A stretch of DNA of 64,000 bases from Carpediemonas membranifera BICM (taxonomy: Eukaryota > Protista > Fornicata), in assembly GCA_019828565.1 (NCBI GenBank), contig JAHDYR010000005.1, positions 1,776,871-1,840,870 on the forward strand, read 5' to 3'. Numbering within the stretch: position 1 is the first letter of the stretch; the number at the start of each line of letters is the position of its first letter. The notes under the pieces are model-generated. The model searched no databases and had not been told where the DNA came from. It worked only from the letters and a program-made list of their open reading frames with translations. Both the position numbers and the translations under genes were made by a program. This document shows, piece after piece, positions 1-64,000 of this stretch.

Positions 1-2136
1 TTTCTACATCTGAAGCTGGCCTATAGACTGCGGAAAGGCCAGTTCGTCAGGGCAATAACGCCGCTTTTGCTCGACATCATCAGTGGCGAAAGGTACACTG
101 AGATCCTCTCCCATGCCCGGCTAGTTGCGCTACCGAAGGGGGCGGGCAACGTGCGCCCCATCGCCATGGGCGAGTGTCTACGCCGCGTGGCCGGGAAGGC
201 TTTGGCCCGCGTGGTTGGCCTGCGCCTTGCCGCGGACGGGGTCTGCTCTGGCCAGTATGGACTGGGCGAGCCCTGTGGTCTTGACTGTATGGCTGACCTT
301 CTGGCAGAGAGGTATGCAGCAGGCGACCAGGTATGTGCCGTCGACATGACTAACGCATATGGAACGGTGTCCAGGCAGCACCTCCGGGACGTCGCAGAGG
401 CCTGGGTTCCCGCCCTGCTGCCGTACCTTGAGGTCATGTACCGTCAGGGTCGTCTGATCACCCCTACAGGACTCGTCATTCCGTCCAGGGAAGGGGTACA
501 GCAGGGGGATCCCATCTCTCCTGTCCTCTTCTCCCTGGCCATGAAACCTGTGCTAGACCAGCTGCGGTCTGAATTCCCGGACTGCGACCTGGTTGCATAC
601 CAGGATGATGCATACCTTGTCGCCCCCCGCGACACACCAAGCACACGTATTGATGCCTTCTTTGCTCGATGCGCCGCACTGGCGAACGGCGTGGGTATGA
701 AGGTCAACGCGGCCAAGTGTGTTGTCATCTCGAAGTTCGGGGTTTCGGGGAACATCCGGCGCGCTGTGTGCGGAAAGGCGGTCGGTGTCCCCATTGGGGA
801 TGCTGATGGCGAGGCTGCGGTAGTCGATGAAGTGTTCTGTGGCATGGAAGCGGCCATCGAAAGAATCGTTGCGATGGTGGAAGCAGTTGGTCCTGTTTCG
901 GCCGGTGTTGCCATCAATATGCTGAGATCGTGTGTTTTGGCAATGCCTTCGGCAATCTATCGGTCTGTCTCTCCAGTTCCCCACCAATCCAGGACAATTC
1001 AGCTGGAAAGGAAAATCCTTCGAGCGATTGGCGACATCCTGCAGAAAATGGGCAGATTGCAAGTTCCTACGCAGCGTATTGCGCTTGATTACGATGATTT
1101 CGGTCTTCGTATGCCTTTGCCATCGCTCGTGTGGAAGTGTGCATTTTTGGGCACAACACACCAACTGCACACACTACGCCCCAACAGGACCGTCCCTCAC
1201 CTTGACGAGTCGCTTTTCAAGCTCGATGGCAGCGCTGTATGGCCTGAAAGTGTCGAGGCTCTCTATGAGATCGAGGCCATGAAGCCTCAGAAGAAGCTAA
1301 CCAAATTCCATAGAGATGCATGGGTGCTTGAGTTCCGCCCCAATCAGCCTGCTGACTTCGAGTTATGCCCAGATGCCGCCGTTCAGGCTCTACCGGAGTC
1401 AGCTGGCCGCCCCGCCCCCGCTGCCGGAGCACTCCGCAAGGAGGCCTCCCTCACGCCCTTGGAGCTCGATCCGGCTCCACTGGGGTCCCTCTTTGTTCCC
1501 ATTGTGCGGGCGCACCTCGACACGGCCCCATTCGAGGAGCTGCCTGAGGTCTGCCCGCTGTGCAACGCGCAAGCCATCACGTGGAAGCACGCCCTCTCGT
1601 GCCCCAACCAGACCGGAGGTGCCGACGATGCCCGCCATGACCACATTCGGGACGTTGTACAGGCCGTTGTCAGTGACGATGACATATCTGGCCGTCCAAT
1701 GGCTGACGTGAAGCCCGAGCGCTGGCTCACCCGGGCCCACCCCAGGTTCCGGCAGGTGTCTGCCAGAGCGCCCACCCGCAAGAGGGCCGACCTCAAGGTC
1801 TCTGGTGAGCGTGACGTGGTTGGCAACGTGGTCCATGACGACGTCTATGTCGATTTTTACTGTGGAGTCAACCCGCGCGCGGCTGAGCTGGAGAAGGCCA
1901 GGGAGTACCAGAACTGGGCTATTACATTTATCCCAGCCGCCACCACCGTCCTGGGTGAGACTGAGTCCCGCATCACCGAGTGCTGGGCCGTGAAGCTCTG
2001 TGAGGCGATCGCCCGCCCCCACCTGGTCCCCAGGGTCAAGCACCGCACCTTCCTCTCGGTCTGGGCAGACAACATCCGCGTCTGGTCGGACTATGTCTCC
2101 CAGTGCAAGGCCCGTTGGGCCGAGCACCACCAATAA
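1..2136 (+). mobile_element. CRE/SLACS-like (R2-superfamily, RLE-type) non-LTR retrotransposon ORF: RT + CCHC + restriction-like endonuclease, 5' end outside window
   Basis: RT motifs RPIAMGECLRR, VDMTNAYGTVSR, GVQQGDPISP, AYQDD. C-terminal CPLC..HALSC zinc knuckle followed by RHD..RADL..VDF..E.EK..EY, the RLE signature. The frame appears open from the window edge. Confidence 0.88.
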
Positions 2137-2328
2137 TCTGCCCTCCCCACAAAATGCCGGAGTCGCGACTCGGCTGACTCGGCCACTCTAGGCTGCGTCG
2201 TCCCCGAGCCCCCCTGCGCCTCCCGCCCCATCGCCGCATCGCATAACGCATCCCCTGCCCCCGCGCGAGAGTAGTTGCTCGAAATTCCGCGGAGTCGCGT
2301 GTCGTTCGGACAACCTGGGAAAGTAAAT

Positions 2329-2401
2329 TCGGCCATGGTATAGCTGGTTAGAACATAAGACTCTCACTCTTAAGACCCGGGTTCGAGTCCCGGTGGCCGA
2401 G
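2329..2401 (+). tRNA. tRNA-Glu(CTC)
   Basis: Acceptor TCGGCCA/TGGCCGA; anticodon arm TAAGA-CT[CTC]AC-TCTTA; T arm CCGGG-TTCGAGT-CCCGG; A and B boxes present. Confidence 0.92.
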
Positions 2402-2482
2402 AATTTATTCAACAATTTCAGTCGTGTCGATCAGTGTCGATTAGATTTATTTATATCTATCTCAGCTTTAAAAAATTACTTG

Positions 2483-2564
2483 GCTGTCATGGTCGAGTGG
2501 TCGAAGACGGAGGATTTAAGTCCCTCTCCAGCAATGGGCGTGGGTTCGAACCCCACTGGCAGCA
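2483..2564 (+). tRNA. tRNA-Leu(TAA)
   Basis: Acceptor GCTGTCA/TGGCAGC plus discriminator A; anticodon loop TT[TAA]GT; long variable arm; T arm GTGGG-TTCGAAC-CCCAC. Confidence 0.88.
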
Positions 2565-2580
2565 ACGGCCCCTGGGGGCA

Positions 2581-2585
2581 TTTTT
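2581..2585 (+). terminator. Pol III oligo-dT terminator after tRNA-Leu
   Basis: TTTTT about 16 nt downstream of the tRNA-Leu 3' end. Confidence 0.55.
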
Positions 2586-2614
2586 CAAAAATCTCGAGCA
2601 GGATGCCAACCTCA

Positions 2615-2672
2615 ATCCACAAAGTGTGGCTCTATAACAGAGAGCCCTCCTCTTAAATCCAACCAAAATGGG
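2615..2672. repeat. Split direct repeat B2
   Basis: ATCCACAAAGTGTGGCTCTATAAC...CCAAAATGGG, same as 2854-2911. Confidence 0.95.
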
Positions 2673-2773
2673 GGGGGGCGAGTATTTACTTCGGGTGGCT
2701 TCCCCGAGCTCTTATGACAGACCCGGGTAAATCCTCGTCTCGCGATCCGGTCAGGTCCGAAACGGCTCCGACA

Positions 2774-2911
2774 CCTGCCGATGCGTTTCGAAGTGTGACC
2801 TAAAGTGCACATTTATCGGCGCGCGCAGGTGCCAGTGATGGTCCTGTGACAGGATCCACAAAGTGTGGCTCTATAACAGAGAGCCCTCCTCTTAAATCCA
2901 ACCAAAATGGG
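2774..2911. repeat. Adjacent split direct repeats A2 (2774-2854) and B1 (2854-2911)
   Basis: A2 matches 6203-6283 and B1 matches 2615-2672. Their junction reproduces the expected circle junction. Confidence 0.95.
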
Positions 2912-3066
2912 ACAATCCCGCAAGACGTCCCTGTGGGACTAAAGCTTTGGGCCGGCGAGTCTATCTCGCCTCGACCAGAGTTAAGAATTAATGATGAATC
3001 CAGGCCGGCGAGTCCGTCTCGCCTCGGCCGTTCCCCTCGAACGCGGATGTTTAATGGAGGGGGTGG

Positions 3067-4218
3067 TTAAAAGTGGGGCCCGAGAAGGCTGAGGTTCATC
3101 CTCCTGGTGAGGTCCTCGTTTGTTCTGATGGCGTCAGCGATATAGCTGCGGAGGGAGGTGACGTCCTTCCATGTGCCCATTGAGAGGATCACCTCCAGCG
3201 GGACTCCTGATAGAGCCATCTCCGACGCTGCCCCCTTACGGAAGCTGTGGAGACCCGTCCGTGGACCGAACAACGCCTTCACGACTCGTCGGAGGTGTGC
3301 GGCTGTGAGCGGTTTGTCTCTGCTCAGGCGCCCGTTGACTATGACTCGCCAGATGGGGGTGTCATCAGCCAGGTAGTGTGTGCCCTCGACCCAGCGTCTA
3401 AGTGCCAAGGCCGGGTTGAAGGCGGCTGATAGCCATACGTATGGTACGCGCTTCTTAACTCCCGTTAGGATGGTCTTGGTCCGCTGAATGTGTAGGAGAA
3501 TGTCGCCGTTCTTGAGTAGCTCCAGGTCGGCCGGGCATAGGGAGAGTATCTCGATGCCTCTGGACACCGTCAGATAGGCGACTGCCCCAAAGAGACATGC
3601 CTGATATGACTCAAAGTCGTCACTCCGGCGCCCCAGTGCCTCGATCATCTCAGCCTTGGTGATGGCGCCCTTAGCCGCCTGCTTAACGATGTACTTGGAG
3701 TTGGCGGGCGGATGCCAGTCTTTGAGGAACTCCTGTAGCTGAACAATCCAGTAGCCCTTCCTCGCCACGTTCGATGGCCCGCAGAAGGAGCCTTCGTCCT
3801 TGAGGAAGGCTACAAGCTGGTCTCGATCCGACAGGCTGCGATCGCGAGAGCCTTCGAACCTGGCCACCCAGCCGGCCACCGTCCGAGCAGACGCGTGATT
3901 AAGGTGAATCACTCTGTCCGACCTGAGGACTCTGTGGAAAACGTCCTGAACGCCATCACATTGAACCGTAGGCGTCCTCTGTCCTGTAGGTGAAGTAGGT
4001 GGGCCAGATCTGAGCTCGAAGCCGGGACGGAGAGACGGAGTTTCCAGGACGTCCAACTCTTGAGGAGTCTCATCTCCGGCGCTTGAACCTCTGGGTAGAG
4101 GAGAAAGACTGCTGAGGTCCAAGACCTCGGGTGTCCAGTCTGAGTCTGAACTCTCGCTGTCGCTATCTTCTGGACTATGGCTGCCATAGACGAATTGGGG
4201 GCCCAGAGGACGCGACAT
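3067..4218 (-). CDS. Tyrosine recombinase of the DIRS-like element (likely ATG 4218; frame open to 5784)
   Basis: Catalytic residues R (SRGIEIL), K (RTKT), HxxR (GLHSFRKGAA), W and Y (MGTWKDVTSLRSY). Confidence 0.88.
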   Translation of the reverse strand: MSRPLGPQFVYGSHSPEDSDSESSDSDWTPEVLDLSSLSPLPRGSSAGDETPQELDVLETPSLRPGFELRSGPPTSPTGQRTPTVQCDGVQDVFHRVLRSDRVIHLNHASARTVAGWVARFEGSRDRSLSDRDQLVAFLKDEGSFCGPSNVARKGYWIVQLQEFLKDWHPPANSKYIVKQAAKGAITKAEMIEALGRRSDDFESYQACLFGAVAYLTVSRGIEILSLCPADLELLKNGDILLHIQRTKTILTGVKKRVPYVWLSAAFNPALALRRWVEGTHYLADDTPIWRVIVNGRLSRDKPLTAAHLRRVVKALFGPRTGLHSFRKGAASEMALSGVPLEVILSMGTWKDVTSLRSYIADAIRTNEDLTRRMNLSLLGPHF

Positions 4219-5705
4219 CCAAGCCTTACGTCTACGTCCGTTGAGACTGTCTGGACTGGACCCCACTCCGCGAGGACAGATTCCATGCTGGACTCCAGAG
4301 AGGAAGGGAGTCGTGAGAAGCCTCTGGACAGCCGATCTGCTGCCAGGTTGATGATGCCCGGAGTGTGTAGTCCACGGAGTGTCAGGTTCCGGTCCTCCGC
4401 CTCCTTCTGGATCTGGGCTAGAATGTGCAGGGCCTGAGGTGGAGCCTTCGTAGACCCCGCCTTGTTGAGCCAGGCCAGAGCTGATGTGTTGTCTGAGAAG
4501 ATCGATAGCTCGCGTTGGGAACTCTGTCTGCCGATCAGACGGATGCCCTGTAGGATTCCCGCGAGCTCCTTCACGTTGATAGATTCTGCTCTTAGTTCTG
4601 GAGTGAACGTGCCCGAGGCTGAGGTCCCATACTCGCCGTGCACGGCTGCTCCCCACTTGACTCCAGATGCGTCTGTCGATACGACGAGGTCTAAGGAGGG
4701 GTGAGCGCCCCAAAGCGACTGAAGTTCTCTGATGTCTCGGACTGGGCGCTCTCTTAGCAGTAGCAGCCACTCTTGCAGTAGCTCCTTGGAGAGTGGGTCC
4801 TGTTGAAGGTGTCTCAGCCGGAGGAAAACCCCGTGGGCGGTTGTAGCGAAGTAAGTCAGTCTCCCGAGGATCTTGGCCCAAGTCTCCTGATCGATGGTCT
4901 TGCCTGCCAGAGCCTGATGAATGTGAGAGGAGTAACGTTTGGCCTTGTCCGCCGGGAGGCGTATTGTAAAACTCGCGGAGTCTATCACGAGCCCCAGATA
5001 GACCAATGACTGAGTCGGTGCCCATTCTGACTTCTCCTCTGAGGTGAGGACACAGAGGTCGGCTAGAGTCCGCCTGATGCGCGGCACCGCCCTCCTCAGG
5101 ATTTCTCGGTCGCGGTGAAATAAGAGGAAGTCGTCGAGGTAGACAACGATGGTAAGACCCGTCCGAAGGGCTAGTATCTTGGCGAGTTGGTTGGTGATCG
5201 TCTGAAACACGAACGGCGATGCGCGCCAGCCGAAGCCTAGCACTCTGTACTGAAACGCTCGTCCGTCTGGAAGATAGACTCCTAGCAGCTTGCGGTCCTC
5301 CTTCCGTACTGGTACTTGATGGTACCCGGACTTGAGGTCGAACTTGACCATCCAGTCGCCCCTCTGGAGAAGGGAGAGAGCTCTGCGCAGACCGTAGAGC
5401 CGGAAGGATGAGCGCTCTGCCGAGCAGTCGTTCAGTATCGTGAGGTTGTGAATGATCCTCTTCGACTCGCCCTTCGGCACAGTAAACAGCGAGGCGGTGT
5501 GTCGCAGGGAAGAGGGATTCACTTGCTCTATGACGCCTGTCTCTATCAAGGAAGGAATCTGCTGGACAATGAATGGGTCGACTGTCGGCTGTTGCCTTGG
5601 TGCTGGTGGTTGACTTCTCAGACGGATCTCGACCCCGTATCGTAACCAGTTGATCACCCGTTGTGATGCTCCCAACCTCTGCCACTCCCTCCACGCCGCG
5701 TTCAT
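3909..5705 (-). CDS. Reverse transcriptase-RNase H of the DIRS-like element
   Basis: RT: DLKSGYHQV, LGFGWRASP, YLDD. RNase H: TDAS..WGA, INVKEL, SDNTSA, N..ADRLSR. Confidence 0.95.
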   Translation of the reverse strand: MNAAWREWQRLGASQRVINWLRYGVEIRLRSQPPAPRQQPTVDPFIVQQIPSLIETGVIEQVNPSSLRHTASLFTVPKGESKRIIHNLTILNDCSAERSSFRLYGLRRALSLLQRGDWMVKFDLKSGYHQVPVRKEDRKLLGVYLPDGRAFQYRVLGFGWRASPFVFQTITNQLAKILALRTGLTIVVYLDDFLLFHRDREILRRAVPRIRRTLADLCVLTSEEKSEWAPTQSLVYLGLVIDSASFTIRLPADKAKRYSSHIHQALAGKTIDQETWAKILGRLTYFATTAHGVFLRLRHLQQDPLSKELLQEWLLLLRERPVRDIRELQSLWGAHPSLDLVVSTDASGVKWGAAVHGEYGTSASGTFTPELRAESINVKELAGILQGIRLIGRQSSQRELSIFSDNTSALAWLNKAGSTKAPPQALHILAQIQKEAEDRNLTLRGLHTPGIINLAADRLSRGFSRLPSSLESSMESVLAEWGPVQTVSTDVDVRLGCRVLWAPNSSMAAIVQKIATARVQTQTGHPRSWTSAVFLLYPEVQAPEMRLLKSWTSWKLRLSVPASSSDLAHLLHLQDRGRLRFNVMAFRTFSTESSGRTE

Positions 5706-5719
5706 GCATGGAAAGAGGG

Positions 5720-6202
5720 TTAGGTGTGGGCTCTCTTGCCGGAGGATCCTGTCTGAGTGCGACCTCGGTCCTGAGCGCGGCCACCGCGGCGAAAATTAGC
5801 GTCGCGCTTATCGCCCTTAGACTTGGCGCGGGCCGCCAGTTCCAGGACCTCGTCGCGATCAGGCACGCCCTTCGCCTTGCAATAGTTCTCGAACCGCTCT
5901 GCAGTAGCGTCAGTGTACACGTCCTTGATTAGAAGGTACTGGATTCTTGCAAAGAGAATGTTCCCGATCTCCTTCATCTTTGCGCCGTTCTCGATCCTAT
6001 TCATGGTCTTGTATACGAATCTGGCCTCATCTTCGAGGCCGAACCTCTTTGGCATCTCCAGGAACAGTGGACGGCGAGCTGCTTCTGCTTGCTGCTCCAA
6101 AATTGCTTCCGATTGTATCTTAACCAAGCGCTCCAGCTTCTCGATACGCTTGTTAAGCTCATCGGGACTGTCTTGCGGCGGCAGGTCTTCGTTATCAGAC
6201 AT
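5720..6202 (-). CDS. gag-like ORF1 of the DIRS-like element
   Basis: First ORF after repeat A1; N-terminal coiled coil; ATG at 6202 (MSDNED). Confidence 0.7.
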   Translation of the reverse strand: MSDNEDLPPQDSPDELNKRIEKLERLVKIQSEAILEQQAEAARRPLFLEMPKRFGLEDEARFVYKTMNRIENGAKMKEIGNILFARIQYLLIKDVYTDATAERFENYCKAKGVPDRDEVLELAARAKSKGDKRDANFRRGGRAQDRGRTQTGSSGKRAHT

Positions 6203-6283
6203 CCTGCCGATGCGTTTCGAAGTGTGACCTAAAGTGCACATTTATCGGCGCGCGCAGGTGCCAGTGATGGTCCTGTGACAGGA
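6203..6283. repeat. Split direct repeat A1 (element 5' terminus)
   Basis: Same as 2774-2854. Ends in the palindrome TCCTGT-G-ACAGGA and directly abuts the gag ATG. Confidence 0.95.
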
Positions 6284-6804
6284 GACAATCTGGCGCAGCT
6301 AGCTCTCCTAGCCTCATGTCATTCTTTCGAGATAACTAAACCAACGGGGGGGGGGCACTTATTTACTTGCTTCTCGTTGTAGCGCCACTAACAGTGCTCC
6401 TACCTATACTCCTACTCTATTCCAAGGGGAGGCAAGTATTAATTCTCTGATTGGAATTCGCAGTTTCCTGCCGCGATCTGTGAATGAGGCAGACGTCCCG
6501 TGTCCGAAGTCTCGTCGGCCATTCGAACTGGCCATCCTGATTCGATCGCACGACATGCCGGAACCGAGGGTCGATTTTGCTTTTGTCCTTGACTTGGCGA
6601 CTCCGCGCCAAAATCGAGCGACCGAATTTTGCGTCCGCGCTCCCTGCGCTGGAGTCGCGTCGGCGCATCTACGCGCCCTATCACTCGCAGAGTACTCCTC
6701 TCTCCTAAAAGTGCACTTGAAGTTGCCAAAAGCGCCAATTCGAGCTGACGCACTCCTTAGCGAAAGTCCCACCATATGTATGCATTTATCAATCCCACAA
6801 TAAA

Positions 6805-8076
6805 TCAGTGCGAGTGGTAGTTATAGCCGAAGAACTCGTAGTCCTGCATGAGGACGGGCGCGAGAAGCCCCCATAGGTAGAGCCCCGCGGACACCAGCAC
6901 AGCGACGAGTACGGCGACGGGGACGTACCAGGCGAAGGTGCCACTGCCGAGGGTGCCGAATGCGACGGGAATGGAGGCCGCTGCCAGGGCGAGTACGAGG
7001 TGGAATCGCCAGTAGGGGTACGAGATGTCGGCGCCGGACTCGGGATCGTCGTCCTCGCCGGAGTCGTAGCCCTCGAGGTCGTCAGCCTTGAGGTCGGCCT
7101 GTGCGAAGAGAGGCTTGAAGGAGACGGTCGAGACGCACGCCGTGATGATGGCGATGATCAGGAAAACGCCGCCCCAGATGGTGTGCACGAACTTGAAGAC
7201 GGTGTTGAATAGGGAGCCGAAGATGTAGTTCAGCCAGTAGTTGTTGAACAGAGAACCGAACTGCAGGGGGCAATAGGACAGGTTGTCGACGGCCACCTTA
7301 CGGAGGAACGGGTTGATGATGTGTCCCCAGAACTCGGCGTTCGCGGAGATGGCGACGATAACGAGGAAGGTCAAGAAGAGCGAGATCACGGCCGCGACAA
7401 AGACGGAGCCGCGGGCGACGACGGCGGAGACGACCATGATAGTGATGACCAGGGCGATGCCGAGGGCGTAAAGGACCCAGACTGGGATGCAGAAGAAGTA
7501 AAGGACCGCCGATAGCAGGTACTGAAGGCCAGCAATGATTAGCAGCACGACGGAGGCGACGAGCAGGGCGGCCGGGGCAGCCCGCTCCATGATGGCGTTG
7601 TTGGCCCGGATGGAGAACTCGGCGAGGAGCAGGGTCTGGCACACGATGAACCCGACAGTCAGGATGAGGGCTACGGCCATCCAAGCGAACCAGGCGGGGT
7701 TGGGGATGAAGATGGTGATGATGTAGAGGATGATGAGGAGGGGGATCTTGAGCCACCACAGGCGTCTGTGGATGTTCTTGAAGCTGTGTGAGTGCTACAG
7801 AGGAGAGGGGGGGACGTACATGGTGCTGTTTGCGCTAAAGTTGGCAGCAAGTGTCAACCACATGAGGATGAAGTGGTAGACGAACAGTGAAAACGATACA
7901 CGGAGGAGGTGGAAGTATCCAATGGAGCTAGACGTGCTGAAGTAGCACCATGGCGTATAGATGAGGAATTTCCAGCAGAGCACGCCGCTTATGTGGTCCA
8001 GGATGAAGTCTGCGACGACAATCCAAAGAAGGAAGAGGAAAAACACGATTGTATAAAGAAACCGTGCGTTCTGCAT
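6805..8076 (-). CDS. Serine incorporator (Serinc/TDE/TMS1) family membrane protein, 2 exons (intron 7784-7819)
   Basis: Multi-pass TM protein. Splicing restores IFKNIHRRLWWLK; also LLRVSFSLFVYH, YPYWRFHLVLALA, YLWGLLAP. Confidence 0.82.
7784..7819 (-). other. 36-nt spliceosomal intron
   Basis: GTACGT...CACTCACACAG. Contains an in-frame TAG, and its removal joins the two Serinc ORFs. Confidence 0.82.
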
Positions 8077-8271
8077 GTTGCTCGGTGCTTTCGAGAAAGA
8101 TGTTGGGTTTCCTTCGAGTCAAACTCGGCAGCATCCAATCAGATGATGCCGGCGCCGGAGCCACGCCCAACAACCCAGCACCATCCAACACTATCCCCTC
8201 TCAATTTTACGTCATCGATCAAGCAATACCGAAACCAAGAACATTGAGAATACTGCAGGCAGACTTGAGAC

Positions 8272-9357
8272 CTACTTCAGACGGCGGCCGACGGGTTCGC
8301 GGGGGCCGTCCCGGGCGAACGTCGCGGCCATGATCATGGGCCACACGAGCGTCACCTCTGCCGTGACCTTAACGTCCTTGGCGTCGGCCTTGATCTTGCC
8401 CCAGGACTTCGCCTCGTCGAGGCTAGCACCGGCGTCAGAACCGTCGTACTCGCCCGCGGTGTTGATGACGACGGCGTAGTCAGCACCGTTCCGCATGAGG
8501 TTAGCGTTAAAGATGTGGTGCTTGACAAGGCCGCCCCCGAGGATGATCATGCCAGTGTGGGCTGCGTGGACCGCCATGAGGTTGATGCGGCGGATGTCCT
8601 CGATGATGTCCAGCTTGAGGCCGGGGTTCTTGAAGGAGTGGAAGAATAGCATGTCGCCGATGGAGCCGTCTGTCAGGGCAGGGGAGAAGACGGGGATGTT
8701 GTTCTTGTAGCACCAGTAGTACACGGAGCGCTCGTCGTTGATCTCCTTGCCGAGGCGGTGGATCATCTTGCTGGGCGTCCAGTTAATCCCCTGCTCGTTC
8801 TGCTCCACCAGCATCTGGTCGAGGATCGGGATGATCCAGTCCTCGAACAGGCAGTAGTTGTCGTTCGGCACCAGGAGGTTGCCGATGCGGTTAATGCCCT
8901 TGTCGCGGAGGTCGGCGCCGTTGAGCTGGAAGTCGCCCATGTACGTCGGGGCCAGACACTTGATAAAGTCTTCCTCGATGCCGCCCGCAGTCGAAACGAC
9001 ACAGTCGACCATCTGGTGCTGGGCAAGGTAGCGCAGGGACTCGCGGAGGCCGCAGGAGATGAGGTTGGAGGTGTATCCCAGGAAGATGGTGGTGCGGGAC
9101 TTGTCCACCTCGCAGTCGTCGTCAGCAGCCTCCTCATCGACGGGCTCGGGGTTGCGCCAGGCTCTCATCTCGTTGATGATGTTGATCGCCTTGCCCATGT
9201 TGGTGGCCTGATAGCCGCTGTGGACATAGGAGCCGAGAAGGGCCTGGAGGTCCACGCCGTTGTTGAAATCGTAGCCCTCGCACAGATCGGAGTCGATCGG
9301 CATGCTCTCGGACTGAACAAGAACAGCATCAGCCACAATCTTCGGGATTTCGCCCAT
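8272..9357 (-). CDS. DHPS: Deoxyhypusine synthase
   Basis: [57 protein letters not shown] (catalytic Lys). Confidence 0.97.
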
Positions 9358-9503
9358 TTCAAGCAGTCTCGAGCTTTCGACTCGACCGACTCGAAGAAGA
9401 TTGACTGAAGATTGACTGTGCCAGAGTCAGCTCGAAATTCGAAAGCCTCTTTCTGCACCATCCATCATATCTTTATAGTGCTTGCGATTCATCAACCATG
9501 CCC

Positions 9504-10268
9504 TCACCTGATGCGGCGAGTGCCAACCATTTGCCGAGCCATAGCGATGCTCTCGGCACGGCCCCACGACCCCTTCTCCTTCCCCATGGCGGCAATCGTC
9601 TGCAGGAACCCGTCTGTGTCTGGTGTTGAGGCCGGCTGGGTCGAAGGGGCCTCCTGGGAGCAAGAGAGCGTGAGGATCTGGGTAGCCTCGGGGTCCACGG
9701 AGGCCAGCGGTGCCAGCAGCAGCTCGGCCCTGGCACTGGCGGCGCGAGTGTGGATGTCGTCGTCGGGCATGCTCCGGGCATTCGGCCGGACGTCATCGTC
9801 ATCGTCATCGGCAAGAAGCATTTCAGAGCGGCGCTTGAGAACGGGCTGGGTTGCTGATACAGGGCGAGAGGGTGCTAGGGCTGTGATGGAGCTGGTGCGG
9901 CTGAGACGGGGCGTGGTGCTGCGTCTGACGGAGGGCTTGGCGGACTTTGACCCGTTGGCTGCGGTGATCTCGCTGAAGAGGGCGTTCACATCGATGCTGG
10001 CCGGACGGGAGCTGGATTGGTCCCTTAATGCAACTGATGCAGTTCGCGCTGATTGTCTGATCATATCTAGGCGCTTGAGGCGGCGCTTTTCAGCGTTTGC
10101 CTTGGTCATCTTGCTGCGATCACGCGCGGACATGGTTGATTTCTCTTCTGACGGTTCATTTGGCTTCACTGTCGACAGTATATCAGCGAGAACGTCTTGG
10201 CTCACCATTTCGTTCGTTTCGCGCAAAGCTTGGTTTCCGCGCAAAGTCGAACGGTGTGATGGGGTCAA
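9504..10268 (-). CDS. Hypothetical low-complexity protein
   Basis: 254-codon ORF filling an intergenic gap; no recognisable motif; start uncertain. Confidence 0.5.
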   Translation of the reverse strand: MTPSHRSTLRGNQALRETNEMVSQDVLADILSTVKPNEPSEEKSTMSARDRSKMTKANAEKRRLKRLDMIRQSARTASVALRDQSSSRPASIDVNALFSEITAANGSKSAKPSVRRSTTPRLSRTSSITALAPSRPVSATQPVLKRRSEMLLADDDDDDVRPNARSMPDDDIHTRAASARAELLLAPLASVDPEATQILTLSCSQEAPSTQPASTPDTDGFLQTIAAMGKEKGSWGRAESIAMARQMVGTRRIR

Positions 10269-10413
10269 CCCCGAACCCTAGGGACGGCACAGCCCGTCTC
10301 ACATCCAAGCAAGCGCTACACATCGGCCTCATCACTGGCTATTTAGCATAAGATGACAAGAGGAAAACAGCGATCACTATCAAAACAACTCATACGAACA
10401 CCACAAATACACC

Positions 10414-11301
10414 TCAGACATACGTGAACGAGGCCAGCGCCAGAGTCATCGGCTGGTAGGGGAAGACCTCGCCCTGGCGCTTGGCACGGCGGTTTGCAAG
10501 GAACTTGTTCTTGATGTCGATAGGTCGGGCGCGGGCCTCAAGTCCAAGTCTAAACCCACGCCAGAATACCTGCTCCGGAGTTCCACCCAGAGATACGGTC
10601 TGACCGCCGATTGTCACGAACATCGGAACAAGCGGGGAAAATGTGTCGCCGATCTTCGTTTGGGCGATCGCCTTGTCAGGTACCGGTGCCGTTGAGACAG
10701 ATGTGGGCATATCATCGGCAGCCTGCTTCATCTTCTTCTCAATGGCCGCCTGCACGCCTTGTAGCACACCACCCCTCCCCTGGACCTTGGCCTGGGCGAT
10801 GACACGGCCATACGCGTTCACAATCTCACCGTACTTGGTCTCAAGCATGGTAGCGACTTTCCCCGCGATCATGGGAGCGTCCGACGAGACCTGGAAGGAC
10901 CCCGAGAGGATCGACTTGTTGGGGTCCGTTGGATGCGGCCGGAGTGTCCCCCGGTCGTGAATGTCCGCAAAAGAGCCCGTCTCCTCGCTGTGTGTGTGGA
11001 AGGAGAGCCCCTCTGGCGTTACCGTGACCTCTTCCCGTCCTCTCGCGATCACACCGCCCGGAAGAGCTCGCATTGTCTCCGGGACGAAACGAAGGGCAAA
11101 ACCAGGCAACTTCCCCGTAAGATCGAAGCAGGATTGTGAAGTGATGCTCTTCTTGGCAGCGTTGATGTCCGTATGCCTTAGATTGGCGATGAATGGGCTC
11201 TTGACCAGATCAATCTTGTTGTAGAAGGCAATACTCGCCTCACTGAACGGCCTCGGCATCTCGAACTCGTACGGTGTGGTGCGTTCAACAACCTTAGTCA
11301 T
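10414..11301 (-). CDS. PRELI/Ups-Msf1-like lipid-transfer domain protein
   Basis: The N-terminal ~170 aa resemble PRELI (F..PF.E...AFY.K; EE..V.P; D.G.LRPHPTDPNKSIL). Start uncertain. Confidence 0.5.
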   Translation of the reverse strand: MTKVVERTTPYEFEMPRPFSEASIAFYNKIDLVKSPFIANLRHTDINAAKKSITSQSCFDLTGKLPGFALRFVPETMRALPGGVIARGREEVTVTPEGLSFHTHSEETGSFADIHDRGTLRPHPTDPNKSILSGSFQVSSDAPMIAGKVATMLETKYGEIVNAYGRVIAQAKVQGRGGVLQGVQAAIEKKMKQAADDMPTSVSTAPVPDKAIAQTKIGDTFSPLVPMFVTIGGQTVSLGGTPEQVFWRGFRLGLEARARPIDIKNKFLANRRAKRQGEVFPYQPMTLALASFTYV

Positions 11302-11588
11302 ACGCGTGTCGGTCTTCGCGAGTACCAATCTACAGTGGGGACGACAAGCAGTTTAGCCAGTTGCTGGTGCTGCTCATTGAGCACCAAGCCCTCGGACTAC
11401 ACCGTATCACCCTCACTCGCCATGATGCTCCTCGTGTGAGGCAATAAACAGCGGATGTGGATGTCTGCTGGTCATCTCAGGCGTCACTGGCAGTCATTGA
11501 CGTTGAACTCACCCAACCGATGGGTCTGCCCATCCTTCCACCATAATCCTGTCGCATGCTTTATATAGATCGTAAATCACCTCATCCG

Positions 11589-12947
11589 TCACCCAGACCG
11601 TCCATAAACGAGCGTCACGGCCATCTGGAATGCCCTGGCCGTATACATCTCATCCACACTGACCTCCGTCACGTCCCTGTCGCTGCACTTAAACACCCTG
11701 CCCGCGGAGACCCTGTACGTGTAGTAGTGCCCCCCCGCCTCGTTCCCCGCATGACAGACCACCGCCTTGAGGTTGTACCACACCTCGGGCCGGGTGTACC
11801 TCGCGATGTCATTCTCAGTGGCCATCACGACTCCGTCAGGCCCCTCCACGGCCCCGGTCGGTGCGTCCTTGCCGTCGGGCATGCCCACATAGGCGCCCAT
11901 GTCAAGTTTGTCGGGGTAGATGACCTTGTTCCTCAGCTTCCTTGCCTGACCCCGCAGCATGGCTACCCTGTTGATGTGAAGCATCAGTGTCTGTGGGAGG
12001 GCGGTCAGGTGTGTCGTCTTGGTCGCCCGGGACGGCATGGGCCTCAGGGGGACCTGTACTCCCTCGAATATCTTGCCGGTAGACGCTGCTCCGACGTTTG
12101 TGGCGTGGATGAACGTCTGTAGGGCGTCCACACCCTTTGTGAACTCTGCTCCGGCCATGTAGTCGTCAGAGGCGAGGTTGGCCATCATACGCTCCGTCAT
12201 GAGCGGGAGAAGCTTGACGGCGCCACACTTCATGCATGCCACGCCGTCGATGACCTCCTCCTTGAAGAAGTCGTCGAGACACGACTCTAAAGTGCACGAC
12301 GGCAGGACGTTTGCACCGGTCCCTTGTGCGTCGGACGGCACGGGAATAGGGAGGAGAAGCGAGTTGAACCGGCTGATGGAGAAGGGGGCCCGTCCACCGC
12401 AGTTGATGCAGGTGTACGACGTCGTGCAGGCCCCTGTGAGCGAGGGGAGGGGGGCCGTCCTCACCGGGTCCATCTCAGGTGTGCCGAGGACCCCAGCAAA
12501 CGAGCACTTGGGGGATGGGGCCGCAGCCTTTGCCCGGTGGCCGTCGATGAGATGCATCATGGCCGTCAGGAACTCGTGGGCATCCTGCTCCTGGCTCGTG
12601 TCCATGAACGTAGACACGACTGGCTCAGCGTCCAGCAGGTGCTTGTACGAGGGGATGGTCGCTAGGCGGCGGAGGATGTCCCGAAGCTTGCGGAGGGCGT
12701 CGCGACTTTCAACAGTGCCCTTAGATTCCCTGTAGGCCACTTTAACCACTTCACCAACCTCTGTGGCGAAGGTATCATCGAACGAGAGAGCCTGTAGCAT
12801 CGAGTTGGCGAAGCAAATGGTAGCTTTCGTGTTCTTAAGCCCAGGCGGGGAGTCCCGCGGCTTGTGATTGGACATGTACCACTCTTCTAGCGAGTAAAGC
12901 CCATACATACTACCTAACAGAATAGCCCCCGTCTTGAAGAGGCCCAT
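11589..12947 (-). CDS. Ubiquitin-specific protease (peptidase C19), USP30/Ubp16-like with N-terminal hydrophobic anchor
   Basis: Cys box GLKN...CFANSMLQAL, QEQDAHEFL, His box HAGNEAGGHYY..CSD. Confidence 0.88.
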   Translation of the reverse strand: MGLFKTGAILLGSMYGLYSLEEWYMSNHKPRDSPPGLKNTKATICFANSMLQALSFDDTFATEVGEVVKVAYRESKGTVESRDALRKLRDILRRLATIPSYKHLLDAEPVVSTFMDTSQEQDAHEFLTAMMHLIDGHRAKAAAPSPKCSFAGVLGTPEMDPVRTAPLPSLTGACTTSYTCINCGGRAPFSISRFNSLLLPIPVPSDAQGTGANVLPSCTLESCLDDFFKEEVIDGVACMKCGAVKLLPLMTERMMANLASDDYMAGAEFTKGVDALQTFIHATNVGAASTGKIFEGVQVPLRPMPSRATKTTHLTALPQTLMLHINRVAMLRGQARKLRNKVIYPDKLDMGAYVGMPDGKDAPTGAVEGPDGVVMATENDIARYTRPEVWYNLKAVVCHAGNEAGGHYYTYRVSAGRVFKCSDRDVTEVSVDEMYTARAFQMAVTLVYGRSG

Positions 12948-13269
12948 TTCAGTTCGGACTGTGTCTTCACGAGTCAATGCCGGTCAACGGCTGTCTCCTC
13001 CGGCAGTCTCCTCTGAGCAGCAGGGTCGTAGGGTAGCGGGCAGACTCTTCATTCGTTGGACCTTTGCCTCGCATCCAACTCTCGTTGGATTGTTTCATCG
13101 ATGTGCTGTCCTACCAGGCTGACAAGAGTCTTGGCCGATCTTGGTGTGATGCCGTGTAATCCCACATAGTCTTTGAAGAAAGTAATTTATGATTCGACAC
13201 TTAATATTCCGAAACCACGGGTGCGTCAGGCTCCTTGACCAGTACAATCCAAGCGATCGCCCACACGAC

Positions 13270-15450
13270 TCAACCCAGCGTTTCAGAGTCCAGCATCCCG
13301 GTCGTCATTACAGGACCCCAGGTATAGCCCCAGTTGATCACCCCCGCGCCCTCAGGAACGGCATCGGGCCAGCCGGAACCAAACATGGTCTCTGAGCCGA
13401 AAGCATGGACCGAGTCTGGGTGCTGGGCGGTAGAGTCAAGCTCAAGACCCGAGTCAAATGAGTCGTCCTGAAGCGTGGGTTCAAATCCATCAAACAAGAC
13501 GTCTTCCTGGGTATGCCATGCCGACCGACGCCGCAGCCGGGAGATGAGGTCGGCCACGACTCCTCCGTCCACTACCACACCATGCTTACCAGCCCAGGCC
13601 GTGAGGGCGGGCAGGTTAGTCTCGGTCGGCCCCCACGGGCGATGGGGCGGGGTACCCAGCGCCTCCAGGAAGACTGTGACCCACGCGATGAGAGTCACGC
13701 CGGCACGGAAGCGGCGGAATGTGTAGCCGTCGGCTGTAAGTAGCTTGTAGAGGCCGGTCGACTCGGCATCGGACAGCTCGAAGGAACGCTCGACCTCAAT
13801 GCCGGAATCAGTCGGGAGAGTGTCGGAAAGTGGGATAAATGTCCGGAAAGCAAGGTCGTCCGGCATTGTGGTCGGCGTGAGATTTGCCACGACAGCAGGA
13901 CTGACCCCAGTCGACTTACTGGTCCGTATCAAATCTCGGGCAAGATTCGAGTACAATCTCTGCAAAATATTTGCCATAACCGCCAGTGATGCTGGTATAA
14001 CACTGCCCGCTGTCCCAGACGCCACAGGAAGACACGAAGCCCACGTGTCCAAGCGGTCAGAGCAGCAGCGGCCCAGCCGGGTCGCCCAAGGCCTCCATGC
14101 ACCGGTGATGACCCCAACCGCAGTCTCAGGCCCGCATCCGTCCGAGAGCATTGACTCCATGCCGGAGTCTTCGTCACCCGCCCTCCTTGGACATAAAAGC
14201 AGGTCTGGATGGGCCTCGAGCATCTCTAGCGCCAGGACGGCGGGGACACAGTGGTCTTTGCCCTTCATGGCAGCACCCAGAACGTCGACGAGGGCCTCCA
14301 CAGTGAGAACATGAGCGGCCATGGCGTTCTTTGAGGGCGACCTGGGCAGTGTCAGGGCATATGTAAGGATGACCACAAGATCGCCTAAGTCAGAGTTACT
14401 TAGCACACCGAGTGAGGCTGTGAGTCGGTCCAATGTCGCGTGTGCCTCTGCGACTCTGCTCTGGCTGATCGCAGCGGCACAAACGGTCACTGCCCGGACA
14501 ATTTGGAGGACGGTGAGGTCGAGGCCGGACTTCTCAGCGGCCAGATGTAGTTGCCTGGGTGTGGATTGAGTGGTACGGGCTTTCTTAGGGAGATGAGCGT
14601 CTACTGCGGCTTCCAGGCTGGGAAGTGTGGCGATGGCGTTTGAGAATATGAGTTTCATGTTGTTCGTAGCCATGGGGAATGGAACGTGGCACGCTATGGC
14701 TTGTATGTAGTACCGTGTGCCCTCAACCAGCGACGTTCTCGACAGGAGCACGGCGAGCTGATTAAACGGGGCGCCAGATGCCAGCTGGGGCATGGAAGCA
14801 CAACGGTTGGTGATCCTGGCCGCACGGTGGTAGGCTGCGGCCACTATCTCCGTGGGGTATCCGGCGTACCGAAGCATATCGCCAATGTACACGAGAGCTG
14901 TCGTCACTGCGGCGAGCGGGGGGACCGGCGAGTCCAGCGCAGCTAGGTCGGCTGTGGTGATGTCCAGCCGGGTAGGGACCTTAGGCTGGGACGGCATGGG
15001 GCAGGCGACGTCGTCTGAGGGAACGGCGACGAGTACGGGAGGGACGAGGAGGTCCCGGCGCTGACGACTGATCGCCAGACAGAGCTCAGCGAAGTAGCTC
15101 ACGCCGTCGTACACGATATTTCCGAGAGCAGCGGTCGGCTGGCCGTTGCGGGTGCGCTGGCGGCATACGTCGATGCGACGATACCAGCAGTTCTTCCAAA
15201 CACGCTGAAGGAGGATGGAAATGTCAGCATGGGCTGAGAGATCGAACAATATGAGGTTTTTGAAGGCATCTGCAAGGTCGGAATACATCTTTGAAAGCGA
15301 AATCATCGTCTTCTCCAGGTCCGCATTGCCAGCAGCCTTCCAAGCCGCTTTCAGGTTCTTCTCTCCTGTCACAATGCTTCTATGTAATAGAAATGAATCT
15401 TGGTGAACTAACAGAGCCAATGATGAACGAGAAACCCTCGTAGCCATCAT
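13270..15450 (-). CDS. Est1/SMG5-6-7 family 14-3-3-like TPR protein (NMD/telomerase)
   Basis: WKNCWYRRI; LVYIGDMLRY; YHRAA..GAPFNQLAVL; YYIQAIAC..PFP.A..N. Start uncertain. Confidence 0.75.
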   Translation of the reverse strand: MMATRVSRSSLALLVHQDSFLLHRSIVTGEKNLKAAWKAAGNADLEKTMISLSKMYSDLADAFKNLILFDLSAHADISILLQRVWKNCWYRRIDVCRQRTRNGQPTAALGNIVYDGVSYFAELCLAISRQRRDLLVPPVLVAVPSDDVACPMPSQPKVPTRLDITTADLAALDSPVPPLAAVTTALVYIGDMLRYAGYPTEIVAAAYHRAARITNRCASMPQLASGAPFNQLAVLLSRTSLVEGTRYYIQAIACHVPFPMATNNMKLIFSNAIATLPSLEAAVDAHLPKKARTTQSTPRQLHLAAEKSGLDLTVLQIVRAVTVCAAAISQSRVAEAHATLDRLTASLGVLSNSDLGDLVVILTYALTLPRSPSKNAMAAHVLTVEALVDVLGAAMKGKDHCVPAVLALEMLEAHPDLLLCPRRAGDEDSGMESMLSDGCGPETAVGVITGAWRPWATRLGRCCSDRLDTWASCLPVASGTAGSVIPASLAVMANILQRLYSNLARDLIRTSKSTGVSPAVVANLTPTTMPDDLAFRTFIPLSDTLPTDSGIEVERSFELSDAESTGLYKLLTADGYTFRRFRAGVTLIAWVTVFLEALGTPPHRPWGPTETNLPALTAWAGKHGVVVDGGVVADLISRLRRRSAWHTQEDVLFDGFEPTLQDDSFDSGLELDSTAQHPDSVHAFGSETMFGSGWPDAVPEGAGVINWGYTWGPVMTTGMLDSETLG

Positions 15451-15744
15451 AGCGCCGCTCAGCAACCCCCCCTTAAACTGCACACCGATTGTTTTCGGAC
15501 TTCGTGAGCAGACAGCTGGTGTTAATTGCCCTCAATGTGCTGTGTACATCCCCCAGGAGAAGTTCATGCTGAGGGCAGGGTCACCATGACAGATTTGATG
15601 CAAGAATGAGACATCATGGCCTAGAGCAGGTCTACTTCAGCTCCACGACGCACAACTCAGCTACGAAGGCTAGATACAGTCGTTTTTGCAGTCAACACCT
15701 CGAGAATTTTTTCGTGCGAAAAGTTAACGCCAGACCGTGCTTCG

Positions 15745-17775
15745 ATGGAGCAGGACGTTGAAGCGGCCGATATGCCGCTCGTTCCCACAATCGAACAGGA
15801 AGAGAACATCATGAACCATGGCATTGTTGATTCGCCCACCATTGTGGAGAAAGACTATGCTACGCCCGAAATCCCGCTGCCTACCTCGCCTCTCTCCATT
15901 AGCTCAACCGATTCGTTCCCTTTGCGTGTAGATGCCGCCAAGAACGAGGCGAATACCCGCAGCCAGATCCGCAAAGAGCTTACTGACGAGATGAATCGCC
16001 TCGACGACGCCGGGGCCGCCCTCCTCGCCGTCCTCGACCTCCCGGCCATCGACACACCGTCCGGGGGCCTTACCGCCGCCCTGCAAGAGATGTCCCGCCC
16101 CCTCCCCGCAGTAGAGGCCCTTGCCGCTGACGATGACTCACCCAAGCCACTCCACCGGCTGCAAAAGATGGACTCAGACTTCATGAGGGAGGTGAAGCAA
16201 CGGGGGAAGGAGACCATAGATATGTGGCGCCGTACGTTCCAGAATAAGCTTGAGGACGCACCCGACTCTGGCGACATCACGCCGAGTACACTTAGCATGA
16301 CCGAGACCCAGACAGACTTCGAGATCATGGACGAAGACTTCGAGGAGTTCGAGATCGAGGAGCCTGAGACTGCCCGACGGGTTGCCCCCCAGCCCCACAG
16401 ACTGGAAGTGCCGATCCCCTCACCCCTCGCTGAACGGAACTCTGTGGCAAAGGAGGCCGGGGAGAGCAAGAAGGAGGGCCCCGGTACCAAGCGCAGGACC
16501 AAGGAAACGGGCCCATCGCCTTGGGTTGTCCAGCAGGGTCAGCTCGCCATGTCCCGGCATATCCAGGAGATGCGGCAGATGACAGCCGAGGAGGAGACCC
16601 GCGCCGACCGGATTAAGGCAAACATCGCGGCGGTGGAGGCCAGGGCTAAGGCTGCAGTGAGGGGGATCGTGGTGCCGGAGACTGAACACGAGAGAATGGC
16701 GGCAGTCAGGGAGCGACAAGCCCGCAGACAGATGAAGAGAGAGGCACAGATGGAACAAGCACGAGCACGGGAAGCAGAGAGTCGCCGCAAGTTCAAGCTC
16801 GCCCTGCTCGAGCAGGAGAGCAAGGCTGCAAGAGAGCGGAGCCTCAGGAAGAAGCGGCCGACCACTACCGGGCCCTCTACCAACCCGTCTCGGGCCAGGT
16901 CTGCGCCCAGAGGCAGGAGCGTGGCTCTGACTCCCATGGATTCGAGGTCTAAACCTGCGAACGCCAGAGATCGGCGAATGCAGACGATCACGAACAGAGA
17001 ACGGAGACTAAGGGACGAGCTGAACGCCCTGAGTACATTCAAGGGCCTCGACCTCAACACTGGCGTCGTCAAGGTCAAGGTCAAGCGAGGGCCCGAGACT
17101 CCCATCGGCGTGTCTGCCCGTGACTCCCAGTCCATCCTGGGGACATTCACGGACGACGGGCAGGCTGGGGACGTCACAGAGGTCAAGGCCGGCGGCACGG
17201 TTGTCAGCAGTAATCAAATGATGAAGATCGACGACTCTGAGGCCGGGGCCGACTTCTCTGGCCTGAGCGACCGCACGGCGGACTTCACGGAGACCGTGCC
17301 CTTTGGCCGGATCGGGGACAAGAACTCCGGTCCCGTGGACATCTCTGACGACGAGGAGGAGGGCGAGGACGATGCCCCTGCCCGGACGCCGCCCGTGGTC
17401 CCTGCCGCCGACGACGGGTACAGGCCTCTCTTCCAGGTCGGGCTCAGGCTTGGTAAGTTTACAAAGGGCGGTCGCGGTAAGGCACACGAGAGAATATTCG
17501 TGATTGACCGGTCGTCGAACAAGATCTTCTGGGGCGACGCCGACCACATGGTCGGCTGGCCCAAGCAGACCCCGAGCAAGAAGGCCAGGTCTTGCACAAT
17601 CGTAAGCTTCGTGCCTGACGACCATGTCCTCCGGGTAGTCAACCCCCGGGCTAAAGTGCCCCGTGGTCGCGCCGTCTTATCGGCCAGCACCCCCACCGGG
17701 TGGATTCATTTACTGTGCCCCAGTAATAAGGTCCACGAGGCCGTGTTGGGGGCGTTCAGTAGGCTCGTGTTGTAG
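15745..17775 (+). CDS. Coiled-coil protein with C-terminal PH-like domain
   Basis: Charged coiled coil; C-terminal KFTKGGRGKAHERIFVID...KIFW resembles a PH domain. Confidence 0.65.
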   Translation: MEQDVEAADMPLVPTIEQEENIMNHGIVDSPTIVEKDYATPEIPLPTSPLSISSTDSFPLRVDAAKNEANTRSQIRKELTDEMNRLDDAGAALLAVLDLPAIDTPSGGLTAALQEMSRPLPAVEALAADDDSPKPLHRLQKMDSDFMREVKQRGKETIDMWRRTFQNKLEDAPDSGDITPSTLSMTETQTDFEIMDEDFEEFEIEEPETARRVAPQPHRLEVPIPSPLAERNSVAKEAGESKKEGPGTKRRTKETGPSPWVVQQGQLAMSRHIQEMRQMTAEEETRADRIKANIAAVEARAKAAVRGIVVPETEHERMAAVRERQARRQMKREAQMEQARAREAESRRKFKLALLEQESKAARERSLRKKRPTTTGPSTNPSRARSAPRGRSVALTPMDSRSKPANARDRRMQTITNRERRLRDELNALSTFKGLDLNTGVVKVKVKRGPETPIGVSARDSQSILGTFTDDGQAGDVTEVKAGGTVVSSNQMMKIDDSEAGADFSGLSDRTADFTETVPFGRIGDKNSGPVDISDDEEEGEDDAPARTPPVVPAADDGYRPLFQVGLRLGKFTKGGRGKAHERIFVIDRSSNKIFWGDADHMVGWPKQTPSKKARSCTIVSFVPDDHVLRVVNPRAKVPRGRAVLSASTPTGWIHLLCPSNKVHEAVLGAFSRLVL

Positions 17776-17867
17776 TAGTAGGATAGTTGGTGTTTCTGAC
17801 TGGTAAATCAATCGTATGTAACATGTAAATCATTTGCAGTTTATGGTTACATTTGTTGCTGCGTCAG

Positions 17868-18521
17868 TCAGTCGCATGACATGCTATGGGGCGACCCCGC
17901 TATCCTCTTCTGGATCAATCTACCCGAGAGAGTGTCTGCTACTGCCCTCGCTATCCCAGTGGGCACGCTGGGCTTATCGAGACAACTCCGATTCACAAGC
18001 CCGACGCCCTCCGGCCCCTTTGCGGCCCTAAGCACGCAGTTCAGGACCTGTGCGATTTCCTCGATAAGCTCCTCTGAACACCGATCACTGTCCTTTGTAG
18101 CAGAGGGGGTGTACACCTTTGCAAGGCCACCACTTCTTTCATCGGCGATTGCCAAGCGAACACCGAAACGGGACCGGTCACAGGAGAAGAAACCGTAGTG
18201 GACGTATGTGATAGAGGATGCGGGGAACCGCTTGTACCGGCGTACCTTCCCCGCTCCGTCCTGTGAGAGAATAATGTGATAGACCGCACTCGAGGTGATG
18301 ATGAGCGCACGCGGGCGTATTTTGGAGTATTGGTTGATGCAGTCTAACATATAGCTCTTAATAAACAGTTCATCCGAGTGGCGCGAGAGAATCTGACGCC
18401 TTGCGTCGTCACAAGGAGATTTCTTCTCGCTGAGCAACTCGGCCATCTTTTCCACGTCTCCTGCGAGCACACACTCTTGTAGAGCCGTGGTTGCTCGTCT
18501 CGTATGAGATGCGAGCGGCAT
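17868..18521 (-). CDS. Hypothetical protein with possible myosin-tail TH1/PH-like domain
   Basis: CINQYSKIRPRALIITSSAVYHI resembles the TH1 motif. Confidence 0.5.
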   Translation of the reverse strand: MPLASHTRRATTALQECVLAGDVEKMAELLSEKKSPCDDARRQILSRHSDELFIKSYMLDCINQYSKIRPRALIITSSAVYHIILSQDGAGKVRRYKRFPASSITYVHYGFFSCDRSRFGVRLAIADERSGGLAKVYTPSATKDSDRCSEELIEEIAQVLNCVLRAAKGPEGVGLVNRSCLDKPSVPTGIARAVADTLSGRLIQKRIAGSPHSMSCD

Positions 18522-18773
18522 TGGGGATAAAATGGGTTCTTATGCGATCTGACGATACTCTGTCCAGGATTTAGCCTGAATCTGCACAGTATCTCAGGCT
18601 TCCACCGCGTATCGGGACACTGTTGAGTCGGACATGCCGTCGTCTAAGATAGCTAACGAGCTGTATTGTCACTGTGGTCTCCCGGTGTCTCTGGTGTGAG
18701 GCACGACTTGCCACGCTGCCCGGCAGCTCACTCACCATGTTCTTAAAATCGGTTTAATGTAGGACCAAGCGTC

Positions 18774-19124
18774 TTACTCACTTGGTGTTTTAGGTGGCTT
18801 GGCTGGCACTGGCGCTGTTACGATGTCCACAGCAATCTGGATAGTGTCATCGAAGACATGGCGCGTCTGAACGTACTGGCGTTTGATACGTCGCTTGGTT
18901 CGTTTGATTCCGAGAGAATGAAACACCCCTCTGATTTCTTCAGGCATTAGTGTTCTTATGATCTTCTGCTCGGGCAGGGTTCGCAGCGTCAGAAAATTGC
19001 GAAGGCTGGCGGTAGCATGCGACATTGACCCCCCTATCATGGCAGACTGCCATGCTTGAGTATAGCGGTGTGCTACACATGCCGCAGGATACCGGCTCGT
19101 TGTTGGCATAAACTGCACATTCAT
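18774..19124 (-). CDS. Small basic hypothetical protein
   Basis: 116-codon ORF divergent from TatD; start uncertain. Confidence 0.35.
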   Translation of the reverse strand: MNVQFMPTTSRYPAACVAHRYTQAWQSAMIGGSMSHATASLRNFLTLRTLPEQKIIRTLMPEEIRGVFHSLGIKRTKRRIKRQYVQTRHVFDDTIQIAVDIVTAPVPAKPPKTPSE

Positions 19125-19138
19125 TCAGGCGGGAGACG

Positions 19139-20029
19139 ATGGAATTCATTGATATTGGAGCAAATCTCACCGATGGCATGTTCTATGGCTCATACCATGG
19201 AAAGGAAAAGCACGAGCCTGATCTCGGCCGAGTAATCGACCGAGCCCGGGAGCATGGCGTCAAGCAGATGATGTTGACAGTAGGTTCTGTCAGCGACATG
19301 AAAGATGCGTACGACCTCTGCAAACACCATCCTGGCGAGCTATTCGCCACTGTTGGTATCCACCCCACTCGGGCAAAGGAGCTCGAGAGCGGAAAGATCA
19401 CAATCGACAGGTTAAGACAGGTAGCGAATGACAACAAGGGCACTATTGCTGCATATGGCGAGTTTGGACTTGACTACGACCGGCTTCATTTCTGCCCTGC
19501 TGGTGTTCAGAGGAAGTGGTTTGAAAAGCAGTTAGAGTTGGCAGTAGAGCTCGAGCTACCTCTGTTCTTGCACTGCAGGGCGGCTGCAGACGACTTCCTG
19601 GCCATCATCACCCCGTTCATCACCCGGCTGAAGGGAGGTGTGGTTCATTCATACACTGGCGACGTCGCTGCAATGAGAAAGATGATCGAGATGGGGCTGC
19701 ACATCGGCGTCAACGGATGCTCTCTCAAGACCGAGGAGAATCTAGATGTGGTCAAACAGATCCCCCTTGACCGTCTCATGCTTGAGACCGACTGCCCTTA
19801 TTGTGACATCAGGGCGACACACGCGGGATCAGGACTTGTGAAGACCAAGTTCAACACAAGGCCCAACCACCGGTATGACCCCAGCTGCCTTGTCAAGGGG
19901 CGGTGCGAGCCGTGCCAGATTGTGCAGGTCGCCGAGGTTGTCAGTGTGGTGTGCGACGTGCCCGTCGAGCAGCTTGCCAAGACTGCGTTTGATAACACTT
20001 GTGCCGTGTTTACGATGCTGAGACAGTAA
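19139..20029 (+). CDS. TATDN1: TatD family DNase (TATDN1-like)
   Basis: IDIGANLTD.MF.G.YHGK..H..DL, TVGIHPT, GEFGLDYDRL, LFLHCR, HSYTG, LETDCPYC. Confidence 0.95.
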   Translation: MEFIDIGANLTDGMFYGSYHGKEKHEPDLGRVIDRAREHGVKQMMLTVGSVSDMKDAYDLCKHHPGELFATVGIHPTRAKELESGKITIDRLRQVANDNKGTIAAYGEFGLDYDRLHFCPAGVQRKWFEKQLELAVELELPLFLHCRAAADDFLAIITPFITRLKGGVVHSYTGDVAAMRKMIEMGLHIGVNGCSLKTEENLDVVKQIPLDRLMLETDCPYCDIRATHAGSGLVKTKFNTRPNHRYDPSCLVKGRCEPCQIVQVAEVVSVVCDVPVEQLAKTAFDNTCAVFTMLRQ

Positions 20030-20061
20030 ATGCGTCCGAGCATGTATTGCCATGTTATGCT

Positions 20062-20622
20062 TTACTCTGCTTGCGGGAAGAGCGTCGGCACTAGCGCCGC
20101 GTACGCTGCAATGTCCTGATCAGTGAAAAGTACAAGGAGGATCTTGTCCACCGCATCGCTGTTATCACCATCTTCAAGCCACGCCTTGATGGTCTCGATC
20201 GCGATGCGGGCCGCCTTCTTGTTGTCGAAGCCGAAGATGCCCGTTGAAATGCACGGGATGGCAACTGACCGGACGTTTTCCTTCTTACACAGGTCCATGA
20301 TAGACTTATAGGCCTTCTCTAGCATGGCAGGACTCCCGTCCGAAGGCCCGACGGCGTGGATTATCCTCATTGGGAGGTTGACGCCACTGGTGATCACGGC
20401 AGAGCCAACAGGGCAGAATCCAATCTGATTGCACTCTTCCTGAAGCACTCTACGGCCTGCTGCCTGGAAAATGGCGCCACAAACGCCACCGCCAGCTAGC
20501 AATCTTGTGTTTGCGGCGTTCACAATTGCATCGACGTCAGTTAGGGCACAGATGTTCTCAAAAGAGAATTGAATCTTTCCAGTCTTCGCTGCGATCAGCG
20601 TAGCAGCATTTGTTTGAGCCAT
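20062..20622 (-). CDS. Macrodomain ADP-ribosylhydrolase (MacroD-like)
   Basis: DAIVNAANTRLLAGGGVCGAI, IIHAVGP, AIPCISTGIFGF. Confidence 0.93.
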   Translation of the reverse strand: MAQTNAATLIAAKTGKIQFSFENICALTDVDAIVNAANTRLLAGGGVCGAIFQAAGRRVLQEECNQIGFCPVGSAVITSGVNLPMRIIHAVGPSDGSPAMLEKAYKSIMDLCKKENVRSVAIPCISTGIFGFDNKKAARIAIETIKAWLEDGDNSDAVDKILLVLFTDQDIAAYAALVPTLFPQAE

Positions 20623-20802
20623 GTCCGAAAAGTCTGTCAACCACAGATTACTCCATGATCTTGAAGATCCGCCCAGAATCATGGGGCACGCATCGGCGCT
20701 GGCTGGCAGTACTCACACAACTATAGCTATCGCATTTCGTGAAGACAAGTACGTGTATTTTGCAAAGTCCACCCTTCGACGAACCCTCTCTGTCCTTAAA
20801 AC

Positions 20803-21576
20803 ATGGTGAGCGAGGAAGTTTATGGCATTATCTGTGCCGAACAGGGTGAAATCGACAACCTGTCCAAGGACATCAAGGATACTACTGAGACTGAAATCGC
20901 CAGCCGTGTTTTCAAGCAGGGCACGCTCTACGGCCGTCGTGTTGTCCTTGTTCTCTGCCGTCCCGGCAAGGTTGCAGCAGCAGCCACCACTACGCTCCTG
21001 ATCCACCATTTCAAGGTCAACAAGCTTCTTTTCGTCGGCGTTGCCGGCTCGACGCACCCTGATGTCCATATTGGCGATATTGTCGTTGGGACCGAGTGCT
21101 CTCAGCACGATATGGATGCCAGGCCATGGCGTGAGCGCTACATCCTCCCCGAGCTTGGCGTCGGCTTCTTTGAGTCAACTCTTGCAGAGCCGTTTGCCAA
21201 GGCCGTCTCCGCCTTCCTCGCCGATGGCTTCCAGACAGAGTTTGCCGAGTCCGACCTCTCTATGTTTGACGTCACTATCCCTGCCATTCATAAGGGCCTC
21301 ATCGTCTCAGGTGACCAGTTCATCGCCTCCAAAGAGGTCAAGGCTGGCATCGTGGACGGGTACGCTGAAGCACACAAGAAGACGCCCCTCGCCTGCGAGA
21401 TGGAGGGCGCCGCTGTGGCACAGGTGGCATATGAGATGGGCTGCCCTGCTCTCGTTGTCCGCGTCATCTCGGACGAGGCCAATGATAAGTCCCTCGACGA
21501 CTTTGGCGCCTTCCTGACCAAGTGCTCTGGCCCTGTCATCGGAGCTATCGTTCGCGAGTACTTTATGTCTCTTTAA
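20803..21576 (+). CDS. mtnN: 5'-methylthioadenosine/S-adenosylhomocysteine nucleosidase
   Basis: GIICA..EI, GKVAAA, FVGVAG, QHDMD, IVSGDQFI, EMEGAAVAQV, VRVISD. Confidence 0.92.
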   Translation: MVSEEVYGIICAEQGEIDNLSKDIKDTTETEIASRVFKQGTLYGRRVVLVLCRPGKVAAAATTTLLIHHFKVNKLLFVGVAGSTHPDVHIGDIVVGTECSQHDMDARPWRERYILPELGVGFFESTLAEPFAKAVSAFLADGFQTEFAESDLSMFDVTIPAIHKGLIVSGDQFIASKEVKAGIVDGYAEAHKKTPLACEMEGAAVAQVAYEMGCPALVVRVISDEANDKSLDDFGAFLTKCSGPVIGAIVREYFMSL

Positions 21577-21929
21577 ACGCATTTTAACGCATTAACCCCA
21601 CCGGCGCTTAAAACGTGGTTTATGTCATTTACATACTGCTGCATATCTACATCCGACCAGCCGGGGCCAGCCACTCCTGGGGGAGGACCTCGTCCCACGG
21701 CAGCACACTCGCTGACGATTCCACTTTATCTTCCTCCAAGTTGTTAACAGGGGAAATATGTGCACGACGGCGCGCTACCAGCCTGAAGTCACTCAAGCTG
21801 TCAGCCGTCCATGCTACCAAGGCCTTCGTAATGGCCTGTCTCGCCTCGTCCACGGAGAATATCCTCGACTCTGTCTTACTCTTTATATCACAGTAATAAA
21901 TCGTTCAACTCATGTATATCGGACAGTGG

Positions 21930-24900
21930 TCACTGAATGAGAGCATGAAGACCGTCCAGGACGCCGTCAGAGTCAGGAATCGTCTGCGTCTTCATGGCGA
22001 GCTCGAGCTTGCGGTGAACGGACTCGATCGAGACGGGGAAGTCCGTTCGTCCCATATCTCTTTTGAACCAGGGAATCAGATTTGGCATAACCTGCACCGC
22101 GTTCTTCTTGTTGAGTGAATCACTTCCATCGAGCTGCTTGACGACGAAAGAATAGACCAGTTGACGATGGGCCGAACCAAGACACTCAATGGCACCAGTG
22201 AGGGCAGTAATCATGTCTCGGTACTTGTTACCGAGGAGGATGGCCGAGTGCGGGCCGAACTGAGCGAGTAAACCAGATATAAGAGATCTCAGAAGATCGT
22301 GGTGAGATCCGATGAATCTACGGACGATCGTTTTCACGCTGCTGACCCCGATTGACCGAATCGTATCGTGATCATTGCAAGCGGCCATCACGACGGCACC
22401 GAGAGAAGGAGCTACGACCTCGTCCTCGAACTCGATGCCCTCGGTCGCCATAAAAGTTACCAAACACCTCAGGGTATTGGCGTGTATCCTCGTCAACTTC
22501 TCGACAGACTCGAGCGACGGGTTGACTGACTTGAGCAAGTCGACCCTGGACCCCTCGACGCCGTGGAGGTCGGACCCGAGTTGACCTAGCAGGGCTTGAG
22601 AGGCGGACATCTCCCTGTGTTCAATTAGACCCTTGAATATCTCGAGACGTGCCTTTGAAGTCTCGGAGCTGATCCAGTTGGTGAACTCAGCAAGTTTGCC
22701 CATAACAGAGGGAATGACGGCGCGAATGACATCTAGCTCGCATGCTGGGGTGATTCGCCGCATCAGGTCGAGACAAAGCACCGTGGTGTCCGCAGAAAGA
22801 CCATCCACAGTATCCACGTCCAGCGTTCCCGCCAGATTCAACAGCAGCGCCGTAGAGTCGTCCGGGTGCTGCTGGCACAGGGCCCGGAGGAGACCTGTCC
22901 GGACGGAGGCGACGCGGACATCAGCTCGGGCTGGGTCTCCCACAGTCAGCGGAGTCAGGCCGTAAATCTTACACAGCCGTTTGAATGCGTCACTGCTCCT
23001 GTAGAGGACGTTGCCGGGGTCGTAGTCGCGCATGGGGGTCGTAAGCATGCCCGCGTCGGCGTCAGTCTCGGGGTCCTCGTCGGCCTCGTCCACGTCCGGC
23101 AAAGTGGATGGGAGTTTCACAGATCGAATCTTTTCTGCGAGAATCAGATCGGTGACCGCTACTTGCACTGAGGACGCGGGGTCAGCCAGCAGACGAATGG
23201 TGGATCCGACAGTGAGGGCGGGCGACAGCGCACCGGAGAACACCCCGAGACGATGGGCGGCCTCGATGCGCTGCTCGACAGCTCCATTGAGTAGACCTTG
23301 CACCTTGACCTCCTGCTGGTTGATGATCCCGCCGCGAGCGCCATCATCGTCCACGGTGTCGAGCACAGCTGCCAAGGCCCGTTCAATGACGGACTCGAGG
23401 GCGGGGTCGGCAGGTTTGGAGAGCACGGCTGTGAAAGCTGCGACTATGGATCCCACCGTCGAGACCAGGGTGGTGTCAGTGGCCTTGAACTTCTGCAGCG
23501 TGGACAGGGCCTCCACGACGAACTGAGCGCTGTACGCCCTTGCTGATGGGGCCAGTCTGGGCGATTCAATGTACTTGAGCGCCCTCTTGATGAGTGTCTC
23601 GATAGTCCCGATGGCCTGGCCAAGTGAACGGAAGAATGGCAGCAGTACTGTGAGCGTGATGACGTCACCCTCGGCAAGTAGGGGCAGGGCCGTGATCCTG
23701 TCGTACACGAGCTGCATGAGGTCGGGGTACTCGGCGACAGCGGCCTTGAGAGCATGTGCGGCCATCTTGATGTCCTTGTCAGTCTCTGGTTTGACCGGTT
23801 TTGAGATCGAGTACAGCAAATCATCGATGACGAGTTCAACGAGAGTAGTGCGATGGGAGGGGTGGAGGACGACGAGAGCAGCCTCAACAGCAGAGATCAC
23901 GCCGACAGGTGAGACGGCATCAGGCACAGCGCGGCCGATGACGGAGGATTGGAGCGTGTAGACGGCTTCGTTCAGCAGGGCAGCGTCGACCGGCCCAATA
24001 GCGCGACACACGTCGATTATAAATGTCACGGCCGCCTCGCCATCAGGCAGGTCTGGGGCAGCCTCGCTCTCTGGCTCAGCTGACTTGGTTCGATCCAGGT
24101 TGACTGGTGTGACACCGGCGGGGATCTCGAACGACAACACCGTTTCATCCCCGTCCCAGCTCATGGCGTCGGGCATAGCCACGGACTCGTTCGCCCTGAT
24201 CACTGAGGCCAGCTTAGCGAGGCCAGGGGTCGCGAGGACCGGCACAAGAGACCAGAGAAGCATGCGGGGCTTAGCACCGGCCTGACCCTTGATGAGGGCG
24301 CACTGCGAGACCAGCGAGCGTACAGCGGCCTCACGAGTGTTTGCCACGTCCGTCCGGGCGAGAGAATGGGCTAGGAGACAGACCTTGTCGACGTGAGCGG
24401 CGCTCCGGTTGAACCCGGCGGAGTAGGCAATGAGCTCGAGACTCACACTCCTCTGGGCCGGCGTGTACGCAGCTATGGTGGGATCGCCAGCCTTTTGCCA
24501 TGTCGCGGGTGACCTTAAAATGCTGGCTTCGGCCTCGAGGTCGGCAATGAGGTCCGTGATGACCGCGGGGGAGCCATGCTCTGTTATAACGGAGATGGCG
24601 GCCTTCAGCGTCTCCCTCAGGGCATGTACGGTGAGATCTGCGTGTTGCATGCCGCATATAGCGATGATCTGCCGCTTAACCGCGTCTTTGAGCGCTGAAA
24701 CCTGCCGCAACGCCATGAGGAGGACGGGGCAGGCGTACAGACACTCCCTCATCGAGTCAGCGATGACCTCCATGAGCAGGAACACCTCGGGACTGGCGGG
24801 GGTTGTGTCCAGCAGCCTGATCAGCTTGGGGAATAGCTTGCCGACCAGAGCTCTGGTCACAATGTTCAGCCTGAGTCTGAGCGCTTCTCGTACTACTGCA

Positions 24901-27134
24901 ACGACGAGCACGGTCTTACGCCAGACACCGAGCGAGACAGCCTTGGGGGAGTCAGCAAGAGAGGTTGCGATACTCGTGGTAAGAGCCTTGACGTAGATCT
25001 GGTCGCCAGAGGGTCGGCTTGACACGAATCCTTTGACAATGACCTTAGCACACCGGTCGACCCAAGGCGAGGGAAGGCTGTGGATATATGAGGTGAATTC
25101 AGAGATACAGGATGATACACGATCTGTGACCGCACCCGCGATATCATCAACACAGAGCATTCGTGACAACAGCATAACAGACATCACCATCCTAGAGAAA
25201 GTGACCGGCGCGACCGCTGAAGTCGCCGATTGGGCGATCGGCAAGGTCATGAGGCAGCTTGTGGTCTCCGGCAGCACGCAGAGGGTGGATTTGGTCAGAA
25301 GCGGTAGGACTGGTTCGAGATCTGTTGCAAGCATGCATGTCGCGGCTTCCATGTCAGTGGCAACGATCGAAACGTATCTGTTTGCGGCTGTAAGGAGGGC
25401 AGATGCGATCTCACCATGAGGGTCGTTCGGCGGCACGAATTGACCGGCGCTTTTGATGCATTCATAAGCTGCATCGCGTGTGTGTGAGTCAGCCAACCCG
25501 AACATGAGTCCTGCCAGAGCCTGACCTGGGGTCCTAAATAAAAATACCGGCGATCCCAGCGACCTCACAGCCTGCCTGCGTATATGGGGAGGGGCGTATG
25601 ACACGGCTATGCGGCATACGTAACCTGTGATATCCTCGTCGGGCAGGGCCAGCGTCTGGCTGAAAGCTGGGACGATGTCGAGCATGCGAGAGACAGCCGC
25701 AGTGGCCGCGTCGCTTGCTTGCTCGCTCTGACGTGAGGTCGAGATAGCGGCGTATATTCGAGAGAGGATGGCTGAGGCTACCCTGTCTGGGATCTTGGTG
25801 CCTAGCGCCTTGTACACCTCCACGGCGGGCTCGAGGGTCGGCCCGGGGGAGAAGAACGAGAGCATGGCCGCTGCCACACCCGCATCGTCGTCTATGGCGG
25901 CGGCTACCGGCGCTGCTAGTGGAAGGACATGCCCCAAGCCGTGTCTCAGGGCAGTCGCGAGAGTCTGGCCCTTGATACCGTGACCAGAGTCCTGCAGGGT
26001 CGCGACAAGGGCCGCGGGTGAGGTCTCGCGGGGCAAAGGCACGCCGTTCTTCTTCAAGAAGTGCAGGACAAGGTCTCTCGCGGTAGTAGAGGCCGTACGA
26101 GAGCCGTCGAACATGGCAAACGCAGCGGCGCCGACGAGGTCCTTGCCAACGGTGGCGGTGAGAACGGCGCTGCTGCGGCCGATCAAATGTGACAGAATGA
26201 TTACCCCGTGGACCCTAGCCGATGGTCTGGCCGTCGTGAGCAGGGGCAGAAGCTTGGGTGCGATGGTCTTGGCGAAGAGCACGACTGCGTTGTCGGCGAC
26301 TTGTTTCAGGAGGTATCTGGCCGCCTCGCTGATCGTGGACTCGGGAACCTCGGTAGACGTTGCAGCGACAGTTAGTAGGGCGTTGAAACAAGCGTCGAGT
26401 TTGTTCTGGGGGACGGCCATTTTCACGACGGCCTTGAATGTGCAGAGGGCTGCCTGAGTGAGCTGGGGACCCGTGGATCGGAACAGTGCCTCTACTATGA
26501 AGCTGGTGAGCAGGGGCCCGTTCTCACTTACGATGAGGGGGGCCACGTCGGGCAGGGTCCCGAGTAGAACGAAGCGCGTGGCCGGGGTGGCCTCCTGAAG
26601 CAGGAAATAAAGGTTCCATAGGGAGGTGTAGCGGTCTTCGGTGGAGAATGACCGCTCGTGCGCCTTGATCACGGCGATGGACGCGAAAACCGCGGCGAGG
26701 ACGTGCCAGTGGTCATCCGAGCCATACTGCTGCTCAAACTCGGCTACTAAAGGCACCGCGATGGGACCTATACCGAGGGATAGCCGGGCTGCGGCCTGGC
26801 GGACGAAGTCGGGCAGCGTACCGATGATATTGACAGGTGTGTCGGATGGGTCGAATGATGGGGCCAGAATTTCGCATAGAGAGTCAAAATGGTCAACCAT
26901 TTGGGCACGTTTGGTGTAGGAGATGTCTTCCATTGCATTGAAAGCCGCTATGAGGGAAAGAATGGCTCTGTTCTCGACGATGTCGTCAAGTTCAGAGTCG
27001 ATGGCGTGGTCCGGGAATTGTACGGACCAAGACTCCAACCAATCCTCTAATTGCGCCAAACTATCAGCAGGCAAGCTTATATCGGTGAAAGCGTGCGGCT
27101 GAAGCATGACGGTGCTGTTTTGCATAAACTGCAC
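21930..27134 (-). CDS. Large HEAT/ARM-repeat alpha-solenoid protein
   Basis: 1734-codon ORF with L/A/V-rich helical repeats showing HEAT-like patterns (RRQAVRSL, TREAAVRSL, RIEAAHRLG). Confidence 0.72.
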   Translation of the reverse strand: MQFMQNSTVMLQPHAFTDISLPADSLAQLEDWLESWSVQFPDHAIDSELDDIVENRAILSLIAAFNAMEDISYTKRAQMVDHFDSLCEILAPSFDPSDTPVNIIGTLPDFVRQAAARLSLGIGPIAVPLVAEFEQQYGSDDHWHVLAAVFASIAVIKAHERSFSTEDRYTSLWNLYFLLQEATPATRFVLLGTLPDVAPLIVSENGPLLTSFIVEALFRSTGPQLTQAALCTFKAVVKMAVPQNKLDACFNALLTVAATSTEVPESTISEAARYLLKQVADNAVVLFAKTIAPKLLPLLTTARPSARVHGVIILSHLIGRSSAVLTATVGKDLVGAAAFAMFDGSRTASTTARDLVLHFLKKNGVPLPRETSPAALVATLQDSGHGIKGQTLATALRHGLGHVLPLAAPVAAAIDDDAGVAAAMLSFFSPGPTLEPAVEVYKALGTKIPDRVASAILSRIYAAISTSRQSEQASDAATAAVSRMLDIVPAFSQTLALPDEDITGYVCRIAVSYAPPHIRRQAVRSLGSPVFLFRTPGQALAGLMFGLADSHTRDAAYECIKSAGQFVPPNDPHGEIASALLTAANRYVSIVATDMEAATCMLATDLEPVLPLLTKSTLCVLPETTSCLMTLPIAQSATSAVAPVTFSRMVMSVMLLSRMLCVDDIAGAVTDRVSSCISEFTSYIHSLPSPWVDRCAKVIVKGFVSSRPSGDQIYVKALTTSIATSLADSPKAVSLGVWRKTVLVVAVVREALRLRLNIVTRALVGKLFPKLIRLLDTTPASPEVFLLMEVIADSMRECLYACPVLLMALRQVSALKDAVKRQIIAICGMQHADLTVHALRETLKAAISVITEHGSPAVITDLIADLEAEASILRSPATWQKAGDPTIAAYTPAQRSVSLELIAYSAGFNRSAAHVDKVCLLAHSLARTDVANTREAAVRSLVSQCALIKGQAGAKPRMLLWSLVPVLATPGLAKLASVIRANESVAMPDAMSWDGDETVLSFEIPAGVTPVNLDRTKSAEPESEAAPDLPDGEAAVTFIIDVCRAIGPVDAALLNEAVYTLQSSVIGRAVPDAVSPVGVISAVEAALVVLHPSHRTTLVELVIDDLLYSISKPVKPETDKDIKMAAHALKAAVAEYPDLMQLVYDRITALPLLAEGDVITLTVLLPFFRSLGQAIGTIETLIKRALKYIESPRLAPSARAYSAQFVVEALSTLQKFKATDTTLVSTVGSIVAAFTAVLSKPADPALESVIERALAAVLDTVDDDGARGGIINQQEVKVQGLLNGAVEQRIEAAHRLGVFSGALSPALTVGSTIRLLADPASSVQVAVTDLILAEKIRSVKLPSTLPDVDEADEDPETDADAGMLTTPMRDYDPGNVLYRSSDAFKRLCKIYGLTPLTVGDPARADVRVASVRTGLLRALCQQHPDDSTALLLNLAGTLDVDTVDGLSADTTVLCLDLMRRITPACELDVIRAVIPSVMGKLAEFTNWISSETSKARLEIFKGLIEHREMSASQALLGQLGSDLHGVEGSRVDLLKSVNPSLESVEKLTRIHANTLRCLVTFMATEGIEFEDEVVAPSLGAVVMAACNDHDTIRSIGVSSVKTIVRRFIGSHHDLLRSLISGLLAQFGPHSAILLGNKYRDMITALTGAIECLGSAHRQLVYSFVVKQLDGSDSLNKKNAVQVMPNLIPWFKRDMGRTDFPVSIESVHRKLELAMKTQTIPDSDGVLDGLHALIQ

Positions 27135-27222
27135 GTCATTTCAAGGGCCAACCCGGGCCTGTGGACCTCAGTGGGAGCTTCTCTGATGACTATATCCTCT
27201 CAAAAGGGTTTCTTTCGCATCC

Positions 27223-28860
27223 GTGCAGTTTATGCGTCATCGAATGGAGCCGCGACAAACTGAGCAGTCTATTGACGATTTCGTGGTTCCTGAAATTGCA
27301 TTCAACACACCATTCGTCAAAAATGCTATACTCGCTGACGGGGACGAAGCTTCGCCTCTGTTCGCCGTAGGTGAAGAAGATGTGCCCGAGCTCGTCGAGG
27401 TTACCGTGGATCAGCTTGATGCCCAGGCAGATACAATGGCAAAGCTTACGAGACAGATAGCTGTTCCAGACGAGCTTCGGACGCCTGTACTTACGACGAA
27501 AGAGAGCGTTCCTGTGACACCCTCTCATTTCATCAAAGTTGAGAAGAACATCCCCGAGATAGACCGCATAGAGCGCTATGCAGGTCAGGATGCAGACATG
27601 GCCGAGTGGAGAGCCCACAAACACCATGTGATGATCGTCAGCGAGGCCGGCAAACCGATCTTCACCAGGTATGGCGACACCGACGCGATGAACACGATGA
27701 TGTGCGTCATCCCCGCCGTCAGCGCCTTCGCAGGCCAGCTGAACCAAACGCTGAACGCTATCAAAGTCAACGGGACCCTGCACGTTTATGTGAAACACGG
27801 CCCCATTTACTTCCTCATCATAACAAAAACCGGCCTGCCCGAGCTCGTTATCCGCAAGCACACCAAGTACTATTACGACCAGATCACCTCTGCCCTGACA
27901 CACGTCTTCGAGTTGATGCTAGCCCGTCGGCCATCGTATGACATGCGCGAGAACCTGACCGGGGCAGCCCCACTCATATCTGCACTGATACGGCGGTCGA
28001 TATATGATATCTCGTTCACTCTTGACGCACTCAGGGTCTGCCCGATGCCGAAGGACCCACGCAGAGATCTGGGCGATTTGATCACTTCAAAACGACCCTC
28101 GACCGCCCTGTTCGCGTTTGTCACCGTAGGTCGACAACTTGTGACCGCCGGTCGGCCCAAGAACGTCAAGGCGCTCGTCCCCGGCGACATTCTCATTCTC
28201 ATGAACACACTGGCCGTGCTTGTGCAATCCCAGGACCCCAACGAGCCTGTGCACCTGAGGTTCCCCATATGCCTGCCGAACTTCAACAGGCGTGGTTTCT
28301 TGTATGCTGTGACGAGGGCGCTGGTGCCTGGAATGCTGTGCACCATGCTCGCTACGAAGGAGGAGGCATGCGACTCGCTGGATGCTGCCCTTCAAGGGAT
28401 GTTCGTCATCTTGGGCGATCCCACCAGACTCCCGCTCCGAGCAGCGCTCGTGGAATCCGTGGCCTCGCCGTTTTATCTTGCTGACACCGTCATCGAGGGA
28501 AAGCGGCGGGCTCCCCTCCACTTCGTATACGTCGACAAGGTCACGTCACAGATGGTTGGCCCTGGCTTCGGTCTCGAGCTCATTGGCCGAGACGAGCAGC
28601 GGCGGGCGATGCTCAGATATCAACGGATCATCGCGAGATCCGAGGAGACCCAGTTTGGGCGGGCAATGGTCGACAGCTACGACGACGCCGCCGTGCTCTC
28701 CTGGAATACGAAGAAGTTCAGACTTCTAGTGACATATGCAGCTGACACGCCCCCCGCCCAGATGGTGACTGTGGTGAAAGAACTCCTCGACTGGGTCTAC
28801 CGGAAGGTGGACAAGGATCGGCGGGGCGAGGTGTTTATTCTCGACTGGCCCTCGTGGTGA
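27223..28860 (+). CDS. MON1: Vacuolar fusion protein Mon1/SAND (Rab7 GEF subunit)
   Basis: HVMIVSEAGKPIFTRYG, PSYDMRE.L, PICLPNFN..GFLYA, LHFVY. Confidence 0.92.
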   Translation: MQFMRHRMEPRQTEQSIDDFVVPEIAFNTPFVKNAILADGDEASPLFAVGEEDVPELVEVTVDQLDAQADTMAKLTRQIAVPDELRTPVLTTKESVPVTPSHFIKVEKNIPEIDRIERYAGQDADMAEWRAHKHHVMIVSEAGKPIFTRYGDTDAMNTMMCVIPAVSAFAGQLNQTLNAIKVNGTLHVYVKHGPIYFLIITKTGLPELVIRKHTKYYYDQITSALTHVFELMLARRPSYDMRENLTGAAPLISALIRRSIYDISFTLDALRVCPMPKDPRRDLGDLITSKRPSTALFAFVTVGRQLVTAGRPKNVKALVPGDILILMNTLAVLVQSQDPNEPVHLRFPICLPNFNRRGFLYAVTRALVPGMLCTMLATKEEACDSLDAALQGMFVILGDPTRLPLRAALVESVASPFYLADTVIEGKRRAPLHFVYVDKVTSQMVGPGFGLELIGRDEQRRAMLRYQRIIARSEETQFGRAMVDSYDDAAVLSWNTKKFRLLVTYAADTPPAQMVTVVKELLDWVYRKVDKDRRGEVFILDWPSW

Positions 28861-28938
28861 CGCCGAGTGCTGATTAATTAAAGTGATTGCCATGGATTTT
28901 TATTAAACTTTTATAAAACTGCACTATTCAAACAAACA

Positions 28939-31086
28939 CTAGGACTCTCTCTTGAGCGCTTTCACTTGTTGGCCAAACGATAAGGCGCTCAAGAAGGCCG
29001 TGTTTCCGGACCGCTGGAACATGGTGGACGCCGCTGCTGCCCTGCCGGCGACTGGGAGATCGTCAACTGAGCAAGGGTCGTCTCTCAGCAACGCAAGCAT
29101 CGTGTTGGTGTGTTCATCTGCCGTCACAGCCTCCACGCCCTCCGGCACGCCGGAAACCCAGAAGTTGAACTCCGACTCCGGCTCCGGAGAACAGCCTGCA
29201 CTCTGGTACAATGATATAAACTGCACGAGACTGCCAGGGTCAGCTCTTCTCAATACAGCACAAGCAATATCCACCGCCGCCACAGGCCCGATCGTCCCAG
29301 CCCACGCAGCCGGGGTTGCTAGCGCACTGGCCACAATTGGGAAATGTAACGGTGTGCATGCGATCACTGCGTCCATGGCTAGGCGGGCCGATGGGTAGTC
29401 TGCCATGACTGCGGTCAGTCGCTCTCTAAGGTCGGCGGTGTCTGCCCGTACAGCCTCCGCGACCCCCAGCAGTCTCTCTCTCAGCACGGGCCTGGCCCTG
29501 CTTCTCGGGACTTCTGACCCTGGCCGCATGATCGGTGGAAGCAGGTCAGGGTCGACCTGGCATGAATCGCCCAGAGCTGAGCGGGCCCTGGTCTCGATAG
29601 CTCGGACGGTGCGGGCAACGGCAAAGGCTGGGGCGGGGATGACGTGGGGCGGGCAGGCGCATAGGGTCTGGGTGGCCTCGACGTAGTGCTCGTAGAGGGA
29701 CTCTACAAGAGCGTGCTCGCCATAATGGTCGACGATGGCGAGGGCGAATGCTGCCTTGGCGATTGGGGCTAGTTTTGGAATATCTGCCGGATCTACCGAT
29801 GAATCTATGAGATATAGCAATATTGACGAGATTGTCTCATCATCAACACGTGTCTTCAGGAAACTACCCATGCTGTTGCTAATGGCGTCATATCTAGGGG
29901 CCGCAGCAAACGTCCCCGCGGAGCAACTAACCCCGCCGTTCGCCCCATCGACCGAGGCCCACGACCGCGCTGGCTCCTTTCCCTCGCTGCCGAAGCCCGC
30001 GATCTCTCCCAGGGGGACCCCAGTGTCAATGTGGAACACAGCCCAAAGGCTGTTGCTGGCGGTGAGGCAGAGCATCAGGTCCCCGACGATGAGCGGAGTT
30101 TGATTGGGGATTTGATCGGTTGGGATGCGGGAGAGGGGGTCGAGGACGGCGATGGAGTCGAGCCGCGTGGCAAGAAGGCGGTCAGCTTCAGCCTTGAGCG
30201 GCTGGTCGCGGGCAGCGTCGTATGACCGTATTCTACTGACAACGCCGTCCTTGGTCAGCACGCGTGGCCCCTGCTCCGTTACAAGCACCGAGTGTACCTG
30301 GTCTGCTGGGACGTTCAAAAGCTGCACATGGTTGGGCGACTTGATAATAAACACTGCTCCATTGGGAGTTGACTCCACGAGCACTACACCCAGACGGGTC
30401 GGAATGAGGCGTGCCTTGTGGGCAGGCGAGAGGGCGACTGCCCGCACGGGCGTGTCGAGGTGCGGGTATGTGTGGAACGAGGCAGTGGAGACGAACACGG
30501 TGCTCTCGCTAGTGTGGACGGCCATGGTACCGCTGCTGGTGTCCGCTATGATGAATGAGTCAGCGCCGTCTGGGTAGCTGGCTGACCCGAGGCGGGACCA
30601 GGCGTGGTGCTTCTTGATGCAGACAATAGTGCGGTCTGAGAGGTGGAGGATGATGGTAGAGTGTATGATGTCGACGTGGACCACCTTACGACTGACGAAG
30701 GCTGAGATACTAACGCCCTCGACTTCAAGCATGGTGTCGTCGTCGTATGAGGCACTGAAGGCGTCTCTGAGATCGTCCTCATGGATCGGTGCGTCATCAC
30801 CTGCAGGGTTGTTGGAAAATAAGGCCACTAAGCGACCACCGCGACCCACAACGACGAAATAGTCTGGACTAGCTGTTACAAAGGTGATAGGGGATAGTTC
30901 GTTCGATGAATCCAGAGTACCAAGAATATTTCCACCAATGAGATCAGGCCAGACTCTCTCAACTGGCTGAAAGCGGAGCATCGAATTCCAACAAGATGAC
31001 GATAATGTGCCACGCAGGATTAGAATTGTTGAGTCCAAAACACCCAGTGATCCAAGCAGCATCAGGATCGCAGTGTGGTTCATCAT
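28939..31086 (-). CDS. Hypothetical protein (beta-rich N-terminus, helical C-terminus)
   Basis: 715-codon ORF; no family recognised. Confidence 0.6.
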   Translation of the reverse strand: MMNHTAILMLLGSLGVLDSTILILRGTLSSSCWNSMLRFQPVERVWPDLIGGNILGTLDSSNELSPITFVTASPDYFVVVGRGGRLVALFSNNPAGDDAPIHEDDLRDAFSASYDDDTMLEVEGVSISAFVSRKVVHVDIIHSTIILHLSDRTIVCIKKHHAWSRLGSASYPDGADSFIIADTSSGTMAVHTSESTVFVSTASFHTYPHLDTPVRAVALSPAHKARLIPTRLGVVLVESTPNGAVFIIKSPNHVQLLNVPADQVHSVLVTEQGPRVLTKDGVVSRIRSYDAARDQPLKAEADRLLATRLDSIAVLDPLSRIPTDQIPNQTPLIVGDLMLCLTASNSLWAVFHIDTGVPLGEIAGFGSEGKEPARSWASVDGANGGVSCSAGTFAAAPRYDAISNSMGSFLKTRVDDETISSILLYLIDSSVDPADIPKLAPIAKAAFALAIVDHYGEHALVESLYEHYVEATQTLCACPPHVIPAPAFAVARTVRAIETRARSALGDSCQVDPDLLPPIMRPGSEVPRSRARPVLRERLLGVAEAVRADTADLRERLTAVMADYPSARLAMDAVIACTPLHFPIVASALATPAAWAGTIGPVAAVDIACAVLRRADPGSLVQFISLYQSAGCSPEPESEFNFWVSGVPEGVEAVTADEHTNTMLALLRDDPCSVDDLPVAGRAAAASTMFQRSGNTAFLSALSFGQQVKALKRES

Positions 31087-31089
31087 ACT

Positions 31090-31200
31090 CTATCAATCGT
31101 GCGCAGCATATCACGCGCGCTGCAGCGCGTGCTTGCTCAACTTAGCAAGTTAATGATAGCGAGGAAGAGCACCTCTCTGGGAGTCGTAGTGGAAAGGAGA
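31090..31200 (-). ncRNA. Candidate Fanzor omega-RNA scaffold
   Basis: Hairpins CTTGCT-AAGTTG-AGCAAG and CGCGC-TGCA-GCGCG directly after the Fanzor stop. Boundaries are a guess. Confidence 0.4.
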
Positions 31201-32334
31201 TTGCTCTATCTGATCTGAAGTTACATCGAAGGTGCACCAAAGGATGTTCTCGCTGGCGCTCTTATCTCGGTGAGACAGATTGAGAAGCATGTCTCTCTGT
31301 TCGGGATGCCGCCGTAGCCGTTCAACGGGCCATGGAGCTCCCTCGCACGCGGGATTCTGGCAGAGCGTGGTGCGGTGTGTGTGCACCACACGTCTGAAGT
31401 GTGCTTTGCAGTATGGGCACACGATGGAAGTGCGGAATTCGGAGACCATCGTGACAGTCACGACGACGTTGTGCCGGAGCATGATGCCAGGAAGAGCTCG
31501 AGCAAAGTGGCGGTACGGAGCACACGAGGGAGTGCCGGCGGAATCAAACAGTGCAGCCCCATACGCGACTTCGAGATGACTGGGCTCCGGGGGGCTCCCG
31601 CCGAGATCATCCAGGAGTTGACGTCCAGCCCGGGCGAAGTGCTTCTGGCGCAGACGGTGATTGGCAAAACTCGCACGGCGGATACACTTTCTCGTCCCCT
31701 CGTTGATGATCTGAACGATGTTCTCATGGACAAACCTAATCGACTGTTTGAGAGCCTCTAGACTTGTCGTTTTGAACGATGCTGCGCTCATATTCACGCG
31801 GAAAGAGGGGGTGGCAGTGTAGCCACACTTAGCGAGTACGCCAGATACACTCTGTCCGTCTGGGCGGCGGATCGTGTAGCCGCCCAGCGACCGAGCACCA
31901 GGGTCGAAGCCCATGAGAGCTTGAATGTCCGGGGCAGGAGTAGCCTCGGCGTCATCCTGACCGAGCCGAGCCCGCTTGTTATTGCTACCCTTTTTGAAGG
32001 CTTCCCTGAAGTCCTGGACGAGTGGGGTTATGTCAGGGTCCCTCCACATCGCCAGGTCGCCGATCCACCTGCACCGATCCGCTGCCTTTGCCTTCGACAC
32101 CTTTTGCTGAGCAATGCTGACGATCTGCGCGAGGGCCTCCTGGTCGAACAGGTTGACCGTCCTCGGTGGGGTCAACGCGTGCGCAGATGCAGAGACGCAC
32201 GCAAGCAGGCAAGTGAATGTGTACTTAGCCTGCGTGAAAGAACGCATGCCCGGTTCAAGATTTCCTCGCCGCGGCGCGTTGTTATCCCCTCCACCGTTAA
32301 TCTCGCCAATGGCCTTGTTAACGGAAGCCTTCAC
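31150..32334 (-). CDS. Fanzor (eukaryotic TnpB-like RuvC RNA-guided endonuclease), N-terminus uncertain
   Basis: RuvC-I GFDPG; VAYG..F; RuvC-II VSEFRTS..CPYC; zinc-finger second half CQNPAC; RuvC-III HRDKSASENI. Confidence 0.85.
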   Translation of the reverse strand: MKASVNKAIGEINGGGDNNAPRRGNLEPGMRSFTQAKYTFTCLLACVSASAHALTPPRTVNLFDQEALAQIVSIAQQKVSKAKAADRCRWIGDLAMWRDPDITPLVQDFREAFKKGSNNKRARLGQDDAEATPAPDIQALMGFDPGARSLGGYTIRRPDGQSVSGVLAKCGYTATPSFRVNMSAASFKTTSLEALKQSIRFVHENIVQIINEGTRKCIRRASFANHRLRQKHFARAGRQLLDDLGGSPPEPSHLEVAYGAALFDSAGTPSCAPYRHFARALPGIMLRHNVVVTVTMVSEFRTSIVCPYCKAHFRRVVHTHRTTLCQNPACEGAPWPVERLRRHPEQRDMLLNLSHRDKSASENILWCTFDVTSDQIEQSPFHYDSQRGALPRYH

Positions 32335-32941
32335 CGTGTATATCTTGGAAGGCGTTGGAGTTTATTGAGCTGCCTGCATCGATCATTTCTTTTCAGGGTT
32401 CATCAGCTGGCAGCATCCCTCAAAACACAAGAAACCAGCATCATACAACACAGAGCGTCTTTACTACCAGCTACAACCGCTTTCCACCACTAGTGTCTCT
32501 CACAACAGACGAAGATGACGAAGACGACACGAGCTTCAGACGCCGGCAATGGACGACAGATGAGCGCGTAACAGACGAGCACAGACGCGAAAGAAGACAG
32601 CAGCGTTCGACACAGACGATGGACGACGCATCTTTTCGTGCAGACCGACGACTGAAAGCACGAAAGCGATAAAGACCCTTAAAGTGCACAAGAGGTCAGG
32701 CCGCATTGAGGGCGTTTTGAGGCTGTAGCAGCTGTTGCCAATCGGTTCCCTCAGCGGCATGCTCATGATTTTCGGACTACTCACACTACAGTCACGACGC
32801 ACAATATGACGCATGAAAAATCAGACGCAACCATACAGTGCGCTGGATAGGATGGGCTGAGTGAGCAACCTCCTCGCTCTCGCGGCGGCGTCAGGTCGGC
32901 TGAAGAATTTTGCGCATAAGCAACCAAACCGACACAAACTT

Positions 32942-34496
32942 CATGAGAATCGCGCTGGAAGGGAATAGGGTAAACCAGGCGACTCTCGTGGCACTAGGAA
33001 AGCTGAATGATAAGGATACGCTCCAGAACGGTGCTTCCGAGCTCGACGCGATCATCCGCCGTCTCTCAGTCGAAACCATCCCCGTATTCCTCGCTGCCAT
33101 GTACGAAACAAACAAAACGTTCCCAATATCATCCCGTCGGGAGGTTTTGAAGGCGATTGGGATCCTTGCGGAGACACACCGGGACAATGCATACTCCGAC
33201 CTGTCCAAAATCATCCAGTACGTCAACAGACGCCTGAAGGACTCCGAGAGCCTGCTGAATCCAGTATGCGCGCACACATGTGGCCTTCTATCGCGCCACA
33301 TCTTTGCTCCTTGCCCACTCGCCCGACCCAGCGGCCTCGCAGTCTTCTTCAGGCCACTGCTTCAAACTATGGCGGTGCAGGACGTTACCATACAGCAGGG
33401 GGCATGCTTGTGCCTCAGTGCGGTGATCGAGTCGGCCCCCGCACATGCTGGGCCTGAGATTGACAAGCTCGTCGGCCGTTTGTTCGAAAGACTCACCTCG
33501 CCCTCGTGTCTCGCGCCAGAGAGCATACTGGACTGCATCACCACGTGTGTCACTGCATGTTCATCGCACATTATTCCATTGGTGGCTGATATTGTCAGAT
33601 TTGCTACAGAACGGCTCAACCACGATTCTTGGAAGGTCAAGGTGTCCGCGGCTAAGTGCCTCACCGCGCTGGCAGGCCTGGGCGCTGAAGTTGATGATCT
33701 CAGGGACGATATCGTGGCCATGATTGAGTTTTTCAGATTTGATCGGATTAAGCCCGTCAGGGCAGCGCTGGTCGTCGCTCTCAAGGCCTGGAAGGGCGAG
33801 GACGAAGACACAGACAACGAGGCCGAGCCTATGTGTGTATCTGATCTGTCGCTCAGCCCACGCAGGTCGATGTCAACACCGAGGCTGCGCGCTGACACAA
33901 AGGCAACCCAAGGGGCAGATTCACCGAAGGCGGTCGCCGAGTCGACGGAGGATCCGGACGCCAGCATGATTCCGGCACCAACTCCGGTAGCCAGAGACGT
34001 TCCGGCAACTGTCTCAGAGCTTGCAGTCACGGATGGTCAAAATGACTCAGTCCGGGTCGATGCGGGTCTGGTGACTCGACTCAGAGATCAAGTCGCTTCC
34101 CTCCAGGGCCGCATAGACGCCCTCGAGAGCCCTGTGCCTCCACCACCCAAGAGTGTGGCCGACGATGTTGGCATGCAGAGACGGTTGCACCAGCCCTCTT
34201 CGCTAGCCCAGGAAGCTGGGCCGACCCGCTGGACCGAGCGAGACCTGCTGACCCTCACTCCGAACCTGGCGGCTCTGCCCACCGATGACCTCGCGTCGTG
34301 TCTCACCGCCGTCTGCGACAGCTGGCGACCTTGGGACCCAGTTCCTTCCCTGGTCTGGATGAAGCAGCTCGCTGGACTACGGCGGCCGGTGGCTGCGGCG
34401 CTGGTGAGGCGGGTCTGCGTGTGTCTGGAGCAGATTGTCGGGAACGACGATGACGTGGCGCATGAGGCCGGTGAGCTTCTGATGAAGATCAGATGA
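32942..34496 (+). CDS. TORTIFOLIA1/SPIRAL2-like HEAT-repeat microtubule-associated protein
   Basis: LGKLNDKDT...ELD.II..L, RLKDSES, DSWKVK..A, RFDRIKPVR, followed by a coiled coil. Confidence 0.8.
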
Positions 34497-34612
34497 TCTA
34501 GATTCCCTCAATCGGCCCAATACTCAGAAATAAAGCGCTAAGCTGCTGCTAAGTAATGCTCATAACAAAAATACAGATGCGGTTTATTTCTTTTCATACA
34601 AAAGTCCCCTCT

Positions 34613-36545
34613 TCAAATGTGCATGTTTCGACCAGCACTAAGCGGCCTCGACGACAGCGACGTACTCCTGACTAGCGTCGGGCTGGGCGAGTACCGAGAC
34701 CGCGAGTCCCGACTGCCCCGAGTGAGAGTCAAAGTCTGCGCCAATAAGGAGTTGCCCTGCATCTCCGAGGCTGCCCTGACAGAGAGGGACCGGGAGAGGT
34801 TGTTGGGGACCGATGGCGTTGTGCGGACAGGTCGACCTGCTGAGGCGGGGCGGTTGGCACCAGTACGGACGCCGGACCAGCCAGAATCCTGGCCAACACC
34901 GCGTCCGTAGGCACCAAGGGCAGAGGACGGCCGGTTGGGGGGCAGCCGGCCTGTAGACGCTGGCCTGGCCGAGCTGGCCACCCGACTTGACGGGACCGGG
35001 GCCACGCGGTCCGAATGTTCACGGTGATGTGCTCCCGCCCGGGCCGCCGAGGCCTGTCTGTCCGATCGTACGCCGTGCTGGGCGATCACGGGGTTCGTAC
35101 GGGCCATGCGGGGCACGGCAGAGCGGACGGACTGGTGGTCGTCACGGCGGGAACTGACCAGCACGGGGCGGGCCGTCTGGGAGAGAATAGACGACCGCGC
35201 AGGCCTCTGCTGGGCATAAACCGAGTGCGGCTGGGGCTGCGGGTCGCGTGTGACACGGCTGGGCTCTTCGTTCCGTAGTTCATGTCCAGAGCCAGACCCG
35301 CTTGCCCCGGAGCTTCCAGCGACAGACTTCTGGAGACCCGTCCTTCGGGGCGGTGTGGGGGGACGGTACCTGCTGCCTGTGGCCCTGCGACGTACGGTGA
35401 CGGTGGGTCTCTGTGTCGACGAGGCAGCTGCTGCTGAGGATGCTGGCGCCCTGAGATTATCTCGGGACTGGGAAGGCGAGGGCGGCCTCATCGAGCTCGA
35501 CATCGGCCTGGTTGCAGTCTGCCTGCTGTCGGTAGACGCAGTGGAGGCGGTAGGCCTGGCGTTGCTTGGTCTCGACGCGCTAGTAGGTCTCGACGATGAC
35601 ATCCCAGCCCGCACCGGCTGGGTTCGAGGCTGTGCAGCTTCCTCGGCGGGCTTCATGCCCATGTGTCCCTCGGGGCGTGCCGCGAGCACCGGCACGGGCG
35701 GCGGCGTCTTGGATCTGGGCGGCGCGTCTCTTTCGGGCGAGGGAACACGGGCTGGGGCCAGACTGAAGTCGACCTCGACTGGGTCCGACACAGCCGGTAC
35801 GAAGGAGCGGTAGGACGGGGTTGGGGGCCGGATCAGCGTGCCCCGCTTGTTGTTCGTATCAATCCATTGTAGCCGTTGCCCGCTTGACTTTTTGCGGGCC
35901 AGTGCCGCGGGCTTGGGCTGCGCGTACACGGCGTTGAGGAACGTGTTCCTGTGGAGATCCTCCTCGGCGCACAGCCTGAGATGGGAGATGTTCGGGGCGA
36001 ATATGTCTCTGAACTCGCCCCTTGCCTTACGGAGCCGGCCGGCCCACTCGATCAGCTGGCGCACAAAGGCGTTCCTTGGGTTGCACGAGAACCTTTTGGT
36101 AGCAACAAACTGCAGTGCGCGCTGGGGCGGCCAGTGGAATCTGAACACCAGGTATGCCGCAAAGACAATGACTGCGCGGGATGAACCATCGAAGGAATGG
36201 ATGAGCAGACACTGGTCAGACTCGAGGGATTCCTCGATGAACCGGATGATCTTGAGCATGGCTACGTCCTGTGTGAGAAGGGGGCGTTATACGTACGTTG
36301 TCGTCGAAAATTACTGTTCGGTCGTCTTCGGGCCAATTGAAAGAGAGATACTTCACGCCGTTGCCTTCAAAACAGTTTCGCACTTGTCCTGCAGCACAAT
36401 TGATCACCCTCGTTACTCCATTGCTGAAAATAAAGTCTTCGTCTTCTGCTGCAAGGATGGAGCCCACAAAGATAGTGTCCATCATTCGGTTCGCTATAAA
36501 CTGGACCACTTGTGATGTGACTTGTTGTCCAGTAACGCCCGACAT
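34613..36545 (-). CDS. Dual-specificity phosphatase-like protein (C-to-S pseudophosphatase), 2 exons (intron 36269-36296)
   Basis: IFVGS..AA.D, GVTRVINCA, LLIHSFDGSSRA, PRNAFVRQL. Long S/R/P-rich tail. Confidence 0.82.
36269..36296 (-). other. 28-nt spliceosomal intron
   Basis: GTACGTATAACGCCCCCTTCTCACACAG; removal joins ...FDDN to DVAMLKII in frame. Confidence 0.85.
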
Positions 36546-36920
36546 TGAAATAAGGGACCTTTTCGGGCGGAAAGTTTCGGCCTAAACAGCCCACTCAAAA
36601 ATCCAATCTGATTACCCTCCGACCACGGTCAAAGCGTCGACTAGCTGATCCGATGGCTTAGCTGACACCCATCACGGGCGCAGATCCCAAAGTTCTCTCA
36701 CACTTTTGAGAATTGGTGTTGGCAACGACGTCTCCCTGTAAGGGGTGCACGAGGTCTGCAAGCCGTTAGATGGCGACGTAATGTCCACAAAGCTCAAATA
36801 AGTCAAGTATATGCACTGACTGTTTCGCCCAAAACTGCGCGAATGCTGCTTACAAGATGACTTGACAAAAGAAAACACAACCACCCGCCAAATACCGCCA
36901 CTAGTCAAAGAATTTACATC

Positions 36921-39578
36921 TCACAGCCCGTCGAAGTCGTCGGCCTCGGTCTGCCCGAACCCGGCAGTCTCCCACGTTGCCCCCTCGTCGTCCTCGTCCT
37001 CGGCATCATCATCGTCCATCATAAACCTCGAGTCGAACGCCTCACTACCTGGTGTGAAGTTGAAGGCTGCCGTGGCTGGTGTGAGTGGCGCCTCCTCGAT
37101 GGGGACCTCGTCCGGTCTCGAAGGCAGACCATAGCCCGTCGGCCCGTAGCCGTCCATGCCGTAGTTCATACGGATCTCGTTCTCCGTGAAACAGAATGAC
37201 TTGGGTACCGTGGTCGTCTGCAGGGCGAAGTTCGGGTCTGCACGTTCGAGGGTCACGCCAAAGTGCTGGTTGTCCGCCGTAACGTGGGTAATCTTGGCCT
37301 TCTGGTTCTTAAAGTCATGGAACTTCTTGCGGAGCGCCTTCTTCTTCTCCTTACCCATAGTCGGGGGGAAATTGAATCTGATTGTGACGATCTTTCCGAT
37401 CATGTTGTTCTGTCGTGCAACTCTCACACTCCTCTCAGGGGCCATGGTGTGCGCCTCCCGCTCGATCTTGGGGTTCTTCGACGTCAGCACGCTGCCGGGG
37501 AGAGCGGCGTAACCCTCCGCGAGATGGTCGTCGCTCCACCTGACAAAAGCGGTCCTATTGAATATCTGCACGATCTGGGCGGTCCTACCCTCGAACTGGC
37601 CGCTGATCACGGAAACCTGGTCGTTCACTCGGAGTCGGCGGCCGGGGGCCACGCCGTCATCGATGGTGGCCAAGTTAGTCTTGAGCACGCGGTTGCCGAG
37701 CTGGCCGAACGACACAGTGCTCGTCTTGTTGAAGGCGTTCAGGACAGTATACTGCTCCCCCTGCTTGCCCGTTACCATTACCACCTGGTTGTCTCCACCA
37801 AACAGCAGACGAACGAGGTCCTGCTTGCGGATGCCCTGGTTCTCCTGGCTGCCAACCACCGCGAAGCCCGCAGTGATGTCGTTGATCGAGTATACCTCGG
37901 TGGCGTGTTCGGTGCCGTGGATGAGCACCTTGGCGCGCCTGCCAGACTCAAGGAGGTCTGTCACGACACCGCGTGCACCCTTGTGGTCGCCAGTCATAAT
38001 TGTTACAGTTTGGCCAACGTCGAACACCTTGACAACCTGCGAGAGTCTGAACGGCATGTCTTCGTATATCTTCTCGCCGTCAATATCCATCTCGACCGTC
38101 ACTGTCACGTCATCTCCAACAATCGCCTTGATCTTCCCCAACCAAGTGATGTCCTCTTCGCCGTCCTGGCAACAAACACTGTCACCCACCGCAATATTGG
38201 GGACGGCGGTGATCTTGTCGATGCCCTCCTGGAGCTCGATGTCATGGGTACCTTTCTGGAACAACTCAACCGTCCTGATGTCTGGCTTGACGTTGGAGGT
38301 CGAGAGGGTGGTGAGCTTGAGGTTCTTGATGAGGAAGCCCTCCGTGGTAAAAGTCAGTCGGGTGTGCCCGTCGGCGCTGGCGGGAACATCGATGGTCCCG
38401 TCCTCGTTATCATGCGCGTCCTCGGCGAAGATCCGTTTCAGCTCCTTGGCGGGCCATAGTCTCGGCTCGAGGGGGTCGGCGCCCCCCTTTGCGTTCATGT
38501 AGCCCTCGGGGCTGTGGGACACGCGGGGGATGAGACGGACGAGGACGTTGCCTCCTTCGTAGTCGGGTTCGTCGAAGATCTGCGCGTAGTCGTTGCGGTA
38601 GATGCCCGAGCTGACGCGGGCCATCGAACCACGCACCAGGCGGAGCTTCTGGCTCTCAATCAGCACTGTAGAGGATACAGTAGACGCCTTGACCAGCATG
38701 GGCCTGATCCCACCGCTCTGTCTCGACGTCCGGGTCACACCGGTGTCGTACGCTGAGAAATGGTCCCAGACGTCCATGTGCTTCATCAGATTCTCCACTG
38801 CGAGCTTGTCCCACGCCTCAATGAAGATCTGGGGCGATCTGTCACCGGGGATGTAGGCGGAGATGATCTCGATGTTCTCGAGCTTGCGGAGCTCGGCGCT
38901 GGGCAGGCCGCCACGCTTTTGCTCGAGGTAGTAGGCCCGAAGGTCGAATGCGATCTGCAGGATGAGCTGCAGGACGTTCTCAGCGGCCCTCTTGCTCTGG
39001 CTCTTGAGGAACAGAGCGTACACCTTCTTCCCCTGACGGGGGTCGAACGCAGGGACGGTGCGCTCCCGGGGACGTGCATGGAAGCCTGACCTCTCGGCCT
39101 CCTCGCGAAGTCTGGCGCGCTCCAGCATGCGCTCGTGCAGGTCATCCTCGTCCATGGCGAACATCTCTCGGAATTCATCCACACCGCGCTTCTCAGGGCG
39201 GGAGTCGTCCTCAGGAGCCTTGCGCTTCGTCGCACGGGCACGATCAACGGTGCGGTATACATCCGCATCCGCATCGGCCTCGTCGTCGTCCTCATCGTTG
39301 ATAAGGCCTTCAACTTCGCTCTCGTCTTCGTCCTCCTCCTCCTCTTCCGACAATACGTCTTCATCCTCGGCTATATCCTCGAAATCTCTGGCGCGGAACA
39401 TTGCACGGCGCTCCTTCTCCATCTTCGAGCTGGGCTTGCTGAAATCCGTGTGCCTAAAACTGCTCCGACCCAAGCGTGCGGCGACGAGACTCGCATGAAG
39501 CCCACGTTGTTCTACCGGGACGCTTTCCCAGTGCACCTGCTCACTCATTGATTGCCGCTCGTCTTTGTTGGCACGCAT
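36921..39578 (-). CDS. SPT5: Transcription elongation factor Spt5
   Basis: Acidic N-terminus, NGN domain (IFIEA), multiple KOW motifs (GIYRNDYAQI..VRLIPR; FDVGQTVTIMTGDHKGARG; NDQVSVISGQFEGR). Confidence 0.9.
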   Translation of the reverse strand: MRANKDERQSMSEQVHWESVPVEQRGLHASLVAARLGRSSFRHTDFSKPSSKMEKERRAMFRARDFEDIAEDEDVLSEEEEEDEDESEVEGLINDEDDDEADADADVYRTVDRARATKRKAPEDDSRPEKRGVDEFREMFAMDEDDLHERMLERARLREEAERSGFHARPRERTVPAFDPRQGKKVYALFLKSQSKRAAENVLQLILQIAFDLRAYYLEQKRGGLPSAELRKLENIEIISAYIPGDRSPQIFIEAWDKLAVENLMKHMDVWDHFSAYDTGVTRTSRQSGGIRPMLVKASTVSSTVLIESQKLRLVRGSMARVSSGIYRNDYAQIFDEPDYEGGNVLVRLIPRVSHSPEGYMNAKGGADPLEPRLWPAKELKRIFAEDAHDNEDGTIDVPASADGHTRLTFTTEGFLIKNLKLTTLSTSNVKPDIRTVELFQKGTHDIELQEGIDKITAVPNIAVGDSVCCQDGEEDITWLGKIKAIVGDDVTVTVEMDIDGEKIYEDMPFRLSQVVKVFDVGQTVTIMTGDHKGARGVVTDLLESGRRAKVLIHGTEHATEVYSINDITAGFAVVGSQENQGIRKQDLVRLLFGGDNQVVMVTGKQGEQYTVLNAFNKTSTVSFGQLGNRVLKTNLATIDDGVAPGRRLRVNDQVSVISGQFEGRTAQIVQIFNRTAFVRWSDDHLAEGYAALPGSVLTSKNPKIEREAHTMAPERSVRVARQNNMIGKIVTIRFNFPPTMGKEKKKALRKKFHDFKNQKAKITHVTADNQHFGVTLERADPNFALQTTTVPKSFCFTENEIRMNYGMDGYGPTGYGLPSRPDEVPIEEAPLTPATAAFNFTPGSEAFDSRFMMDDDDAEDEDDEGATWETAGFGQTEADDFDGL

Positions 39579-39737
39579 GTCACGACGAGAGTTCAGGACA
39601 AAGTCATTGCTTGGTAGCCCTCATAGCAGTCAGAGAATGCCCAGGCATGGCAGCTGCCCAGACCAGAGCCGACTCGGCTGACTTTTCCAGGCAACTTCAC
39701 AACGGCGATCTTCAGAAACGAAGTCTGAAACTGATCG

Positions 39738-40442
39738 ATGGAAGCAATGTCGCCTGTTGAGAGACTGCAACAAGCTTCCACGATGTTTGATAGCCTTATC
39801 GGGAAATATCAGTCGAGATACAGCGAGATCGGCACGCCAACGGGGCCAATGGCCCCGAGGACTCGTTCTCCGCCCCGTTCCCGGCCTGTTCCAATTCAAA
39901 CAACTCCACCAAAGTCCCCTTTATCAAGTTTCTCACTAACACTCCCCGAATCGTCCTTAAAGTCGCACCGTTCAAACGAAAACACCCTTGAACGCTCCAA
40001 CATGTACCTTCGCGCCTCTCTCCGCTCCCCACCACGAAAGCCCGCATGCCCACTGCGCCGTCCCCCGTCTCCACCGCCTGTCCTGGACCTCCATGGGAGT
40101 TTCCCCTGTGAGGTCAGGCCTCCCGCCCGAGCTCCGCCAGAGGTTCCCGTGGATCACTTCGACTTCAGCCAGAGTCTCCGGTCACGGTCGACGGCTGCGT
40201 TCTCAGTCTCGGTGGGCTCCCCGACGCTCGAGAGATCGATGCCCATGCCCTCACCATTCACACCGAGGTCCGCGGATCTCGCCCGATCACCCCATCTTCG
40301 GTTCAAGGTAGGCGCACCAATACAGGGCAAGCCGCGCGGCACCGCAGAGTCGGGTCTGAGCACGTTTTCCCTGACTGCTGTGGTGCCCCCTGACCGGCCT
40401 GCTCGGAACCCCTTCGCTCCGTACTCGGCGCCATGGAAATAG
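39738..40442 (+). CDS. Hypothetical S/P-rich protein
   Basis: 234-codon ORF; low complexity. Confidence 0.5.
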   Translation: MEAMSPVERLQQASTMFDSLIGKYQSRYSEIGTPTGPMAPRTRSPPRSRPVPIQTTPPKSPLSSFSLTLPESSLKSHRSNENTLERSNMYLRASLRSPPRKPACPLRRPPSPPPVLDLHGSFPCEVRPPARAPPEVPVDHFDFSQSLRSRSTAAFSVSVGSPTLERSMPMPSPFTPRSADLARSPHLRFKVGAPIQGKPRGTAESGLSTFSLTAVVPPDRPARNPFAPYSAPWK

Positions 40443-40524
40443 ATATATGGGTGCTATGTAACAGATAAATACTCGCTAGATCGCCACTGTCTTTACTACC
40501 AACACAGCTCTCATCAGCACTGCA

Positions 40525-41094
40525 CTATTCAGTCTTCTTCTTGGGAGCCAGTCTGCCCAAGACGTCCCGGACCCTGATGGCAAGGTCCACAGCGTCCAGC
40601 TCGCCCTCAGGGGAGAATAGCTCGGTGATATCAAGCACGAGCTCTTCAGCAGGAAGTTTGTTGTGGCTGAATTGGAGCGTCAGCAGCGTTGACGTCTTGG
40701 GGAAGGCGTAGGTGACCTTGAGGCGCTCAGAGCCACGTCTGGCGGAGACTACGTGTTTCCTGTGAAGCCATTCGTATGCCCACAGCGCTCCATCAGCGAT
40801 GAAGTACACGATGACGCAAGCGATAAGAATGGGTCTGTTAGCGGGGTATGGGAGCGTCTTAAAGCGGTAGAAGTGAGCAGCTGTCGCAAGAACGCATATA
40901 GCGCCCAGAATAAACCTAATGGCGCTTACTCTGTTTTGGACAACCCATTTGGCGTCCTTTCGCTTCTTACCCATAGAGTTCTCGATGATAGAAGTAACCT
41001 CGGACAAGATAGCCTCGCCAAGGGCATCATGATGCGACAAATTCACTTTCTCTGTGTTAGTTACAGGCCAAGATCACGAACTGTCCTTCGCCAT
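40525..41094 (-). CDS. SPCS2: Signal peptidase complex subunit 2 (SPC25), 2 exons (intron 41052-41081)
   Basis: Two TM helices (RFILGAICV..; PILIACVIVYFI) and ITELFSPEGEL. Spliced start is MAKDKKVNL. Confidence 0.78.
41052..41081 (-). other. 30-nt spliceosomal intron
   Basis: GTTCGTGATCTTGGCCTGTAACTAACACAG with canonical ACTAAC branch point; splicing supplies the missing ATG. Confidence 0.85.
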
Positions 41095-41355
41095 CGTATG
41101 TCGTTGTCAAAAGTGCGTCAGTACCACCTCACCAATAGCGGTGTGAGAAGACAGGTGGGCTGCTCGGGCGCGTATTCGACCGGTTCATACAAGGGGGCTG
41201 GGGCGATTGGCTCGGACCCGTCTTTTGGCGTACAGAAATATGGGAATAGTTAGGCTAACCCCATTGTCTGTATTACACACCGGAACCATGTATTAGCGCT
41301 CCACACGCCACAAAATGCCGTGCCGCAGTTTAAGGCTCAGCGTTTGTTCCCGAGC

Positions 41356-43536
41356 ATGTCATACGCGCTGAGGACAATTAACACACTATTTGACAGTGAG
41401 GCCTCACTTGATGAGAACCTCAAGCCCTTCATAGCGAAGATTGAGAAGGAGATCATGACCACTCGCTACAAGCTGCACTCTCTTGTACGGGAGCAGGCTC
41501 TCGAAGGTGAATCGAGCCAGAAGTCCCTCGATGATGCCAAAGTGTCTATAACAGAGCTCACCACCAAGATAGAGGAGATCCAACAGCAAGCAGCCCAGTC
41601 CGAGCGGATGATCCTTGAGCTGTGCCACGACATCCAGCGCCTCGACCTCGCCAAGAAGAACTTCAACAGCGCAGTGACCACACTGAAGCGCCTACAGATG
41701 CTGACGACCTCCATCACCCAGCTGGAGCAGGTGGTCCATGCTTCAGAGACGAGGAACTATGACGAAGCCGCCCCCCTCGTAAGGGCCGCCACAGAGCTAC
41801 TGGGCCACTTCAACAGCCAGCGTGAGCATATAGTAACGAGGGCAGGCATTGATAAGATCGCAGACCTCAATGCCCGGATGGCGAGGGTAACAGACACCCT
41901 GAGCCAGGCCGTCATGCGAGACTTCCAGGCAGTTGGGGCAGCCAGCAGTGACGTACAGAAGGAGCAGCTGCTTGCTAGACTACAGACAGGGTGCCAGCTG
42001 ATCGAGGCGATGGGTCCTGACAGCAAGAAGAACTTCTTCAGCTGGTTCCTCAAGGTGCAGCTTAGTTCGTACAAAAACCTCAACGATGGGACGAACGGCA
42101 CGGCTGAGGAAAGGTTTAGGAAGCTCGAGGAGCGCTTCACGTGGCTCACGAAGCGGTTGGGGGAGGTGTCGATCGAGTACGGTGGCGCGTTCCCCCAAGA
42201 ATGGCAGATGCTCGCTGTCATCGTCGACGAGTGGGTCAATGTCACGTGTACCCAGCTCAGTGACATCCTAGATGAGCTCGAGGGCGCTGGCTTCATCCGG
42301 TCGAACGTCCCACTTCTTCTCCAGAAGGTACAGAAGGTCGCCGACTTCGAAACCCAGCTGGACGAGGTCTACAGCACCAATTTCGAGTCCGAGGAGAAGA
42401 AAGAGAGGTGGATAGCCAATGGGTACCCCGCATTCTCGTTCAAAGGCAGGCTTGTCATCTGGTTTGAACGATTCCTCGACGAATATCGCAATAAGGAGCG
42501 CGCCAACGTCCAGAGACTCGTGGATGATGCTAAAAACCGCGAGTCACACGGTAACGGTCCAGAGTCGATCGGGTCTAAGATTGAGATAATCAACAAGGAG
42601 CTGGGCCGTGAGGATCCGTCTCTTCGTCCAACCATGGCCGATGACATCTCCACTCGGGCCAGCACGGTGTCTGACTCGCCTCGGGCCTGCTCACTGGACT
42701 CAGCGGCCGACATGATGGTCCGGATGCGTCTTAGCCTCGAAAACTGCGCCCGAGTCAGCCAGAAGCAGACGCTATACGGGCTATACCGTGACTTCCTCCG
42801 CATTATCCTGGCATACTGCGAGTACGTCTCAGCGATGCTCCCTACGCTTCGAATTGTCCATGGACCAGTACCGTATCACGTGATCACACACTACGACGGG
42901 CTGACCACGCTTCCCCAGGCCGTACTGGTGTTGCTCACAGCGGACTATATCGCCCAGACACTACCTGGGTTGAAGAATAAGGTAAGGGGGCAGGTGGACC
43001 CAGAGTATCGCGTGGGTGTCGACTCTTGTGTCGAATACACACAGGTTGCCTCCAAGTGCGAGGCCCTTCTTGACCACACCTTCCACGTGCTCCTCATGTG
43101 CATATTCAAGCGTTCTGACGTCGGTAATTGGGTCAACTCGTTGTCTACCAGAGCTTGGGTGGAGGTGGACGACAAGCACCCGACCGTGCTCAGAGTCCTA
43201 TCCTCCGCGATGGAGGCCCAGCTCAGAGTGCTCGTCAAGATGGTCGGCGAGGACTCTGGCTATGCCATGGCCCGCGTCTTTGTCGCCAAGAGCGCGGCAG
43301 TGGTGTCTGCCTTGCTCATAGACAAGCTTGAGGTGAGCTCGCTCGAGGTCCGCGGCGTGCTCGCGCTTAGGAAGCTTCTCATCAAGCTGTACCAGTCATT
43401 TGTAGGGGATGGCGAGGGGGACGTGCCCGAGGAGGCCATTGCCGCCCTCACCATCCTCGAGGAGGCGTGCAACAGGCTCCATGAGACCGCGGGGCCGAGT
43501 ACCAGGGTGCCATTGAAGAATTTCGTGTCAGAATGA
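41356..43536 (+). CDS. VPS53: GARP complex subunit Vps53
   Basis: INTLFDSEASL, SERMI.ELC.DI..LDLAKKN...VTTLKRLQML, LEERFTWL, FPQEW. Confidence 0.92.
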   Translation: MSYALRTINTLFDSEASLDENLKPFIAKIEKEIMTTRYKLHSLVREQALEGESSQKSLDDAKVSITELTTKIEEIQQQAAQSERMILELCHDIQRLDLAKKNFNSAVTTLKRLQMLTTSITQLEQVVHASETRNYDEAAPLVRAATELLGHFNSQREHIVTRAGIDKIADLNARMARVTDTLSQAVMRDFQAVGAASSDVQKEQLLARLQTGCQLIEAMGPDSKKNFFSWFLKVQLSSYKNLNDGTNGTAEERFRKLEERFTWLTKRLGEVSIEYGGAFPQEWQMLAVIVDEWVNVTCTQLSDILDELEGAGFIRSNVPLLLQKVQKVADFETQLDEVYSTNFESEEKKERWIANGYPAFSFKGRLVIWFERFLDEYRNKERANVQRLVDDAKNRESHGNGPESIGSKIEIINKELGREDPSLRPTMADDISTRASTVSDSPRACSLDSAADMMVRMRLSLENCARVSQKQTLYGLYRDFLRIILAYCEYVSAMLPTLRIVHGPVPYHVITHYDGLTTLPQAVLVLLTADYIAQTLPGLKNKVRGQVDPEYRVGVDSCVEYTQVASKCEALLDHTFHVLLMCIFKRSDVGNWVNSLSTRAWVEVDDKHPTVLRVLSSAMEAQLRVLVKMVGEDSGYAMARVFVAKSAAVVSALLIDKLEVSSLEVRGVLALRKLLIKLYQSFVGDGEGDVPEEAIAALTILEEACNRLHETAGPSTRVPLKNFVSE

Positions 43537-43631
43537 GGGTTTGATAAAGTTTAGAATAAAAAAGCTGCCAGTCGAGTCGCAGTGACTCAATAATGTTGTT
43601 ATGGTATGGTACAGTAAACCAAGCGAGGCCC

Positions 43632-44843
43632 TCACTTCCATATGAGCCTGCTTCCCCTCGCCGACCTCTCCCTCACGACCTTCTCCCCCTTCTCCAGCTT
43701 AGTTTCGTCAATCAAAGTCACGAAGTCCCCGCATTTCTCGAGGTCGGGGCTCTGGTTGACGCCCACCGTCCTCGTGCTAGGGTCCATGAGATCGGGCGGG
43801 ACCACCAGGTGGAAGAGGTCCTCCATGAGCTGGGTTTTCAGCAGTCTGTCAGCGAGGGTCGAGGCTGAGAGTGACGGCGAGGCGTTGACCTCTACGAGCC
43901 AAGGTTTGAGCGTGTCGTCGATCAGCAGGTCGTAACCGTAACACTCGAAGCAGTGCCTGTCGCTGACCATCACAGGCTGGACCGCCTTGAGCGAGTGAAT
44001 GATGACGCTCTGTATGTCTGAAAACATCTGGTCCGCCTTGGCACGGCCGTAGGAGGACTCGACGAAGAGCTTCAGGTTCTCAATAGACCACTTGCCGCCG
44101 TTTTGACTGTTGTACTCGCTTCCGTGCTTCTGGATGGCGACGTTGGTCAGGTGCACAAGCATGTTGTCCAAGTCAGAGGCCGCAGGGGTGTAGCGGATGG
44201 TGCAGAAGCGGCAGAAGCCCTGCTGGTATATGTACGCCCGCAGCGGCTTGTAGCTAGTCACTGCGACGTAGAGCCTGAGGTCAAACTTCTTGCCACCGAC
44301 GAGCAGTGGGTTATCGATGTAACGACAGGCCAGGTAGGCGTCCTTGCTCCCGACCACGCGGCTAGATGCCCACCGCTTGACTTGGGATAGCTTATTGATG
44401 ATGAATATCCCTCGTCCTTGAGCTTTCCCGGTCGGCTTCATAATCCATACTGCGTTGGGACGCCGCTTGTATTCTTCGACGAAGAGAGAGTAATCCGCAG
44501 GCAACAGGAACGACTCTGGGAGGAAATCCAGGGCGGAGTAGCCGTCGGGGCCCTTGTGGAGCAGAGCGGAGTCTTCTTTCTTCAGCTCTCGCTTCAGTCG
44601 GGAGATGTTCTTAACCATGAGATCTTTCCGAGTAAGCTCGGAATGTGTGGGGAAATGGTTGACGATCTGTGAGTCTTTGAACCTGAAGCCGCTGTCGGGG
44701 TGGAAAAGACGGCTCACAGTGTGAATCGAGGCCCAGAAGATGTTCCAGTCGGATGATGATGTTGTTTTCTGCCACCCGTTCATCTCTGCTGCGAAGCAAT
44801 AGCAATGTCGTTCTGCATCGCACTTGAACTTTGGTTTCTGCAT
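43632..44843 (-). CDS. TTLL1: Tubulin polyglutamylase TTLL1-like
   Basis: VNHFP.H.ELTRKDLMVKNI, WIMKP.GKAQGRGIF, KFDLRLYV, HLTNVAIQK, WLVEVNASPSL. Confidence 0.93.
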   Translation of the reverse strand: MQKPKFKCDAERHCYCFAAEMNGWQKTTSSSDWNIFWASIHTVSRLFHPDSGFRFKDSQIVNHFPTHSELTRKDLMVKNISRLKRELKKEDSALLHKGPDGYSALDFLPESFLLPADYSLFVEEYKRRPNAVWIMKPTGKAQGRGIFIINKLSQVKRWASSRVVGSKDAYLACRYIDNPLLVGGKKFDLRLYVAVTSYKPLRAYIYQQGFCRFCTIRYTPAASDLDNMLVHLTNVAIQKHGSEYNSQNGGKWSIENLKLFVESSYGRAKADQMFSDIQSVIIHSLKAVQPVMVSDRHCFECYGYDLLIDDTLKPWLVEVNASPSLSASTLADRLLKTQLMEDLFHLVVPPDLMDPSTRTVGVNQSPDLEKCGDFVTLIDETKLEKGEKVVRERSARGSRLIWK

Positions 44844-44992
44844 GCCGAATGCCTGTCATCGGTGCACTTTAAGGTTCCTCCCATCGAATCAAGCAATGAG
44901 TCACCACATGCCGCTCAGAACGCGGTTTGCTGGTAACATGAGCGCGCGTGAAGACATAGTCTGCTCTGGAAGTCAATGTGCAGTTTATCGCT

Positions 44993-45049
44993 TTTTCTGT
45001 GGCTTTTGTGGCTTTTGTGGCACAAAAGCCACAAAAGTGCCACGGAAAA
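44993..45049. repeat. Near-perfect palindrome built from GCCACAAAAG-type repeats
   Basis: TTTTCTGTGGC TTTTGTGGCTTTTGTG G CACAAAAGCCACAAAA GT GCCACGGAAAA. Confidence 0.9.
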
Positions 45050-45216
45050 CATTCGGGAAAGTTGTGCGACAGGCTTCATCTGCCACAAGAAATGTTGCTC
45101 AACAAATGAACAGCCCGTAATCGACTCCGCTTCCGCGCCGCAAGACCGAGAACTTCATGAATTGGATCGTTCGTTTCATACCCACTTTTTGGCGCCTGTC
45201 AAATCTCAATCATTTA

Positions 45217-46425
45217 TCACCACATCTTCTCGGCCTGTGTCTTCGCTGCCTTGCGCTTGTTTGTGGGAAATTCAGCGCGATACACAACATCCCTGGTGAT
45301 CCACGTTGTGTCCGTCTCTCCCTTTGGGCGAATCGAGTGAACAACCGCGAACGTCATGGGTGAGAACACTTGGACGAAAGCGGGTGCCGGGAACTTGCAA
45401 TCCTCTGGCTTGGTGAAGTCGAGCTCGACTATCGGATGGCCAGACTGTATCACCATCTGCATTACCAAGTCGGACGTATCTTCTGATTTGGTCATACAAA
45501 TCCAGCAGCCCTCAAGCTGGCCGGCAAGGAGTTGTTTGAACCGTGCTTCGTCATCGGTCACTGTGTAGAGCCATGCGGGCCGCGGGGTTGAGGCGTTGTT
45601 TCTTGTGTACGTCACGAATGGCAGGGACAGAAGGAAGTTGAGCACAGTACGGTGGGTAGCATCGCTCGTACGAATGCATATGTGATGTCTGAGGCCGCTG
45701 CAGAGTATGGCGTCACCCACGGTGCGGAAGAAAGTACTCAGAGCTGAATCTCTCGGCACCACCAGGTCCCAAGCCTTGATAATCTCGCGGACTACTTCTG
45801 GTCCCTCCTGGCCGAGCCTTATAGCGAGGCCCACCTCGCTTAGATGGCCGCCATCTTCCTTTGACCAGCCTCCAAGTGGGCAGGGAAGATAGTCAACAAC
45901 TAGTTTCTGGGCGCAACGCATGATAAGCACCGACAAGAAAACGGCGTGATCTGATACAATAAGTCCCGGCTTGCAGATGACAGACTTGCCGTGCTGCCCC
46001 TTGTGGCGAAGGTCGTCCTTTTGACGAACCATAATTCGCCCCTGTGAATCGATTTCACAAGTTGTGTGACCCTCGTAGGCACTGTCGCTGACCTCGATGA
46101 GCGGACTCGTCCCTTGGGTGAGGCTGTGCGCGGCAGCCTTATATTTTCTCGGGATTCTCCCCCCCCCCGGCCTTACTGCTGGCTCACGCTCCTTAACCGA
46201 ACTAGTCTTGGTGCTGGAATCAGAATGAACTGACTTGCCTGTGGAAGGGCGCTGTGGAAGGGCATCGATCGGGTCACTGTTGTTGGTACCGACAATTCTT
46301 GACACCATGTGACTTCTGTTGGTCTCCGTTTGAATTTTCGTTGCAGTGTTCATCGACGTTGTCTGTGGCGCTCCTTCGTTGCTGGAGCTCATGCAAACAC
46401 TCTTATGCTTCGACTGACTCGACAA
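45217..46425 (-). CDS. Hypothetical protein; C-terminal half possibly a degenerate D5/P4-like SF3 helicase
   Basis: 402-codon ORF. Motif spacing is reminiscent of D5-like ATPases, but Walker A/B are not conserved. Confidence 0.45.
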   Translation of the reverse strand: MSSQSKHKSVCMSSSNEGAPQTTSMNTATKIQTETNRSHMVSRIVGTNNSDPIDALPQRPSTGKSVHSDSSTKTSSVKEREPAVRPGGGRIPRKYKAAAHSLTQGTSPLIEVSDSAYEGHTTCEIDSQGRIMVRQKDDLRHKGQHGKSVICKPGLIVSDHAVFLSVLIMRCAQKLVVDYLPCPLGGWSKEDGGHLSEVGLAIRLGQEGPEVVREIIKAWDLVVPRDSALSTFFRTVGDAILCSGLRHHICIRTSDATHRTVLNFLLSLPFVTYTRNNASTPRPAWLYTVTDDEARFKQLLAGQLEGCWICMTKSEDTSDLVMQMVIQSGHPIVELDFTKPEDCKFPAPAFVQVFSPMTFAVVHSIRPKGETDTTWITRDVVYRAEFPTNKRKAAKTQAEKMW

Positions 46426-46855
46426 AGTCGTCTCGTCAAAAAATGGTGTTGTGTAAATCTCGCCGAGGGTCTCATGGAGTCAATCCTGGCCGTGAGTCAC
46501 AACTGGGCAATCAGGGCTGCCAGCCTGACCATCCCGGGCGCGACATTCGTTTGATCCAACAGTAAATGGTTTATTGTAAAAAAAGGTCAACGACGCGTGA
46601 CAATTATTACACAACCGCAGCAGTCGTTCTTGGGCAAGAGAAACTCGTCTGGTCTACTCCAGCATAATCCAGTCCGCACATTGACTCAGACTAAACTCCG
46701 ACTCCGCGACCTCGACCTGTGTTGCTGCCATGTGGGGCTGCTACCGCCGTCAAAGACCATCCCATCCCGTGTACAGCGCAGTTTTGTACAATCACGAGAA
46801 CAACAGGGGGCAGAGTCTCTGAAACGCAGTTTAAAGTCAAATCATAGAATACAAG

Positions 46856-47503
46856 TCACCTGGCCTTCCGTGCCCCCGTAAGGCCCGGCTGTTTCGGGTT
46901 CTCAATAACCCCACCGCACACAGGACACACCTTGATGCAAGGTGGGGGTCTCGCCTTCCCCTGCGCCTCTGTCACGTACGGCTTCGTCTGTTGGTGACAG
47001 AATATACAGTGAGACGTGCTGATACCTGGATGGGAGACCTTTGCTGCCTGCTGCGGGATGTGCTCCCTCACCTCCTTCCATGCTGCCCCGTCGAACGGCT
47101 GTATGAGCTTCGACATGCCCTCTGTCCACTCCATGTTGTCCACTGGGGCCAGCACCTCTCTCCTCTTGGGCCGCAGTGACTCTTGTAGCGAGTCAACCGT
47201 CACTGCATCGGCGGCTACTCTCGTCGCCGGGAGTCTCGGTGAGAGTTTGACGGGTGAGCGCTTCTTCTTCAGTGGGGGAGGGCGGGATTGGATGGGGCTG
47301 CCCACCAGAGCCCGACCTGGCATGAATGCTGTTGATATTGCAGGCACATTGTGCTCTACGAAGACACTGTCCTGGCGTCTTGGAGGAGATCGAGAGGCTG
47401 TTCGGAAGAATGGGTTCTGAGGCTTGCGGACGGGGAAAGAAGGGCAGGAATAGAGCGATGCGTCTGTGTGAGATGCACAACAGTGATAGATACGGACCTT
47501 CAA
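46856..47503 (-). CDS. Hypothetical protein with C-terminal CxxC..CxxC zinc ribbon
   Basis: CIFC...CPVC; start uncertain. Confidence 0.5.
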   Translation of the reverse strand: MKVRIYHCCASHTDASLYSCPSFPVRKPQNPFFRTASRSPPRRQDSVFVEHNVPAISTAFMPGRALVGSPIQSRPPPLKKKRSPVKLSPRLPATRVAADAVTVDSLQESLRPKRREVLAPVDNMEWTEGMSKLIQPFDGAAWKEVREHIPQQAAKVSHPGISTSHCIFCHQQTKPYVTEAQGKARPPPCIKVCPVCGGVIENPKQPGLTGARKAR

Positions 47504-47822
47504 CGTCTCTGATTCGAGTAGGCCTTTGTGCCGTGTTTTTCTCCTCTATCCTCTCATTCAAGCGGCGTCTAGCCAGCATTTCGCCCTCAGTCTGGTTAAT
47601 GCGCCACTGGGAGACCAGCTTGGACTGTAGCCCATGGAAAGATGACGCCATGCGTGTTCGTTTTGTTAATCTGGTCGGTCGAGTTCTGCCTCCAAAACCT
47701 GGACACAGGTTGCTGTGCCTATCAGATGATGGTTGGGTAGTCTGGTCGCGTACTTTATGTTCTGCATTTCGTTCGACATAAACTGCACCGAGCCCTCGGT
47801 CTCGACAAGTTGCAGTTTGCCA

Positions 47823-49643
47823 ATGGCTGAACCAAATGACAAGGGAAGCTTTGATATTCTACGAACGCAAGCATACAACCAACTGAAGGATATCCTTCAG
47901 CACGCCAAGGACACAAGGCTCTTCTTTGAGGATTCTCTCAAGGGATCCATCCAATACGTCATGGATCCCAAGGAATTGAAGGGCTATACCGTCAAGGGCT
48001 CGCTCGAAGTCCTGACGTACAAAGATACGAAGCTCCCCAAGGCCCCCGTGGCCAAGGGCAAGAAGGGCAAGCAGGACCGGAACACGCGCACGGACACGCG
48101 CTGGCAGTCCTATGTATACATCGTGCGGCCAACCATCCGCACGATGAACATGCTGGCCAGCCATATCGAGTCCGCCCAGCTCTCATGCCCGGCCGGCTTT
48201 GAGTTCCACGTCGTCTTCGTGCCGCGAGACACCCTCTTCGCCCAAGAAGTCCTCACCGAGCGCGGTGTGTGGGACATTGTCCGCCCGCACTGCCTCGACA
48301 TCGGCTTCCTGCCCCTCCGCCACGACTTCCTATCACTTGACAACCCCGGGTCATTCCGGGAGTGCACGCTCTACAACGATGAGACGTCCATCTTCCACAT
48401 AGTACTGGCCATCATCAAAGTCCAGATCCTGTTCGGCCGCATCCCTTCCATCAAGGCCAAGGGCCGCTTCGCCATGCGACTCGTCGAAAACCTCAACCGC
48501 GAGACGGCCGCTTGCTCTGAGATTGCCACCCACCCCACCATCGACGAGCTCATCGTCATCGACCGTTCCTGCGACCTCGTCTCCCCCCTCCTGACCCAGC
48601 TCACGTACGAAGGCATGCTCGACGAGCTGTTTGGAATCCACCTCCAGTCGATGCAGGTCAGCAACAAGATCGTGAAGTACAAGGAGAAGGGGCCAGAGGA
48701 CACGGTCACCATGGATTTGTACCACAAGATCAGCCTCTTCCACGACTTCGCCTACCTCGCCTTTAATGACCTCCCCGCGGAGATCCAGCGCCAGGCCAAG
48801 ATCATCCAGGAGGCATACGATAGGAGGAACCAGGTTGACACCGTGAAGGAGGTCAAAGAGTACGTCAAATCTTTTAAGGTGCATCAAAAGAATCACCACG
48901 ATCTTCAGATACATATGAATCTAGCCAGTGCCATCGGATCGGTAACGATGAGCGCCGCCTTCCACCAACGTCTCGACCTGGAGCACGCGGCCGTGGTCGA
49001 CGGCACAGTCGACTTCGGGATCCTCGAGGACATGATCGCGTCCGTCCAGCCCCTGCGGGATGTCATGCGGCTCCTCTGCCTCATCTCCGTGACCAGGGGT
49101 GGGATCAAGCAGAAGCGGCTCGACCAGCTCCAGGCACTCATCCAGCAGGCGTATGGTTACGAGGCTCTGTTCACTATCACCAACCTCCGCCGGGCGGGCC
49201 TGCTCAACGTCGGGGGCAAGAGCTGGTATGACCGGGTCCGCAAGCAGCTGGACTTGGGCCCCCGGAGCATCGACGACCACAGCGCGAAGCAGGCGGACTA
49301 TGTCTTCAGCGGACTCTACCCGCTCAGCATCAGGGCTGTTGAGAGGCTCAGTGCTGCCCCTGACGTTGCTGCGCTCGAGGAGAAGGCGCTCAGGGCCGTG
49401 CCAGGTGGCGGGGTGACCCAGTTCGGGGAGCCCACCTCTAGGGCAGCCGGCCGCCGCAAGAAGACGATGGTCCTCTTCCTGGGCGGTGTGTGTGCGGCAG
49501 AGGTGGCTGCGCTGCGTCACCTGACCGAGACTGGCGACGTTGACTACATCACGGCCACTACAGCCATGACGAACGGGGCTGGTCTTGTCGAGAGTCTGTT
49601 CCAGGACCTCGACAAGCCCATGGCGCCAGGCCACACGAGATAG
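47823..49643 (+). CDS. VPS33: Sec1/Munc18 family protein Vps33
   Basis: VVFVPR, IIKVQ.LFG.IP.I..KG, LIVIDRS.DLVSPLLTQLTYEGMLDELFGI, YVFSG..PLSIR, FLGGV..AEVAALR. Confidence 0.93.
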   Translation: MAEPNDKGSFDILRTQAYNQLKDILQHAKDTRLFFEDSLKGSIQYVMDPKELKGYTVKGSLEVLTYKDTKLPKAPVAKGKKGKQDRNTRTDTRWQSYVYIVRPTIRTMNMLASHIESAQLSCPAGFEFHVVFVPRDTLFAQEVLTERGVWDIVRPHCLDIGFLPLRHDFLSLDNPGSFRECTLYNDETSIFHIVLAIIKVQILFGRIPSIKAKGRFAMRLVENLNRETAACSEIATHPTIDELIVIDRSCDLVSPLLTQLTYEGMLDELFGIHLQSMQVSNKIVKYKEKGPEDTVTMDLYHKISLFHDFAYLAFNDLPAEIQRQAKIIQEAYDRRNQVDTVKEVKEYVKSFKVHQKNHHDLQIHMNLASAIGSVTMSAAFHQRLDLEHAAVVDGTVDFGILEDMIASVQPLRDVMRLLCLISVTRGGIKQKRLDQLQALIQQAYGYEALFTITNLRRAGLLNVGGKSWYDRVRKQLDLGPRSIDDHSAKQADYVFSGLYPLSIRAVERLSAAPDVAALEEKALRAVPGGGVTQFGEPTSRAAGRRKKTMVLFLGGVCAAEVAALRHLTETGDVDYITATTAMTNGAGLVESLFQDLDKPMAPGHTR

Positions 49644-50611
49644 GGCATGAGTAAATTAGATGAGGTGGTTGTGTGTTCTGTGTCGTGCATTGACTCATCT
49701 CGCGATGTCTAGTCGGGAAAAGATATTGCCCGTTAAATTTGGAATATTTTATTTGAAACTGCCGAACAATCCAAATCTTATTTACTTCGTACGTCTCCTA
49801 ATCTTCACTTTGGTCGGCTTTGCGACCTACTGCAAGGTTGCATGACCACCGAGCAACTGTATCACGTGTTTGATGCCGAGCCGGGCGCACTCCTGTTTAA
49901 AGCTCTCCAGCGGTCTCTCCTGATCGCCATCGAACGGACGCCTCACGGTCAATCCTCTGCCGTTCTCGTTACGGTTAATGTGCGTGATCATCTTCTCATT
50001 AACATTGACAAACATGGTCGGCTTCCCTGTCATCGCAGCCCACAGGCCAGAGCATGGGTTGCCACCCATCTAATAGATGAAGCCGGTCTAGATGCGGTGT
50101 ACCCCCGGCTCAATAGCACCCTCACCCTCTTCTACCCCCCGTTCACCAATGATTTCAGCAAAGTGGAAACACTTCGATCATGGATGGACAAGGACCAACA
50201 GGCCTGGCCTATATGGATAGGGCAGTGCCCCATGGAGCTCAGAAGGAGCGGCCTTGGCCTCCTGTCTGAACATTCAAGGGTTGCTATCAGGGCATACCGC
50301 TGGGCGCGAGTGGGAGCTCCACGCCCATACCAAGGAATCAAAGTGTCTTCATGGAACGTATGTTTACAAGGAAAAGGAAAACAACCGTCGAGGGCCAGTG
50401 CTAGCACCGGCGGCTACATGGTTTTGTCAAGACCACAAGGAAGGAAGGGCAGCACAAAAGGGAAACAGGGGCCGTCGATAGGGGCTAAAAGGAGACTACG
50501 AACAAAGCAACAACAACTACACAGAAAGGCCCCGCTACTCAGAAAAGGGCGACGCATTTTTAGGACCGCGCCTTTTTGAAAGAATGGCCTATATAGTACG
50601 GAGCATGGACA

Positions 50612-51850
50612 ATGGGAGAAACTGGAAGGCCTGGACGGAGACCTCACCCGGATATGTACATGTGGCCCGACTTTCGGACCCAAAAATTCCGACCCAGTTT
50701 ATGGACTAGGAAAAGGGGAGAAATTTTGCACTCAACAATGCAGGTAGAAATACCGACAAGGATCAGGGATTCCACGCAGAAGCAGTGGGAGGACATCAGG
50801 GAACTACTGGACAGCTTCCTCGCTGAAAGGAACGATTCAAGGACTCTACTTCTTCGTAGAACAGGCAAGTTTACAGGAAAGTCGCTCAATGCGAACTCCA
50901 AAGGACGCAAGGAAGTAATCATGAACGCCAGACGCATCCTCTTCGCAACCGGCGTCACTGACAACAAGGACATCATCCTCAGGAACCCATGCGGCATCCA
51001 CGGCCTCCGCGACCTTTTCTACATGCTCACAGAGGCGCTCAACCCCAGAGACGAGGAAGCAAAGGACATGGCACAGGCACTGGAGCCCAAGACGCTGAAA
51101 GCGGGCTTCACTGGCATGGCAAGATGGCCATCTGAGAAGGACATCGAGACGGCGATCCTCAAGCCGAAGGAAGATGGGCCCATCGAATGGGATGTAGACA
51201 GGGACAGCGTCAAGAAGGCCGAAGGGTCGTTCATACTGGTATCAGGGGCTCATGGAGACGAGGCCGTAGAAGGCGTGCCTTACGACAAGGTATGGGATCC
51301 GGCAAACCAAGGCCCGGTCACCAGAGTGGCCTACGAGCAAGAGGACGGCAAGTACAGGGTCATCCTAGAGCTAAGCGACACGTCAGCATGGTCCATCAGC
51401 CGCTTCATGGAGGAGGCTAGGGACATCCTCAGGCTTCAGGCACCGGAGGCCCCGGCCATATGGCAGGCAGCATGGAACAAGTCAGGGATCTACCTGAAGG
51501 GCAGAACCAATATCCTGGGCGAAGGGGAGGAGACCCCCCTTAGCAACGAGCCGCCGTTCCGGAAGGTGAGGCTGGAAGTGCTCAAGGCCACCTCGGTCCG
51601 CAGCAATAGGGACGAACATGCCGATCTGGACAGGTCGTCCGCTAGCACGGTCATCGACGGAGACGAGGAGCAACATGTCAAGGACAAGGAGGAACGACGC
51701 CAGCAGGCCACCATGCCCGGCAGAAGAAGCCTCGACGACAGCCTCCTGGAAGTGAACAAGGACATGGTCGGGGGCCAACCAAGGCAAGATCGACCAGGAC
51801 GAGGAGGTCGACTCAAACAAGGTCAGCAGCCAGCCGCCGAGGATGCCTAG
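50612..51850 (+). CDS. LINE ORF1-like protein (probably extends upstream to ~50184 across frameshifts)
   Basis: 412-codon ORF at the element 5' end; its stop overlaps the next ATG. No family recognised. Confidence 0.55.
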   Translation: MGETGRPGRRPHPDMYMWPDFRTQKFRPSLWTRKRGEILHSTMQVEIPTRIRDSTQKQWEDIRELLDSFLAERNDSRTLLLRRTGKFTGKSLNANSKGRKEVIMNARRILFATGVTDNKDIILRNPCGIHGLRDLFYMLTEALNPRDEEAKDMAQALEPKTLKAGFTGMARWPSEKDIETAILKPKEDGPIEWDVDRDSVKKAEGSFILVSGAHGDEAVEGVPYDKVWDPANQGPVTRVAYEQEDGKYRVILELSDTSAWSISRFMEEARDILRLQAPEAPAIWQAAWNKSGIYLKGRTNILGEGEETPLSNEPPFRKVRLEVLKATSVRSNRDEHADLDRSSASTVIDGDEEQHVKDKEERRQQATMPGRRSLDDSLLEVNKDMVGGQPRQDRPGRGGRLKQGQQPAAEDA

Positions 51851-54121
51851 AAAGGACAAGGAGAAACGACTGGTGATCGGAGCCATCGACTTCGAGTGCG
51901 CAGACCCTGGCGTCAAGAAGGCAGGGATCCCTGCCATCCCGGTTGAGGGCGGGATCGTACTCTTTGACCTCAGCACTGGGGACATTCTTGGACACGGGCA
52001 TGGCCTGTATTACCAGGACATACCGGCAGCAAGCATGGACCAAGCGAGGTACACGGCATGGGCAGTGACGGGGCTGCCGCCGGCCACCTTCGTGGAGGTC
52101 GGGACGGGGCGGCCGCCGATCGAGTATGAGAAGCACATACATACTTTCAGGGACTGGGCCAACCGCCTGGCGGCTCAGCTGGCAAGGATCGAAAGGTCGG
52201 AGGGTTGGAAGATAATCATGTATGCAAAGGGGGTGGAGATGGAAAGCTTCCTCCTCACGAACCCCACAAATGGACTGGAGCAAGGAACCAGGGAATTCTT
52301 CCAAGCTAGGCTGGTGGACGAGAAGAAGCTACCAGAGATCCTGGAGAACAACGGCAAGGGAGGAGGCTGGCCAAAACCTCAGGGACAACCTCGACAAGGC
52401 CAACTACCTGGAAGCAGTAACAACATGGTCAAATGGATGGCAGAACAGGAGCGAGCCCAAGGGAGTCTGTCCGTACCACAGACACACCGCGGGTTGCTAC
52501 CACTGTGGGTTGGCGGATACAGTAGTCTTCACAGCCAGGATCAGGGCCCTATGCAAGGAGAGGATGAGCACCCCAGACGTCTACCACTACATGGGTAAGG
52601 CACTCGACAAGACCATGGAAGCAGTCGGGAAGGCGGAGCCGGGCATGGATATCATGGGAGGCCCGGAATTCGCGACAAGGAGGGACACCTTTGAGATCTT
52701 CGGCACGTACCCGATCGGGGACGCAAGGGACGTCAGCAGGGAAGTCGACGACAGGATCCTCGTAGTCCCGGACAACGGACACCGCTTCGGCATCGGCTTC
52801 GGGTTCGGGGAGGTTCTGTTGGGCATGAAGGGCATCTTACTGGCCCCCCCTCACAATCATGGACAACGAAGGTGTACTGGAGAGAAGCCCGCTATGGACC
52901 ATCATGGAAAGAGCCACGGCTAACCAGCTCCGCATGGTACGCGTCAGGAAGGGCCTAGGGGCAGCAAGGGAGGAGGACATCATAACCATGGCCATGCTAT
53001 ACGAGTGGTGGCCCTCGAAGGAGGCTACGGCTCATCAAGGAGTCTGGGGCTGCGACGACCTAGCAGAGAGCCTCAGGGACTATGAGAAGGTCATAGTCAA
53101 CGTCAAGGCCCCCCAGGAACAGGGGGTAGGATCACCCTAGGGGCGAGCTTCATCCCGAGAGACTGGGGGCATGGTCAGGGTCAGCGAGGCTGGGACCATC
53201 CTAAGCCGCATGCGCAAGGAAGGGGCCAGACTAGTCTCGGCAGCTATCCCGGACGAGCCCAGAGCCAACACAGTCAATGTCCCAGGCATCACGTATGTCC
53301 CCACCATAGACGGAAAGTCCGAACAGCCATACCAAAGTAGGTTCTTCGACAACGGCCTGGAGGAAAAGGCGAGGCGGATTAGCACCAGGATGGTGGGCAG
53401 GCACTTCGGCCAGGACGCGGATCAAGGACATCACGACCAGCATGGAGACAGGGAAGAGGACAGAAGGGTAGGACACGGAGCCGGCGGTAGAGCTGGTGTC
53501 AGAGCTGACGACAGAACCGGCGACAGAGCTGGTAACATGAACAGGACCTCGGATCGTAACCACGGAGGAGACGACAGGGAGAGACAGGACAACACGGGAA
53601 CGCAGATGAGAGGCTCGTTCAGCGGGAACACCTGGGCCGGTAGAGGCTCAGAGGGAGGCATGGACAACAGCAAGGATCACTCTTCCTCCACGACGCTCAA
53701 GCGCAAGGAGGGCAGCACGAGTAGGATCATGGACTCGGACAGCGGAAAGAGAAGCAGGCACGAAGAGGACACGGACTGGGAGTCTGGAAGCAGACAGGCA
53801 ACCGGCATGGACTCGGAGAAGCTGCGGCTCCGAAAGCAGTTGGCAGAGGCGCAACAAGAGATCTCAGCGCTCAAGGCTGCCCGACTCATGCAAGAGCAAG
53901 GCCACGGAAGGTTGGTGCTCTCCGGCGTCGCGACTAAGCCCAGCAAGGAGAAGCCCACGATACCCCGGCACAAGCACAAGAAGGCTAAGAAGGCCAAGCA
54001 GATCTCACCCATGGACCTGATGACCCAGTTCATCATGGTAATGCAGAGTCTACAAGGACAGCAAGTGAGTCAGACCGAGGACAGGTGCAGCGGCAGTGGG
54101 GAGTCCACGGAGGAGGAGTAA
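51843..54121 (+). CDS. LINE accessory ORF with N-terminal Maelstrom/arenavirus-NP-like DEDDh exonuclease domain (split by indels near 52360 and 52845 and a TAG at 53138)
   Basis: IDFE, P.EGGIV.F.L..G....H, IP..A...TGLPP, MYAKG.EME..LL, CPYH......HCGLAD. Confidence 0.75.
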
Positions 54122-54451
54122 GGACATGGTAAAGCAGTATTCTTTCAAGGAACAAGCAACATTTTCTTTATAATTCACAAGCCCTGGCTCCCACCCAGGG
54201 CCCGGCATTAGCTGAAATGCACTGCCGGTAGGCTGTAGCGGCAGCCAAAGGGGGGTCACGTCATATCGTCCCCTCCTAAGTACCCTGCCCGAAGAATGGA
54301 AGGTCACCAGGTGGTAACAAGGTTGGCCTGACAAGGGTCACCGAGACCGGCATCTAGGCCCCTTGTTAGGACAAGGATAGCAGGAGAGGAGCGGGAAGCT
54401 GGGGCTCCCAAATTCTGGGAATTCGCAGGATAAGGAAACAGGACAAAGGCA

Positions 54452-57400
54452 ATGGTAACCTACAAGATACTTAGTCTGAACACAGAGGGACACATAGGAA
54501 GAGGAAAGGACTTCACGGCGTCTATGGCAACGGCGATTCAGCTAAGGTTGAAGGACATAGAGGCAGTACTCATACAAGAGACATGGAGAACGGCGAATAC
54601 GAGGGTTCATTGCTTCATGGACCTTGACTACGCACTAGCAGGGAGGGAGACGGAAGAGGACCTGGTCTTAGCCAACGAAAAACGAAAGGCGGATGTCAAA
54701 AGTCAGCACCGCATCAACCGACAACTAGGCATAGCAGGCAATGACGAACCTGCGCCAAGATGGAAGGGAACAAGGGAAGGCATCGGCACGATAGTGAGCC
54801 CACACGCAACTGCAAAGTGGGACATCGGCATAACGGACAGCCTATCGGGAAGAGTGCAAGCCAGCATAATGAGAACCGGCAGGGACATACTAGTCATCAA
54901 CGTGTATGGCCCTCCATCCGGCCACAGCAAGCAGGAGAAGGATGGATTCAGGGACACTATACAGAAGATCATGGACATGAAAGGGAGCATGGAGGCCATA
55001 ATTATGGGAGACTGGAACATCGACCCAGGCCAGATGGAAAGATCCACCCGGTGGAAGGATATGATGGAGAAGCACAGGCTCAAAGCCATCATACCCAAGT
55101 CTGGGACGCTCACATCAGGAACATCAACCCCGGACTTTGCAGTGACAACACCAGGAATCCAGGGGGCGGAGATTGAGGTGGTAGAGTCTCAGAAGGTCGG
55201 GGTATGGGGCTCAGCACACAATGGAATCACACTAGCATGGAAGGAACAACGGTACTATGGCAGAAGTGAGCGAGACGTGGCTCTGGCCATACCCGAGGTG
55301 CACACCTGGCCCATGAAAAGAAGGAGGGGCCAGTCACAGTCTCAAAGCTGAACAGGATCAAGAGCTCGGACCAATGGGAAGAGACTATAAGAGCATGCAT
55401 GGGCGACCCAGTGAACAACAGGGGAGCAAAGGCAAGGGACAAAGTGTTCGGGAACGGAGTGTGGAGCGAACTCCAGCGAACCCCATGGACAGAAATAGGC
55501 AACAGGACCAGGAAGGAAAAGGATGAAAGAGGAGCTGGAGAAATACTGGGGAGAGCGCAGGGCCAAATGGGTGGCCGACATCAGCAGAAGTGCAAAAAGG
55601 GGGTATAGGGCCTCAAGGGCCTCAGTGGAAGCTGCCATCAGAAGGTGGTGGTGTGACAACCAATACAAGGGAATGCCGGAGAGCCTCCTCAAGGACGGAG
55701 TGATAACCACGGACAAGGCGGCCATCAGCGAGATCCTCTTGCAACAGTATGCTAGAGTCAGCAGAGGCAGGGAACCCACCTGGAAGACATGGAGGGGCAG
55801 GGACGGAAATGAGTTCAAGGAAAGCGAGGTCAAAGCCGCAATCAAAAGGATCAGGAGGGACACCGCACCAGGGCCTGACCTCACATCTGGAGACATGCTG
55901 AGAGAGCTGGATGAGAAAGGCCTTAGGGAAGTGACGAGGCTCATCAACAGGGTCTACAGGGAGGGCGACGTACCCAAAGCATGGAAGTATGCCACAGTGT
56001 CGGCCATACACAAGACAGGGAAGCCAAGGGTCAAGCTGGAATCATATAGACCAATATCCTTGACACCACTGCTGTACAGGGTCTATGGTAGATTGCTCAA
56101 GATACGTCTGGAAGCAGCAACGAAAAGGTTCATACCAAGAGAACAGGCTGGTTTCCAGTCAGACAGGGACGTCATCCAGCAGATACAGTACATTGTGCAG
56201 CGGCACCAGGAGGGGGTGAGACCACGTCAATCTTTCTGGACATCGAGAAGGCATATGACACGGTACCAAGGGACATTCTCATGGATAAGCTACAGGGTAT
56301 GGGGGTGGAGGAGCACTTGATCAGGGCAATTCAAGGCACAATAAAGGAAACCTGGATATCAGTCAAGGGGGCAAAGGCATGGGAAAGAACCAACAGGGGA
56401 GTTAAGCAAGGGTGCGTCCTGGCACCGACACTGTTTGTGCTGTTCATGGCTAACTGGCCCCACCTGGCCAGAAAGAAAAATCAAGGGAGAACGGTACGAC
56501 ATCAGAGAACCGCCAAGGACCACGAGCCACCTCAGCGACCGACTACCGGCAGCACTTACCATGTTTGTGGATGACACTGCGGTCACAGGGAGCAAGCCGG
56601 AGCATAGCCAGATGGTCGCCAACATAATGGTGGACATAATCAGAGAGCATGAAATGAGGGTGAACGCCCAGAAGAATGTAATGATTAGCGTGGACAGAAC
56701 AGCCCTAGTCAGGATCGAGGGGGTAACACTACTGCCAGAGAAGGAGGCGAGATACCTGGGATTATGGATCGCAAGTGGGAAGGACCCTATGTCGGCCTGC
56801 ATAAGGCGGAAACAGGAGCAGAGCGAAAGGTACAAGAGACTGGTGAGATGGGCAGGGTGGACCAGGGCAAACATGCCAGCACTAGCGAGCAGGCTACTAC
56901 TGGAAATATATATATGGCCCAGGATCCTCTTCGGAGTCGAGGTGTGGGGGAACGCACCGGGAGGTAGAAGGATCTGGAATGACTGGCAGGGAATCATGGC
57001 AGGAACAGGACCGGGAGGGGGCGCAGCCATGAGGCTGATGAATGGATGGGTGGACCTCCAGGCACACATGGAATGGCTGGCAGTCAAAAGGATAGTCAAC
57101 TACAGGGACCAGGATATACCAGTCAGAAACAGAGAATGGGGGCGGGGCACGGTTATGTGGGAAGCTAGGGAGAGAGTGCAGCATCTACTGGAGGGCACCA
57201 GAGAGGGAGCCCCTAAACCAGCGCTACTGGATTATGGCATGGAAACGATCAGGAGGGGGTGGATGAAGCGGTGCAAAAGCCGTACGGCACTAGGACTAAT
57301 GGAAATCATGGGGACAAGGAAATTAAGCAAGTGTCTGCAAGGTAAGCCTACGGTAGACCGAAAGGCTGGGAAGGGGCAAAGCAGGGCGGAATGGAAGAGA

Positions 57401-57894
57401 ATTGTATCCATTGCAGCCAATGTCAGCCCATCCCCATCGTCGGCAGAGAGAGGGAGGGCCCTATGAGAGCCATCACAGAGCTGGCCCAAGGCGCTGACCT
57501 GAAGAGAGAAATTAGCAGACTATGCCCCCTATGCTCGGAGGAGTCGGAGGTGAGCCTGTTCTACAGGATCATTAGGGAAAAGCCAGGACCAGCAAGGAAG
57601 CAGGAAATGATCAGGGAGTGGGCAGAGGGCCAGAGGCTAGGATCGGCAGCGCACATAATCTGTGAATGCCCGGCAGTAGACAGGGGAGAAGCTTGGACAA
57701 AGCTGTGGACAGCAGCGAAGCACAAAACTAAGGACTTGGAAGTAAGGCAGGGCCCCCAGGGCGAATGGTACCAGGAAAGACCCATCCTAGAATTACAGCA
57801 ACTAATAATATGGGGCTCGGAGGACATTTGGGAAGGCCTCACGGCAGGACTACGGGAACTGGCAAAGGTTTACAACAGCTTCAAGGTGGAATAG
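54452..57894 (+). CDS. LINE pol: APE endonuclease + RT + CCHC (several single-base frameshifts)
   Basis: APE: SLN..G, IQET, NVYGP, GDWN, PDF, SAH. RT: APGPD, YRPISL, EQAGF, FLDIEKAYD, GVKQG..LAP.LF, FVDD, RYLG. CCHC: CPLC...HIICEC. Confidence 0.9.
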
Positions 57895-58865
57895 AAGCAT
57901 GTCATGAACCCCTGACTCCAGGACCGGGAAGGGATGGACAAGGAATCAGCCATGGACCACCCTCGCTGGTGCTAAGCTCCTGGGATCAGTGAGGAAAGGC
58001 CCCACGTATCCCGGTAGCCAGGAACCAAAGCAAGGGAAGGAACGACTGCAAGGAAAGAACAGGAAGGACAGACCAGAAATAAGAAAGAAAGGACATGCGA
58101 CAAGGACAGAGCAAGGATAAGGTCAAGGAAATCCATATTCATATGGTTGCACCACTCGTTGGGACCCCAAGGAAACTGCAGGGACTGGCCACGGGGGTCG
58201 GAGGGGCACAGGTGCCCCTGCCGCCCTTGTTAACGACATGGGAAACCAAGGACATGTAGTGCAAGCGAAATGTTGTAAGGGGTAACAGGACAACCAGGCC
58301 TAGTGCCTGGGGGTACACCACCCATGCCCTGACCCACGCCACCTAACCGGGGTAGACAGCATGGACTTAGTCACTTTCCCCGCCTTCGGGTAGGCTTCCT
58401 AACAGAGTCGAGGGGGCATGGAATTGGGGAACCGGACAGACGAGAGGGTGCCGTGGCTGAACGGCTCTACAAGGACTGCAGGGAAGCAAGGAGTGTCATA
58501 GTCAAGGTTCTGCAGGACGATCCTGCCTGTCAATGCCCCGAGGACAGACCCCCAGGCTCCCCGGATAGTTGCCGGACTTTCAGGGAGACAGGAAAGCATA
58601 TTTGCACGGAGATGGCCGCAGGGCCTCTGGGGCGATTGGAATCGGCTTTCCGCGGAGACAGTAGCACCGAAAGCCCAAGGCAAACGCTGCTGACCAGTTT
58701 GCCACGGGAAATAGGCAGTACCCCGGGGCACTCAGTTCCAAGACAACGGGAAACAAGCTCAGTCCGGGGTCAGAATCCAAGCACCATAAATTTCTTTCTT
58801 TCCTCTTCTACCCCCCCTCCCAGGAGGACCGCCCGGTCCGAGAGACCCTCCCACAGGAGGACTAG

Positions 58866-59200
58866 AAGGCAGCCGAGCAGGCCAAGGTCTGGACCCGCGA
58901 CCAGCAAAGGAGAAGGGAACCCAAGGGGCTGTGCCCCTATCACAGAAACACACTAGCCTACTGTCACTGTGCGCTTGCGGATGTATCGCTCTTCTACACA
59001 AGACTCTCCCTGGCCATCCACGTGCTGTACAACCCGTGGACCTGGGCTGATGTAGGAGCGGAACTAATCGCACGGGGAGGGAAAGTGACGGGGGCACAAA
59101 GCCCCATCATCAGAGTAGGACACGGGGCCCCGGACCTGGCTGAAGAGATCAACCTCTATAGAGGGCGAGAGGTCATCACACCCCTAGGGCAATTACAGCA
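58866..59200 (+). pseudogene. Fragment of a diverged paralogous Maelstrom-like ORF, in frame with downstream Gypsy gag
   Basis: EPKGLCPYHRNTLAYCHCALADVSLFYTRL aligns with EPKGVCPYHRHTAGCYHCGLADTVVFTARI at ~52453-52545. Boundaries approximate. Confidence 0.72.
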
Positions 59201-60931
59201 TGTGATCTTTACCACCATGGGCTCCATCGAGCGTGCGACCCGCATTCTGATCGCCAGCTTCCGCAATCGCATGCGACTATTCGATTCCCTTCCTGCCGGT
59301 GAAGACCTGCCAGAGGCAACCACGGAGGAGGATGTGACCTCCAGACGTCATCGCTTCGAACAGATCTGTAGCAGACTGCTCGTCGACGCCCTCCAGCGGC
59401 CTAAGGCCCTGAAGACTAAGACGAGATGGATCTCGCTCCTATGGGGCGACGACTCCTTCGATGACACCGTCAAGTCGGCGGTCAAGGCTGCTAAGTTCCT
59501 CGACCGCCAGGGTCCACCCAGGGCTCCGAGGGCCCACGCCCCGGCTCCAGCCGGCCACGTGAAGCGTGTGGGCCGAGGCCCTACGCATCCCGCTAACGGC
59601 CCGCGCCCTTAGGGCCACAACCTCCCCAGACCTCAGGGTCAGCGCCCTTCGGGCCAGCAGGCTCCTCAGCCCCTTACCAGACCCTGCAAGTTTTGTCAGG
59701 GCTGGCATAAGGACTACCGCTGCCCTCAGCACCCGAAGTTCGCCGCTGAGGAACGCCAGGCTCAGGCCAACGCGGCCCAGACTTCGTCTGTCGATCCTAT
59801 GACCACCACGGCAACTATAAAAGGCCGTGAGTATTCTTTCACTGTCGACACTGGGGCAAGTATATGCTTTATGAGCCAGAAGGCTGTACGCCAGCTACCC
59901 AGAGACGCTGTATCAGTTGACACCGGAGAGTGGATCACTGTGACCCTAGGGGACAACCACAAGGTTTGGACGAACCAAGTAGCTACGCTCACCTTCCGTC
60001 TAGAACGGCTCGGCCCAGTGCCCATTACGACGACCTGGAAGTTCTATGTGCTTCCAGGCGAAGCCTTCAAGGTTCTATTGGGCTGCGACCTTCTTAGGTC
60101 ACTCAAGTTCATCGACGATGAGACACTCAACTTCAACCTCGAAAAGCTAGGCTCAGAGGACGAATCAGAGTGGGTTCCATTCACTCACAGGTACCTCGAC
60201 GAAGACCTGAACACAGCTGAGGTGGAAGAGAACCACCCGGATATTCCGGACTCAGCAATAAAGCCCCAGCTCGAAGAGCTCGTGGCCGCTTTCCCCGATA
60301 TTTGGGAAGAGTCTCTCCCCGCAGAAGGGTCTAACCTGGAGGAGATGACTATAGAGCTCGTAAACGAGCGGGACATTGTCCAGGCAAGAGCTAGAGGCCT
60401 TGCCGACGCGACAGCGACGCTTGTGGCGACCGAGCTCGAGGCTCTTTGGAGATCTGGGATCATCCGAGAGTCTCGAGGCCCTTACAGCTCCCCCATAGTG
60501 GTTGTGAAGAAAGGTCACAAGGGCTCCCAGAAAATCAGACTCTGCGTTGATTACAAAGAGCTGAACGACCTAACGATCAAGGACAAGTTCCCGATTCCAA
60601 ATGTTAGACATTTCGTGGATCGCGCGGCAGGCTGCAAATACTTTGCCTAGACCTTAGGCAGGGGTACTATCAGATGAACATGAGTGAAAAGGATATTCCT
60701 AAGACCGCGTTCGTTATCCCTGACTCGTACTTCGAGTTCACTAGGTGTCCTTTTGGTCTGACGAACGCTCCCTCAAGGTTCCAGCGTGCTTTGCAGCGGG
60801 CCTTTGCGGAAGTCCTTCATAAAGGAGTCGACATATACCTTGATGATATCATGGTATATGCTCGCTCGGAGGACGAGTTCGTCGCCCTGATAGAGAAAGT
60901 CTTCTCCATCTGCCGCGAGTACAAGCTACGC
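59200..60931 (+). pseudogene. Gypsy gag C-terminus, protease and RT N-terminal part (TAG at 59610, frameshift ~60648)
   Basis: Zinc knuckle, DTGAS and RT motifs; YFA..DLRQGYYQ is broken by a small deletion. Confidence 0.85.
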
Positions 60932-62429
60932 CATGGGGACAAGGAAATTAAGCAAGTGTCTGCAAGGTAAGCCTACGGTAGACCGAAAGGCTGGGAAGGG
61001 GCAAAGCAGGGCGGAATGGAAGAGAATTGTATCCATTGCAGCCAATGTCAGCCCATCCCCATCGTCGGCAGAGAGAGGGGAGGGCCCTATGAGAGCCATC
61101 ACAGAGCTGGCCCAAGGCGCTGACCTGAAGAGAGAAATTAGCAGACTATGCCCCCTATGCTCGGAGGAGTCGGAGGTGAGCCTGTTCTACAGGATCATTA
61201 GGGAAAAGCCAGGAGCAGCAAGGAAGCAGGAAATGATCAGGGAGTGGGCAGAGGGCCAGAGGCTAGGATCGGCAGCGCACATAATCTGTGAATGCCCGGC
61301 AGTAGACAGGGGAGAAGCTTGGACAAAGCTGTGGACAGCAGCGAAGCACAAAACTAAGGACTTGGAAGTAAGGCAGGGCCCCCAGGGCGAATGGTACCAG
61401 GAAAGACCCATCCTAGAATTACAGCAACTAATAATATGGGGCTCGGAGGACATTTGGGAAGGCCTCACGGCAGGACTACGGGAACTGGCAAAGGTTTACA
61501 ACAGCTTCAAGGTGGAATAGAAGCATGTCATGAACCCCTGACTCCAGGACCGGGAAGGGATGGACAAGGAATCAGCCATGGACCACCCTCGCTGGTGCTA
61601 AGCTCCTGGGATCAGTGAGGAAAGGCCCCACGTATCCCGGTAGCCAGGAACCAAAAGCAAGGGAAGGAACGACTGCAAGGAAAGAACAGGAAGGACAGAC
61701 CAGAAATAAGAAAGAAAGGACATGCGACAAGGACAGAGCAAGGATAAGGTCAAGGAAATCCATATTCATATGGTTGCACCACTCGTTGGGACCCCAAGGA
61801 AACTGCAGGGACTGGCCACGGGGGTCGGAGGGGCACAGGTGCCCCTGCCGCCCTTGTTAACGACATGGGAAACCAAGGAAATGTAGTGCAAGCGAAATGT
61901 TGTAAGGGGTAACAGGACAACCAGGCCTAGTGCCTGGGGGTACACCACCCATGCCCTGACCCACGCCACCTAACCGGGGTAGACAGCATGGACTTAGTCA
62001 CTTTCCCCGCCTTCGGGTAGGCTTCTTAACAGAGTCGAGGGGGCATGGAATTGGGGAACCGGACAGACGAGAGGGTGCCGTGGCTGAACGGCTCTACAAG
62101 GACTGCAGGGAAGCAAGGAGTGTCATAGTCAAGGTTCTGCAGGACGATCCTGCCTGTCAATGCCCCGAGGACAGACCCCCAGGCTCCCCGGATAGTTGCC
62201 GGACTTTCAGGGAGACAGGAAAGCATATTTGCACGGAGATGGCCGCAGGGCCTCTGGGGCGATTGGAATCGGCTTTCCGCGGAGACAGTAGCACCGAAAG
62301 CCCAAGGCAAACGCTGCTGACCAGTTTGCCACGGGAAATAGGCAGTACCCCGGGGCACTCAGTTCCAAGACAACGGGAAACAAGCTCAGTCCGGGGTCAG
62401 AATCCAAGCACCATAAATTTCTTTCTTTC
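60932..62429 (+). mobile_element. 5'-truncated copy of the 50141-58802 LINE
   Basis: Near-identical to 57307-58802; 16-bp TSD CGAGTACAAGCTACGC at 60916-60931 and 62430-62445; same (TTTC)3 end. Confidence 0.95.
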
Positions 62430-62687
62430 CGAGTACAAGCTACGCTTGAAAGCAGGCAAGTGCAAAATTGGCACGGACGACGTGGAGGCCGTGGGCTATA
62501 TCGTCTCTGAGAGAGGGAAGCAGCTGGCTCCATCCCGTGTACAGGCGATCTGGGATATTCCCGTCCCTGAGACGGCTAAGTCGCTCCAGAGGGTGCTAGG
62601 TTCATTCAACTACGTTGCGCAGTTCGTCGAAGACGCTGCCCGGACACTACGTCCCCTGAACCACCTACTCACCACCGCCTTAAAGGT
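62430..62687 (+). pseudogene. Gypsy RT C-terminal/thumb fragment
   Basis: LRLKAGKC...VEAVGYIVS..G...V.AI..IPVPET.K.LQR.LG.FNY...FV. Confidence 0.88.
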
Positions 62688-63552
62688 TTTGAGTTTTTGA
62701 GTTTATTTTTTGATACAGTGCCGGGGTGTCCACCTCCAGGCACTGGCCACAACCCGAGCCAGACGAGCGGTGATCAGCCGCAGGAGGGCAACGGTTCTCA
62801 TAACATTGGAAGCCAGAGCTGCGGCGCCCAAGAGTACTGTTCTGAAGCTGCAGGGAGAGGAGGGCCTAAAACCCCTTCGAAGAAGGGTAAAAAGATGACC
62901 CACGCGGGTCGGCCAGCTCACAACTTCCAGCTCTTGGCGCTGCGGGACTCTGTGCTCCGAGCCCGATGGGGCTCCCTCAGGACGATGATCGAGGAGGTCC
63001 TGAGACCGGGGAGGACGGTGGCGTTTTCCTATGTAAGCGAGGGAACCTACCAGTCACGCGTCACAAAGTACACTCAACATATGTGTGTGCTTGGCGTCGT
63101 CACGCCTGCTCAGGGTCAGGGGGTCCTTGAAAAGGAGGATGGGGTTAATCTTGAAGTGGTCGCACTTAGCCAAGTGGGTCTGGTTCAGGACAACCCACGT
63201 CCTGGATCTCAGCACTGCTAGGGTCTTGGTAGGGGACGTCAGGATCTCAATCACAGCCGCGGCGATGGCCTCACCCTGACAGAGAGGACATGCCTCAAGA
63301 GCTGCGGCGGCTTCCGGTTCATCCTTCAGGTCCTGTAGGATTCCCCTGACCGGCTGCCACGCGTCAGGAAGAGCCCCTCTCGTTGGCATAGGTAGACACG
63401 ATAGCCGTAGCATCGCGAGGCGCTTCGCTGGCCCAGCCGTTAGATGGTCGAGGTATGGCTGCCTGGCCGGGTAGTTAGAGCGGGTGAAAGGGCGGGTGAG
63501 TGCCGACTCCGTGACGTATCTCCTGACAGCCACTTTGTTACCACGGCAGATT
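62688..63552 (-). mobile_element. 5'-truncated LINE of a second family in opposite orientation
   Basis: 14-bp TSD ACCGCCTTAAAGGT at 62674-62687 and 63553-63566; ORF end with CPLC...HLAKC (stop at 63054); 3' end AATAAA followed by a CTCAAAAA-like repeat tail. Confidence 0.85.
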
Positions 63553-63566
63553 ACCGCCTTAAAGGT

Positions 63567-63775
63567 CAAGGGCCCACTCTCCGACCTTTGGACGGACGAG
63601 CATACCCAAGCTTTCGAAGCCTACAAAGCTAAGCTTACATCTGACACTGTTCTAAGCTTCCCTGACATCTCTAAGAGATGGATCCTCGAGACGGACGCGT
63701 CAAATGAGGGGCTAGGGGGAATCCTGTACCAGGAGGACAGTGACGGCGGAAATCGCCAACTAGTGAGTTTCTTCG
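63567..63775 (+). pseudogene. Gypsy connection/RNase H N-terminal fragment
   Basis: WT.EH..AF...K..L....VL.FPD.SK..ILETDASN.GLG.ILYQ. Confidence 0.88.
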
Positions 63776-64000
63776 TGTGACGCGGTCCTCGCTCTCCTCC
63801 CGCAGTTTATGTAAACGTTCAACCTTCAGCACAGTGATCACTCCTGGTTTATAATGTTGAACCCTCAACAGCCAACGCTGAGTCAATTCACCCTTGAAGA
63901 AGCACGGCAATTCTCAAGACACTTCCGCTTCTTCAAAACCCACTTCAAAACAAGCCAACATCACCCCACCGTCCTCCAGTGCCTCACTTCTAGCCAAATC

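Follow-up and report, generated by a model that had tools for sequence, protein, structure and literature searches.

The window, that is, the whole 64,000-nucleotide stretch of Carpediemonas membranifera DNA analysed here, carries a 1,662-bp element with a Fanzor-type gene between two divergent host genes, inserted 14 nt upstream of the contig start of the downstream gene. All Fanzor motifs of the element lie within a single minus-strand frame that stays open for 403 codons (32361-31150). The features of the gene and its neighbours are as follows.

28939..30992, minus: downstream host gene, no Pfam match, outside the element; the host contig ends at 30992
31006..32667, minus: window copy of the Fanzor element, 1,662 bp, placed by repeat-level contig cover, contig exits and sibling models that match from 32667 inward
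31150..32361, minus: Fanzor open reading frame, stop to stop, 403 codons; the annotated protein (365 aa) begins at the ATG at 32247
31264..31266, minus: RuvC-III aspartate (HRDKSASENI), from the sequence
31345..31419, minus: C4 zinc finger, CPYC...CQNPAC (CPYC 31419-31408, CQNPAC 31362-31345)
31438..31440, minus: relocated RuvC-II glutamate (VSEFRTS), as defined in PMC10711439
31558-31569, minus: VAYG, 40 residues upstream of the EFRTS glutamate
31903..31905, minus: RuvC-I catalytic aspartate (GFDPG), from the sequence
31996..31998, minus: in-frame deletion junction DFREA/FKKG, from the alignment to P0040 and contig loose ends
32353..32355, minus: family start codon, ACG here and ATG in the siblings (MPSKIYT), from the alignment; contigs of runs X3 and X5 differ at 32354
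32943..34496, plus: divergent upstream host gene, TORTIFOLIA1-like HEAT protein (PF24714, E 7e-59), outside the element; run X2 contig 32934-34536

No transposase adjoins the gene, its neighbours being the TORTIFOLIA1-like HEAT gene and the ORF without a Pfam match; the latter ORF is lengthened upstream, in frame, by the right end of the element. Run X2 can be taken as RNA, because a 28-nt GT..AG intron of a host gene (36296-36269) is skipped in it and the flanking contigs stop near the ORF limits. Family contigs are present in this run. Run X1 has the same flanking contigs and depths and is thus not independent of X2. Contigs of the element reach depths of 157 to ~2,400, against 9-26 for three neighbours, a difference that copy number alone could explain; depth cannot rank the genes, and the contigs do not tell the strand.

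Motifs and defects of the window copy

The window gene holds the RuvC-I DPG, the relocated RuvC-II glutamate and a C4 zinc finger followed by RD. D and E are 155 aa apart, the glutamate stands six residues ahead of the first zinc-finger cysteine (EFRTSIVCPYC), and the RD is placed 25 residues past the finger. The text of PMC10711439 gives DPG together with a glutamate six residues before the zinc finger as the Fanzor fingerprint, found in <1% of TnpB-family proteins, and in Fanzor the relocated glutamate is described as coming with G/P at the canonical RuvC-II site (PMC10711439, PMC10530073). The gene also fits the Bao and Jurka pattern D-X(125,275)-[TS][TS]-XX-C4-X(5,50)-RD, and fails to match Yoon's stricter regex CxxC-x(4,8)-D owing to insertions. 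Since the catalytic motifs are kept across subfamilies of ~50% identity, their layout is not chance. The original prediction of a Fanzor with an intact RuvC triad and its motifs at these places, in one frame, is borne out, as is the in-frame stop that it put upstream of the frame, a TAA at 32364-32362.

The rest of the protein has fared less well. In a global alignment, residues ~125-357 of the full-length sibling P0040 (233 aa) find no match in the window copy, and the corresponding DNA gap is ~0.7 kb. The deleted block covers the predicted REC helices and the TDG motif of the Fanzor1 WED domain, at P0040 position 334. Contigs from other copies have loose ends exactly at 31998 and 31996 that run into the missing part from both sides, and these ends suggest a 3-nt microhomology at the junction. 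The N-terminal PSKIYTVK strand is retained in the ORF, which reads TPSKIYT where the siblings have MPSKIYT, the ATG having become ACG. On the left, ~76 nt found in several siblings are absent as well. The intact REC and WED regions and start codon of a functional Fanzor1 are thus wanting, and the copy is likely dead as a nuclease. This agrees with the prediction of a non-autonomous, defective copy. A spliced copy with upstream exons, also proposed, is not supported: the N-terminus is present, the gap is internal, and the missing DNA is absent from the locus. The loss of REC and WED had been named in advance as grounds for downgrading a single untranscribed copy to a pseudogene, and for the window copy that loss is what we found; yet the family is multi-copy, and contigs derived from it occur in the RNA run.

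A further proposal was a compact or domesticated Fanzor, in which the host would have kept a functional RuvC-only protein. An in-frame deletion, an undamaged triad and zinc finger, and a GC by codon position that resembles that of host genes would all suit such a protein. The start codon, however, is lost, and since the deletions of the siblings vary in span, about one deletion in three should stay in frame by chance. Compared with run X1 contigs, the window differs at 15 positions (at 14 from all contigs placed there, at one from most); 11 of the 15 differences are non-synonymous, against 76% expected for random change, so that in this small sample the private changes look neutral and bear no sign of constraint. 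Domestication is on these grounds very unlikely. The window's own alleles are missing from the contigs at the 15 positions, but contigs drop rare variants and this is no evidence of silence. The window copy is 93-97% identical to its siblings, and the survival of the RuvC triad in a dead copy is most simply read as a sign of its young age.

We put at roughly 0.8 the probability that the observed motifs, multi-copy family, deletion, start loss and element span are those of an internally deleted, start-less copy of a divergent, high-copy Fanzor1-type family, a copy that would at most supply omegaRNA to intact siblings.

A multi-copy family in Carpediemonas membranifera

A homologue search with the window protein gave 32 matches among 7,999 candidates, consisting of its own 365-aa product and 31 C. 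membranifera clusters. With cluster look-ups and two further searches the set grew to 95 proteins: 87 are named C. membranifera, the window's own is present in two forms, two are metagenomic relatives and four are of unchecked source. The other genomic copies that the original prediction proposed to look for thus exist, as 87 sibling gene models, and the word 'alone' holds within the window, where it does not genome-wide. The total of ~90-100 gene models is approximate, as ~14 more cluster members are unlisted and some loci are split into two models; it amounts to ~1% of the 8,300 predicted C. membranifera genes. The copies lie on at least 38 contigs, with differing flanks.

By closest group, 69 of the 95 proteins belong to subfamily A, that of the window, 14 to C and 5 to B, while 2 are P0084-like and 5 are left over. 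The three subfamilies are ~40-50% identical and have DPG, TDG, E.RT, the four cysteines and HRDK in common. Full-length siblings measure 606-642 aa, and all seven motif flags of subfamily A are present in 4 of 86 censused proteins (P0003, P0036, P0040 and P0050). P0040 (642 aa) has the best claim to be an intact gene, with the caveat that gene models may hide frameshifts as false introns. Searched against 1.84 billion representatives, P0040 gave 31 matches, namely 26 from C. membranifera, one environmental fragment and four of unchecked source, and at E<=0.001 none of the 1.84 billion proteins was a relative from outside Carpediemonas-like sequences. The suggestion of a poorly sampled protist lineage as the source is supported. 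Two metagenomic proteins place the lineage outside the C. membranifera assembly. P0084 (JGI/IMG, contig of 2,511 nt) is a full-length relative of 646 aa with all catalytic motifs, its RuvC half 75% identical to subfamily B, and P0073 (ENA) is the second.

Many siblings have other deletions, of different spans. One mini-derivative, which joins 32568 to 31496, is in contigs of all four runs compared and matches the gene models P0030 and P0065. Two models are chimeric: P0008 is 96% B on its N side and 98% A on its C side, and P0090 has an A body with a 92% B tail. Together with P0027, these models switch between subfamilies B and A near GFDPG or in the tail, through recombination between ~50%-identical Fanzors or through annotation joins. 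Several other models are unusual. P0033 is a Cdc73 gene model that opens with ~85 residues of Fanzor N-terminus, either because the predictor spliced in a neighbouring insertion or because the transcript is truly chimeric; P0058 and P0095 have VPFRPCLGG, a peptide of subfamily-C tails, followed by subfamily-A left-end sequence, which suggests that elements cluster or nest; and P0006, a family member of 532 aa, is mis-annotated at source as 'cytosine deaminase'.

The family is very probably Fanzor, its fold being a prediction. A TDG in the WED domain, which marks Fanzor1 according to the text of PMC10711439, is present in all three subfamilies and in P0084. ESM Atlas searches, at 0.96 for the RuvC half and 0.98 for P0084, led to clusters of viral and eukaryotic proteins that bear either Cas12f1-like_TNB (in 12-63% of members) or DUF8286. 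The AlphaFold models are poor (mean pLDDT 38.9 and 37.1). With the poor full-length model, Foldseek ranked SpuFz and PpFz Fanzor1 structures first to fifth in the PDB (E 1.3e-3 to 8.8e-3, TM <=0.17); neither this model nor that of the window RuvC half (pLDDT 37-39) had a PDB match at E<=0.001, and TM-scores were <=0.18. In the viral library six large-virus proteins matched at E<=1e-3. With the RuvC half of the window protein, 6 of the first 8 Foldseek rows were Cas12f or Fanzor, none of them significant, and VIA-align on the poor models returned generic helical bundles only. The HMM and structure search that had been recommended accordingly has two sides: Fanzor1 structures come first, against poor models, no PDB match at that threshold and blank profiles.

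Sequence searches of Pfam, NCBIfam and the PDB gave nothing significant for the window protein or P0040. A profile search brought up just Cas12f zinc-finger matches at E 0.22, and the TnpB profiles had no significant match, PF07282 appearing only at E 0.12, for P0008. Assignment to Fanzor2 or IS607 was rejected on the lack of a significant TnpB profile match and of a recombinase adjoining the gene. Among metagenome contigs, 50 and 69 pattern matches, and 25 on viral contigs, confirmed no related locus. The lack of a significant match to a known family, and of any relative beyond Carpediemonas-like sequences, would also be expected of an unrelated repeat protein with coincidental motifs. Such a protein would not, however, be expected to keep four ordered motifs and TDG across ~50%-identical subfamilies; language-model and structure-alphabet searches point to Fanzor1; and a C. 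membranifera protein of the sister subfamily is listed as a Fanzor HMM match in Table S2 of PMC10711439. We regard an origin outside Fanzor as extremely improbable.

Element ends and the right-end structure

The features at the ends of the element are as follows.

30986..31005, minus: candidate guide flank; overlies the 5' end of the downstream host transcript
31001..31005, minus: right TTATC, candidate target-site duplication
31006..31040, minus: last ~34 nt of the element, with a direct copy at the left end of P0021, P0087, P0030 and P0089
31006..31152, minus: predicted omegaRNA scaffold, 147 nt; two short hairpins plus a long stem closing at 31008, 2 nt short of the element end
32634..32665, minus: perfect 8-bp hairpin stem, beginning 2 nt inside the left boundary; such a stem occurs at 30 of 18,270 sampled positions
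32668..32672, minus: left TTATC, candidate target-site duplication, 6 bp if the next G is counted

The ends rest on RNA contigs and translated gene models rather than on aligned genomic copies. Repeat-level contig cover is confined to ~31006-32667. Two contigs from different copies diverge from the window at 31006, one continuing for 613 and the other for 527 bases of unrelated sequence; another exits at 31032 instead. We place the right end at 31006 because two contigs break there, the predicted fold closes there and TTATC comes next. Chance would put TTATC directly outside both boundaries with a probability of 0.002 if the ends are exact, and of 0.013-0.028 with 1-2 nt of slack. The original prediction had seen no target-site duplication, and the 5-bp direct repeat flanking the element speaks against that; it had also seen neither a transposase nor terminal inverted repeats, and none was found next to the gene or at the ends. 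Between the end regions, inverted matches reach 6-8 bp at most, none of them terminal. A cut-and-paste (DDE) carrier would have terminal inverted repeats; this copy is truncated on the left, but the longer left end inferred for the siblings is a direct repeat. Hairpins lie near both boundaries, although the stability of the full 100-nt left-end segment is ordinary (z 0.26), and the asymmetric terminal inverted repeat pair of Helitron2 was not seen between the end regions of this copy.

The left ends of the siblings extend beyond that of the window copy. Five of the six sibling models that cross the left boundary, in three different frames, have the same 42 nt upstream; the sixth differs. This linker is compatible at 41-42 of 42 positions, as against 26-32 in shuffles, and none of 2,000 was as good. 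In four models (P0021, P0087, P0030 and P0089) a direct copy of the terminal 32-35 nt of the right end stands before it, and this direct copy begins at nearly the same base in two different contexts. It thus seems that ~34-nt direct terminal repeats or a partial-tandem structure belong to complete copies, and that the window copy falls short of them by ~76 nt at its left end. The contig break at 32668 was considered as the true left end and set aside, since five of six sibling models extend 42 nt past it and a single-base variant can explain the break.

The 147-nt right end folds at -53.2 kcal/mol (z -3.19), with none of 200 shuffles as stable, and has the lowest z of 42 sliding windows on a grid anchored on the element boundary. 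Its predicted layout matches the three-stem RNA given as the Fanzor1 scaffold in the text of PMC10711439, with the other strand folding as strongly. We consider it likely to be the omegaRNA. The opposite strand is equally significant (z -4.3), and the structure could therefore instead be a palindrome in the DNA that serves a transposase. Of the few sibling variants examined, two hit paired positions and no compensating change accompanies them, and Rfam returned no family for the right-end RNA, only a chance snoRNA match at E 0.67. The candidate guide flank has no other match in the window within 2 mismatches over 15 nt.

By analogy with the established biology of Fanzor1 (SpuFz1) and TnpB, an intact sibling of ~640 aa would bind the structured right-end RNA and use the next 15-20 flanking bases as guide; element-free sites would be cut, and homologous repair would restore or spread the element. 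The deleted protein keeps the RuvC triad but lacks the REC and WED regions, which serve to read the TAM and to grip the RNA-DNA duplex, and is thus not expected to cut under guidance. The window copy would make no working enzyme and could donate a guide to intact siblings.

Spread of the family and comparison with known systems

How copies move is a separate question, for which we tentatively favour, at somewhat less than even odds, an element without its own mover that is copied in trans by a rolling-circle HUH transposase from a fixed right end. Rolling-circle copying would give variable left ends, with a ~34-nt overshoot of the right end in some copies and truncation with a short duplication here, as well as frequent internal deletions. 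The Helitron2-borne Fanzor1 elements of Chlamydomonas are described with fixed 3' ends, 5' truncation, internal deletions and duplications (PMC3627910), and C. membranifera encodes helitron-related and geminivirus-like Rep proteins (PMC8516963). Two things count against this reading: the Helitron2 asymmetric inverted repeats of PMC3627910 were not seen at the element ends, and the HUH genes of the host are reported not to be expressed (PMC8516963).

The same dead copy and family might instead owe their spread to an RNA route, through the reverse transcriptase of a LINE or Penelope-like element, in which case the copy of the 3' end at the left end of some siblings would be a partial tandem (pseudo-LTR). 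Retroposition typically leaves a truncated 5' end and a short duplication, contigs of the family abound in a run of spliced RNA, and elements bearing reverse transcriptase lie in the window; Jiang et al. further report Fanzor1c in association with LINEs (PMC10530073). No poly(A) or simple-repeat tail is present at 31006, however. Bin means suggest that most contig depth is lost near 31080, still within the element, although 31006 is the end of at least three copies. We judge RNA-mediated spread unlikely, if worth keeping in mind.

Transposase-free spread is a rather remoter prospect. Here a host without NHEJ would mend Fanzor breaks by copying from ectopic copies, through SDSA/BIR or alternative end joining, and so yield new, deleted and chimeric copies. 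Metamonads are reported to be without Ku and DNA-PKcs and to rely on homologous recombination and alternative end joining (PMC8516963). The inferred 3-nt microhomology at the deletion junction, the B/A and A/B chimeric models (P0008, P0090) and, weakly, the absence of longer fused forms among 7,995 candidates would fit. The at least 38 contigs with different flanks go beyond homing alone, however, and the chimeras may be gene-model artefacts that join neighbours.

A close parallel to the rolling-circle reading lies in CRe-1, -2 and -3, the Helitron2-borne Fanzor1 elements of Chlamydomonas reinhardtii, which are non-autonomous and present in many copies. Their 3' end is fixed, copies are truncated at the 5' end or deleted internally, short duplications flank the truncated ones, and a hairpin lies near the left boundary; they differ in their asymmetric inverted repeats, not found in the C. 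membranifera element, and in genes with introns (PMC3627910). Replitrons of Chlamydomonas have direct repeats at or near their termini, imprecise ends and variable duplications, but their repeats are ~6 bp and their right end is fuzzy, whereas here the repeats are ~34 bp, the left end varies and the element is without a Rep gene (PMC10288648).

Spu-1 of Spizellomyces punctatus, with its nuclease SpuFz1 (PDB 8gkh, 9ceu, 9cey, 9cez), resembles the family in protein length (~600-630 aa against 642), in the shared DPG, relocated E, zinc finger and RD, in a structured RNA between stop codon and right end (predicted here), and in having no transposase inside (PMC10432273). Its 'ghost' loci, which are gene-less and keep the RNA, are like the deleted derivatives here, the 32568-31496 mini-derivative included (PMC10432273). 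Spu-1 has 30-nt inverted repeats, where the C. membranifera element has none and some of its copies have a ~34-nt direct terminal repeat, and a scaffold of ~75-80 nt, against the 147 nt predicted here (PMC10432273). SpuFz1 itself has no detectable sequence similarity to the family (11-13% in Foldseek alignments), and its REC and WED are missing from the window copy. The protein catalogued in 2023 comes from the same genome and lineage: a RuvC fragment of the 270-aa class, it belongs to sister subfamily C, ~50% identical to subfamily A, and by eye to the subfamily of P0057 (PMC10711439). The available text of PMC10711439 lists it without describing an element, ends, copy number or RNA.

The window locus is ordinary transposon debris, and the family matters more than the locus. 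Fanzor1 debris, copy counts of more than 100 and one protein of this lineage, tabulated in 2023, were already known (PMC10530073, PMC10711439), and Fanzor copy numbers of up to 122 per genome have been published (PMC10530073). In the open literature searched, we found neither the family nor its ends or RNA described, no paper joining Fanzor with Carpediemonas or metamonads, or TnpB with Carpediemonas, and no description of direct-repeat ends on a Fanzor carrier. The organism name, taxid and accession prefix are absent from the searchable supplementary files of PMC10432273 and PMC10530073, and two sections and the searchable supplements of the genome paper (PMC8516963) do not mention TnpB, Fanzor or transposons. 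The divergence of the family beyond Pfam, NCBIfam, the PDB and the search of 1.84 billion proteins makes P0040 (642 aa) and P0084 (646 aa) candidates for new TAM and omegaRNA diversity, and its ends are apparently ~34-nt direct repeats rather than inverted ones.

Both ORC and Cdc6 are reported to be missing from C. membranifera, for which the genome paper puts forward replication that begins at breaks and RNA:DNA hybrids (PMC8516963). A link between that hypothesis and the ~1% of genes that are Fanzor is a testable guess. As a long shot, the ~100 Fanzor loci, mostly protein-dead guide donors, might feed a few intact nucleases a genome-wide guide library, with the resulting breaks and R-loops either copying the element without a transposase or starting break-induced, origin-independent replication; self-copying by programmed breaks would lead to direct terminal repeats, chimeras and microhomology deletions. 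Any host role for the nucleases is a guess, and the decay pattern is that of a selfish element.

Other mobile elements lie elsewhere in the window. A reverse-transcriptase ORF on the plus strand (RVT_1, E 1.2e-14) occupies 1-2136, where it is cut by the window start, and probably belongs to a non-LTR element. A tyrosine-recombinase ORF (3067-5928, minus; PF00589, E 4.9e-6) within 2615-6283 is bounded by split direct repeats (2615-2672 equals 2854-2911, and 2774-2854 equals 6203-6283), a layout that we take to recall Ngaro/PAT-type DIRS retroelements. In the region 54434-62700, a LINE-like element with APE endonuclease and RT, frameshifted, takes up 54434-57466, and gypsy-like protease/RT sequence begins at 59613. 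A near-identical repeat of ~1 kb (57307-58326 and 60932-61953), its copies 3.6 kb apart, reflects a nested insertion or an assembly duplication.

Follow-up and report, generated by a model that had tools for sequence, protein, structure and literature searches.

Analysis of the window, a 64,000-nucleotide stretch of Carpediemonas membranifera DNA, revealed an APE-type LINE that encodes, within its ORF1 protein, a predicted MAEL/arenavirus nucleoprotein (NP)-type DEDDh nuclease with an ECHC zinc site and intact catalytic residues. A sequence-only reading of this DNA had proposed such an element; that proposal stands, except that the nuclease is a domain of ORF1 and not separate cargo. The Maelstrom family is known as a host anti-transposon weapon, in the piRNA pathway and in trypanosome RNAi, and as a counter-defense in arenaviruses. 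A conserved nuclease in LINE ORF1 places this family on the transposon side of the conflict, and the lineage carrying it, apparently undescribed, has a new type of ORF1. The LINE offers a small MAEL domain, apparently catalytically intact, for assays. With it one could test if enzymes that suppress RNA silencing are encoded by LINEs, and if the MAEL domain traveled between cells and viruses on mobile elements.

The LINE is full length (positions 50141 to 58802, forward strand, as for all features below; 8,662 bp), with an A-rich sense strand and a (TTTC)n 3′ end. It is bounded by a 14-bp target-site duplication (TSD) at 50127 to 50140 and 58803 to 58816 (CTCTTCTACCCCCC; 15 bp when a shared C is included), a sequence that occurs in the window only at these two sites and has a chance expectation of ∼1e-5 per 10 kb. 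A contig from run X1 begins its match exactly at 50141, the 5′ end of the LINE. A second, 5′-truncated copy (60932 to 62429), 99.7% identical, sits within a Gypsy RT and has its own 16-bp TSD (60916 to 60931 and 62430 to 62445). Self-comparison showed no terminal repeat, hence no LTRs, and the hallmarks of a non-LTR retrotransposon are present, namely the 14-bp and 16-bp TSDs, the simple-repeat (TTTC)n tail and the 5′-truncated copy. The 8.66-kb APE-RT LINE is a genuine element, as had been proposed, and a recently mobile one; the contig start and the APE and RT matches described below agree with its reality.

The pol ORF, which is frameshifted in this copy, extends from 54452 to 57894, with the APE from 54452, the RT FVDD motif at 56564 and a C-terminal CxxC...HxxxxC motif at 57523 to 57667. 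Pfam matched the APE (PF14529, E 2e-7) and, in three pieces, the RT (PF00078), and run X1 contigs showed indels at 55517, 56211 and 56476. The best PDB sequence matches of the RT were the R2, group II intron and L1 RTs, and its best relatives were APE-RT-RNase H proteins at 33 to 43% identity. The order of an APE endonuclease and then an RT of non-LTR type identifies pol, at the sequence level, as that of an APE-type non-LTR retrotransposon. Upstream of pol lies an inter-ORF spacer (54122 to 54451) containing a U-rich tract and, at about 54230 to 54278, a conserved element of two hairpins; downstream are the 3′ untranslated region and tail (57895 to 58802). Rfam returned nothing at the gathering threshold over 49600 to 64000 and only chance-level rows on the spacers.

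ORF1 spans 50738 to 54121, about 1,130 aa as read by homology (tblastn of P0002, P0003, P0015, P0023 and P0024), and is frameshifted in this copy. Homology to P0002 places its start at the ATG at 50738, leaving an inferred 5′ untranslated region of 50141 to 50737. The protein consists of an N-terminal domain of unassigned fold (50738 to 51640; 48 to 57% identity to P0003/P0002), a disordered linker, the nuclease (51864 to 52563), a third conserved domain with G[MT]KGILL and FIPR[DE]WG motifs (52564 to 53200), and a disordered/coiled-coil tail. For the N-terminal domain, Pfam gave nothing below E 0.1 and Atlas no usable match. The nuclease had earlier been described as an extra ORF, starting at 51843, between ORF1 and pol. 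This description did not hold: P0002 and P0003 read without interruption from 50738 across the nuclease to about 53110, and P0023, P0024 and P0015 continue past the TAG at 53138 in the window, as far as 54118. Because the homologues read continuously through it, the nuclease is an internal, middle domain of a single ORF1. Paralogues named Carpediemonas membranifera are uninterrupted where this copy is broken, near 51775, at 52358, near 52848 and at about 53110 to 53160. The one-nucleotide frameshift suspected near 52360 was placed at 52358 by the homologues, and a single run X1 contig bridging 52285 to 52453 (depth 2.6) has one base fewer at the same position; the other three breaks lie outside the run X1 coverage.

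We examined relatives of ORF1 for linkage to APE. The same ORF1 precedes an APE ORF in four of four further loci, all metagenomic (the DNA context of P0002, P0003 and P0024 falls outside this count), and the nuclease occupies the same ORF1 position in homologues of 1,129 to 1,250 aa. Thus, the anticipated linkage was found for nuclease and APE, full-length copies lacking the ORF were not, and the consistent order of ORF1 then APE argues for a LINE lineage rather than a host gene. In seven of eight pairs, dN/dS was 0.24 to 0.51, indicating that the domain is under purifying selection. These data bear on the alternative in which a host gene, or a fragment picked up by passive transduction, accounts for the domain, which would then have no function in the element. 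Outside the LINE, at 58869 to 59030, there is indeed a diverged piece of this domain, but the domain itself is in frame within ORF1, inside a unit whose TSD is unique in the window, at a conserved position, ahead of APE in every locus counted and under selection, so that this alternative is very improbable and already largely refuted. No related loci were found in the viral contigs or prokaryote genomes searched, and a search for pol neighbors of P0002 and P0003 returned no Carpediemonas protein among its matches. The homologue tree was built with neither an outgroup nor a MAEL sequence.

The nuclease domain has a predicted catalytic set of D51888, E51894, E52242, H52501 and D52516 and a predicted zinc site of E51945, C52468, H52477 and C52504. 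The seven residues singled out previously all stand at the positions given for them (D 51888, E 51894, C 52468, H 52477, H 52501, C 52504 and D 52516), with the D-x-E and H-x4-D of DEDDh enzymes present in the window copy. The ExoII acid is E and not D: in the motif K-G-V-E-M-E, E52242 stands where DEDDh enzymes have D, making this a DEEDh variant as placed by motif comparison. Among the alignment rows covering each position, the catalytic residues are conserved in 9/10 (D), 10/10 (E), 11/12 (ExoII E), 11/12 (H) and 12/12 (D), and the zinc-site C, H and C in 12/12 each; the zinc-site E is in column in 8/11, with two more probably shifted by insertions. Catalytic and zinc residues are kept between families at 22 to 55% identity. 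Of the EHHCHC signature reported for protist MAEL-domain nucleases (Zhang 2008, PMC2628886), the window copy has five of six residues when compared by eye with that alignment; the first H is present in 9/11 rows and the second in 3/11 only, most members having T/S. The C-x2-H-x8-C spacing equals that of Bombyx C290/H293/C302/R306.

Conservation also speaks to whether the domain might be mainly an RNA-binding or chaperone module of ORF1p, like metazoan Maelstrom, with catalysis dispensable. Pfam detects neither an RRM nor a CCHC knuckle nor any further known RNA-binding family in ORF1, Bombyx MAEL binds single-stranded RNA without cutting it (PMC4408791), and a catalytic residue is lost in two paralogues, P0003 (D to Y) and P0014 (H to L). 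However, the catalytic residues are among 26 columns, of 233 in all, that reach at least 88% conservation, and in metazoan MAELs the change to a binding module went with loss of these residues (PMC4408791), making a binding-only role improbable. We predict that the nuclease domain is likely to be catalytically active.

The predicted structure of a paralogue was confident across the nuclease domain (pLDDT mostly 85 to 98; mostly <60 beyond residue 300, on the third-domain side) and has the fold of a DEDDh nuclease. Many DEDDh structures matched at VIA Z 10 to 11.6, with a Foldseek probability of 1.0 and Atlas TM of 0.55 to 0.60. The earlier reading depended on a MAEL or DEDDh match, and structural matches to both were obtained. 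With this better model, the top structural match was Drosophila Maelstrom (Z 11.6), which is tied within 1 Z unit with RNase T, DinG-exo, 3′hExo and DnaQ but has the longest alignment, 204 to 206 residues versus at most 183 for other structures. A first, weaker model ranked Maelstrom 22nd to 25th, and Foldseek with the better model placed TREX1 first. The expected resemblance to both Maelstrom and arenavirus NP was therefore seen (Z 11.6 and 9.9/9.5), although the Maelstrom score does not separate it from other DEDDh enzymes. At the sequence level, the Pfam Maelstrom profile gave no match at E up to 1 to 5 in window pieces and 15 homologues, PDB searches with a single protein and with profiles A2 and A3 gave no route to MAEL, and an HMM search against 1.84 billion representatives yielded, at E up to 1e-3, 14 proteins, of which none carried the name Maelstrom. 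Taking fold and motifs together, the modeled domain is very probably a MAEL/arenavirus-type nuclease.

DEDDh enzymes that act on DNA (DinG-exo, RNase T, DnaQ and TREX1) come to within 1.5 Z units of the Maelstrom score, and Pfam detected no RNase H domain in pol. Both observations would suit a nuclease that acts at the insertion site, taking the place of the missing RNase H by clearing away the RNA strand, or 3′ DNA flaps, while the second strand is synthesized. Against such a role, which we consider decidedly improbable, the ECHC site and motif spacing indicate the RNA-acting MAEL branch, and host enzymes serve many RNase-H-less LINEs.

Among known MAEL-type proteins, the protist nucleases (Entamoeba histolytica EHI_192630 type and trypanosomatid RIF4) share the DEDDh set and ECHC zinc site with the LINE domain. 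By eye, Entamoeba rows share D-F-E...P-x-E and C-x-Y-H-x6-Y-H-C-[GA]-L-x-D, and trypanosomatid rows share K-G-x-x-M-[DE], their own form being K-G-x-x-M-D. These protist MAELs are host genes of RNA silencing, whereas the LINE version is an ORF1 domain with E instead of D at ExoII, and no sequence-level match links the two in Pfam and HMM searches. Metazoan Maelstrom (PDB 4YBG, 5AF0 and 9NHC; Z 11.6/10.8/11.3, 204 to 206 residues aligned, rmsd 3.9 to 4.6) has the same C-x2-H-x8-C spacing but no longer has the DEDD residues and carries an HMG box, whereas the LINE domain keeps the acidic residues and no HMG box was seen. The arenavirus NP exonuclease (PDB 3R3L and 4O6H; Z 9.9 and 9.5, 17 to 19% identity) is likewise DEDDh plus ECHC (PMC7968707), but aligns over fewer residues (164 to 167) than Maelstrom and belongs to a viral nucleoprotein, not a LINE ORF1. 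The proposed arenavirus likeness is thus real in structure and residues, but the active protist MAEL type (Entamoeba, RIF4) appears to resemble the domain more closely. An arenavirus exonuclease also appeared as an Atlas feature row at 0.89, a lead only.

Retroelements carrying a 3′-5′ exonuclease with intact catalytic residues are known from bdelloids, in Juno/Vesta LTR elements and Terminons (a DEED variant; PMC5408684). Such DEDDy ORFs are common to several bdelloid retroelement classes, and a Cys-His-Cys motif was noted in Vesta2/Vesta5 by the authors (PMC5408684). They belong to an RNase D-like DEDDy branch and stand alone as ORF3, in elements of the LTR and Penelope-like kinds and not in LINEs; the H-x4-D (DEDDh) inside ORF1 and the DEDDh top structural matches rule out this identity for the domain described here. 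LINE ORFs have captured other enzymes, an esterase in CR1/L2/RTEX and virus-like SF1 helicases in Jockey ORF1 and TRAS ORF2 (PMC5408684, PMC5563155), none of them homologous to a host silencing factor. We found no published description of a LINE with a MAEL-type nuclease in ORF1 (Repbase and Dfam lay outside the search). The suggestion that no described LINE clade has this cargo therefore agrees with the papers found, with the bdelloid DEDDy ORFs (PMC5408684) as a precedent for retroelement exonucleases generally.

What might the nuclease do for the element? By analogy, it may destroy duplex or small RNAs derived from the element and so blunt host RNA silencing, a role that we favor because the tested relatives are RNases of RNA defense or counter-defense, and to which we give slightly less than an even chance. 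ORF1p would coat the LINE RNA in cis, and its nuclease, acting as a 3′-5′ exoribonuclease of the protist Maelstrom type, would digest siRNA duplexes, or the duplexes that antisense transcripts form with the LINE RNA, ahead of Argonaute loading, the step at which trypanosome RIF4 acts for the host. Both the RNA-duplex substrate and the role are drawn from relatives. TbRIF4 has a preference for dsRNA and processes siRNAs that derive from retroposons (PMC3359990), the arenavirus ExoN suppresses innate signaling (PMC7968707), and the TRAS helicase is a reported LINE-borne suppressor of RNA silencing (PMC5563155). EhMael, a Mg/Mn exoribonuclease, is active on single-stranded RNA (PMC4408791), and therefore duplex preference is not universal. 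Counting against a counter-silencing role, Dicer and Argonaute are absent from some newly sequenced diplomonads (PMC11437800); a search for mentions of Dicer, Argonaute or Piwi in connection with this host gave none.

The 3′ terminus, identical to the base in both window copies, inside TTTCTTTCTTTC and without poly(A), suggests another role, in which the nuclease matures the element RNA by trimming a poly(A) or read-through tail to a protein-protected (UUUC)n end, fixing where RT starts target-primed reverse transcription. An ORF1 domain would be positioned on the RNA in cis. Yet many microsatellite-tailed LINE clades keep a fixed 3′ end although they carry no nuclease, the last 123 nt of the LINE show no unusual structure (z 0.26) to stop an exonuclease, and the tested MAEL-type relatives work in silencing rather than end maturation. 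A 3′-end-processing role has been proposed for the bdelloid DEDDy ORFs (PMC6431247). We judge RNA maturation to be rather unlikely. Returning to counter-silencing, one might envision, doubtful as it is, that a protist LINE lineage built a host anti-transposon MAEL/RIF4-type nuclease into ORF1p as a suppressor of RNA silencing, and that mobile DEDDh+ECHC domains, perhaps passed to Ty3/Gypsy elements too, form a third branch linking Maelstrom to the arenavirus exonuclease.

Downstream of the LINE lies Ty3/Gypsy-type sequence. A left-flank segment (49737 to 50140) was considered as the N-terminal half of the right-flank nuclease piece, without support: 37 of 500 shuffles scored equally well and pairwise scores were at chance. 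A whole Gypsy-borne nuclease is therefore not supported; searching for longer relatives of this flank ORF gave no match, which is weak evidence. The right-flank piece itself, a diverged C-terminal part of the same domain (43 bits, E 7e-13 with profile A2), keeps C-x2-H and H-C-A-L-A-D and shares its reading frame with a gag-like ORF that precedes a Ty3/Gypsy-type protease and RT.

The sequence-only reading placed the nuclease in an extra ORF of the LINE (50141-58802). Homologous proteins read through this region, and the nuclease (51864-52563) is instead an internal domain of ORF1 (50738-54121). When aligned to the window, P0002 (849 aa) and P0003 (839 aa) cover 50738-53110 in four consecutive frame segments, and the alignments of P0015, P0023 and P0024 cross the window's TAG at 53138 and run on to 54118. 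These continuous homologues indicate that ORF1 is one protein of ~1,130 aa, in which a disordered linker separates an N-terminal domain from the nuclease, and a third conserved domain and then a disordered/coiled-coil tail follow. P0001, a Carpediemonas membranifera protein, shares 98-99% identity with it, pointing to this metamonad or a very close relative as the host. Only one ORF1 break, at 52358, had contig coverage; here a contig spanning 52285-52453 lacks a base. At three breaks in pol, indels are seen in further contigs. The data, from single contigs of depth 2.6-4 that may share source material with the assembly, suggest that the frame breaks are assembly error or that intact sister copies exist. 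P0018, a C. membranifera protein from outside the window, contains the N-terminal half of the nuclease and part of the third ORF1 domain followed by unrelated-looking sequence; it is probably a rearranged or mispredicted copy.

Sequence profile searches of the nuclease domain returned no family name, and structures were predicted. The first model (P0002 domain, 4 sequences, pLDDT 67) adopts a DEDDh exonuclease fold; its matches include RNase T (Z 10.2) and Maelstrom (Z 8.3-8.4, ranks 22-25), and among the Foldseek matches listed the top TM by query, 0.49, belonged to Drosophila Maelstrom. The second model (P0023, 18 sequences) has pLDDT 80-98 over most of residues 21-300 and a dip to 53-74 at 71-110. 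A comparison of it with 48,161 chains ranked Drosophila MAEL 4YBG first (Z 11.6, rmsd 4.1, 206 residues aligned), and two Bombyx Maelstrom entries gave Z 11.3 and 10.8 (205 and 204 aligned). Within one Z unit of the top Maelstrom match, but with at most 183 residues aligned, came DinG-exo, RNase T, 3'hExo and DnaQ, and Lassa and LCMV NP scored Z 9.9 and 9.5. A repeat structural comparison agreed with the Maelstrom-first ranking; Foldseek on the second model put TREX1 and 3'hExo at the top. The models thus prove the predicted fold to be DEDDh, as the sequence-only reading had proposed, and leave the MAEL domain favored rather than cleanly separated from other DEDDh enzymes.

Comparison of motifs adds to the fold evidence on the identity of the nuclease. 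All seven residues quoted from the sequence alone lie where they had been placed. In Bombyx Mael (PMC4408791), zinc is bound via E137, C290, H293 and C302, and R306 occupies the place of the last catalytic D; window C52468, H52477, C52504 and D52516 fall at identical offsets (0, 3, 12, 16), with D52516 where Bombyx has R306. In the alignment of PMC2628886, the Entamoeba rows have D-F-E...P-[IL]-E and C-x-Y-H-x6-Y-H-C-[GA]-L-x-D; K-[GD]-x-x-M-D is found in its trypanosomatid rows. By eye, window D-F-E...P-V-E and C-P-Y-H-x6-Y-H-C-G-L-A-D are like the former, and K-G-V-E-M-E is like the latter with a final E in place of D. The ECHC zinc site is described as common to Maelstrom and the arenavirus exonuclease ExoN (PMC7968707). 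Of 11 rows in the alignment of the LINE nuclease with its homologues, only 3 have the second His of the EHHCHC signature.

When 1.84 billion representatives were searched with a profile, 14 proteins reached E ≤ 1e-3, seven from C. membranifera and seven other NCBI proteins, four of which (1,129-1,250 aa) have the ORF1 layout. Across 16 of 18 alignment rows (two near-duplicates were dropped), 26 of 233 columns were at least 88% conserved, including D (9/10), E (10/10), ExoII E (11/12) and the last catalytic D (12/12), as well as C (12/12), H (12/12), H (11/12) and C (12/12). That the domain serves in noncatalytic RNA binding appears improbable. Nei-Gojobori dN/dS for nuclease homologues was 0.24-0.51 in seven of eight pairs, with the eighth saturated; these values are rough because all dS lie near saturation. 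Metagenome scanning confirmed 4 of 97 pattern matches (L001-L004), all from one assembly and hence four families of a single source. The expected linkage of ORF1 to APE-RT was borne out for APE, whose ORF starts 300-450 bases past ORF1 at all four loci (32-38% identity to the window APE; weak Pfam recognition in one of four), and the contigs stop short of RT. In a tree of 11 rows without an outgroup (seven short or duplicate rows excluded), these loci occupy branches separate from the C. membranifera families. Upstream of the LINE, L004 1-395 reads by eye like a DDE transposase fragment with a VLDNAPSH motif.

The window is gene-dense eukaryotic DNA, and the proposed target-site duplication (TSD) bounding the LINE was upheld. 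The 14-mer CTCTTCTACCCCCC occurs solely at 50127 and 58803, the latter directly behind the TTTCTTTCTTTC tail, a pair expected by chance at ~1e-5 in 10 kb. A contig from sequencing run X1 matches the window starting exactly at 50141, its first six letters differing. The last 1.5 kb of the LINE recurs at 60932-62429 with 99.7% identity (five differences), flanked by its own 16-bp duplication, which demonstrates recent target-primed insertion. Pfam detected APE and RT in pol (54452-57894) and gave no match to RNase H. An intronless Sec1/Vps33-family host gene (47823-49643) ends ~480 bp before the LINE.

ORF1p is expected to coat the element's RNA, an established role of this protein in LINEs. Positioned there, the nuclease would destroy duplex or small RNA derived from the element, and we tentatively read its role as counter-silencing, a choice guided by the tested relatives with both motifs being RNases. 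EhMael breaks down ssRNA in the presence of Mg or Mn (PMC4408791). TbRIF4, a 3'-5' exonuclease with a preference for dsRNA, converts siRNA duplexes derived from retroposons so that Argonaute can be loaded (PMC3359990), and arenavirus ExoN dampens innate signaling (PMC7968707). Trimming of the element's 3' end by the nuclease is a rather unlikely alternative to counter-silencing, and clean-up at the insertion site a very improbable one. Neither Argonaute nor Piwi nor retrotransposons come up in the main text of the C. membranifera genome paper (PMC8516963), and Dicer and Argonaute are absent from some diplomonads (PMC11437800).

Our searches, thin for subscription journals and conducted outside Repbase, found no published MAEL-type domain in a retrotransposon; the accessible parts of PMC3985635 draw no such link, and those of bioRxiv 10.64898/2026.05.21.726589 and PMC5874029 hold nothing on this element. 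The claim that no described LINE clade has such cargo thus agrees with the literature searched, with precedents among retroelements. Bdelloid LTR elements and Terminons share DEDDy exonuclease ORFs, for which the authors already bring up Maelstrom's Cys-His-Cys motif (PMC5408684, PMC6431247), and insect LINE ORF1/ORF2 carry virus-like helicases with reported silencing suppression (PMC5563155). A LINE with an enzymatic ORF1 is of a known kind; the MAEL-type enzyme in this one appears to be new, and is striking because its fold and motifs make it a homologue of a host silencing factor.

The ORF1-pol spacer contains, behind a U-rich tract, a conserved RNA element in which a short A-rich linker joins a small hairpin to a GGGGGT...CCTCC hairpin downstream (window 54230-54278). 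It occurs once in each metagenome locus (L001 5340-5420, L002 4736-4816, L003 2320-2400, L004 6372-6452), and a loose motif has one further window match, inside ORF1 at 52229. Two-sided changes affect 8 of 20 consensus pairs in five sequences, Rfam gave no match, and the element could control pol translation.

Just past the 3' TSD, a diverged fragment of the C-terminal part of the nuclease domain is encoded at 58869-59030 (43 bits; 45-52% identity to C. membranifera paralogues), in frame with a gag-like ORF upstream of Ty3/Gypsy-type protease, RT and RNase H. A Gypsy element may once have shared the nuclease domain, or the piece may be a relic of an older LINE. The left flank, considered as the remainder of the domain, gave no significant match to it (37 of 500 shuffles were as good). 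The Ty3/Gypsy-type element (59200-64000) comprises the gag-like ORF, a zinc knuckle, protease, RT and RNase H; in the ~0.8 kb between the RT end and the RNase H region (62700-63470), three ORFs searched gave no Pfam match. One LINE copy lies inside the Gypsy RT and the full-length LINE just upstream of Gypsy, which may hint at an insertion preference. Elsewhere, a DIRS-like element (3070-5928, minus strand) has long ORFs that overlap and carry RT/RNase H-like and tyrosine recombinase domains; its short repeats lie at 2615-2911 and 6195-6283. An intact-looking non-LTR-type RT ORF (1-2133, plus strand; Pfam, RT only) with a C-terminal CxxC/HxxxC motif presumably belongs to a restriction-like-endonuclease element.
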